Assembly (NCBI GenBank): GCA_964508365.1
Contig: CAZDTP010000049.1
Location: forward strand, 1-31,876
DNA: 31,876 bases
Origin: an uncultured archaeon
Lineage (GTDB): Archaea > Asgardarchaeota > Lokiarchaeia > Sigyniarchaeales > SOKP01
Direction of reading: 5' to 3'
In this document: in pieces, positions 1 through 31,876 of the stretch
Position numbering within the stretch: position 1 is the first letter of the stretch
Layout of the letters: the number at the start of each line of letters is the position of its first letter
Position numbers and translations under genes: made by a program
Notes under the pieces: model-generated
Seen by the model: the letters and a program-made list of their open reading frames with translations, nothing else
Database searches by the model: none
What the model was told of the DNA's origin: nothing

Positions 1-270
<270 letters not shown>

Positions 271-480
271 AATTATTTGTCGCAATAACATTGTTATTAC
301 TTAATTTTGGAATTATCTCAAAACTCACTTACTTTAAGGTTCTTAATTAAGCTTCCTTCAGTTATAATTGATTAAATTATAACTACATTTTTTATATCGC
401 ATCAATGAATTGACTTTTCATCTAACGGTATCGTACCGTAATCCAAGCTTACACCGGTAGAGATGCGAATTGTTATACTA

Positions 481-488
481 TTATATAA
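481..488 (-). promoter_or_regulatory. Candidate TATA box of the 16S rRNA promoter
   Basis: TTATATAA (self-complementary) lies about 210 nt upstream of the mature 16S 5' end, implying a leader of about 190 nt. It is a positional and consensus match only. Confidence 0.5.
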
Positions 489-613
489 GTAATATTCATT
501 TTAAATTTTTTCATTTTTCTGGTTTTTCGAAGCATTCTTCAACAAATAATCGTAGTTTAAAAATCTATGTTGAGACTTAAAAATAATAAAATAAGAAAGG
601 AGCTAACCGAAAT

Positions 614-1618
614 ATGATGGATTTAAAGGAAAAAATTGGTATTCATCTTGATCAAATTAAACAACTGAAAGGAGTAGAAAATGCAGTTTTAACTCAAAGA
701 GACGGGAACCCAATTCAATCCGCGGGAGTCTGGTTTTCTAAGGATGAGATTTTCAATGTTAGTTCTGCAACTAGCGCTATATTTAATGTAGGAATACACC
801 TACATCCAAATGATTTAAAATACATCTTAATAGAAGGGAAAAAAGCAAAAATTTTAATTGCTCCTCTCAATAGCCCAATACATTATTCTTTAAATAGAAT
901 TCTGCAGCAACAAGGAATAATCGATAATAAACACGAATTTTTTATTGCTATTACTGCACAACCTAACACCAATTTAGGGGGGATATTTCTACAAACCAAC
1001 GAATGCTTAAAAAAGATAAAAACTACATTAATTACTTCTGGTGAATCGTTTAAGCCTCCTTTAGTTCAGTTTGATGATCATCGGATTCAAAGCATAATCG
1101 AGGGTTTTGATGTGAAAGAGAATGAGAATGTAAACTTTAGAGTATCTTCATTTTCATTAAATCTTTCAGAAAGTATCTCAATGGAACTAAGAAAAGTTTT
1201 GAATAACTTCTCTATTACGATTCCAGATTTAAAATTTGCTTACATTACAATTGAGGGGGGATTTATAGCTTCTAAAATTTTAAAACAAACCGAGAATAAG
1301 GAAGATGATTTAGATAACATCTCCGCTATGAGTTATTCGCTTTTTCAAACTGCAAATCGATGTGCGTGGTTACTAAAAAAGATGAATGCAGATAGTATTT
1401 TGTTAGATTGTGAAAATAAGTTTCAATTTATTCACGGTTTGGGAAAGGCGATATTTAGTACTGAGATAGGAAAATCCAGACAAAAATTGGGCTTAATAAG
1501 GCTAATTCTTCCTCAATTTTCGACAAAAATACGAAATCTCATCAAACAAGCATCTGAAATTCAGAATCAAAATGTTTTTGATATTAAGACTATGCTTGGG
1601 GAATTAGTTATTAAATGA
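614..1618 (+). CDS. Tandem roadblock/LC7 (MglB-like) domain protein
   Basis: The N-terminal unit (LDQIKQLKGVENAVLTQRDGNPIQS...IFNVSSATSAIFNVG...ILIEGKKAKILIAP) and C-terminal unit (VLNNFSITIPDLKFAYITIEGGFIAS...ISAMSYSLFQTA...ILLDCENKFQFIHGLG) each follow the roadblock pattern. The gene lies upstream of an MglA-type GTPase. Confidence 0.85.
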   Translation: MMDLKEKIGIHLDQIKQLKGVENAVLTQRDGNPIQSAGVWFSKDEIFNVSSATSAIFNVGIHLHPNDLKYILIEGKKAKILIAPLNSPIHYSLNRILQQQGIIDNKHEFFIAITAQPNTNLGGIFLQTNECLKKIKTTLITSGESFKPPLVQFDDHRIQSIIEGFDVKENENVNFRVSSFSLNLSESISMELRKVLNNFSITIPDLKFAYITIEGGFIASKILKQTENKEDDLDNISAMSYSLFQTANRCAWLLKKMNADSILLDCENKFQFIHGLGKAIFSTEIGKSRQKLGLIRLILPQFSTKIRNLIKQASEIQNQNVFDIKTMLGELVIK

Positions 1619-1630
1619 ATAGGTGAAAAA

Positions 1631-2527
1631 ATGAGTTTCTTTAAATTCCTAGAAAGGCTAAAAGCACCAGATACATCAATAATTCTTTATAGCTTGTTAA
1701 ATAGAATACCAATAATTGTATATGGTGATGATTCGGAAGAAGTTAATAATCTTATAATAGATCTATCGGACCTAATTCATTTCCGCAAAGAATTAGTATT
1801 CTATACTGATTTTATTTCGGAGACTGAATATACTAATTTAATTATGAATGAAAACATCGATTATAACTCACAACGAACACATATAAGATGCCCTACGACT
1901 GTTGCACTTAAAGCTTTAAACCAATTTGAAAGCTTTAATTCTTGGTTAATTGGAATTGAAATACCAGAGCAAAAGGAAAAAATTCAACAGTTTATTAACA
2001 GCGTTAAAAAGAAAATTGATCTTTTCTTAAGTATTAGTTTCTTTTCAAATTCAATTTCAATAGATTTTATAGGATTAAATTGGAAGCTACTCGATCTTAC
2101 TTTTGAAAGAGAGGTATTACAAAAAATATCTCAAGACACTGAAAAATCTATAACAAAAATGAAGCGGGTTCTTTTTGAGAAAGTTAAATCAGAAGATATA
2201 GATCAAGATTTACTTCGGACACTATTAGATTTTGATGTCGAAAAAGAGGAATTGAAGCGTAATATTTTTAAAAAGGAGATACAAAATTTTTATTCTGGGT
2301 CTAAGAGAGCTTTCTTTATTTTCTCTAGGTTAAATTTATTAAATAATATTGAAATTAATACCAAAATTGGGAGTAAAACGCTTATGGAAACAATAGATTA
2401 TGATTACGCGCATATAGAGAGAATAATCTCATTTATATGTAAAGAATGGGGAGAAGATTTTTCGTCTTTAATTGAGAATGGGAAAAAAGTTAATGCTCTA
2501 GATAGTATGCAATCGTTGTGGGGGTGA
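1631..2527 (+). CDS. Uncharacterised protein with a DENN-core-like alpha/beta domain and helical C-terminus
   Basis: Long ORF with SD AGGTGA at 1621-1626. IILYSLLNRIPIIVYGDDSEEVNNLIIDLSDL and SWLIGIE resemble the DENN core pattern by eye. The CDS is secure; the family call is inference. Confidence 0.55.
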   Translation: MSFFKFLERLKAPDTSIILYSLLNRIPIIVYGDDSEEVNNLIIDLSDLIHFRKELVFYTDFISETEYTNLIMNENIDYNSQRTHIRCPTTVALKALNQFESFNSWLIGIEIPEQKEKIQQFINSVKKKIDLFLSISFFSNSISIDFIGLNWKLLDLTFEREVLQKISQDTEKSITKMKRVLFEKVKSEDIDQDLLRTLLDFDVEKEELKRNIFKKEIQNFYSGSKRAFFIFSRLNLLNNIEINTKIGSKTLMETIDYDYAHIERIISFICKEWGEDFSSLIENGKKVNALDSMQSLWG

Positions 2528-2533
2528 CTAGCA

Positions 2534-3127
2534 GTGATATATGATTATGAGAATAAGATATTACAAGTAAAAATCGTTTATTATGGCCCCGCAATGTCAG
2601 GAAAAACGACCTCAATAAAACACTTATTCTCTTATTTTAATAAGGAAGACACATTAAATTCAATTGATAGCACTGTTGGTAGAACTCTGTTCTTTGATTT
2701 TGGTGTATTGCAATTTAAAGGCTCTGAATGGAGCTTAAAATTTTTAATATATTCTGCTACTGGACAAGATTTTTATGCAAGCACCAGACCAGCAACTTTG
2801 AATGGAGTAGATGCAGTGATTTTTGTTGTTGATTCAAGAGACCATTGCTTGCATCACAATATAAGATCGTGGAATGAGCTTAAAACAATGTTCAGAAATG
2901 AATTATATAACTTACCAATGGTGATTTCATTAAATAAATCTGATTTTGAATCGAAGCAAGAAATAAGAGATCATGAATTTATAAAGATAATAAATATAAA
3001 TCAATTTAAATACATTTCTGCTAATAGAACGGTTGCAACTGAAGGAAAAGGGATATTAGATGCATTTAATCGCATTATAACATTCATATTTCCAGAATTA
3101 ACATTAAAAATGAGTATAACAAATTAG
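2534..3127 (+). CDS. Small GTPase, MglA type
   Basis: VKIVYYGPAMSGKTT (G1), GRTLFFDF (G2 region), YSATGQDFYASTR (G3 equivalent of MglA TVPGQ), GVDAVIFVVDS and NKSD (G4). GTG start with SD GGGGTGA. Confidence 0.92.
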   Translation: MIYDYENKILQVKIVYYGPAMSGKTTSIKHLFSYFNKEDTLNSIDSTVGRTLFFDFGVLQFKGSEWSLKFLIYSATGQDFYASTRPATLNGVDAVIFVVDSRDHCLHHNIRSWNELKTMFRNELYNLPMVISLNKSDFESKQEIRDHEFIKIININQFKYISANRTVATEGKGILDAFNRIITFIFPELTLKMSITN

Positions 3128-3138
3128 TATTTTTATTT

Positions 3139-3315
3139 CTAAATTTTTTCATACATGTTTTTAGAAAGTCTTTTAATAAATCCTTGTTTGTGAAATTGTT
3201 TTAACAAATTTCGAACTTTTCTAACTTCCTGCGTATCTACTCCGAGTATACCTATTAACTGAAATATTGAAAACTGTTTTGGCAATTGTTCCTTGATGCT
3301 ATTATACACTCCCAT
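3139..3315 (-). CDS. Small winged-helix protein, 58 aa (below the ORF-track cutoff)
   Basis: Manual translation: MGVYNSIKEQLPKQFSIFQLIGILGVDTQEVRKVRNLLKQFHKQGFIKRLSKNMYEKI*. It has a helix-turn-helix followed by the typical wing (L..L.K.G.I.R.....Y). Confidence 0.75.
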   Translation of the reverse strand: MGVYNSIKEQLPKQFSIFQLIGILGVDTQEVRKVRNLLKQFHKQGFIKRLSKNMYEKI

Positions 3316-3693
3316 TTCTATTTACTCAAAAGGTGATATTCTATAGTATTATGTAAAATGATCAAGAATTTATATAAATTACTAAACTTAGTTAATTCGA
3401 TATTTAGATTTTATTGGTTTTTATAATCCTCAATGTAACTATAATATTTCATTCCTATTTTTTATAAGTCATGTATATTAGTTATTTTCATAGAATTTTT
3501 ATAACCGTAGGGAACTCCTAATAAATAATGATTTTTATTTTCTTTATTCTCATAATGTTCTTTAAAGAGTATTATTAAAATATTCAATAACCCTAGATCC
3601 TTCGTAGCTATCAAGTATTGCTTATCTTAAAGAGATTTAAAATATTGTAATAAATATATGATCGTCGAAATGGTTAAATAGCGATAAGAAAGT

Positions 3694-4374
3694 TTAAAAC
3701 TTTGGGATATCTCTACTGAAATTATCTCCAACTGGTGCTTTTCCATCCCCATATATCTGATATAATCCAGTTCTTCTCGCGCATTCGCTAAAACTTCTAT
3801 AGATATCCAATTTCTTCTCGTATAATGCACAAGTTTTATAAATTATAGGATTCCATATATATAACTCGTGATCTGGTTCATGCCAGAGCTTTTCTTCTTT
3901 GAGAACTTGCTTAAAATCTTCTTCTCCTATCGTTTCATTAAGATCTTGCTTATTTAGCATAGTTATAAGCGGAATTTCGTTTATTAATTTCCCCCTAGTA
4001 ATATTTTTTAGTTCTTTTAAAGATTCAATATTATCTTCAAAGAAGTGAGTTTGCGAATCAACTACGAAAATCACCCCATCAGTACCCTTGAAAATCTTTT
4101 TTCTTAATGGAGAGAATCTACTTTGCCCAGCAACAGTATAAACATGATAATATACCTTGTTCTGTTTAGTTGATTGAAAAATTCCACGATCGAAATATAA
4201 AGTAGACCCGCTCGCCATCGATATTTTAGTTAAATTTCCAGTTGGTGTAATATCTTTTTTTTGTTCTTTTGTAAGTCTGTATAACGTGTCTACTATCGTT
4301 GTTTTTCCAGAGCCTCCCATACCCCAGTAAAGAATTTTTATATAAATATTATGATCTGCAGTCCAACGAACCAT
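3694..4374 (-). CDS. Small GTPase, MglA type (second paralogue)
   Basis: IKILYWGMGGSGKTT (G1), GSTLYFDRG, YTVAGQSRF, KIFKGTDGVIFVVDSQ, NKQD (G4) and TCA (G5). Confidence 0.92.
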   Translation of the reverse strand: MVRWTADHNIYIKILYWGMGGSGKTTIVDTLYRLTKEQKKDITPTGNLTKISMASGSTLYFDRGIFQSTKQNKVYYHVYTVAGQSRFSPLRKKIFKGTDGVIFVVDSQTHFFEDNIESLKELKNITRGKLINEIPLITMLNKQDLNETIGEEDFKQVLKEEKLWHEPDHELYIWNPIIYKTCALYEKKLDIYRSFSECARRTGLYQIYGDGKAPVGDNFSRDIPKF

Positions 4375-4620
4375 AGAAAGAACCTCATTAATCTAAAACG
4401 ATTTTATTGACCGTAAAATACATTTTTATTACTAGATATATCTCTCTGGTCTTTATAAAATAATATTATTAAATATTAATATAATTAAGCATTTATAACT
4501 TTATTTTAGTTATCATTTCTTAAGCATAAAGGAGATTGATTTTACTGCTTTTTTTATCTTAAGAAGTAAATTTGGTCGAAATACAATAATATAAGATTTT
4601 CGTTCATTATTTTTAATTGC

Positions 4621-4872
4621 TCAACACAAAAGGTCCTGAATAATCGCAAAATATTTCCCTTGCCTAATATTGTAGTTACACCATAAAATGATTTCATTGT
4701 ATAATTTTCCGCTATAGTTTTCTCTTGCAATATGGTTAATAATATCAGAATACATTATTTCTCTCTTTCCTTTAATAATTAGATTGATTTTTTTAAAAAT
4801 TTTTTCCAATAAATCAAGATGGGATGAAGAAATATCTACTTTCCTTTTATATAGTCCTTGAATTTGATTCAT
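4621..4872 (-). CDS. Hypothetical protein, 83 aa, possibly a small winged helix
   Basis: ATG start with a GGAG SD-like motif upstream. It fills an intergenic gap without overlap. No family was recognised with confidence. Confidence 0.6.
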   Translation of the reverse strand: MNQIQGLYKRKVDISSSHLDLLEKIFKKINLIIKGKREIMYSDIINHIARENYSGKLYNEIILWCNYNIRQGKYFAIIQDLLC

Positions 4873-5114
4873 TTTAATTTCTCCTTTGTTGATATTTTAA
4901 TTTAGGAGATTTATATCTCATTAAATTATACTTCGAATTAAAGGATAAAAATGGCATTTTTTTTTAATTCCAATTATCTCTCAGTCTGGCTCTAAAATGA
5001 TTTTATGAACTCCAAAGAAAAATTATTCTACTTAAAGTGACAAGGAATCTACAAAATTGAGATAAAAGCCTGATTTATTTAGTACTTTATATTCCTTGTC
5101 TTTTAGGTGATAGA

Positions 5115-6137
5115 ATGGAAATTAATACAAAAGAAAGTATAGAAGAAGAAAAATGCTCTGAATGTGGTGGTCCAGTAATGACGAATTCTTACGAAATAAC
5201 ATGTAAGGATTGTGGGTTAGTATTAGATAACATATATAAAGAATCGTCATATGTTTTCGACAACATCAATACCAAGAGTAATTTGAATAAACAGTATGTT
5301 GCTTTAGGAGAAAGAATTGATTATATTGGGGGATTAGGAACTTTTATAGACTATGAGAACTCAAAATATTTAAAAGATAAAACAGGTAAGTTATTACCCC
5401 CCGATGAGCAAAAACTATATAGAAGATTAAAAAAAAACTATTCACAATTTTTAAGAATTAAAAACCATGAAACTGAATACAGGATTTTTAATATATTAAA
5501 CAAAATCTCAATCTATTTAAACTTGAATAAGAATATCAGAAATAACGCGGCATATTACTATAAAAAAATAGTTAAGAATGAAGAGAGCGTTATCAATAAT
5601 ATCTCCTTGATTGCTTTTTGCATATTCTATTCAGTTCGTAAGGAGTATCATAATGCTCCAATTACTATTAACGAAATTTCAAATGCCTTTCAAAGTTTTG
5701 GGCACCGAGTTAATCCAAGATTGATTTTAAGAGATGGAATAAGGTATAAAAATCATTTAAATAATGATACGATACCTCATAGCAGTGAGGATTACTTAAA
5801 TAGATTGATCAATAACATTATAAATCATAAAGATTTAGAGATGAGGTTAGCAAAAAAAGGTAGTGTTTGGTCCAAAGAAGATTATAAGTGTAAACTGACT
5901 AGTAAATGCAGATTGATTTTAACAAGTTTAAATAAATGGGAGCGTGGTGGACGTAACCCTTTTATTTTAACTGGCGCTACTATTTATCTAGCAGATAAAT
6001 TGCTATCGAAGGAATTCAATCAAAAAACCGTCTTAACTCAAAAATTAATTTCATTAGCAACGAACATAGCTGAATATTCTATTAGAGACCATTATGTTAA
6101 TTTACTTAAACCAATTTTCATACAAAAGGAATGCTGA
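5115..6137 (+). CDS. tfb: Transcription initiation factor IIB (TFB), divergent paralogue
   Basis: N-terminal Zn ribbon CSECGG...CKDCGLV and two cyclin-like repeats (RNNAAYYYKK...IAFCIFYSVR; GGRNPFILTGATIYLA...TQKLIS...AEYSIRDHY). SD AGGTGA. Confidence 0.88.
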   Translation: MEINTKESIEEEKCSECGGPVMTNSYEITCKDCGLVLDNIYKESSYVFDNINTKSNLNKQYVALGERIDYIGGLGTFIDYENSKYLKDKTGKLLPPDEQKLYRRLKKNYSQFLRIKNHETEYRIFNILNKISIYLNLNKNIRNNAAYYYKKIVKNEESVINNISLIAFCIFYSVRKEYHNAPITINEISNAFQSFGHRVNPRLILRDGIRYKNHLNNDTIPHSSEDYLNRLINNIINHKDLEMRLAKKGSVWSKEDYKCKLTSKCRLILTSLNKWERGGRNPFILTGATIYLADKLLSKEFNQKTVLTQKLISLATNIAEYSIRDHYVNLLKPIFIQKEC

Positions 6138-6278
6138 TTTCGTTTGCCTTGTCTTGGGCTATAATGGTATAAATTACGATAGAATTATGTTATCGTTATT
6201 CATTATAAATATTTTTTTTTAATTAAGTTTAAAATTAATTTAAGGTTTAATAAAATAATAAATTTTAATAATAAGTCT

Positions 6279-6378
6279 GCTTCTGTAGTGTAGTCCGGCC
6301 AATCTTTCTTATGAAAGAAAGGGTTTGGCATGCGAGGCTCTCACCCTCGTGACCCGGGTTCAAATCCCGGCAGAAGCA
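6279..6378 (+). tRNA. tRNA-Glu(CTC) with a 25-nt intron in the D arm
   Basis: Acceptor stem GCTTCTG/CAGAAGC, anticodon arm CGAGG-CT CTC AC-CCTCG, T arm CCGGG-TTCAAAT-CCCGG, discriminator A. The D arm GTGT..AGTCCGGCCAA..GCAT closes only after 6303-6327 is removed. Confidence 0.95.
6303..6327 (+). other. Non-canonical tRNA intron (position 21/22) with a bulge-helix-bulge-like splice motif
   Basis: Central 4-bp helix GGCC/GGTT, 3-nt bulges AAT and TGG, and intron helix CTTTCT/AGAAAG. Cleavage after the second nucleotide of each bulge gives these boundaries. Confidence 0.85.
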
Positions 6379-6407
6379 TTAATGTGAGATAATTTATATT
6401 TAAGTTC

Positions 6408-6794
6408 CTATGACAATTTAAAACTCTTAAGCTTTTCAAGAATATTCAAAAGATTATGCATAAGTTCTAAGTGTTTATTAATAGTGTGTAATTGAGTTTC
6501 ATTTTCTAGTTTATGAGCAATCCAATTAATCTTTTCAATAAGAACAGAATTTATTTCACTATCTAAATTTTTAATTTCACGTGGATTATTTACAGTTAGT
6601 TTAATATCTACATCATTCATATTAGAGTCTTTATCAACTAATAATACTTCCCTATTACATATTGCACAATAAGCAGTTCCACTTTTATTTTGAAAAATTG
6701 GATTATTACAGATAGGACACGATAAACTTAACATTTTATGACCCGATTTTAAAAGATCTGCCATAATTCTTGCGTCTTCTTTAATAAGGACCAC
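6408..6794 (-). CDS. UPF0148 / SSSCA1 (autoantigen p27) family Zn-ribbon protein
   Basis: MADLLKSGHKMLSLSCPICNNPIF...YCAICNREV followed by a C-terminal helical hairpin. Confidence 0.85.
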   Translation of the reverse strand: MVLIKEDARIMADLLKSGHKMLSLSCPICNNPIFQNKSGTAYCAICNREVLLVDKDSNMNDVDIKLTVNNPREIKNLDSEINSVLIEKINWIAHKLENETQLHTINKHLELMHNLLNILEKLKSFKLS

Positions 6795-6832
6795 TTGATT
6801 AATTCTTTATTTTAATTCTATAAATTCAATTT

Positions 6833-7033
6833 TTAGGATTGATCTCTAACTCTTATCTTCATTAAGGTAACAATATATCCTGAAATTCGATTTCTAAGAT
6901 GTTTTGAATCTACTTTAGAATAGTTATCTAATAATATCTTGTTTCTTTCAAAATCTGTCGTGAATACATTTGGATATTTACTTATTAATTCTTTTGAGAC
7001 TTTCTTTATCAAAAGGGTTCTGACTTTTCCCAC
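6833..7033 (-). CDS. rps17e: 30S ribosomal protein S17e
   Basis: MGKVRT..IKK.SKEL..KYP..FTTDFERNK...SKHLRNRISGY. Confidence 0.97.
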   Translation of the reverse strand: MGKVRTLLIKKVSKELISKYPNVFTTDFERNKILLDNYSKVDSKHLRNRISGYIVTLMKIRVRDQS

Positions 7034-7139
7034 TTTCGTTCAACAGTAACATATTTCTTAGTTTTGAATTTAAATCTTTGACAAAATAAATGTTTTTTGG
7101 AATTATCTGAGTTTTTATATTTTAATATATAAAATTGAT

Positions 7140-9011
7140 GTGAAAAAAAAAGATAAAGCAATTCTTTTCCTATATTTTTTATTAGGAATAATGCTTATTC
7201 CCAAATCGGCATTAGGATTTTCATGCAGTAATACTTTGCTAGTAACCGATAAAAACACATATAATAATAATGAGAATATTTATATTAATGGATACTGGGA
7301 GTTATATTACGACTCAGGGTTCGAAATTTCCTATGTTCAGATTCAGATTACTAATATTTTTGATAATATCCTTTGGAATTCTTCCAATTATTACACAATC
7401 GGAATATCTCAGAAAAATTGGACGATTAATATTCAATTCTTAAACTTAACACTTACAAATAATTCCTGTAGAATTTACATAAAAATGTTTAATTACTACG
7501 AAAATTTCAATTCTCACGATGTTGTAGCGACATACAAAGAAATTATAACAATTAATATCACTAAACGAGATGTTGATTGTGAATTGACCAATTTTAAAAG
7601 CGAATTAATATATGGAGAGTCTAATTTGTTTAATGCAAGATTCTACAGTGGAAATACGAGTTATTGCTTAGTAAATGAAACACTGCTGTGCTTAATACGA
7701 AATAATAACGAAATTATCTATCAAACGAATTTTACAACAGATAACGATGGAATGATTTCATTCAACATTTCAACGGTTAATCATTTGGATTTAGGAAGAA
7801 ATGATGTATCATTTAATATTAGAAACAATTCACGCTATTTGGATACTACATTCTCTTACGAAGTATATGTAAATAAAATACCTGTTTATGGGGAAATTAC
7901 TAATTTTGTAAATAGTACAGAAGAAGGTAGCCTGATAAAAATTCAGCTATTTTACTATTATTTTAACTCAAGTATAAAACCGCTTGAAAACGAGAATTTA
8001 AAAATTACTGTTTATGGTAATGCAACTCTCGAATACGAGGAGATGTTAAAGACTAATCAAACGGGATTTGTTAATATCAATATTTTACCGTCTATTTTCA
8101 ACTTTGAAGAAGGCGACAAAATGTTTTATGTAGATGTGGATGTTATATTTAACGGAACTAGTTATTTAGAGAATAGAACGATCTCTCTATCCTTTCAAAT
8201 TCATAAATTTCTTAAAGGATATGTTGATTGTGAATTGACCAATTTTAAAAGCGAATTAATATATGGAGAGTCTAATTTGTTTAATGCAAGATTCTACAGT
8301 GGAAATACGAGTTATTGCTTAGTAAATGAAACACTGCTGTGCTTAATACGAAATAATAACGAAATTATCTATCAAACGAATTTTACAACAGATAACGATG
8401 GAATGATTTCATTCAACATTTCAACGGTTAATCATTTGGATTTAGGAAGAAATGATGTATCATTTAATATTAGAAACAATTCACGCTATTTGGATACTAC
8501 ATTCTCTTACGAAGTATATGTAAATAAAATACCTGTTTATGGGGAAATTACTAATTTTGTAAATAGTACAGAAGAAGGTAGCCTGATAAAAATTCAGCTA
8601 TTTTACTATTATTTTAACTCAAGTATAAAACCGCTTGAAAACGAGAATTTAAAAATTACTGTTTATGGTAATGCAACTCTCGAATACGAGGAGATGTTAA
8701 AGACTAATCAAACGGGATTTGTTAATATCAATATTTTACCGTCTATTTTCAACTTTGAAGAAGGCGACAAAATGTTTTATGTAGATGTGGATGTTATATT
8801 TAACGGAACTAGTTATTTAGAGAACAGAACGATCTCACTATCATTTCAAATTCATAATTTTCAATATCACAGAAATTATAGCTCGTTCTATTTTGTCAAT
8901 ATTTGTCTCCTTTCAATTTTAACTTCTCTTTTTACATCAATTGGATTAAAAGTATATGAGTACAAAAAGGCGGCTTTTAAATTAATTAGAGATATCACAT
9001 TCAAATTTTAA
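7140..9011 (+). CDS. Membrane-anchored cell-surface glycoprotein with Ig-like repeats
   Basis: Signal peptide (MKKKDKAILFLYFLLGIMLIPKSALG), beta-rich repeats with TDNDG/TNQTG Big-domain-like motifs, and 11 N-x-S/T sequons per 217-aa unit. A C-terminal TM helix is followed by a short basic tail. Confidence 0.85.
   Translation: MKKKDKAILFLYFLLGIMLIPKSALGFSCSNTLLVTDKNTYNNNENIYINGYWELYYDSGFEISYVQIQITNIFDNILWNSSNYYTIGISQKNWTINIQFLNLTLTNNSCRIYIKMFNYYENFNSHDVVATYKEIITINITKRDVDCELTNFKSELIYGESNLFNARFYSGNTSYCLVNETLLCLIRNNNEIIYQTNFTTDNDGMISFNISTVNHLDLGRNDVSFNIRNNSRYLDTTFSYEVYVNKIPVYGEITNFVNSTEEGSLIKIQLFYYYFNSSIKPLENENLKITVYGNATLEYEEMLKTNQTGFVNINILPSIFNFEEGDKMFYVDVDVIFNGTSYLENRTISLSFQIHKFLKGYVDCELTNFKSELIYGESNLFNARFYSGNTSYCLVNETLLCLIRNNNEIIYQTNFTTDNDGMISFNISTVNHLDLGRNDVSFNIRNNSRYLDTTFSYEVYVNKIPVYGEITNFVNSTEEGSLIKIQLFYYYFNSSIKPLENENLKITVYGNATLEYEEMLKTNQTGFVNINILPSIFNFEEGDKMFYVDVDVIFNGTSYLENRTISLSFQIHNFQYHRNYSSFYFVNICLLSILTSLFTSIGLKVYEYKKAAFKLIRDITFKF
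7570..8857 (+). repeat. In-frame tandem duplication, period 651 nt (7570-8206 vs 8221-8857)
   Basis: 7570-8173 read as identical to 8221-8824 (604 nt). The next 33 nt contain three synonymous differences (8174/8825, 8186/8837, 8192/8843). Confidence 0.97.
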
Positions 9012-9279
9012 GCAAAAAATCGAAAGGGGAAACTTAGAGCTAACTTTTACGATGCAATTATAAGGATGAAATTTTCCATCCGACAAAAAAGAATAACGCT
9101 TTTAATTGAAGCAAAGTAACGATAATTATTAATATCACGAACAATCGCATACTCTCCAGAGAGGAACTTGAGAATTAAAATGGTTTATAATTCTTTATAT
9201 TAATAAAAAATTAGTACTCTGTATTTCATTATATATTATGATTTTCTAACTTCTAATATCATTTTATCAAATATCCTCA

Positions 9280-10485
9280 ATGACAATAGATTACTTTGAA
9301 GATTTATTAAAAAAACCATCGTTGTTCAAAAACGAAAGGAAACTCGATAACGATTATGTTCCTAAAATGCTACCGCATCGAAATAAAGAGTTATCATTGC
9401 TATCTCAACTATTTTTAGTGCTCGTAACGAATCCGAATTCAATTTCACGAAAAATATTAATAATTGGGAAAACAGGAATTGGAAAAACTGCTACAATTAA
9501 ACTTTTTGGACAAATGTTAGTAAACGCAGCTCAAAAAAGATCAGGAGATATTAAGTATGTTCATATTAACTGTCGGAAAGAAAGGACTAGCTATAAAGTC
9601 TTAATCAAAATAGTGCGTACACTCAATAATAATTTTCCAAAAAGAGGATACTCTCCACAAGATTTACTTGAAATTATTATTGATCTGATAAGAGATCAAA
9701 ATCTCCATTTATTAATTGTTTTAGATGAATTAAGCTATTTAATTGGCAAGGGGGAGGATCTTATTTATTCGCTTACGAGAATTAACGATGACTCGTTCAA
9801 AACCCGCCAACACATTTCTATTATTGGAATTGCAAGAGATATATCTTGTTTAAGTGGTTTGGATACTAGTACTATGAGCACTTTGCAGAGGAATATAATA
9901 TATTTCAACAATTATAATAAAGAACAGCTCTTTGATATATTGAAGTATAGAACAGAACTTAGTTTAAAAGAGAATATTATTTCGGATAACTTAATCCAAA
10001 CTATTTCGGATATAGTATATCAGAGTGGAGATATAAGGTATGGATTAAATTTACTATGGAAATCAACAAAAATCGCAGAAAATCAGAATTTAAAATATAT
10101 CACTATAGAATCAATCCGTCTTGCAAATCAAGACATAGTTCCTTTTTCTACACTAGATATATTAAAATATATGTCTACTCAAAAAATCATTTTTTTATTA
10201 GCTATTATAAATTCTTTAGATAAGTGTAGAGGAATTCATTCATCTATTCGTGAAATCACTGAATCATATTTAATATTATGTGAAAGCTTAGGAATTCAAC
10301 CACGGTCTCATTCACAACTATGGAATTACCTCCAGGAGTTTAAAAGAGAATATTTAATTAGTATGGAAATCGTCAGTGAGTCTATTAAAGGCCGAAAAGC
10401 TCAAATAACTGTTCAAAATATTCCCATTTCAAAGTATAAAGAATTTTTATTAGAAGTAATGGAAACTAAAGGGATAAAGATTTGA
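9280..10485 (+). CDS. cdc6: Cdc6/Orc1 replication initiator (AAA+ with C-terminal winged helix)
   Basis: DYVPKMLPHRNKEL, Walker A GKTGIGKT, YVHINC, Walker B LIVLDE, sensor GDIRYGLNLL and a C-terminal wHTH (ISMEIVSESIKGRKAQI). Confidence 0.95.
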   Translation: MTIDYFEDLLKKPSLFKNERKLDNDYVPKMLPHRNKELSLLSQLFLVLVTNPNSISRKILIIGKTGIGKTATIKLFGQMLVNAAQKRSGDIKYVHINCRKERTSYKVLIKIVRTLNNNFPKRGYSPQDLLEIIIDLIRDQNLHLLIVLDELSYLIGKGEDLIYSLTRINDDSFKTRQHISIIGIARDISCLSGLDTSTMSTLQRNIIYFNNYNKEQLFDILKYRTELSLKENIISDNLIQTISDIVYQSGDIRYGLNLLWKSTKIAENQNLKYITIESIRLANQDIVPFSTLDILKYMSTQKIIFLLAIINSLDKCRGIHSSIREITESYLILCESLGIQPRSHSQLWNYLQEFKREYLISMEIVSESIKGRKAQITVQNIPISKYKEFLLEVMETKGIKI

Positions 10486-10775
10486 TAGTAAAAGAAGCAG
10501 AAGAGAACTTTAAAATCGAAAATTTATTAGGATCACGGGCAAGAATTAAAATTTTAAAAGTATTAGCTTTAAATCAAGAATTATCAATATCTCAGATTAT
10601 AAAGATTACTAAACTTAATCATGCAAGCGTTAAAAGTCACTTAGATTATTTAAAATCCTATAAATTAATTCAGGAGAAAATATTTGGGCGAATAAAGATA
10701 TATAGATACAAATTTGAAAACATTAGGGCTAATAGTTTAAAAAAATTTATACAAATATGGGAAGGCGATTTATAA
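10482..10775 (+). CDS. ArsR-like winged-helix transcriptional regulator
   Basis: LLGSRARIKILKVL...LSISQIIKIT.LNHASVKSHLDYL....LI....FGRIKIY. The TTG start overlaps the cdc6 stop (TTGA). Confidence 0.85.
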   Translation: MIVKEAEENFKIENLLGSRARIKILKVLALNQELSISQIIKITKLNHASVKSHLDYLKSYKLIQEKIFGRIKIYRYKFENIRANSLKKFIQIWEGDL

Positions 10776-10778
10776 GGA

Positions 10779-11444
10779 ATGATTCCAAACATAGGTGGGA
10801 TTTTTTTTTATTATTCAAATATAGTTCTATTATACTGTATGTATAGAGATATTTGTTTTAGGAAAATACCAAACAAAAGCCTTACATATTTCTTTATTGT
10901 TGGTTTTATCTTAACTCTTGTTGAAGCTCAAAATTATTATACTAACCTGATGATTTTTGTGATCTGCAAATCTATAATCGTTTTATTAGCATATATTTTT
11001 TCTTTTTCGCTGTTCTGTTTAAAATTAATGGGGGGAAGTGATGGTAAGTTAATTATCTTTTTGTTCTTGACTTTTCCTATTCTTGGTTTTAATTTCCATT
11101 TGTTTTTTTCTTTTTTTATATATCTTTTGATCTTATTTTTATTACTATTATCATTTAATTACCTTTTCAATCGTTTTTTAACAAAATCTCATACTTTCAA
11201 TATGTTGCATGCATTAAATGAAAAAATTTCATATCCTCGCAAAACATTTTTGAAATTATTTTATAGGTTTTTGGATTTTTCGCAAATAAATAAATATTCA
11301 GATACTAAGCTCCAGATGAAATCACTTATTTTGTTTTATAATGAAGAAAGAGAAAAATTTCAATTTCTTGCACAAATTAGACCTCCAATTGCTGTATTAA
11401 TATTCATTTCCTATGATTTTTTGATGATTAATTATCTTTTCTAA
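10779..11444 (+). CDS. Prepilin/class III signal peptidase, family A24 (PibD/FlaK-like)
   Basis: Both catalytic Asp motifs are present (YRDICFRKIPN and LMGGSDGK), with multiple TM segments and a C-terminal IRPPIAVLIFISY resembling the archaeal A24B tail. Confidence 0.88.
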   Translation: MIPNIGGIFFYYSNIVLLYCMYRDICFRKIPNKSLTYFFIVGFILTLVEAQNYYTNLMIFVICKSIIVLLAYIFSFSLFCLKLMGGSDGKLIIFLFLTFPILGFNFHLFFSFFIYLLILFLLLLSFNYLFNRFLTKSHTFNMLHALNEKISYPRKTFLKLFYRFLDFSQINKYSDTKLQMKSLILFYNEEREKFQFLAQIRPPIAVLIFISYDFLMINYLF

Positions 11445-11582
11445 TAAAAAGTAAGTAATGAAAACCTCTTTTTTTTTAATTTTTTGATTAAAATCTACGG
11501 TTCTTATATAAGGATAATTTTAAATTGGTTAATTTTTATTAAAATATTGATATTTAATTATCTTAAGAGCGAGGCTAAATTA

Positions 11583-11969
11583 ATGGAAATCGAAAAAACC
11601 AGAGAAACTTCATGGAAGATTCAATTAAAAAATAAAAATGAAAATATTGAATTAACTTCAGTAGAAATAAGTGGTGAAGTTCGTCTGATAAAACTTAGAT
11701 TATTAAAAAACGGTGATTTTATAAATGTGGAAATGAAAAAGGAAGAATTTTTTAATTTTTTATCCTTAATTTCTGCTTTTAAAGATGTAGTAATAGGTGA
11801 TGATAACATATCATTAACTGATGACATAATTCGTGAAGATCTTGAATCACACAATAAGACAAATGAAGATGAAAATATCTATGTAAAAATAGAACCTCAA
11901 ATATTAGAAAAAGATTTTAAAAATAATGAGGAAAAAGAACTGAATCCTGAAGAATGGGATCCTTGGTGA
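11583..11969 (+). CDS. Hypothetical protein, PC4/PUR-like fold with an acidic tail (start revised from 11484)
   Basis: ATG at 11583 preceded by GAGG. Four predicted strands, then the helix KEEFFNFLSLISAF, then an acidic linker ending NPEEWDPW. The fold call is inference. Confidence 0.6.
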   Translation: MEIEKTRETSWKIQLKNKNENIELTSVEISGEVRLIKLRLLKNGDFINVEMKKEEFFNFLSLISAFKDVVIGDDNISLTDDIIREDLESHNKTNEDENIYVKIEPQILEKDFKNNEEKELNPEEWDPW

Positions 11970-11978
11970 TTTAAATCT

Positions 11979-12467
11979 TTAAAAAATTTTCTCGATTCTA
12001 AATTCACATGAATTTAAACTTGGATCTTCAATATTACAACTATTTTCTATAACATTTACTTTATAGAGTGCATATTCTCCAAAACCGGCCAATAATCCCG
12101 TAATATAATAACATATATACTTTGATTTGTTATTTAAATTGTTTGATATATTATGTTGAAGTTCAATTACGATTAAGTTGTCTGAAATTTGTTTTGGATT
12201 AAAAATTCCCCATCCATGATTGCTTACTATGGTGCAAAATTGATTAACTAGATCACTTAAGGTTTTTGATTTTAATTGTTCATCCCAATTCTGAATTAAC
12301 GCCCAGCCAACTTTTTTACCTAACCAAACTAGTAAGGATTTTACTCCCTCTCCATATATCGATGATAGTATATCAATTATTTGTGGAGGAAAAAACACAA
12401 ATCTTTCATTATATAAATCATATTTCCCCTTATCGTATTTTAATCCCTTCAATTTTAAATTTCTCAT
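11979..12467 (-). CDS. V4R (4-vinyl reductase / Bet3-related) domain protein
   Basis: ERFVFFP, LL..LGK.VG, HGWG, and CYYITGLLAGF...V.ENSC......CEFRIE. ATG at 12467 is preferred over TTG at 12479. Confidence 0.88.
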   Translation of the reverse strand: MRNLKLKGLKYDKGKYDLYNERFVFFPPQIIDILSSIYGEGVKSLLVWLGKKVGWALIQNWDEQLKSKTLSDLVNQFCTIVSNHGWGIFNPKQISDNLIVIELQHNISNNLNNKSKYICYYITGLLAGFGEYALYKVNVIENSCNIEDPSLNSCEFRIEKIF

Positions 12468-12666
12468 AATTATAATCAAATCATTTTTTTATATAATATT
12501 TTCTAGGTCACTCCGTTTTTCATACTATTTAACATTTGAAAAAATAATGTGAAATAGACCTAATTCTTGTCACTTATAAATATTTGGTTTTTAAAACTCA
12601 ATATCCCATGATCTTTTAAAATATTCTTAGAATTTTAAATAGTTTTTTTATCATATAAGTTAGATT

Positions 12667-12963
12667 ATGTCGAATTTTACTTTAAATCTACTGCAATTCT
12701 TTCTATTAATATCGCTTTTCATATTTATTTTTCTATATTCCATAACATCCACCGAACTAACAACTGTATTTGTTTCTCTTATATTATTCTTAATATTTTT
12801 AATACCTTTTCTCCAAATTCTAAATGAAATAGAAATTTTTATGTTTAATATTGGTATTGATATGTTATTATTTAGAACGATAATTTCTTATTCTAAATTC
12901 TTTATTATATTTATTGGCGTTTTTTTAATAGCTGAATTATTTTATATCATTTTTTTTAGTTAA
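12667..12963 (+). CDS. Small hydrophobic membrane protein (about 3 TM)
   Basis: The ORF fills the gap between V4R and the TadC-like gene and has three hydrophobic stretches. F/I/L richness can also arise by chance in AT-rich DNA. Confidence 0.5.
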   Translation: MSNFTLNLLQFFLLISLFIFIFLYSITSTELTTVFVSLILFLIFLIPFLQILNEIEIFMFNIGIDMLLFRTIISYSKFFIIFIGVFLIAELFYIIFFS

Positions 12964-12980
12964 TACTTACTAATATCTTC

Positions 12981-14498
12981 TTAAAAATAATTGATAACAT
13001 TAAAAAAACTTGATAAAAATGCTACTACATATATAATACAGGAAGTAGTAATTAGAACTCTCTTTCTTTCGTAGGATATGATTTCCAAGAAATAGTAAGA
13101 GGATATATAGACACAAAACCATAGTGCAAGAAAAATAACAACGAAATCATAACTAAATATTAATTCTAATAATGAAGATAAATAAATATTACTAGAGAAG
13201 GATATGTTGTTAATCATAATGTTGAACAGTGGAAATAAACCCCCAATTCCACCAATTACGATAGGGAGCAGGAATAAAAAAAATAATACCCTAAAACGTT
13301 CTCCTCTAATTATAATTTCTAACTGGCTCTCTAGTTTTTGATGTTTTGAAATTTCACTTAATAACTCATTGATCTTTTTATGAGATATGTATGCGTTTTT
13401 ACTAACTAACTTTCCAATTACGTCTAGTATTATTTTAAACCGTATTGAATTTGTCTCAATTTCTAAATTCTCCAGCATTTCCTCAAAAGAACAGGAGAAA
13501 TTTAAAAGATTAGTGATTTGTGACTTTATTGGGGCGTCTATTAATACGAATTGACTTTTATTTTGAAAATATGAATTTATGAATGCAATTTCAGGTGAAG
13601 AGTTTTTTTGTAAGTGTAATGTAAAACCTTTCAAGAAGGAGATGAATTCGTGAAATTTAGCTTTTTCCTCCTTCGAATAATTATTTAACAATCCGAGCAA
13701 GAATGAATCATTTCGTAGAAATTTCTTGTTTAATGTTTTAATTGATATAAAATAAATTGGTAGAATTATAACTAATAAAAGAAAATTAATTTTTTGGAAC
13801 AAAATTAAAAAACAGATTCCCAAAGGGAAAAATAATCCAATAAAAAAGAAGACACTTAATTTTGACTCAATTTCTCTTAGATATTGCCGAAATTTTTTTT
13901 CTAATGAATTTTCGGTAAGGGTTTCATTATAAGTAAAATTAGATATTAACAATTCTTTTAAATAGGAATTAAAATCTATTGAAGGAGTGATAACATTCGT
14001 GAGTAACTTCTCGGGATTTTGACCTAATTGAATCTTGTTTAATATTTTCCGGAATTCTTTCTTAATTGGAAGGTCATAGTCCGAAATTAGTCTAATAAAA
14101 TTAATAGTTAAATCAGCACTGTTTCCAACGGATTTTTGTATAAGTGAAAAATAAATTCTAATAACATAAACGAAGGCATTCAATTGATTCTCCTTCTTTA
14201 CGATCTCTTTGTAAAACTTTTTATTGAAACTGTAAGAAAAAAATAAAGAGAATATTAGGGAAAAAGAAGATATTTGTAAAAGATTGAATATTGAGAGAAA
14301 ACTGGAAGTAGTGAATAATGTAATGAACGAAATTAAAAATATTATAAAGCTAGCTTTATTAATATCATTCTCATGGACATTGTATTCTTTTTCATACATT
14401 AATTTGTATCTAGTATCTAATTTTCTAAATCTGAATCGGGGGATATGATAAGGATGAATTTTTTGGCATAAAATTATCAGAATATTAGTAACATCCAT
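12981..14498 (-). CDS. Type IV pilus / T2SS F-family membrane platform protein (TadC/FlaJ-like)
   Basis: Two T2SSF-like cytoplasmic units (EFRKILNKIQLGQNPEKLL; NSSPEIAF...CSFEEMLENL) alternate with TM pairs. It lies downstream of the secretion ATPase and pilin. Confidence 0.85.
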   Translation of the reverse strand: MDVTNILIILCQKIHPYHIPRFRFRKLDTRYKLMYEKEYNVHENDINKASFIIFLISFITLFTTSSFLSIFNLLQISSFSLIFSLFFSYSFNKKFYKEIVKKENQLNAFVYVIRIYFSLIQKSVGNSADLTINFIRLISDYDLPIKKEFRKILNKIQLGQNPEKLLTNVITPSIDFNSYLKELLISNFTYNETLTENSLEKKFRQYLREIESKLSVFFFIGLFFPLGICFLILFQKINFLLLVIILPIYFISIKTLNKKFLRNDSFLLGLLNNYSKEEKAKFHEFISFLKGFTLHLQKNSSPEIAFINSYFQNKSQFVLIDAPIKSQITNLLNFSCSFEEMLENLEIETNSIRFKIILDVIGKLVSKNAYISHKKINELLSEISKHQKLESQLEIIIRGERFRVLFFLFLLPIVIGGIGGLFPLFNIMINNISFSSNIYLSSLLELIFSYDFVVIFLALWFCVYISSYYFLEIISYERKRVLITTSCIIYVVAFLSSFFNVINYF

Positions 14499-14518
14499 AG
14501 TATAACTATAACTCTAAA

Positions 14519-14932
14519 TTAAATGAATTGAACATTAATATAATTATAATTACATGAAATATTTAAGATGTATCGCGAAGCAAAGAGGTTAATATATATA
14601 CGGCTAATGAAAGGTTTCACATATTCATAGATTTTACATTGAATTTCGTCTTCTATTAAAAAGTTATATTTAACATAGTCTTCAGTTAATGTAATATTTA
14701 AATTTCTTGGGTACTCGATTTCATTTAAAAAATTTACATTAGGATTCTTAATGACAAAAAGAATTGCGGTATCTAATTCATTAAAAAAGTTATTGTAATT
14801 CTCTACATCATTTTTAATCGTGCCATTAAATTCAGAAATATTAATTATAAAAGGATTAATTAGTGAGACGAAAGTAATAAGAATAAATATTCCAAAACCT
14901 GTCAATAATGCTTTTTCTAACAGATTTGTCAT
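14519..14932 (-). CDS. Putative archaeal type IV pilin-like protein (class III signal peptide)
   Basis: MTNLLEKA/LLTGFGIFILITFVSLINPFI is a [KR][GA] motif followed by a hydrophobic stretch and a beta-rich C-terminus. It sits between the ATPase and platform genes, with SD AGGA. Confidence 0.7.
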   Translation of the reverse strand: MTNLLEKALLTGFGIFILITFVSLINPFIINISEFNGTIKNDVENYNNFFNELDTAILFVIKNPNVNFLNEIEYPRNLNITLTEDYVKYNFLIEDEIQCKIYEYVKPFISRIYINLFASRYILNISCNYNYINVQFI

Positions 14933-14948
14933 GTATCCTATTAAAAAT

Positions 14949-17135
14949 TTATGAATTTAAACTACATGAGTTTTTCCAATTTTCCCAAAACACACAAAGA
15001 GCCTCAACATCTGTTAACGAATAAAACGACAGTTGATCAAATAATTCGATTAACTTATAAATATCTACTTTATTAATTTGGTGAAGCGTTTTAAAGACAT
15101 CCTGATAAAGCTCAAACAATGTTTGGAATTTATCTTGAGAGAGATTCTCGTATTTTCGAATTTGTTCAACTAAATTTGACAAGTACAAAGATTCAAAAGC
15201 ACTCCAATTTTTTAAATGAGGTTCGAACTTGAAAAGAGTGTTATAACTTTTATTAGCTTCAACTATATTGTTTTTCATCTCTACTATCGAGGCGATAATT
15301 CTTCTTTGTTGATTCTTCTTCATTAAAATTAATAATCCTAAATCGCTTAAACATGAAATGTGAATTTTAAAGTGATGTATAATTCTATTCAGAAACGATT
15401 CAATATTGTTAGAATGAATGGTTTGAAAACCTTTTAAACCCGCTGCTAAACAGTGAAATAGTGCTTCAGCTTCCTCTTTAGTTAAAATTTCGCCTAAATA
15501 AATAATATCAGGAGTACGATGGAGCAAATTTTTAATTTGATTTTGCTTAGATGTTTGATGCTTTAATTGTTCTTCAAGAGAATCCACTTGATATTTTAAT
15601 TGATGCTTTTGATACTGTGATTGATTTAACGATTCAATTATATTTTCTACATATATTTTTCGAAATTCCTTAGGTGTTAAGAGATCTAATGCATTAATTA
15701 AAGTTGTTTTTCCGGTGTCTGTTTCGCCAGTAACCGTTATGTTGACCCTCCTTAAAATCAGAAAATATAAAAAAGCAGCTATCGTGGGATTAAGAGTGCC
15801 ATTCTTCAGTAAATCTTGAATAGTATATATATTTTTATTTAATTTTCTTATATCTAAAGCGAAATTGTATAACTGAACTGGTCCTACATCGATAGCAAAC
15901 CTACAATAGAAATATTTGTTTTTAATAACAACTTTAATGCTTGGATTTGAAAAATCAAGTCTTCTTCCACTGTATAACCTTAGAAATGTTTTTAATCTCT
16001 CAATATCCTTTATATCTAATTTTATATCAGTTCTACAGCGCCCAAATTTCTGGTGGTTAATATAAACCTTTTCCTTTGGAGAATCTAAAAAAATTTCTTC
16101 AATTTGATCGTCAATCAATAAAGGAAAAAGCTTTTCTATTTTTAATTTATGCAAAGCAGAAACAAATGATATGCTTTCTATTTCGTTTTCAGAAAGTTTG
16201 TATTTAGAAGCTAAATAGCGTTTAGCATTCATCTGATATAAACTTATTAATTCCTCTATTGGAATAATCTTTTCAGAGTCAAGAAGCTTTAAGTTGTTCT
16301 TTGCGTCGTTTACAATTTTTTTAAAGAAATCTTCTTCTCCAGAAGATTGAAATGAAAATTTAACAACATAATGTTTCTCATATTCGTTAATTACATCAAA
16401 AATTAGTATTTGAAAAATTTTATTCTTTCCAATACTATAAGTTTCATTCAAATCGCTTCCTGAGGGAATAAAAGAATTTTTTGTGAATTTATTGTTTATT
16501 GAAGCGATGGGTGTCTCAAATATGATAGAATTATAAAAATCTATAATACAATCGGCACTTTTATTTTTTATTGAAAACTTTTTGTATTTTTGAATGATAT
16601 CCAATTTGTTTAATATATCTAATAAATTGTCTAAAAGGGTTAAAACTTTTTTAATACATTTTTGACAATCAAAATTGATGGCTTCTGTTCCTTTAAGTTC
16701 ATTTATTTTATCAAGAATATAATTGAAAATCGAAATTGGTTCATAAATGGGATTAGTATCAGTAAAAAAAGGAAAATTGTATAAAGTTCCTATCCTACAA
16801 TTAAATTCTTGATATTTGCATTTTATTTTTCCAATATTATCTATTTTCTTCCAAATCTTTTTAATAGAACTAATTTTATTAAAAAAGCTTAAAATGTATG
16901 AAAGCTGGCTAGAGTCAATCACATTTTCGCGTCTTTTTATCGAAATAGTTTTATCTATACTATTTTTATTTAAATATAGATTCTTGAGTACGCAGTAAAT
17001 ACATTCGCTTGTGAAATTTCTGCCTTCTTCTAAATTTGAACAAATAGAACAATTTATTATTAACATCTTCTCTTCTTTATCATCCAACGAATTTTTTACT
17101 TGGAAATGGATTAACTTATCTATTTTCGATGTCAT
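14949..17135 (-). CDS. Type II/IV secretion ATPase (VirB11/CpaF/FlaI family) with a Cys-rich N-terminal extension
   Basis: IEEIFLDSP...YINH...GRCRT, DFSNP, FALDIRK, Walker A GETDTGKTT, HRTPDIIYLGE and His box TIHS. Confidence 0.92.
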   Translation of the reverse strand: MTSKIDKLIHFQVKNSLDDKEEKMLIINCSICSNLEEGRNFTSECIYCVLKNLYLNKNSIDKTISIKRRENVIDSSQLSYILSFFNKISSIKKIWKKIDNIGKIKCKYQEFNCRIGTLYNFPFFTDTNPIYEPISIFNYILDKINELKGTEAINFDCQKCIKKVLTLLDNLLDILNKLDIIQKYKKFSIKNKSADCIIDFYNSIIFETPIASINNKFTKNSFIPSGSDLNETYSIGKNKIFQILIFDVINEYEKHYVVKFSFQSSGEEDFFKKIVNDAKNNLKLLDSEKIIPIEELISLYQMNAKRYLASKYKLSENEIESISFVSALHKLKIEKLFPLLIDDQIEEIFLDSPKEKVYINHQKFGRCRTDIKLDIKDIERLKTFLRLYSGRRLDFSNPSIKVVIKNKYFYCRFAIDVGPVQLYNFALDIRKLNKNIYTIQDLLKNGTLNPTIAAFLYFLILRRVNITVTGETDTGKTTLINALDLLTPKEFRKIYVENIIESLNQSQYQKHQLKYQVDSLEEQLKHQTSKQNQIKNLLHRTPDIIYLGEILTKEEAEALFHCLAAGLKGFQTIHSNNIESFLNRIIHHFKIHISCLSDLGLLILMKKNQQRRIIASIVEMKNNIVEANKSYNTLFKFEPHLKNWSAFESLYLSNLVEQIRKYENLSQDKFQTLFELYQDVFKTLHQINKVDIYKLIELFDQLSFYSLTDVEALCVFWENWKNSCSLNS

Positions 17136-17264
17136 CTAATTATTTTTTTTAATTTAAATTTAAAAAGTCCATTTTTATTAATTTTAGGGGATAAATGTCA
17201 TTTCTGAATGAAAAACTTTTTTTATTGTGATAGATTTAACATTTTATCTTTTAAGTGATTATTC

Positions 17265-18284
17265 ATGGGACACCGTAAAAAACACGCACCAAGGCATGGC
17301 TCTTTAGCATTTCTTCCAAGAAAAAGAGCTGCACAAACTAAAGGTCGAGTAAGGCACTGGTTAGATGCATCAGATAATATTACATTTTTAGGATATGCTG
17401 GTTTCAAGGCAGGTATGACACATATTACTTATATAGAAGATCAGAAAAACAGCCCCTATTTTGGAAAAGAACTAATGAAACCTGTTACGGTTGTTGAAGT
17501 ACCATCTCTGATTTTGATTGGGATAAGGGTATATAACGAAGACGAATATGGTAAATATATCGTAGGAGATATTTTTTCCCCCGAATTAAATGATTATCTT
17601 AGTCGAAAGATTACCATCCCAATTAAAGAACAATATGATTTTGAAGGGAAAAAAGAAAAACTATTGAACGCCCTTAATCATAATAGCCAAATTAGAGGTA
17701 TTTTTCAAACTCAACCCCATCTTACATCTTTACCTAGGAAAAAGCCAGATCTTATTGAAGTTAAATTAAATTCCATTGGAAGGCCAAAAGATGAATTTGC
17801 TTATGTTCTAAATTTACTAGGAAATGAAATTAAGGCCAGAGACATATTAACCGAAGGAGAGCTAGTCGATATATTATCAGTCACAAAAGGAAAGGGATTC
17901 CAAGGTCCCGTGAAAAGATTTGGTGTTAAAATACTAACAAGGAAGAACAATAAAATAAAGAGAGCTGTTGCATGTATTGGTCCCTGGCATCCTGCTAGAG
18001 TACTTTATACCGTTCCACGCCCGGGACAATTAGGATTTCATCAGAGGACGGAATATCATAAGAGAATTATGGTAATCGGAGAAAATGAAGAAGAAATCAA
18101 TCCAAAGGGAGGATTTGTTAAATACGGAAATATAAATGGAGATTATCTTCTTATATTAGGCTCTATATCTGGACCAAAAAATCGATTAGTAAGAATAAGA
18201 AAAACGATAAGACCTATAAAATCCTTTGTGATTAAATCGCCTGAGATAACATTTATCAGTAGAGAAAGTCAACAAAGAAAATAA
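17265..18284 (+). CDS. rpl3: 50S ribosomal protein L3
   Basis: MGHRKKHAPRHGSLAFLPRKRA, GFKAGMTH, TKGKGFQGPVKRFG and GPWHPARV. Confidence 0.98.
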   Translation: MGHRKKHAPRHGSLAFLPRKRAAQTKGRVRHWLDASDNITFLGYAGFKAGMTHITYIEDQKNSPYFGKELMKPVTVVEVPSLILIGIRVYNEDEYGKYIVGDIFSPELNDYLSRKITIPIKEQYDFEGKKEKLLNALNHNSQIRGIFQTQPHLTSLPRKKPDLIEVKLNSIGRPKDEFAYVLNLLGNEIKARDILTEGELVDILSVTKGKGFQGPVKRFGVKILTRKNNKIKRAVACIGPWHPARVLYTVPRPGQLGFHQRTEYHKRIMVIGENEEEINPKGGFVKYGNINGDYLLILGSISGPKNRLVRIRKTIRPIKSFVIKSPEITFISRESQQRK

Positions 18285-18301
18285 TTAAAGATTGTGATAC
18301 T

Positions 18302-19090
18302 ATGGAAAAAGTTAATGTTTATGATCTAGATGGAAATAAGAAAAATCTAGTTGATATTCCGCGTTTATTCAATAGAAAACCTCGAATGGATCTTATTCAG
18401 ATAGCAAGTGAAGTTTCTTCAAGTAAGAATAAACAAATTCAAGGACGAAATAAGAGGGCAGGTTTAAGAAATACCGCTGAAGGTTGGGGAACAGGACATG
18501 GAATGGCAAGAACGCCACGTATTAAAGGTTCTGGGTTCCCTACAGCTCGAAACGCAGGAAAAGTCCCTTATGCAAAGGGAGGGAGAAGAGCTCACCCAAT
18601 AAAAGCGGATAAAATTATTGATAAGAAATTAAATAAAAAAATTAACAAGTTATCTATAATTTCTGCGATATCCGCTTCTGGTGATCTAGAATGGGTAAAA
18701 AAACGTGGTCATTTAATTAAAAATATTCCAGAAATTCCCTTAGTGATTGATGATAAAATACAAACAGTTAAAAAAACTAAATTTCTGTATTCAATCCTCA
18801 CAGAACTAGGACTAGCAGAAGATTTGTTACGAGCAAAACAAGGAAAGAAAACTAGAGCTGGAAAAGGGAAGATACGTGGGCGAAAATATAAAAATAAGAA
18901 GAGCGCCCTAATTGTAATTAAGGAAGATTTCGGAATAGTTAAAGCATCAAGAAATATTCCTGGTTTAGATGTTATAAAGATTGAAAATCTGTCAATCGCA
19001 AATTTAGCACCTGGAGGGTCGCCAGGACGATTAATTCTATGGACTCAATCAGCTTTTAGTGAATTAGAAAGGTACGAGGTGTTAGTTTAG
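18302..19090 (+). CDS. rpl4: 50S ribosomal protein L4 (uL4)
   Basis: [27 protein letters not shown] and [14 protein letters not shown]. Confidence 0.98.
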
Positions 19091-19091
19091 T

Positions 19092-19355
19092 TTGGAAAGA
19101 TATTATAAGATTATTCAAAGGCCGTTGATAACTGAAAAAACCTTTGATATTATTGAGAGGGAAAATAAGTTAGTTTTTATCGTTAATAAAAAAGCTAATA
19201 AAAGCCAGATAAAGCAAGCAATAGAGAAAATACATAATGTTAAAGTGATCAAGGTGAATACTATCATAACACCTAAGGGGGAAAAAAAAGCTTTAATTAA
19301 ACTCCACCCAAATTATTCTGCTCAGGACATCGCTATCGATTTAGGCATTTTTTAA
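19092..19355 (+). CDS. rpl23: 50S ribosomal protein L23
   Basis: PLITEK...ENKLVFIV...ANK.QIK.AIE...VKV.KVNT...GEKKA. TTG start 1 nt after the rpl4 stop. Confidence 0.97.
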
Positions 19356-20477
19356 TAAATTTTCTTTTTTCAACTCCAAGAAATCAAGCATAACAAAATC
19401 TTTAAAGCTAAGAATTTTTAAATTATCCAACAAACCTATTTCATTAGATTCAATTAATTTCCTATATTCTTTTTGATTTAGAATTAATATGAATATGAAA
19501 TATCGCGAGAAAAAATTTTTTAGTAGTTTTTTAATGTACTTTAAATTGTTATCCTCTAAAATTAAAAATAATATTCTCTCTTCAATAAAGAAAAGATTTG
19601 GCTTTAAACGATGATAATTAAATTTGTTCAATTGCAGGATTTTAACAAATTGAGTGTTAAACTTAGAAATATCCTGAAAATTAAATTGACTTAATGAAAA
19701 AAAGATGTCAGCATCATTGTTTATTACATAAAAATTATCTGAAACATTTACCCTCCATAAAATACGATAGATGTTTGAAATATTCAGATTTGATTTCTTG
19801 AATAGCTCACAATCATAAAGTTGGTTTATTTCTTTATCTATGTCAATGACATTTGAGTTTACATCATGTTTTATGTCTAAAAAGTACGCATTTGTTACAA
19901 TTTTCTGATGATTATCGGTTCTAATATTGAAAATCATATACCCTTTTTGGTTAAAGTTTTTAAGAGCTTTCAGTAAACTATGTAAGGAAATCATTTGATT
20001 TTTTAGGTTCTCAAAATTCATTTGATGAGTCTGAATAAATTTTAGACTTTCACCATACTTTAAAACCAAAAAATTCGGTTCTTTCATTGAATTTGCTCCT
20101 CCATCTATATTATTTGACAGCACATGTAAAAAATGCCTTTTTAATTTGCGATTTTTTAAAAACGAGACAGAGCTATCAATATTATTTATCTTTTCTTTAA
20201 TTAAATTAAAGAATTTATCAATATTGCTTCTATTTTCTCCTACAAAGGATATAATAATTAGCGTTTTTCTTTTTTGAGGGATATTAAGCTGAATAGAATA
20301 ATAGATTAGATATTTATTTAATATAAATTCATTAAGTGGTTTAATTATTCTAAGAAAATTGTCGGATTCAAGAATTGAAAAAGCTATAAGCTTATTATTT
20401 TTGTTAATGCTTTTGTAATAAATTAAATGATTTTCCAATAAAAATGAAAACACCTTAAATTTACCCTTTTTAACCAT
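19341..20477 (-). CDS. Hypothetical protein, 378 aa
   Basis: Long ORF whose 3' end overlaps the rpl23 3' end by 15 nt. No family was recognised. Confidence 0.75.
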
Positions 20478-20687
20478 TTCAATATATTTTTTTATATAGT
20501 TATAAAAACTTATTATATTTGTTTTATTAACCTAAATTCGATCATTCCACTCTAATATACATGATGTTTAAAAAATTAGTTGATTTGAAATATAGATAAA
20601 ACTATAACTATCTCTTTTGAGAAATATATAATTAAAATTGCTTGTTATAATTTTTATTACTCAAGAAAACATGTTAGAGGTTATTAA

Positions 20688-21947
20688 ATGTTACAACAGA
20701 TTATAGCTTTCATAAAAGGATTAAGCCCTGATATTATAGTTCAAGCACCAGCTAGAATAAACTTAATAAATCCGTTAGATGCTGTTGAAGGCGATTTTTG
20801 GATGCCTTCAGCAGCAATCAATGGATTAGATAATCCACTATCGGTTTTTGTTTATATAAAAGGGAGGGAAATGTTCGGCTCAGTAAAATTTTATTCAGAT
20901 TTAGATGGTACTGGTAAATTAAATATTTATGTTTCAAAAGAAGATAAGATCGAAAAGGACTTAAATGATATAAAGAAGAAATCAAAGGGAGAATTTAAGC
21001 TCTTCTATGCAACTTTATATAGGTTAATTAAAACAAATTCCGCTTTTAGGGAGAAATTTGAAAAAGAGAATTTTGAAATTGGAATTATAACAACAATACC
21101 ACCACAAAGTGGATTGGGCGGGAGCGCAGCTATAATAATCGGGATTATATATGGCTTAGCAAAATATTTTGGTTTATATAATAACTTAAATAGTCTAAAA
21201 ACGGGAGAGTTTCCAATAAACAGAGATATTTTAGCAGAAGTAGCTACTAAGGTAGAAGATCAGGATCTTAAAATAACTGCCGGGTATGGAGATCGATATG
21301 TAATAGCGAGAGGAGGATTAGGGTTTTGTTCCTATGTTGGAAAAATTTTTCATAAGAAAATCTCATTGGAACCTTTAGCTATATACGATAGAATCGATTT
21401 AACCTATAATATCAAAAGTTTACCAATAATCATTTGTTTTTCAGGCGTATCTCATGAAAGTGGAGCGGTTCATGAAAAATTAAGGAGATATTATTTAGAT
21501 GGAGATCCCCTAATCATAGAGGGTTATCAATATCTTGCAGAGATTTCTTGGAAATCACGTTTTGCTTTGATGAAACATGATTGGAAACAATTGGGAGAAT
21601 ATTTCAAAGAAAACACAACAATTATGAATAACATGATGAGACATGTTGGATTTTTGCATGGAATTGGATTGTTTAATAATATTTTAATACATCTAATTGA
21701 ATACAATTCAGATGTTTTTGCTGCAAAGTTAACTGGAGCTGGTGATGGAGGATCAATATTTGCTCTCGTAAAACCTGATAGAATTGATACTGTTTTATTG
21801 AGTTGGAAGGATGAATTAAATAAAATTATTAACAATGACGAATATTACATGTCTCTCTTTCCAGAATATCCCTTAGAGGCAAGGGATCAATTAAAGAATG
21901 CTCAATTTTTTAAAATTAAAATAGTTCCTGGAGTGAAAAAGTTATAA
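20688..21947 (+). CDS. GHMP-family sugar kinase, glucuronokinase-like
   Basis: APARINL (motif 1), IPPQSGLGGSAA (motif 2) and AAKLTGAGDGG (motif 3). INPLD, ITAGYGDR and H..LR..YLDGD resemble plant-type glucuronokinases. The substrate is inferred. Confidence 0.85.
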   Translation: MLQQIIAFIKGLSPDIIVQAPARINLINPLDAVEGDFWMPSAAINGLDNPLSVFVYIKGREMFGSVKFYSDLDGTGKLNIYVSKEDKIEKDLNDIKKKSKGEFKLFYATLYRLIKTNSAFREKFEKENFEIGIITTIPPQSGLGGSAAIIIGIIYGLAKYFGLYNNLNSLKTGEFPINRDILAEVATKVEDQDLKITAGYGDRYVIARGGLGFCSYVGKIFHKKISLEPLAIYDRIDLTYNIKSLPIIICFSGVSHESGAVHEKLRRYYLDGDPLIIEGYQYLAEISWKSRFALMKHDWKQLGEYFKENTTIMNNMMRHVGFLHGIGLFNNILIHLIEYNSDVFAAKLTGAGDGGSIFALVKPDRIDTVLLSWKDELNKIINNDEYYMSLFPEYPLEARDQLKNAQFFKIKIVPGVKKL

Positions 21948-21991
21948 TTTATTAATTATATGAATAATTAATATAACGTTGGAGATTTTTA

Positions 21992-22186
21992 TTGAGTAAA
22001 TACGAAAGATACAAAAAACAATCAGTAGAATATATTTATCCTCATAAACACTGTAAAAGATGCGATAAAATGATTGAAGAGGGTATCACTTATTGTTCTG
22101 AATGCTATACGATTCTACAAGAAAAAAAGAAGAAGAAATGGTACAGGTTTAAAAACAAAAAACAAGAAACTGAAGAATCTGAATAA
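21992..22186 (+). CDS. DUF2116-like Zn-ribbon protein
   Basis: PHKHCKRCDKMI......YCSEC followed by a basic helix. TTG start with SD GGAG. Confidence 0.8.
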   Translation: MSKYERYKKQSVEYIYPHKHCKRCDKMIEEGITYCSECYTILQEKKKKKWYRFKNKKQETEESE

Positions 22187-22206
22187 ATAATTATTCTAAT
22201 TCGGTA

Positions 22207-23919
22207 TTATAACAATTGATTTAATCTCTCCATCAACCATGATTTATCTAGCATTTGAATAAAGGGTCCTAGTCTTGGTCCAGATTTCGAACCTAACAGG
22301 AGGAGATAGAAGGCCTCAAACATTTTTCTTGGTGGGATTTCTAAGTCCTTTTTAGCTATAGTAAATATTTTATTTTGTATTGCATCGGCATCAAGATAAT
22401 CGTTATCACCTAAATAAGCTCTAAATGTTTTTAAGCCGTTAATTTGATCATCAGATAATTTATTACTGAGTTTTTTGTCAATTGTTTCAGGAATTGTAAA
22501 AATCTCAATTTTATTTAAAATGCTTCTTATCGCTTTTTGATCCTTTAAACTAGTTATATATGATTTAATCTCATTGATCCAATTTTCTGTTCTTTTTAAA
22601 AGAGCTTTAAAGGCTTCAAATGATATTATACTTTCATCATTTAAAGTTTTCATGTATGAGATAACTTTTTCATATAATTTGTTTGGGGTCAAAATATTTT
22701 GCATCTGAGAGAGAAAAATTAAAAGTTTTAGAGGTATTCTGCTAGGTTTATGAATAGGTACGTCATTAATCTTAGTCAAAGGGTAAAGGTAATTGAAAAA
22801 ATCAAATTCTTCTTTAGATTCAGGTTTTTCAATCCCATAAAAAAGATTTTCCATTTTTTCGTAATAATCGTAGTATTGAGGAATTTCTTCCATCCTCAGA
22901 GAAATATGTTTCATTGGATTTGTTCTTAATATCAGCATTCGATAAATTTCTGGATCAGCTAATTCCATGTATTTTTTAGGAGTAAAAACAATGCCTTTAG
23001 ATGTCTTCATATCTTGATCGCCTAATCTTAACCATTCATATGGAAGCTTAATTGGACCTTCATATTCATAAATTTTTTGACAAATTTCTATCCCAGTGTC
23101 GTATGCTCCTCCTTTTACGCTATGATCTTTACCGGCAGGTTCACATGTTGCATTAAATAAGGCCCATTTTGCAGGCCAATCGACTCTCCAATTTAACTTT
23201 AATTTACCACTATATATTGATTTTTTTCCTTTATAACCACATCCAGGACACTCGTATAATACTTCTCGTTCTTTTTTTAGATACTTGATGACCCTATTTG
23301 GCTGAATACTTCCGTCCGTTGCTTTATACTGTATTTTATTGCATTCATCACAGATCACCATGGCAGGTATCCAAGTCTTTTGCATATCAATAAATAACTG
23401 TTTCCGTTCGTTATCCAGTGTTGGTAGTATATATTTTTTTAATATTTCCTTGATTTTATCAGTATTCTCAAGAGCAATTCTTATTTTTTCTTGCATTTCT
23501 CTTTTTTGATATAAATCATATGTCCAGATAATTTCATTTTTTATCCCAAAATATTCGAAAGTCGAAATTATTTCATTTCCAAAATGACGAGCGTAGCTTT
23601 CACATCCACAATCTTCAAAGGGACAGGGTATTAACGCAAATGGTTTACCTAAATAATTCTTTTGATATTCTGTATCTATATAATATGGAAATCTTTTAGC
23701 AGCATCAAAATCGTCCATGAATAAATAAAAAAAGACCTTAGCTCCTCTTTTCTCAAAAATTCTCCTTAAAGCATCACAAATAATTATCTCTCTTAAAATT
23801 CCAATGTGTATATGTCCTGAGGGTGTTTTACCCGTGGAAAAAGTAAATTCTGTTAAATTTCTTTTGGATATTTCTTCCACTGTCTCTTCTAGCCAGTGAG
23901 TGAACACTTTATTTATCAA
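22207..23919 (-). CDS. lysS: Lysine--tRNA ligase, class I
   Basis: STGKTPSGHIHIG (HIGH), KLNWRVDWPAKW, EPAGKDH, MKTSKG (KMSKS) and C-terminal SGPRLGPF. Confidence 0.97.
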   Translation of the reverse strand: MINKVFTHWLEETVEEISKRNLTEFTFSTGKTPSGHIHIGILREIIICDALRRIFEKRGAKVFFYLFMDDFDAAKRFPYYIDTEYQKNYLGKPFALIPCPFEDCGCESYARHFGNEIISTFEYFGIKNEIIWTYDLYQKREMQEKIRIALENTDKIKEILKKYILPTLDNERKQLFIDMQKTWIPAMVICDECNKIQYKATDGSIQPNRVIKYLKKEREVLYECPGCGYKGKKSIYSGKLKLNWRVDWPAKWALFNATCEPAGKDHSVKGGAYDTGIEICQKIYEYEGPIKLPYEWLRLGDQDMKTSKGIVFTPKKYMELADPEIYRMLILRTNPMKHISLRMEEIPQYYDYYEKMENLFYGIEKPESKEEFDFFNYLYPLTKINDVPIHKPSRIPLKLLIFLSQMQNILTPNKLYEKVISYMKTLNDESIISFEAFKALLKRTENWINEIKSYITSLKDQKAIRSILNKIEIFTIPETIDKKLSNKLSDDQINGLKTFRAYLGDNDYLDADAIQNKIFTIAKKDLEIPPRKMFEAFYLLLLGSKSGPRLGPFIQMLDKSWLMERLNQLL

Positions 23920-24005
23920 TTATTTTCACTACTTAACAAAACCTTAACTGAGTAAATCATAAAAATTATTTATCATTTTTCATTTTAAATAGTGGTGAAA
24001 TAGTA

Positions 24006-25814
24006 TTGAGAATCGCCGTACTTAATAAAGATCGCTGCAAGCCTGATAAATGTAGTCCATTTGGTGAAAAACCATGTATTAAATACTGTCCTAAGGTAAG
24101 AACAGGAGATAAAACAATAGTGTTAAGCCTTGATGGGAAAAATGTTGAAATTACAGAAAGTCTTTGCACTGGATGCGGTATCTGTATAAAAAAATGTCCA
24201 TTTAATGCGATAAGTATTATTAACTTACCAGATCCCTTGAAAAGTCAGATAACTTATCGATACGGTCCCGATCAATTCTCTTTATTTCGAATGGCAATTC
24301 CTAAGAAAGGAAAAGTTTTAGGATTAATTGGTCAAAATGGAATTGGAAAAAGTACGATGTTATCGATTCTTTCAGGATATCTGAAAATGAATTTGGGTAA
24401 ATTCAATGAAGATACTCCAGATGACGACGCAATTATCAATTTTTTTAAAGGTTCAGAACTTCAACAGTATTTCTTAGAATTATTTAATAAAAAATTAAGT
24501 GTTGTTCATAAACCTCAAAATATTAACCTTATTCCTAAACATGTGGAGGGCAAGGTTTATGATCTCCTTAAAAAGAATGATCTTAATGATCTTTTAGATA
24601 AAGCCGTTGACGAATTAAATCTTAATGGGATTCTTGATAGAAAATTATCTGTTCTCTCCGGAGGAGAGGTTCAAAGAGTTGCAATTGCTGCTGCCTATTT
24701 GAAAGATGCTGATGTATATCTTATAGATGAGCCTAGTTCTTACTTAGATGTTAGTGAAAGAATAAATATGGCTAAATTGATCAGAAGCCTTAGTGACGAC
24801 AATAAAACTATAGTAGTTGTAGAGCACGATTTGGCGATATTAGATTATTTAAGCGATTATATCTCCTTATTTTATGGAGTTCCTGGAGTGTATGGTATTA
24901 TATCCCATCCGCAAGGTGTAAGAGTGGGAATTAACATCTATTTGAATGGATATATTAAAGATGAAAATGTAAGAATTAGGGATGAACCCATTCAATTTCA
25001 CGAAAGACCACCAATTAGTTCTTTATTTGATACTGGTGCGAGCATTTTTTCTTATGAAAATCTAGAAAAAACTCTTGGAGACTTCCACTTGACAGTAAAG
25101 GGGAGTGAAGTCCATGCCGGCGAAATCCTAGGGATTCTTGGGCCCAATGGAATTGGAAAATCTACATTTATAGATTTAATTGCTAATAAAATAGTATCCG
25201 ATAATAAGATTAATAATATTGATGGAAATAAGCTAAAAGTTTCTTTAAAACCTCAATATATTAAAATAAATGAATCTAAATCAGTTTCTGACACAATAAC
25301 TAAAATCAGAATAGCTCCTTATCTGAGTCAATCGTTTAAAAAACGATTAATAAACAGCCTTCAACTCGATAATATTAAAAATAGAAAAATGTCTGAACTA
25401 AGTGGAGGAGAATTACAACGGGTAACAATAGCAGACTGTCTGTCTACTGAAGCCGATATTTATTTATTAGACGAACCATCTGCTTTTTTAGATATAGAAA
25501 TGAGATTAACGGTAGCTCAGTTATTACGAAAATCAATAGAAGAATTGAAAAAATCAGCGTTCGTTGTAGAACATGATATCATCACACAAGATTTTATAGC
25601 AGACTCGATCTTAGTATTTGAAGGAAATCCAGGTAAAGAAGGAAGAGCACTCGCTCCTTTAAATTTAAGGGATGGATTTAATTTATTTCTTAAAATGATG
25701 GGAATCACTTTTAGAAGAGAAAAAGAAACTAAAAGACCTCGAGTTAATAAGATAGGAAGTACAAAAGATAACTATCAAAAAAGAATCAATGAATATTACT
25801 TTATTCCTAAATAA
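24006..25814 (+). CDS. Ribosome recycling ATPase ABCE1/RLI
   Basis: N-terminal Fe-S domain (CKPDKC...CIKYCP...CTGCGICIKKCPF) and two ABC domains (GQNGIGKST, LSGGEVQR; GPNGIGKST, LSGGELQR). Confidence 0.97.
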   Translation: MRIAVLNKDRCKPDKCSPFGEKPCIKYCPKVRTGDKTIVLSLDGKNVEITESLCTGCGICIKKCPFNAISIINLPDPLKSQITYRYGPDQFSLFRMAIPKKGKVLGLIGQNGIGKSTMLSILSGYLKMNLGKFNEDTPDDDAIINFFKGSELQQYFLELFNKKLSVVHKPQNINLIPKHVEGKVYDLLKKNDLNDLLDKAVDELNLNGILDRKLSVLSGGEVQRVAIAAAYLKDADVYLIDEPSSYLDVSERINMAKLIRSLSDDNKTIVVVEHDLAILDYLSDYISLFYGVPGVYGIISHPQGVRVGINIYLNGYIKDENVRIRDEPIQFHERPPISSLFDTGASIFSYENLEKTLGDFHLTVKGSEVHAGEILGILGPNGIGKSTFIDLIANKIVSDNKINNIDGNKLKVSLKPQYIKINESKSVSDTITKIRIAPYLSQSFKKRLINSLQLDNIKNRKMSELSGGELQRVTIADCLSTEADIYLLDEPSAFLDIEMRLTVAQLLRKSIEELKKSAFVVEHDIITQDFIADSILVFEGNPGKEGRALAPLNLRDGFNLFLKMMGITFRREKETKRPRVNKIGSTKDNYQKRINEYYFIPK

Positions 25815-26078
25815 AAAAATTGGAATTTGAAAATTCCTTAAAGTTATTTACTCCTATTTTTCCAATGGAAATAGTTTATACTTATGAGAAATAAAGCTAA
25901 AATTAAATTATTAATAATATAATTTAAATATTAATAAATAATTTAAAGCTGGGGCTTGTTTAATTATAATACATCTATTTTTTTTTTATTGTTTAATTTT
26001 TAAATTTGCAGTAGAAAAATAGGGGTTATTGTCTTTTATTAAAGTATTAATCTCATTTATAATAAAAAAAAAAGAAAT

Positions 26079-26333
26079 TTACTCTTTAACTTTCCAAAAA
26101 ACTAATGGTCTACCTCTCATCCCATTGTTTCTTGTAAATTTTTCGATAAGTTTTCTTTTTTGTAGCTTCAATAGATTATCATAAATAGTAGTTCGAGGGC
26201 TATTTAGTATTTTTACCAAATCTTTTCGAGTAATTGGTCCATTGTTTCGTAGTTTATTGATTAAATTACTCTGAATTGGAGTCAAATACTCTATTGAATT
26301 AAAATCGTCGTTATTTACTCCTTTATTTATCAT
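26079..26333 (-). CDS. Winged-helix transcriptional regulator (TrmB/Lrs14-like)
   Basis: GPITRKDLVKILNSPRTTIYDNLLKLQKRKLI...RGRPLVFW. SD GGAGGA. Confidence 0.88.
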   Translation of the reverse strand: MINKGVNNDDFNSIEYLTPIQSNLINKLRNNGPITRKDLVKILNSPRTTIYDNLLKLQKRKLIEKFTRNNGMRGRPLVFWKVKE

Positions 26334-26382
26334 AATTTATTCCTCCTTTTTTTATTTTATTTTTCTCCGTTATATTAATTTA

Positions 26383-26428
26383 TTCGACAATTTTTCGACA
26401 ATTTAACTTATGAGACAATATGTATTGT
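26383..26428. promoter_or_regulatory. Candidate operator array between two divergent DNA-binding-protein genes
   Basis: Perfect tandem 11-mer TTCGACAATTT (26383-26393, 26394-26404), then the inverted repeat ACAATA-tg-TATTGT (26415-26428). Confidence 0.5.
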
Positions 26429-26556
26429 TATAATATTTTATAGTACCGAGTTTTATATAAAGATGCTTATTTATGCATTATTATCATCAATAAACATAAA
26501 CTTAAAAGCAGCAAAATTATTTTATATTTGTGAAAAAAACCTAAACCAACATTAAA

Positions 26557-26931
26557 ATGACTGAAACTACACGGACAACTGTAACTTTAAGTCGAATTAG
26601 TATGAATCAAGTAAAAGAATTAGTAGGGGTTTTTGGAAGTACTCCTGCTTCAGTAATTAGCAGAATTGTAGAACATTTTTTTGATTACGGTAGATTTGAC
26701 GATGTTATAGAAAAAATGAAGGCAAAAAAGAGAGAATTATTCCCACCTGATGATGCAGTAATTAACGAAAAAATAATGAATTTATTTAAAGGAGCTAATA
26801 AAATTCCTTTTGATGATTTTATAAATTTTCTTCAAGTCGAAAAAAAGTTGGTTTTGGAGAATATTCATATATGGACAGAAAAATACAATATTAAGATCAT
26901 AAAAAACCTTGTAATAAAAGATCTGGAATAA
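26557..26931 (+). CDS. Ribbon-helix-helix (RHH)-like protein with a C-terminal winged-helix-like domain
   Basis: TRTTVTLS (strand), then RISMNQVKELV and TPASVISRIVEHFF (two helices). The C-terminal INEKIMNLF...IPFDDFINFLQVEKKLVLENI is wHTH-like. Inference. Confidence 0.6.
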   Translation: MTETTRTTVTLSRISMNQVKELVGVFGSTPASVISRIVEHFFDYGRFDDVIEKMKAKKRELFPPDDAVINEKIMNLFKGANKIPFDDFINFLQVEKKLVLENIHIWTEKYNIKIIKNLVIKDLE

Positions 26932-26993
26932 TATCTATCCGTTCTTCTTTAGGATACACAATTTAAAAACATAAATTTCATGATTTAAAGAAA

Positions 26994-27221
26994 TTAGTTT
27001 TTAAGTAACGCACCAAAATCTTCCCAAAAATTATTTGCTAAATCTAAAGGCCAGTCTAGTAAAGATGTCATAACTCCAACAATTATAAAGAAAATAAACA
27101 AAGCTAATCCAATTAATAGAGCATATTCTATTAGATTGCCACCATACTCGTCTGAGAAGAAATCTTTTATTCTACTTAGAATGATTTTCTTTTTTTTTTT
27201 AACGAATTCCTTCTTCTTCAT
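26994..27221 (-). CDS. Flp/Fap-type pilin precursor
   Basis: FFSDEYG/GNLIEYALLIGLALFIFFIIVGV: Gly at -1, Glu+5 and Tyr+6 (Flp motif), a hydrophobic helix and a 48-aa mature peptide. ATG at 27221 is preferred over TTG at 27245. Confidence 0.85.
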   Translation of the reverse strand: MKKKEFVKKKKKIILSRIKDFFSDEYGGNLIEYALLIGLALFIFFIIVGVMTSLLDWPLDLANNFWEDFGALLKN

Positions 27222-27290
27222 ACTCAAAAAAAACCTAATTTGCATTACATTGCAAAAATAGTCTTTTAAACTAAACTAAAAAGTTGAATT

Positions 27291-27707
27291 TTATGAATCC
27301 CTAATAATTTTAAGTGTATGATTGAGTTCTTCTTCAGTTGCTTGTTCTCTAGGGATTGATAATCTGAATTTTCCATCTGCTCTACTCCGGGGAATTATAT
27401 GAATATGAAAATGATTAATTACTTGCCCAGCAGCCTTATAATTATTCTGCAATATGTTATATCCATCAATATTCAAATTTTTAAAAATCAAATTAGATAC
27501 AATTTTGACAGTCGCCATAACCTCATATAAATCATCTATCGGGATGGTTTCTAGATTAGTATAATGCTTTTTAGGAATAACAATCGTATGACCTTGAGAT
27601 ATTGGTAAAATATCTAGAAATGCGATCGTATTATTATTTTCATATAGAATTTTTGAAGGTATTTTTTTTTCAATTATTTTGCAAAATATACAATCATCGT
27701 TATTCAA
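27291..27707 (-). CDS. HIT family nucleotide hydrolase (HINT-like)
   Basis: CIFCKII, AFLDILP...GHTIVIPKKH and AGQVINHFHIHIIPR (intact histidine triad). Confidence 0.95.
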   Translation of the reverse strand: MNNDDCIFCKIIEKKIPSKILYENNNTIAFLDILPISQGHTIVIPKKHYTNLETIPIDDLYEVMATVKIVSNLIFKNLNIDGYNILQNNYKAAGQVINHFHIHIIPRSRADGKFRLSIPREQATEEELNHTLKIIRDS

Positions 27708-27839
27708 TAATAACTCACCAAACCTACCATAATTATATTTTTAATGATTAAAAATTATAAACTTTAAAAAACCTTCACAGCCTTTTAATTTTTTTGGTTT
27801 AATTAAATCTCAAAGATTACCAAGGGGGTTGTGATTTGA

Positions 27840-28655
27840 ATGTTTTTTGATGAGATTGAATCAATTATTGAAAATAAATTATCTCCTAAAATTTATAGAA
27901 TCGATTCTGAATATTATGGATTATATTACGGACAAATCAACACTAAGAAACATATTAAAAAAATATTGTTTACAGTTGATTTAAGCTTGGAATCAATTCA
28001 TTATGCAGTAAAGAATAAAATAAACCTCATAATTTCTCTCAACGGCTTTAATAATAACCCTATCACTAATTTTAACCAATTATTAATAAATAAGATAAAT
28101 TTACTATCTAGATATCCCTTGTTGATTTTTATCTTAAACTCTACTTTTATAGCTGCTGAGGGAGGTGTTTCGGATACTATTATGGAATCACTCTATCTAA
28201 AATTGGATCAAACACTTAATGTTGAGAACAATAGGGGCGATTCTGTTCCTATAGGTAGAATATGCATCCCAAATTCTTATACAGAGAACAACAAAATTAT
28301 GACTTTAGATAATTTACTTAAAAGGATTAAATCCAATCTAGAGGTAGAAGACGCTTTATTCGTAGGTGAATTAAATTCAGAAGTTAAGAAAATTTGTATT
28401 GTAGGAGAAGATAAATTAAATATAAATTACATTAGAAAGGCATTAAAAAATGAATGTGATTGTTATATCTCTGGCTATTTTAATCATCAAATTGCTAGTT
28501 ACGCTAAAGAATCCCGTTTAAACCTAATAGGAATATCTCTTTATAACTGTAACACCATTGCTTTGAAAAAAATGCATAACATTCTGAGTTTAGAGTTTCC
28601 TCATGATGATTTTTATTTCTTTGAATCAAGAGACCCAATAAATATTTTTAATTAA
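27840..28655 (+). CDS. NIF3/YbgI-like protein lacking the metal ligands
   Basis: The scaffold is recognisable (YGLYYG, IKKILFTVD, AAEGGV, PIGRI, VKKICIVG, DCYISG), but the HH, H-x3-D and GH-x3-E motifs are replaced. Confidence 0.8.
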   Translation: MFFDEIESIIENKLSPKIYRIDSEYYGLYYGQINTKKHIKKILFTVDLSLESIHYAVKNKINLIISLNGFNNNPITNFNQLLINKINLLSRYPLLIFILNSTFIAAEGGVSDTIMESLYLKLDQTLNVENNRGDSVPIGRICIPNSYTENNKIMTLDNLLKRIKSNLEVEDALFVGELNSEVKKICIVGEDKLNINYIRKALKNECDCYISGYFNHQIASYAKESRLNLIGISLYNCNTIALKKMHNILSLEFPHDDFYFFESRDPINIFN

Positions 28656-28804
28656 ATTGAAATTCTAATGAATCGAGAATTTATGAAGTTGTAGAATTTT
28701 ATTATTAAGAAAAGAGATTATTTAACTTGATAATTTAATTAAATTTAAATTGTTTGAATTTTACCTTTTTTTCAGTTTAATAATAAAAACATAGTTGAAG
28801 AATA

Positions 28805-29386
28805 ATGGTAATACTTGAATATAATGGAAGAAGCCCTAATCTTAGTGATAATTGTTATGTATCTCCACTAGCAACTTTAATTGGTGATGTTACTGTAAAT
28901 GATAATGCAATTATTTGGCCTGGCTCTATAATTCGAGCTGAAAACTCAAAAATCAATATCGGTGAGTATACAACAGTTTTTAACGGTGTGATGATGTTTA
29001 CGAGATCTCAAAAAAGTTCAATTAATATTGGCCGTTATTGCATAATTGAATCGGGAGTAACTATTTTAGGTTGCTTCATGGAAGATTACGTACAAATTAT
29101 GGAAGGGACTCTTATTTATGAAGAGAGTTCAATTGGGGAAGGTTCGATCATTATAAAAAATAGCCAGGTTCCTCCTGGTTTAACAATTCCCGCGAGATCA
29201 GTATTGCGGGGAATTCCGGTTGAGCCAATAAGGGAACAATCGAGAAATGAGGTATTAAAACAAAAAGATCGAGCAGAACATTATTCTCAACTCTTCATGA
29301 AAATTAACGAACAATTACCTAATGCACAAAGTTATCTCTTAACACTTCCTGACTTTATTAAACTACTTTTTCAAAGAGAAAATTAA
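28805..29386 (+). CDS. Gamma-carbonic-anhydrase-like left-handed beta-helix protein lacking the Zn ligands
   Basis: ATLIGDVTV...IWPGSIIRAE..INIG, hexapeptide repeats, GIPVEPIR and a C-terminal helix AEHYSQL. None of the three catalytic His residues is present. Confidence 0.85.
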   Translation: MVILEYNGRSPNLSDNCYVSPLATLIGDVTVNDNAIIWPGSIIRAENSKINIGEYTTVFNGVMMFTRSQKSSINIGRYCIIESGVTILGCFMEDYVQIMEGTLIYEESSIGEGSIIIKNSQVPPGLTIPARSVLRGIPVEPIREQSRNEVLKQKDRAEHYSQLFMKINEQLPNAQSYLLTLPDFIKLLFQREN

Positions 29387-29392
29387 AAAAAA

Positions 29393-30280
29393 TTATATTT
29401 CAATATTTAATTTTTCAATCAATTCTTTGTATCTAGAACGTAAAGTAACTTCAGTTACTCCTACTACATTTGCTACATCTTTTTGAGAAATCCTCTTGTC
29501 TTTCTTCTTGCTCACTAAATACAATGCTCCTGCGCATAATCCCTTAGGATCTTTACCACTTGTTGAATATTTTGAGATAAAAGATTGCAGAATTTTGATC
29601 GTTAATTGTTCAGTTTCAGCATCTAATCCTAGTTCTGCCACAAATCTGGGAATGAGAGAAACAGGATTAGTGGAGGGTGCTTTTAAATTTAATTCTCTAA
29701 TTATTGTTCTATAACATCTCCGAACGTTTTTTGCATTAACTGATGTTTGATCTAATATTTCTTGAAGTGTTCTGGGGATTTTTCGTTCTCTACAAGCAAA
29801 ATACAAGCAAGCTGCGACCATACCGTTGATTGATCTACCGCGGAGTAATTTTTTCTTAAACGCTTCAATATATAATTTAATAGCTGCTTTTTTTATATGG
29901 TTGGGCAAATTTAGATTACTCCCGATTCTTTTTAGTTCAGTAGTGGCAATTAACATGTTTCTCTTATCCCACGTCATACGAGAATTCCATTTTGCAGCTC
30001 TTTTTAAATCAGGACTTCTTATATTGTTTTTGTCAATAATAGTACTTAAGCCCATATCAGGTAATAGAATTGAAATAGGAGATCCCGTCCGCTCTCTTCT
30101 TTCTTTCTCTTGCTTTGTGAAAGCTCGTTTACCACTATGGGATATGTCTAATAATCTTTCACTCACAACTAAACCACATTGACGACATACAATTTCTCCT
30201 TTTTCGTGAATTGAAATTGTCTTACCTTCACATTCTGGACATGAATTTGATATACTACTAATTTCTGATTTTATTTCCAC
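29393..30280 (-). CDS. tfb: Transcription initiation factor IIB (TFB), canonical
   Basis: CPECEG...CRQCGLV, RERTGSP, LRGRSI..MVAACLYFACR, GKDPKGLCAGALY and SQKDVA..VGVTEVTLRSRYKEL. GTG at 30280 with SD GAGG is preferred over 30313. Confidence 0.96.
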   Translation of the reverse strand: MEIKSEISSISNSCPECEGKTISIHEKGEIVCRQCGLVVSERLLDISHSGKRAFTKQEKERRERTGSPISILLPDMGLSTIIDKNNIRSPDLKRAAKWNSRMTWDKRNMLIATTELKRIGSNLNLPNHIKKAAIKLYIEAFKKKLLRGRSINGMVAACLYFACRERKIPRTLQEILDQTSVNAKNVRRCYRTIIRELNLKAPSTNPVSLIPRFVAELGLDAETEQLTIKILQSFISKYSTSGKDPKGLCAGALYLVSKKKDKRISQKDVANVVGVTEVTLRSRYKELIEKLNIEI

Positions 30281-30432
30281 TTTAAAAACCTCTTTTTTAA
30301 ACTTAAAATTCACAAACTAAATTATTTTCCACATTAACTAACTGAAAATCGTATTAAATCCAATAAATCTTTATTCGTGTGACTGAAAATTGATTTATTA
30401 CTTGAATGCAAAATAACTATATGTAACTTGGA

Positions 30433-30446
30433 TATATAAATCTTTT
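30433..30446 (-). promoter_or_regulatory. Candidate BRE-TATA promoter for canonical tfb
   Basis: The minus strand reads AAAAGA-TTTATATA, about 150 nt upstream of the tfb start. It is a consensus match only. Confidence 0.4.
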
Positions 30447-30793
30447 GATCAAAACTAAACTCCATATGATATTTCCTAGAGCATGAACGGCAGATATGTT
30501 GTAAAACCAAAAATGATTCCTCCTGAAACCGATGAAAACATCCAAATTACCGTTTCTCTAAGATTTTTAACTTTATATAGAAGATACCATATTGAAATCG
30601 TTAAATGAATTGTGTTGGCAAAGGAAAGCACTGCAACTATTTAATATATTGTTTGTTCATGCGGATAAATAACGGATTGGATATCGATAATTCTATTTAT
30701 AATTAAGGAATTGATATCAATTAGCCCTATAAAACAAAAAATAAAGCGATATTTTAGGGGTTCCAAAAAAAACATAAAAAAGTATAAAGATAA

Positions 30794-31132
30794 TTAAAAA
30801 GAAACCCAATACCTATAACGATATAAACATTTCCTATAATTAAGCGTGGTTTGATAAGTAAATCTTTTTTTATTTATGGTATGTTCAGTTGAAAATGATC
30901 TTGATTTGAAATAAAGACCTCTTAATTTTAGAAGGTTTAGAATTCCACAACGAATCAGGACAACAGCAAATATATGTTTAAAATATTGAAAATAAATCAG
31001 AATAAAACTATTAAATTCTGAGCAAATTTTTTCTAAGGAATCTAAAAAACTGTCGATTGCATTTGCTCGGTATGAATAGCAACATTTTTTATCTAATATT
31101 TATTTAAAAATGTATATAGAAAAACTACGCAT
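30794..31132 (-). pseudogene. Possible decayed membrane-protein gene
   Basis: A stop-free minus frame of 101 codons (31099-30797) lacks its own start. An in-frame ATG at 31132 is separated from it by a single TAA (31102-31100). A hydrophobic continuation (IIGNVYIVIGIGFLFNYLY) lies in a shifted frame. Confidence 0.3.
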
Positions 31133-31204
31133 TTTAAAAGGCAGCATTATGTTTTTTAAAAAAGCCTTAACGCATTATGATCTTTAGAAAGTGTAAATAA
31201 GAGT

Positions 31205-31645
31205 TTAAAGTATTTTTTCACACTCTCGGTTTATTACTTTCATAGTAATGTTGAAATCTTGCCACCAGTCTTGTCCTTGCTGAGAAACCAGCATTGAATC
31301 TACTTTTTTTGAATCTAAACATCTTATTTCTTCTTTGTGCGCTTTTACTTTATCCTTCCATATCTGGCTAAATATGTTCTGAATATTTACTTTAACTTTT
31401 TTCACTAATTCCTCATAGGTTACAGAGACATCTTCTTTTTTCTGCAATTTTTGGAGCTGATCAAATTTAATTTTTTCTTTAGCCCTATTTAAATCGCTAC
31501 AATTAATCGCTATCGTAAAAGGCTCATCCCTGCCGTATTTACAAAATTTTTGAATTTCGCATGGCGAACAATAATTTTCAAAACTGATAAGATAGTCTTC
31601 TAAACCAATAATTGAATAATTTAATAATTTAGGCAATTGGTTCAC
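31205..31645 (-). CDS. Hypothetical protein with a C-x2-C-x5-C-x13-C motif
   Basis: 146-aa ORF with a GTG start and protein-like composition. No family was recognised. Confidence 0.75.
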   Translation of the reverse strand: MNQLPKLLNYSIIGLEDYLISFENYCSPCEIQKFCKYGRDEPFTIAINCSDLNRAKEKIKFDQLQKLQKKEDVSVTYEELVKKVKVNIQNIFSQIWKDKVKAHKEEIRCLDSKKVDSMLVSQQGQDWWQDFNITMKVINRECEKIL

Positions 31646-31800
31646 TTTTTAACTATCTTATAAAAAAATATTCTCTTTATTCTATTAAAACTTAAGGCTT
31701 AACAACACAAAAATTTTTTAAATAAATAATATTTAGGTAGATATTAAAAACTTATTTTCAAAATAGTTGTGGAAGTCGTTGAAACGCTTGCTATTTTAAC

Positions 31801-31874
31801 GGGAGAGTGGCTTAGCCTGGTATAGCGCACGGCTGATAACCGTGAGGTCGGGGGTTCGAAGCCCCCCTTTCCCA
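31801..31874 (+). tRNA. tRNA-Ile(GAT), no intron, CCA not encoded
   Basis: Acceptor stem GGGAGAG/CTTTCCC, anticodon arm CACGG-CT GAT AA-CCGTG, T arm GGGGG-TTCGAAG-CCCCC, discriminator A. Confidence 0.96.
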
Positions 31875-31876
31875 TT

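Follow-up and report, generated by a model that had tools for sequence, protein, structure and literature searches.

We suggest, with reasonable but not high confidence, that three adjacent genes in the window (the whole 31,876-nt stretch of Lokiarchaeial DNA analysed here) represent a conserved Asgard roadblock-DENN-small GTPase operon, encoding a three-protein switch of the MglA/MglB type with a DENN protein as third regulator. The three open reading frames are co-oriented on the forward strand (Table 1) and separated by gaps of 12 nt (1619-1630, genes 1/2) and 6 nt (2528-2533, genes 2/3); this arrangement, as well as the Shine-Dalgarno motifs before the second and third genes, agrees with the original prediction. 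A block, GTTTAAAAA, kept in five of six related loci in an intergenic alignment, corresponds to the region of the TATA-like box, a putative promoter of the operon. The GTG start of gene 3 is consistent with the length of its homologues (197-203 aa), and the alignment with MglA begins at residue 4. Since archaea are known to use oligo-T terminators, the T-rich tract that follows gene 3 is likely to mark the end of the transcript. The operon stands back-to-back with the 16S rRNA gene.

Table 1. Features of the roadblock-DENN-GTPase operon and its flanks (window coordinates)
Feature	Position	Strand	Remarks
TATA-like box TTTAAAAAT, putative operon promoter	556..564	+	50 nt upstream of gene 1 start
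Shine-Dalgarno-like GGAG, gene 1	599..602	+	read from sequence
Gene 1, tandem double-roadblock protein	614..1618	+	334 aa, ATG start
Shine-Dalgarno-like AGGTGA, gene 2	1621..1626	+	4 nt upstream of gene 2 start; read from sequence
Gene 2, stand-alone DENN-fold protein	1631..2527	+	298 aa, ATG start
Shine-Dalgarno-like GGGGGTGA, gene 3	2520..2527	+	overlaps gene 2 stop codon, 6 nt upstream of gene 3; read from sequence
Gene 3, MglA-type small GTPase	2534..3127	+	197 aa, GTG start
T-rich tract TTTTTATTT	3129..3139	+	right after gene 3 stop; read from sequence

In four metatranscriptome runs, low-depth contigs cover stretches of gene 1, the beginning of gene 2 and the neighbouring GTPase gene, with DNA carry-over as a possible source, and none covers gene 3. 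As no contig in these low-depth runs truly spans a gene junction, they are no evidence of co-transcription.

The small GTPase call for gene 3 was borne out by phmmer against the PDB, where MglA structures came first (E 1.5e-23, 3t12_A, to 6e-23), followed by Rab5 at E 2e-6. When aligned with Thermus MglA, R50-T51 of gene 3 (in GRTLFFD) fall opposite RTLFFDF, and S74 and G77-Q78 (in SATGQ) fall opposite TVPGQ, giving a common (T/S)xxGQ. From these motifs the protein is predicted to carry its own catalytic arginine and glutamine. Motifs conserved among the 47 operon GTPases compared include GPAMSGKT (G1), GRT(L)FFD (switch I), (S/T)xTGQ and NKxD. The 197-aa chain has no extra domain, the C-terminal roadblock domain included, and its match to Gtr1_RagA is sub-threshold (E 0.0068, 16.3 bits vs a cutoff of 22). 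Judged by its sequence, the gene 3 GTPase is of the MglA type and not a Rag or a Rab.

Gene 1, as modelled, is a single-chain, MglB-like pseudo-dimer, predicted to be functionally analogous to the MglB dimer but different in architecture. One 334-aa chain holds two diverged roadblock domains, RB1 (aa 1-142) and RB2 (aa 182-317), and ends in a short conserved amphipathic C-terminal tail (aa ~319-334), rather than forming a homodimer of ~130-160-aa subunits. The roadblock assignment made originally is upheld both by Pfam Robl_LC7 (PF03259), which matches aa 10-87 only (E 2.6e-6, 27.5 bits vs a cutoff of 23), and by the structural similarity of RB2 to MglB; RB2 is detectable by fold alone and not by Robl_LC7. 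The AF2 model (pLDDT 78, pTM 0.78) comprises two alpha-beta-beta-alpha-beta-beta-beta-alpha units, with the C-terminal helix modelled at low confidence (pLDDT about 41-46). Structure comparison of this model aligns RB2 with MglB (3t1r_A, Z 16.4, rmsd 1.9, 131 residues) and RB1 with a Thorarchaeota roadblock protein (7f8m_A, Z 11.2), and Asgard roadblocks, MglB and LAMTOR are among the Foldseek matches. A phmmer search of gene 1 against the PDB gave nothing useful, and NCBIfam had no match for gene 1 or gene 2.

The gene 2 protein is laid out as an alpha/beta core (cDENN, aa ~1-150) followed by a helical dDENN part (aa ~157-298) in an AF2 model with pLDDT 92.1 and pTM 0.88. Three lines of evidence back its assignment to the DENN fold. 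The top six VIA-align matches of the model are all DENN domains (Z 12.8-10.0), namely FLCN (6nzd_H, 12.8), the FLCN C-terminal domain (3v42_B, 12.7), DENND10 (8p0v_M, 11.7), SMCR8 (6lt0_B, 11.3), C9orf72 (7o2w_A, 10.5) and DENND1A (6ekk_A, 10.0), with alignments of 173-209 residues spanning model residues 1-285. Pfam Folliculin_C gives sub-threshold matches in 3 of 45 members of the gene 2 family (best E 4.8e-4). Finally, the nearest ESM-Atlas feature clusters in a language-model search are C9orf72-like, Folliculin_C/SMCR8_C, SPA, Avl9 and DENND11. The middle gene had been described as DENN-like, and that description survives the structural check. Because the FLCN alignment opens with model residue 1 on FLCN residue 346, there is no space for a longin in 298 aa, and a longin/uDENN domain is absent.

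The DENN relation surfaced only in the all-against-all VIA-align search. Pfam had no DENN match for the gene 2 protein of the window, phmmer against the PDB gave nothing useful, the family profile run against PDB sequences found no DENN protein and just spurious ferritin matches, and Foldseek of the model against the PDB returned nothing at E <= 0.001, only weak rows that are ATPases. Together with VIA-align matches to GspE (2oap_1, Z 9.9), FlaI (4ihq_A, Z 9.1) and a large number of RecA-like ATPases (Z 7-8, residues 1-150/223), these rows would fit a degenerate P-loop/RecA-like ATPase remnant of the PilT/GspE/FlaI type with no more than a resemblance to DENN. We consider such an origin very improbable, as the six best matches, all DENN, reach ~275-285 through the helical C-terminal half whereas the ATPase matches stop short of it, the Walker A motif is absent (the beta1-alpha1 loop reads YGDDSEEV), and both the Folliculin_C matches and the DENN-family language-model neighbours point elsewhere. 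In the part of their study compared here, Liu et al. also assigned DENN independently in the Asgard operon.

The layout of the operon is conserved far above chance, since every one of the 20 distant loci fetched, and 29 of the 31 nearer ones, has the genes in the roadblock-DENN-GTPase order; the synteny survey thus came out in favour of the original prediction. At 49 of 51 loci the roadblock gene lies in the GTPase operon. The DENN family is present in 230 of the 399 genomes of the phylum and the double-roadblock family in 233, and the taxonomic families positive and negative for the one coincide with those for the other. One genome (G167) has the GTPase gene directly after the roadblock gene and keeps the DENN gene on another contig; we therefore take the roadblock-GTPase pair to be the core, to which DENN is an accessory that has been retained.

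From the observed folds, motifs, gene order and co-occurrence we infer a switch whose three proteins would form a physical complex, with GAP and GEF roles and a cellular output. The GTPase of the MglA family, with its own predicted catalytic Arg and Gln, would be the switch proper. The roadblock dimer MglB serves MglA as GAP and also, by means of one C-terminal helix, as GEF (PMC6785124; PMC13408092). Gene 1 would be the one-chain counterpart of this homodimer, with two roadblock domains and one C-terminal tail, most likely binding the GTPase 1:1 and placing the intrinsic Arg/Gln to speed hydrolysis; like bacterial MglB, it may additionally promote nucleotide exchange. Having no longin platform of its own, the DENN protein would most likely bind the roadblock platform or the GTPase, and could either promote nucleotide exchange, like DENND1 on Rab35, or modulate the GTPase-roadblock complex. 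From the DENN fold by itself, GEF, GAP and scaffold cannot be told apart; in FLCN and SMCR8, catalysis proceeds via the longin domains and not via DENN.

A different division of labour would result if the double-roadblock and DENN proteins jointly rebuilt, from adjacent genes, a longin+DENN module such as that of FLCN-FNIP or C9orf72-SMCR8, the assembled pair alone acting as a folliculin-like GAP on the GTPase with no GEF component. The closest structural matches of gene 2 are indeed the DENN domains of FLCN and SMCR8, the order of the roadblock and DENN genes parallels the N-to-C order of longin and DENN, and the asymmetry of RB1 and RB2 resembles that of catalytic and non-catalytic longins. 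Moreover, RB1 has an invariant DGxP motif just before beta-2, where GAP-type longins have a GP motif that was reported to be specific to them (PMC12290439). However, the residue preceding DGxP is not an invariant arginine (R in 18, K in 6, Q in 1 and V in 1 of 26 sequences), and the GTPase already brings an arginine finger of its own. DGxP-like motifs are also, as far as is known, general to roadblock domains, MglB included. The pairing of roadblock and GTPase genes in G167, with no DENN between them, argues in the same direction, as does a weak search among longer gene 2 relatives in which no fused RB-DENN or DENN-GTPase form was found; those of 320-434 aa have no additional Pfam domain. We consider a split GAP of this kind unlikely.

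The DENN protein could also be an effector, a localisation factor or a sequestering partner instead of an enzyme-like regulator, comparable to the Myxococcus proteins RomR/RomX or MglC, whose binding partners are MglA-GTP or MglB and which determine the site of switch action. The DENN gene is separable from the roadblock-GTPase pair in G167, MglB by itself can provide both GAP and GEF activity (PMC6785124), and recent work on Myxococcus showed its third component, RomRX, to be an MglB-sequestering effector and not a GEF (PMC13408092). Still, the co-occurrence and order of the genes are kept very strictly from class to class, a pattern seen more often with obligate partners, and we consider this role quite unlikely. 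Further to that, DENN domains contact GTPases directly where studied; the structural matches of gene 2 include DENND1A-Rab35. We retain the MglA/MglB-type switch with DENN as its third regulator as the preferred reading.

Because its GTPase is MglA-type and not Rag-type, and its DENN protein lacks a longin, the module resembles an mglB-mglA pair into which a DENN gene has been inserted more than it does Ragulator-FLCN-Rag. As in Thermus thermophilus and Myxococcus xanthus, the gene for an MglA-type GTPase is preceded by a roadblock gene, the GTPase carries an Arg (RTLFFD) and a Gln of its own and a Ser/Thr in the position of the G3 Asp of DxxGQ, the roadblock domain is structurally nearest to MglB, and each platform has one C-terminal tail, like the single Ct-helix used by the MglB dimer. 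Unlike the bacterial pair, in which the two genes are directly adjacent, the Asgard operon places a DENN gene between them, combines two diverged roadblock domains in a single chain in place of a homodimer, and belongs to an archaeal host, in which we know of no gliding or polarity system. With FLCN-FNIP, C9orf72-SMCR8 and DENND proteins the module shares the cDENN+dDENN fold (Z 10-12.8) and the link to a roadblock/longin-type platform and a small GTPase, but gene 2 is a single DENN protein without longin and not part of a heterodimer, no trans arginine finger was found in the Asgard module, and the client GTPase is of the MglA type and not a Rag, Arf or Rab. Both the module and Ragulator-Rag have a small GTPase platform made of roadblock domains; the GTPase here, however, is without the C-terminal roadblock domain found in Rags, and one two-domain roadblock protein with no evident membrane anchor takes the place of five LAMTOR subunits.

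A Rag/Ragulator reading, as put forward originally, was rejected, given the missing Rag C-terminal roadblock domain, the sub-threshold Gtr1_RagA match, MglA proteins as best relatives and no longin+DENN heterodimer.

Nor is the system undescribed, as had been supposed: Liu et al. (bioRxiv 10.1101/2020.10.19.343400, Fig. 5b; Nature 2021) predicted a conserved Asgard operon of Roadblock, DENN and small GTPase as an FLCN-like module, so that, on the part of their study compared here, the existence of the operon was already known. In that part, the two accounts agree on three components in one putative operon, a wide Asgard distribution, the FLCN/Ragulator analogy and a GTPase that is not of the Rag family, and the defining features given there (adjacent roadblock, DENN and non-Rag small GTPase genes in most Asgard lineages) are all found in the present operon. 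They differ in that the GTPase is called Rab-like there and, by sequence and motifs, MglA-type here; their roadblock protein is called 'LAMTOR1-like', and the identity of the gene families is matched by description only. The same part of the text contains no mention of a tandem roadblock, a missing longin domain or a 16S rRNA neighbourhood. New here are the MglA identity assigned to the GTPase, the modelled single-chain MglB-like pseudo-dimer, the variant with the DENN gene elsewhere and the position back-to-back with the 16S rRNA gene.

DENN, longin/roadblock and small GTPase proteins form the core logic of eukaryotic membrane traffic and nutrient signalling. In a tentative scenario, to which we assign a low probability, the eukaryotic longin+DENN module would derive from an archaeal mglB-mglA-type switch: a stand-alone DENN protein would first have acted in trans, together with a duplicated roadblock platform, on a GTPase of the MglA type equipped with an intrinsic arginine finger; later the neighbouring roadblock and DENN genes (12 nt apart) would have fused, and the client would have changed to Rag, Arf or Rab. 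The back-to-back placement with the 16S rRNA promoter, conserved within this order, could link the switch with growth or with ribosome production, in a functional parallel to Rag-FLCN-TORC1. Since the GTPase is MglA-type and the platform MglB-like, the module is directly testable by established bacterial MglA/MglB assays. Here, as in few other cases, genome layout alone suffices to match an Asgard GTPase with its regulators, which is generally impossible in MK-D1 (Tran et al. 2024), and the operon offers a concrete hypothesis for the function of DENN before eukaryotes.

We suggest that the conserved three-gene operon of the window probably encodes a switch of the MglA/MglB type, with a DENN-fold protein as a third regulator. 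The roadblock (gene 1), DENN (gene 2) and GTPase (gene 3) genes are co-oriented, with gaps of 12 and 6 nt. Their starts are preceded by GGAG at 11 nt, AGGTGA at 4 nt and GGGGGTGA at 6 nt, respectively, and a T-rich tract directly follows the gene 3 stop. Re-reading of the frames and gaps showed that the original prediction had described this layout accurately to the base. Roadblock, DENN and GTPase genes follow one another in this order in every one of the 20 loci compared from other families and classes, as well as in 29 of 31 closer loci, and the relatives' NCBI locus tags run consecutively. Among 399 genomes of Asgardarchaeota, the DENN family profile had a match in 230 (mostly single copy) and the double-roadblock profile in 233; the two profiles agreed on which families had matches and which had none (e.g. 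0/31, 0/22, 0/12 and 0/12). Five genomes (G126, G127, G134, G255 and G269) carry two matches to each profile on different contigs, which suggests that the operon is duplicated there or that the bins contain more than one strain.

Features of the operon and its surroundings in the window
Feature	Position	Strand	Description
16S rRNA gene, 5' end (archaeal)	1-269	-	Rfam, 178 bits
Spacer between 16S rRNA gene and operon	270-613		
TATA-like box	556-564	+	in conserved spacer block, 50 nt before gene 1
Gene 1, roadblock	614-1618	+	334 aa; ATG start; ORF reading
Gene 2, DENN	1631-2527	+	298 aa; ORF reading
Gene 3, GTPase	2534-3127	+	197 aa; GTG start; ORF reading
58-aa ORF	3139-3315	-	convergent; directly past operon end
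Second small GTPase	3694-4374	-	226 aa; convergent to operon
TFIIB-like protein	5115-6137	+	Pfam sub-threshold: Zn ribbon E 9e-5, cyclin repeat E 7e-4
tRNA match	6307-6378	+	Rfam; score 29.6, barely reaching the gathering score of 29
tRNA match	31801-31874	+	Rfam

Pfam places the gene 3 product loosely (Ras/Arf/Roc), and its relatives appear in public records as Arf-like, SAR1-family, SR-beta or Rab-family proteins. Against solved structures, however, its best four matches are all MglA (E 1.5e-23 to 6e-23; best Rab 2e-6). Alignment to MglA gives a switch I of GRTLFFD, including the intrinsic arginine, and a G3 of SATGQ, in which the catalytic Gln is kept and Ser replaces the Asp of other small GTPases. 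These hallmark motifs are conserved phylum-wide in the 47 operon GTPases compared. Because of the structure-database matches and the motifs, the gene 3 product is classed, on sequence, as an MglA-type GTPase. The small GTPase that had been proposed thus stands, while its Rag-like character does not: a Rag identity was rejected since the product lacks a C-terminal roadblock domain and its Gtr1_RagA match in Pfam falls below threshold.

In gene 1, where a roadblock protein had been called, Pfam finds one Roadblock/LC7 domain (residues 10-87) over the curated cutoff, bearing out the call. An AlphaFold model built from 26 orthologues (pLDDT 78, pTM 0.78) contains two complete roadblock units, residues 1-142 and about 182/186-317, and, at the C-terminus, a short helix predicted at low confidence. 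The best structural match of the second unit is MglB (3t1r_A; Z 16.4, rmsd 1.9, 131 residues), and that of the first is a Thorarchaeota roadblock (Z 11.2). Foldseek likewise gave Asgard roadblocks, MglB and LAMTOR2/3. Conservation is higher in the N-terminal unit, which has an invariant DGxP before beta-2 preceded by a variable basic residue, and an amphipathic pattern is kept over the C-terminal ~13 residues of the family. With two units in one chain, the second closest to MglB, the product is thus modelled as an equivalent of the MglB dimer. That dimer applies one of its two Ct-helices to MglA (PMC6785124), a usage which the one tail of the gene 1 protein may parallel.

No curated family in Pfam or NCBIfam matches gene 2, and every relative is labelled "hypothetical". 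The family forms 386 clusters when grouped at 90% identity and 89 when grouped at 50%. A model computed from 45 diverse members has high confidence (pLDDT 92.1, pTM 0.88). Foldseek with this model found no match in the PDB at E <=0.001, and the DENN relation comes from an exhaustive VIA-align search. The top six matches there, aligned over residues 1-275/285, are all DENN domains: Folliculin (two entries, Z 12.8 and 12.7), DENND10 (11.7), SMCR8 (11.3), C9orf72 (10.5) and DENND1A (10.0), in line with the DENN-like protein originally proposed. Three gene 2 relatives have Folliculin_C matches below the Pfam threshold, and language-model neighbours are C9orf72-like, Folliculin_C/SMCR8_C, SPA, Avl9 and DENND11 clusters. 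It is very improbable that gene 2 is instead a degenerate ATPase: PilT/GspE-type matches (Z <=9.9) cover the N-terminal half only and are outranked by the six DENN domains, and the product has no Walker A motif. Because the folliculin alignment begins by pairing FLCN residue 346 with model residue 1, the product is predicted to comprise cDENN and dDENN only, unlike the eukaryotic tripartite DENN module, which has a longin domain.

One genus departs from the usual order (loci L052, 1501-3121; L023, 1501-2397; and L030). In a 99%-complete genome the GTPase gene comes immediately after the roadblock gene and the DENN gene lies on another contig, while in two incomplete relatives the DENN gene stands alone among unrelated genes. 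The relocated gene is flanked by a membrane-protein gene and a glycyl-radical-enzyme-like gene. By this variant, the core of the module is the roadblock-GTPase pair, and DENN is a third component that has been retained.

In the MglA/MglB-type switch, the tandem roadblock protein would bind the GTPase 1:1 and activate hydrolysis by bringing Arg50 and Gln78 of the GTPase itself into place; its tail, by analogy with MglB, may also promote exchange. The DENN protein could serve as an exchange factor, in the way DENND1 does for Rab35, or it could modulate the complex. A split folliculin-like GAP, in which roadblock and DENN proteins act only together, seems rather unlikely. We consider it unlikely, too, that the DENN protein is an effector or sequestering partner, a role shown for RomRX in Myxococcus (PMC13408092).

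The operon diverges from the 16S rRNA gene, with 345 nt to the gene 1 start. This adjacency is kept in the window's family and one sister family of the same order; in other classes, no 16S rRNA gene was seen up to 3 kb from the operon. Beside the TATA-like box the spacer holds a further conserved AT-rich block, which could be the rRNA promoter. As the conserved blocks are likely rRNA leader and promoter, the two putative promoters would sit back to back. In dozens of related MAGs the contig stops 0.4-2 kb before the operon, most likely because assemblies break at the adjoining rRNA gene. Within the window's genus, roadblock and DENN genes are missing from the same 14 genomes; given this adjacency, a gap in the assembly is the most likely cause, rather than a loss.

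Past the operon, the 58-aa ORF is shared by 29 related loci at 50-100% amino-acid identity and is therefore a real small gene, with weak winged-helix-like Pfam matches (MCM_C wHTH, E 0.018). The second GTPase, whose position next to the operon is conserved within the family only, also matches MglA best in the PDB (E 4.6e-21; Arf next), with Ser replacing the intrinsic arginine of switch I (GSTLYFD) and a G3 of TVAGQ. The TFIIB-like protein appears from its sequence to be a divergent TFB paralogue. The window sequence is present whole in three salt-marsh metagenome runs, from which this DNA may come. Metagenomes from soil, marine sediment, aquatic sites and permafrost contain about 0.2-0.56 of its words, and these partial matches do not establish a habitat.

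The system had been put forward as undescribed, a claim that gives way to Liu et al. (bioRxiv 10.1101/2020.10.19.343400, later Nature 2021), the accessible part of which already contains the same idea: an Asgard operon prediction, a GTPase distinct from Rag and a proposed FLCN-like GEF function. Our literature search found no paper testing the module experimentally. Since GTPase genes of MK-D1 generally do not share an operon with either roadblock or longin genes (Tran et al. 2024), the operon is a usable exception. We conclude that it is a genuine and strongly conserved operon of biological appeal, already described as a prediction, which is here refined by a probable MglA-type client, a predicted single-chain MglB-like platform and longin-less DENN protein, a natural variant with DENN unlinked, and the rRNA neighbourhood.

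Follow-up and report, generated by a model that had tools for sequence, protein, structure and literature searches.

In the window (the whole 31,876-nucleotide stretch of Asgard archaeal DNA analyzed here), a 75-codon gene on the reverse strand probably encodes a prepilin, from which a very short and headless subunit of a type IV filament would be made; the protein belongs to an Asgard family akin to bacterial Flp. Since the majority of Asgard genomes carry this pilin beside or near a pilus motor that is probably archaeal, we regard it as probably an overlooked subunit of a thin surface filament and not as a bacterial import. The coordinates of the gene, of the putative assembly machinery and of its neighbors are collected in Table 1.

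Table 1. Features of the window that are discussed in the text.
Feature	Position	Strand	Description
Prepilin gene	26994..27221	(-)	75 aa from conserved start, M9 of 83-aa ORF
Prepilin leader codons	27141-27221	(-)	27 aa, 10 K/R, ends DEYG
Mature pilin codons	26997-27140	(-)	48 aa, GNLIEY...
Prepilin stop codon	26994-26996	(-)	
Assembly ATPase	14949..17135	(-)	728 aa; T2SSE/VirB11-type core and Cys-rich N-terminal domain; PF00437 68 bits
Platform protein	12981..14498	(-)	505 aa, polytopic
Leaderless pilin-like protein	14519..14932	(-)	137 aa; start MTNLLEKALLTGFGIF echoes mature pilin GNLIEYALLIGLALF
A24 prepilin (class III signal) peptidase	10779..11444	(+)	221 aa; PF01478 34.5 bits, above cut-off
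Orc1/Cdc6-like ATPase and small wHTH protein	9280..10775	(+)	Assigned by Pfam; directly upstream of peptidase
Divergent TFIIB-like protein	5115..6137	(+)	340 aa; Zn_Ribbon_TF E 9e-5, TFIIB repeat E 7e-4, both sub-cut-off
Canonical TFB	29393-30313		

The first-pass annotation had described an open reading frame of 83 amino acids (26994-27245, reverse strand), and this frame is indeed present, reading as a basic leader followed by FFSDEYGGNLIEYALLIGL and a hydrophobic stretch. In its orthologues a stop codon lies just 5' of the residue aligned to M9 (MKKKEF...), which identifies M9 as the conserved start and yields the shorter gene of Table 1. Direct reading gives the cleavage motif DEYG/GNLIEYALLIGLALF (the slash marks the cut), that is, G/XXXXEY followed by a hydrophobic helix. 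Cleavage after G27 would release the 48-residue peptide with G+1, E+5 and Y+6 that had been proposed, and three results back this register: Gly or Ala stands five positions before an invariant Glu in 22/22 orthologues from across the order; 104 of the 124 short family members (84%) likewise have G/A there; and G27 is aligned to the -1 Gly of bona fide Flp by hhalign. Characterized archaeal prepilin peptidases prefer K/R at position -2, [KR][GA] being the classical archaeal class III site. The window prepilin carries Tyr at this position, which speaks against a pilin here; K/R is found there in 50% of the 124 family members, and relatives in other Asgard classes display an archaeal [KR]G/SPLVEE site. 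The AF2 model (pLDDT 81) shows a leader helix (residues 2-23), a break at D24 and a single continuous helix (residues 25-74), and the mature pilin is thus predicted to be devoid of a globular domain.

The gene is real and under constraint, beyond what chance would produce. A single-sequence search recovered it in 22 of the 24 genomes of the genus, with dN/dS values of 0.03-0.13 versus the genus orthologues, and purifying selection is strong over the entire mature pilin, including the amphipathic C-terminal tail that presumably forms the exposed surface. Its GC content (25-26%) is that of its surroundings, where its neighbors are housekeeping genes and the like (ABCE1, a 124-aa unknown and a HIT hydrolase). 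We note that this 75-codon gene is often missed by gene callers, and is occasionally labelled 'Flp' by accident of binning.

The HMM search with Flp_Fap (PF04964) that had been recommended was run, and the window pilin missed the gathering cut-off, with 13.5 bits (E 0.064, profile positions 1-26) versus 32.2 bits. Flp_Fap was nevertheless the only pilin family that it matched, and was the top Pfam family for 10 of the 22 orthologues, all of them sub-threshold (best E 0.019). When an HMM of the family was searched against 1.84 billion proteins, just 142 clusters were retrieved, of which approximately 20 looked like bacterial Flp, with true Flp being reached at library-wide E values of 1e-4 to 5e-10. 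Fourteen of 15 retrieved Flp (alignment A3) match Flp_Fap at E <= 0.001, and three that were checked singly exceed the gathering cut-off. The comparison of the pilin family with those Flp by hhalign generated a probability of 98.8% (E 6e-17, 58 columns, from leader to tail), a score that is inflated because the Flp set was picked by the family's own profile; reversed and column-shuffled controls did not exceed 1.8%. The match spans leader, cleavage site, Glu+5 and tail in a single register. Judged from these profile comparisons, the mini-pilin is homologous to bacterial Flp, and the suggestion of a Flp-like prepilin with the same processing register is borne out against Pfam-verified Flp. The two share a long basic leader that ends in D-E-x-G, the register G/xxxxEY, a headless mature peptide of approximately 45-50 aa predicted to fold as a single continuous helix, and a peptidase without a methyltransferase domain. 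In contrast to Flp/Fap, the mini-pilin has Gly at +1 (not Ala/Val) and Asn-Leu at +2/+3 (not Thr-Ala), as well as a conserved Trp and an acidic amphipathic tail.

Short hydrophobic helices are likely to display convergent similarity. A rival reading takes the peptide for a small membrane protein with one transmembrane pass that has no relation to type IV filaments and resembles Flp through convergence or composition. In favor of this reading, the peptide falls below every curated family cut-off, a search of the pilin profile against PDB sequences yielded nothing relevant, and a Foldseek comparison of its model with the PDB found nothing similar, which is unsurprising for a lone helix; the position of the gene between ABCE1, the 124-aa unknown and the HIT hydrolase is a further point for it. 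However, the hhalign match, which holds one register from leader to tail, is abolished in the reversed and column-shuffled controls, and the gene displays synteny and co-occurrence with an ATPase, a platform and a peptidase across Asgard classes, with a duplicated ATPase carrying its own pilin copy (see below). We therefore consider an unrelated membrane protein highly improbable. A scan of NCBIfam with the pilin gave only a 14-bit match to TrbL, which was discarded as spurious.

Genome searches for the pilin family covered the Asgard phylum, and the pilin profile matched 286 of 331 genomes, in 29/31 families and 71/78 genera (E <= 1e-4). Asgard orthologues, whose lack had been named as a sign of contamination or chance, are thus abundant. 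A scan for relatives queried with sequences of the genus, and whose sample consists of close relatives only, supports the Asgard host, since the 80 relatives that it listed in named genomes belong without exception to MAGs of Promethearchaeota (Loki-type Asgard). Pilin similarity declines with taxonomic distance, a pattern expected under vertical descent, and the sole 'bacterial' record encountered, a Minisyncoccales MAG, is a mis-binned Loki contig that shares the synteny of the window. In the literature searched, no paper describes the Asgard mini-pilin family or Asgard filaments assigned to it; of the earlier caveat that such pilins might already be widespread and described in archaea, the first part therefore holds within Asgard and the second does not. 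Two literature leads were set aside: 'FLP' in an Asgard-focused paper denotes a ferritin-like protein, and the pilin of an Asgard virome paper is a canonical Ig-domain pilin that lies outside the mini-pilin family.

These data bear on the proposal that Asgard archaea received a Tad/Flp pilin, or a complete Tad system, from bacteria by back-transfer. The leader of the mini-pilin and N-terminus (DExG/xxxIEYxLLIG) are nearer to bacterial Flp than to any archaeal Pfam pilin family, Flp_Fap is its sole pilin-family match while PF04021 yields nothing, the hhalign probability is high, and annotation pipelines have named some family members 'Flp family type IVb pilin' or 'Flp pilus assembly pilin Flp'. 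Such a transfer is nonetheless very unlikely: the family is Asgard-wide, with similarity that follows taxonomy; in other Asgard classes the cleavage site of the family is of the usual archaeal kind, [KR][GA]; the GC content of the gene does not differ from that of its surroundings; the one record that seemed bacterial is mis-binned; and the machinery, as described below, appears to be of archaeal type.

The ATPase, platform and A24 peptidase lie 9.9-16.2 kb from the pilin gene in the window, in agreement with the 10-16 kb initially reported. This gap, and the location of the pilin among housekeeping genes, argue against a pilin-machine unit here. Elsewhere the spacing is much tighter. Whenever a genome yielded both, pilin and ATPase shared a contig, separated by approximately 10 kb in this genus and by 0.65-2.7 kb in a sister family (f2) and in the duplicated module of genome G008, in which the second ATPase is accompanied by its own pilin copy. 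In sister families, pilin, ATPase, platform and A24 peptidase all lie within 0.65-6 kb; in family f29 the ATPase gene immediately precedes that of the pilin, and in f21 the two are divergent neighbors. Among the genomes searched there was no case of an ATPase without the pilin, both being absent in about 11, and within the genus the A24 peptidase occurs only in genomes that have ATPase and pilin, on the same contig; these co-occurrence counts overstate independence, since the relatives are kin. The peptidase gene is approximately 0.3 kb from the pilin gene in G030 and adjoins that of the ATPase in G037. The context of P0039 was uninformative (contigs <1 kb). Synteny and co-occurrence thus uphold the grouping of the pilin with the ATPase, platform and peptidase of the window. 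No rival pilin or substrate was recognized in the genome, in which Pilin_N, Class_IIIsignal, TadE and archaellin gave no matches, and a loose prepilin motif scan of all genome ORFs returned 46 matches which, this gene apart, were unremarkable membrane proteins or junk, with no second convincing prepilin.

By its scores, the ATPase lies on the side of archaeal GspE/FlaI rather than on that of CpaF/TadA. Against the PDB, archaeal GspE (2OAP) reached 91 bits, followed by FlaI (65), CpaF (45) and PilT (28), and in NCBIfam, FlaI (88.6) surpassed the TadA family (74.3). In its N-terminal domain, C29/C32/C45/C48 are kept in at least 87% of 15 aligned Asgard ATPases, that of the window included, and C106/C113/C157/C160 in 67-80% of them. 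The platform protein gave no match in Pfam or NCBIfam, and PF00482 matched nowhere in the genome; its neighbors in the ESM Atlas are Asgard proteins, 66-68% of which carry T2SSF. When residues 273-400 of its AF2 model (pLDDT 82) were compared with known structures in a full VIA search, they matched the PilC N-domain (2WHN; Z 10.2, rmsd 2.6, 103/103), PilC (3JC8; Z 9.7), EpsF (Z 8.6) and TcpE (Z 8.5), which suggests that this domain is PilC/EpsF/TcpE-like in fold. Foldseek of the same model placed a PilC chain as its best row, with a non-significant E of 0.42. The platform is encoded by one gene in this genus and in f2, and a split pair (277 and 223 aa) adjoins a related pilin in another lineage (L118).

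The A24 peptidase, the single match in a 100%-complete genome, consists of the peptidase domain only. Its catalytic Asp motifs (YRD..R.IPN and GG[SGA]DGK) are kept in 12 orthologues, the first Asp being Glu in L125, and it is presumed to be the processing enzyme of the pilin. The genome thus holds the complete core set of four parts, namely pilin, peptidase, ATPase and platform. With its 221 residues and PF01478 as only domain it is of the TadV type, a likeness to Tad systems. The rest of the machinery speaks against the designation of a Tad system made in the first-pass annotation, as well as against back-transfer: the host is archaeal, the ATPase scores point to the archaeal side, and a single platform gene takes the place of TadB and TadC. 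TadE/TadF (PF07811) gave nothing better than E 1.25 in the genome, in which the leaderless 137-aa protein is present, and no TadZ/CpaE, RcpA secretin or TadD was found among the Pfam matches of the window ORFs. Outer-membrane parts are not expected in an archaeon.

The 137-aa protein encoded between ATPase and platform is a candidate minor pilin or anchor that would require no peptidase. All of its 12 orthologues in the genus begin with M-[TS]-N-[LM]-x-E-K, with stops just 5' of this start. It matches the A1 profile weakly (E 1.4), and its ESM neighbors are Asgard hypotheticals, with a rank-7 cluster of which 40% carry PF04021 (language-model score 0.88) serving as a lead only. The divergent TFIIB-like protein is a candidate dedicated regulator of the module: its gene is 8.8 kb from that of the ATPase here, and homologues are found 0.7-7.5 kb from the ATPase or pilin in five loci of other Asgard families (L110, L112, L139, L141, L142). 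The Orc1/Cdc6-like ATPase and wHTH protein are conserved neighbors of the module, and sister family f2 keeps the order Orc1-HTH-(peptidase)-ATPase-platform, with the pilin adjoining.

Type IV machineries with pseudopili are common, as in T2SS and Com systems. The peptide could be processed and handled by the machine without forming a long external pilus, acting as a short pseudopilus or piston (in secretion, or DNA uptake or exchange) or within a repurposed module of the 4D type. Subclade or subsystem 4D has been described as pilin-less and possibly a non-functional remnant (PMC4858521, PMC13705601), with an ATPase that carries an extra N-terminal domain of conserved cysteines (PMC4858521; Makarova, Koonin and Albers 2016), and surveys propose for it a non-pilus, transcription-linked function (PMC4858521; PMC13705601, PLoS Genet 2026). 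The machine of the window fits this published description: its ATPase has a Cys-rich N-terminal domain, its membrane partner is not recognized as TadC/T2SSF by sequence profiles (although its predicted fold here is PilC/EpsF-like), a divergent TFIIB-like gene may correspond to the one linked to 4D, and components are scattered in Asgard genomes, as the survey notes (PMC13705601). It differs in that the published system, from Pyrobaculum/Thermoproteus, is pilin-less and has an ATPase without the C-terminal domain, whereas here the ATPase is full length and travels with a peptidase and two further proteins, the conserved pilin and the leaderless pilin-like one. The TFIIB-like gene and the Orc1/Cdc6-wHTH pair that travel with the module, and the lack of an Asgard filament assigned to the mini-pilin gene in the literature searched, also favor a role other than that of a pilus. 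However, repurposing was argued in print from the lack of a pilin, and the mini-pilin family provides one; moreover, in Caulobacter, headless Flp pilins of 45 aa (PilA) do build long pili (PMC10710030). The strong purifying selection that acts along the entire mature peptide, tail included, points in the same direction, and we consider a non-pilus role rather unlikely.

Among archaeal filaments, the Epd pilus is regarded as kin of bacterial Tad. The statement that typical archaeal pilins have a globular domain was too strong, since headless pilins of this pilus have been published (PMC13705601). The Epd pilins (T4F system 1, Methanococcus maripaludis, arCOG06620) resemble the mini-pilin in being small and headless, with Glu+5 followed by an aromatic or acidic residue, but they carry the PF04021 signature Q-x-S-x-E-F, and a genome-wide search with PF04021 came up empty even at E 10. 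The Epd system also comprises a pair of platform genes, numerous minor pilins and an EppA of its own, versus one platform and one generic A24 peptidase here, and it is found in Methanobacteriati, whereas the mini-pilin host is an Asgard archaeon. The canonical archaeal pilins (Aap, Ups and PilA, substrates of PibD/FlaK) have a class III signal peptide and an A24 cut before the hydrophobic helix, as predicted for the mini-pilin, whose relatives in other Asgard classes carry the canonical [KR]G/ site. They differ by an Ig-like or other globular C-terminal domain and the usual absence of a conserved Glu+5, and Pilin_N (PF07790) had no match above noise in the genome.

Taken as a filament subunit, the mini-pilin could be assembled as follows. 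The basic leader of 27 residues would keep the precursor in the membrane until the single A24 aspartic peptidase cuts after Gly27 (DEYG/GNLIEY). The platform would pull the mature helix of 48 residues out of the membrane, with Glu+5 paired to the N-terminus of the following subunit, and the ATPase would power the stacking of these helices into a thin, all-helical filament comparable to the Tad pili of Caulobacter, while the leaderless 137-aa protein may prime or anchor the fibre. Such a fibre would be exposed at the cell surface, where it may serve in adhesion or cell-cell contact. The pilin family would have been inherited vertically in Asgard and would share common ancestry with bacterial Flp, and the machine would be archaeal.

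According to one survey, type IV filaments occur widely among archaea, the exceptions being the Asgard and DPANN lineages (PMC13705601). We suggest, as a tentative possibility held with low confidence, that the mini-pilin is the missing subunit of the 'pilin-less' 4D machines and the closest archaeal relative of Flp, and that a thin, Flp-like filament is a common organelle of the Asgard cell surface. If that reading is true, bacterial Tad pili would have their sister or source in an Asgard/TACK 4D-like module, and not in the Epd pilus of methanogens. A conserved and selected prepilin that travels with a 4D-like machine in most sampled Asgard genomes would overturn the view of 4D as a pilin-less remnant, and an archaeal pilin with direct sequence homology to Flp would sharpen the question of the origin of Tad pili. 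In practical terms, the 75-codon pilin gene calls for a fix in annotation. The mini-pilin would also provide a concrete gene for unassigned surface filaments on cultured Asgard cells, which may play a part in the syntrophic contacts between cells that models of eukaryogenesis invoke.

The 83-codon open reading frame reported in the first-pass annotation (26994-27245, minus strand) is present and reads as described there. Several orthologues carry a stop just upstream of its second Met (MKKKEF...), which is thus the conserved start of the prepilin. The 75-residue precursor consists of a 27-residue leader that includes ten Lys/Arg and ends in DEYG, followed by a mature part of 48 residues that begins with GNLIEYALLIGLALF. 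This short frame is a real gene. Single-sequence searches recovered it in 22 of the 24 genomes of the genus and in 10/10 genomes of one sister family; its dN/dS values against genus orthologues are 0.03-0.13, Glu32, Phe44 and Trp57 are invariant throughout the order, and Gly or Ala is found at position five before Glu in 22/22 orthologues. A profile of the 22 orthologues, run against Asgard genomes at least 80% complete, matched 286 of 331 genomes, 71 of 78 genera and 29 of 31 families. The window carries archaeal housekeeping genes (Orc1/Cdc6, L3/L4, class I LysRS, ABCE1 and TFB) and has an even GC content of 23-34% (25-26% at the pilin gene), and all 80 close relatives listed from named genomes are Promethearchaeota (Loki-type Asgard) MAGs.

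Features of the pilin module and its surroundings in the window
Feature	Position	Strand	Description
GTPase region	614-4374		Roadblock-like, unknown and small Ras/Arf-like GTPase genes
TFIIB-like gene	5115-6137	+	Divergent; sub-threshold Zn ribbon and cyclin repeat
623-aa protein	7140-9011	+	Beta-sandwich (PITM/macroglobulin-like) repeats
Gene string	9280-11444	+	Orc1/Cdc6-like, small wHTH, A24 peptidase
A24 peptidase	10779-11444	+	
Platform	12981-14498	-	505-aa membrane protein
137-aa protein	14519-14932	-	Encoded between ATPase and platform; leaderless pilin-like N-terminus MTNLLEKALLTGFGIF
ATPase	14949-17135	-	Cys-rich N-terminus (residues 1-160)
378-aa protein	19341-20477	-	Soluble; no family match
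Prepilin gene	26994-27221	-	75-aa precursor
Canonical TFB	29393-30313		

Wherever both genes were detected, pilin and ATPase share a contig; they lie approximately 10 kb apart throughout the genus and 0.65-2.7 kb apart in the sister family f2, where the order is Orc1-HTH-(peptidase)-ATPase-platform and the pilin, found to one side or the other of the Orc1-HTH pair, sits approximately 3 kb or less from the ATPase. Genomes of other Asgard classes have the pilin either immediately downstream of the ATPase or next to it in divergent orientation, and in the congeneric genome G008 a duplicated ATPase (45% identity) is accompanied by its own pilin copy. In the genomes searched, the ATPase never occurs without the pilin, approximately eleven genomes lack both, and genus genomes without these two genes are also devoid of the A24 peptidase; these counts are not independent, because the genomes are kin. 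Synteny and co-occurrence agree with the earlier proposal linking the pilin to the ATPase, platform and peptidase 10-16 kb away, and the genomic evidence is consistent with its belonging to that machine. The 75-residue prepilin is probably the subunit handled by the ATPase and platform of the window.

The genome, 100% complete by marker genes, harbors a single A24 peptidase, that of the window, and one good T2SSE ATPase. Both catalytic Asp motifs of the peptidase are conserved in orthologues, the first Asp being Glu in one of them alone (L125). Neither profile searches nor a motif scan of the genome yielded a second convincing prepilin, and no protein recognizable as archaellin, Pilin_N, Class_IIIsignal or TadE was found in it. 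The platform protein has no family match in sequence profiles; its language-model neighbors are Asgard proteins, two thirds of them with T2SSF. Residues 273-400 of its model align with cytoplasmic domains from PilC (Z 10.2, 9.7), EpsF (8.6) and TcpE (8.5); helical bundles have a high background of Z values, yet the best-ranked matches come from a single family and extend over the full domain.

Among pilin families, Flp_Fap (PF04964) alone responds to the window's pilin, but its 13.5 bits fall short of the 32.2-bit cut-off, so that by the curated Pfam test the protein is not a member; the model matches 10 of the 22 orthologues (best E 0.019). The HMM of the pilin family retrieved only 142 clusters from 1.84 billion representative proteins, of three sorts: Loki-type sequences, many short '[KR]G/SPLVEEGLLIG' proteins and approximately 20 bacterial-looking Flp pilins, the latter at library-wide E-values of 1e-4 to 5e-10. 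Flp_Fap recognizes 14 of 15 aligned bacterial-looking sequences at E ≤ 0.001, and three examined one by one surpass the gathering cut-off. Comparison of the pilin family with this set in hhalign gave 98.8% probability (E 6e-17, 58 columns), a score that is optimistic because the set was picked by the family's own profile; D-E-x-G falls on D-E-x-G, cut site on cut site and E-Y on E-Y, and controls with the Flp alignment reversed or column-shuffled reached at most 1.8%. Homology to bacterial Flp is supported by these sequence comparisons, and the hhalign score and the retrieval of Pfam-verified Flp bear out the initial description of an Flp-like pilin. AlphaFold2, run with an alignment, predicts that the leader forms one helix and, after a break at Asp24, residues 25-74 form another, unbroken one (pLDDT 81), the same headless single-helix architecture as in the solved structure of the Tad pilin from Caulobacter (PMC10710030).

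D-E-x-G before the cut site is common to the Loki subfamily, another Asgard family (f29) and bacterial Flp. The wider family (n = 124 short members) has G or A five before Glu in 84% and K or R one earlier in 50%, matching the classical archaeal class III site (K/R-G/A with Glu at +5). With D-E-x-G seen instead in the Loki subfamily and f29, the 'bacterial style' leader is, at the level of sequence, a feature of some Asgard lineages inside an otherwise archaeal-looking family. Automatic pipelines have already named a few members 'Flp'. The one called 'Flp family type IVb pilin' by NCBI comes from a contig of 4.8 kb that was deposited as 'Minisyncoccales bacterium' (L143; JBMCQP010000032.1, GCA_048625535.1), whose order TFB-Hexapep-NIF3-HIT-pilin is that of window 26994-30313; this is almost certainly a Lokiarchaeial contig mis-binned into a Minisyncoccales MAG. 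A related pilin (DEHG/SPLVEEGLLLG), 'Flp pilus assembly pilin Flp' in IMG, closes an operon adjoining FtsZ (L118 2483-6219; JGI 3300038469) that encodes an ATPase (659 aa) and products of 277 and 223 aa, which may be a split platform.

By homology, the basic leader would keep the precursor membrane-bound, the A24 peptidase would cut after Gly27, and platform and ATPase would pull the 48-residue helix out and stack it into a thin all-helical fiber, Glu+5 neutralizing the N-terminus of the neighboring subunit during stacking. The 137-aa protein is, from its sequence, a candidate primer, tip or anchor of the fiber: it starts M-T-N-L-L-E-K-A-L-L with no leader (a like start, with stops just upstream, is found in 12/12 genus orthologues), and loss of the Met would be enough, without the peptidase, to expose a pilin-like N-terminus whose Glu stands at +5.

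Other genes travel with the module. The Orc1/Cdc6-like, wHTH and peptidase string is conserved, and in f2 (L112, G037:C1:164562-168857) pilin, Orc1, HTH, peptidase, ATPase and platform all lie inside approximately 6 kb, which raises the question of a role for this Orc1 paralogue in the module instead of in replication. The 623-aa protein, encoded just upstream of the string and with a weak homologue at the same position in f2 (L110), may be a partner at the surface or an adhesin. The paralogous module of G008 (L113, G008:C15:25700-34000) encodes a small GTPase (L113 7758-8336) abutting the duplicated ATPase, a homologue of the 378-aa protein directly beside that ATPase, a 132-aa protein and the pilin paralogue, with a 909-aa helicase/caspase-like protein next in line; the locus yielded no platform gene. 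The 378-aa protein may be an accessory part. In f2, the GTPase region also lies within a few kb of the pilus module (L110 15013-17516), and these GTPase/roadblock neighbors recall, by analogy, the MglA/MglB control of bacterial type IV pili.

A Tad system, possibly acquired by back-transfer, had been suggested initially. The ATPase scores higher with archaeal GspE (91 bits) and FlaI (65) than with CpaF (45), and with NCBIfam FlaI than with the TadA family; this archaeal leaning, the single platform gene and the lack of a TadE match in the genome argue against bacterial Tad. Back-transfer is at odds with the spread of the pilin across the Asgard phylum, which argues for vertical inheritance. 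Sequence data thus partly support the earlier reading, favoring an archaeal, vertically inherited, pilus-linked system that is neither Tad nor a back-transfer. Published work already covers headless archaeal pilins (Epd) and an archaeal origin of Tad pili; an Epd pilus was set aside, since its PF04021 signature has no match in the whole genome even at E 10.

By published description, the module appears to fit subclade 4D of archaeal type IV filament (T4F) machines, which comprises a membrane protein dissimilar to TadC, an associated TFIIB-like gene and an ATPase extended at its N-terminus by a domain of conserved cysteines, lacks a pilin, and was described as a possible repurposed remnant (PMC4858521; PMC13705601). 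The window's ATPase likewise carries N-terminal CxxC...CxxC (C29/C32/C45/C48), conserved in at least 87% of 15 aligned Asgard ATPases, its own included; together with further pairs conserved across Asgard classes (C106/C113, C157/C160), the pattern suggests zinc-ribbon-like modules. The platform is similarly invisible to sequence profiles, and in other classes the module is flanked by homologues of the TFIIB-like gene, which is a separate gene from the canonical TFB and adjoins the ATPase/pilin module in several Asgard families (L110, L112, L139, L141, L142). Whereas the published 4D system is pilin-less, the Asgard module has a conserved pilin. A 2026 survey found T4F widespread save in Asgard and DPANN lineages (PMC13705601), and no description of this Asgard pilin family was found in the searchable literature. 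If the 4D assignment is true, the family described here would be the pilin missed by both surveys.
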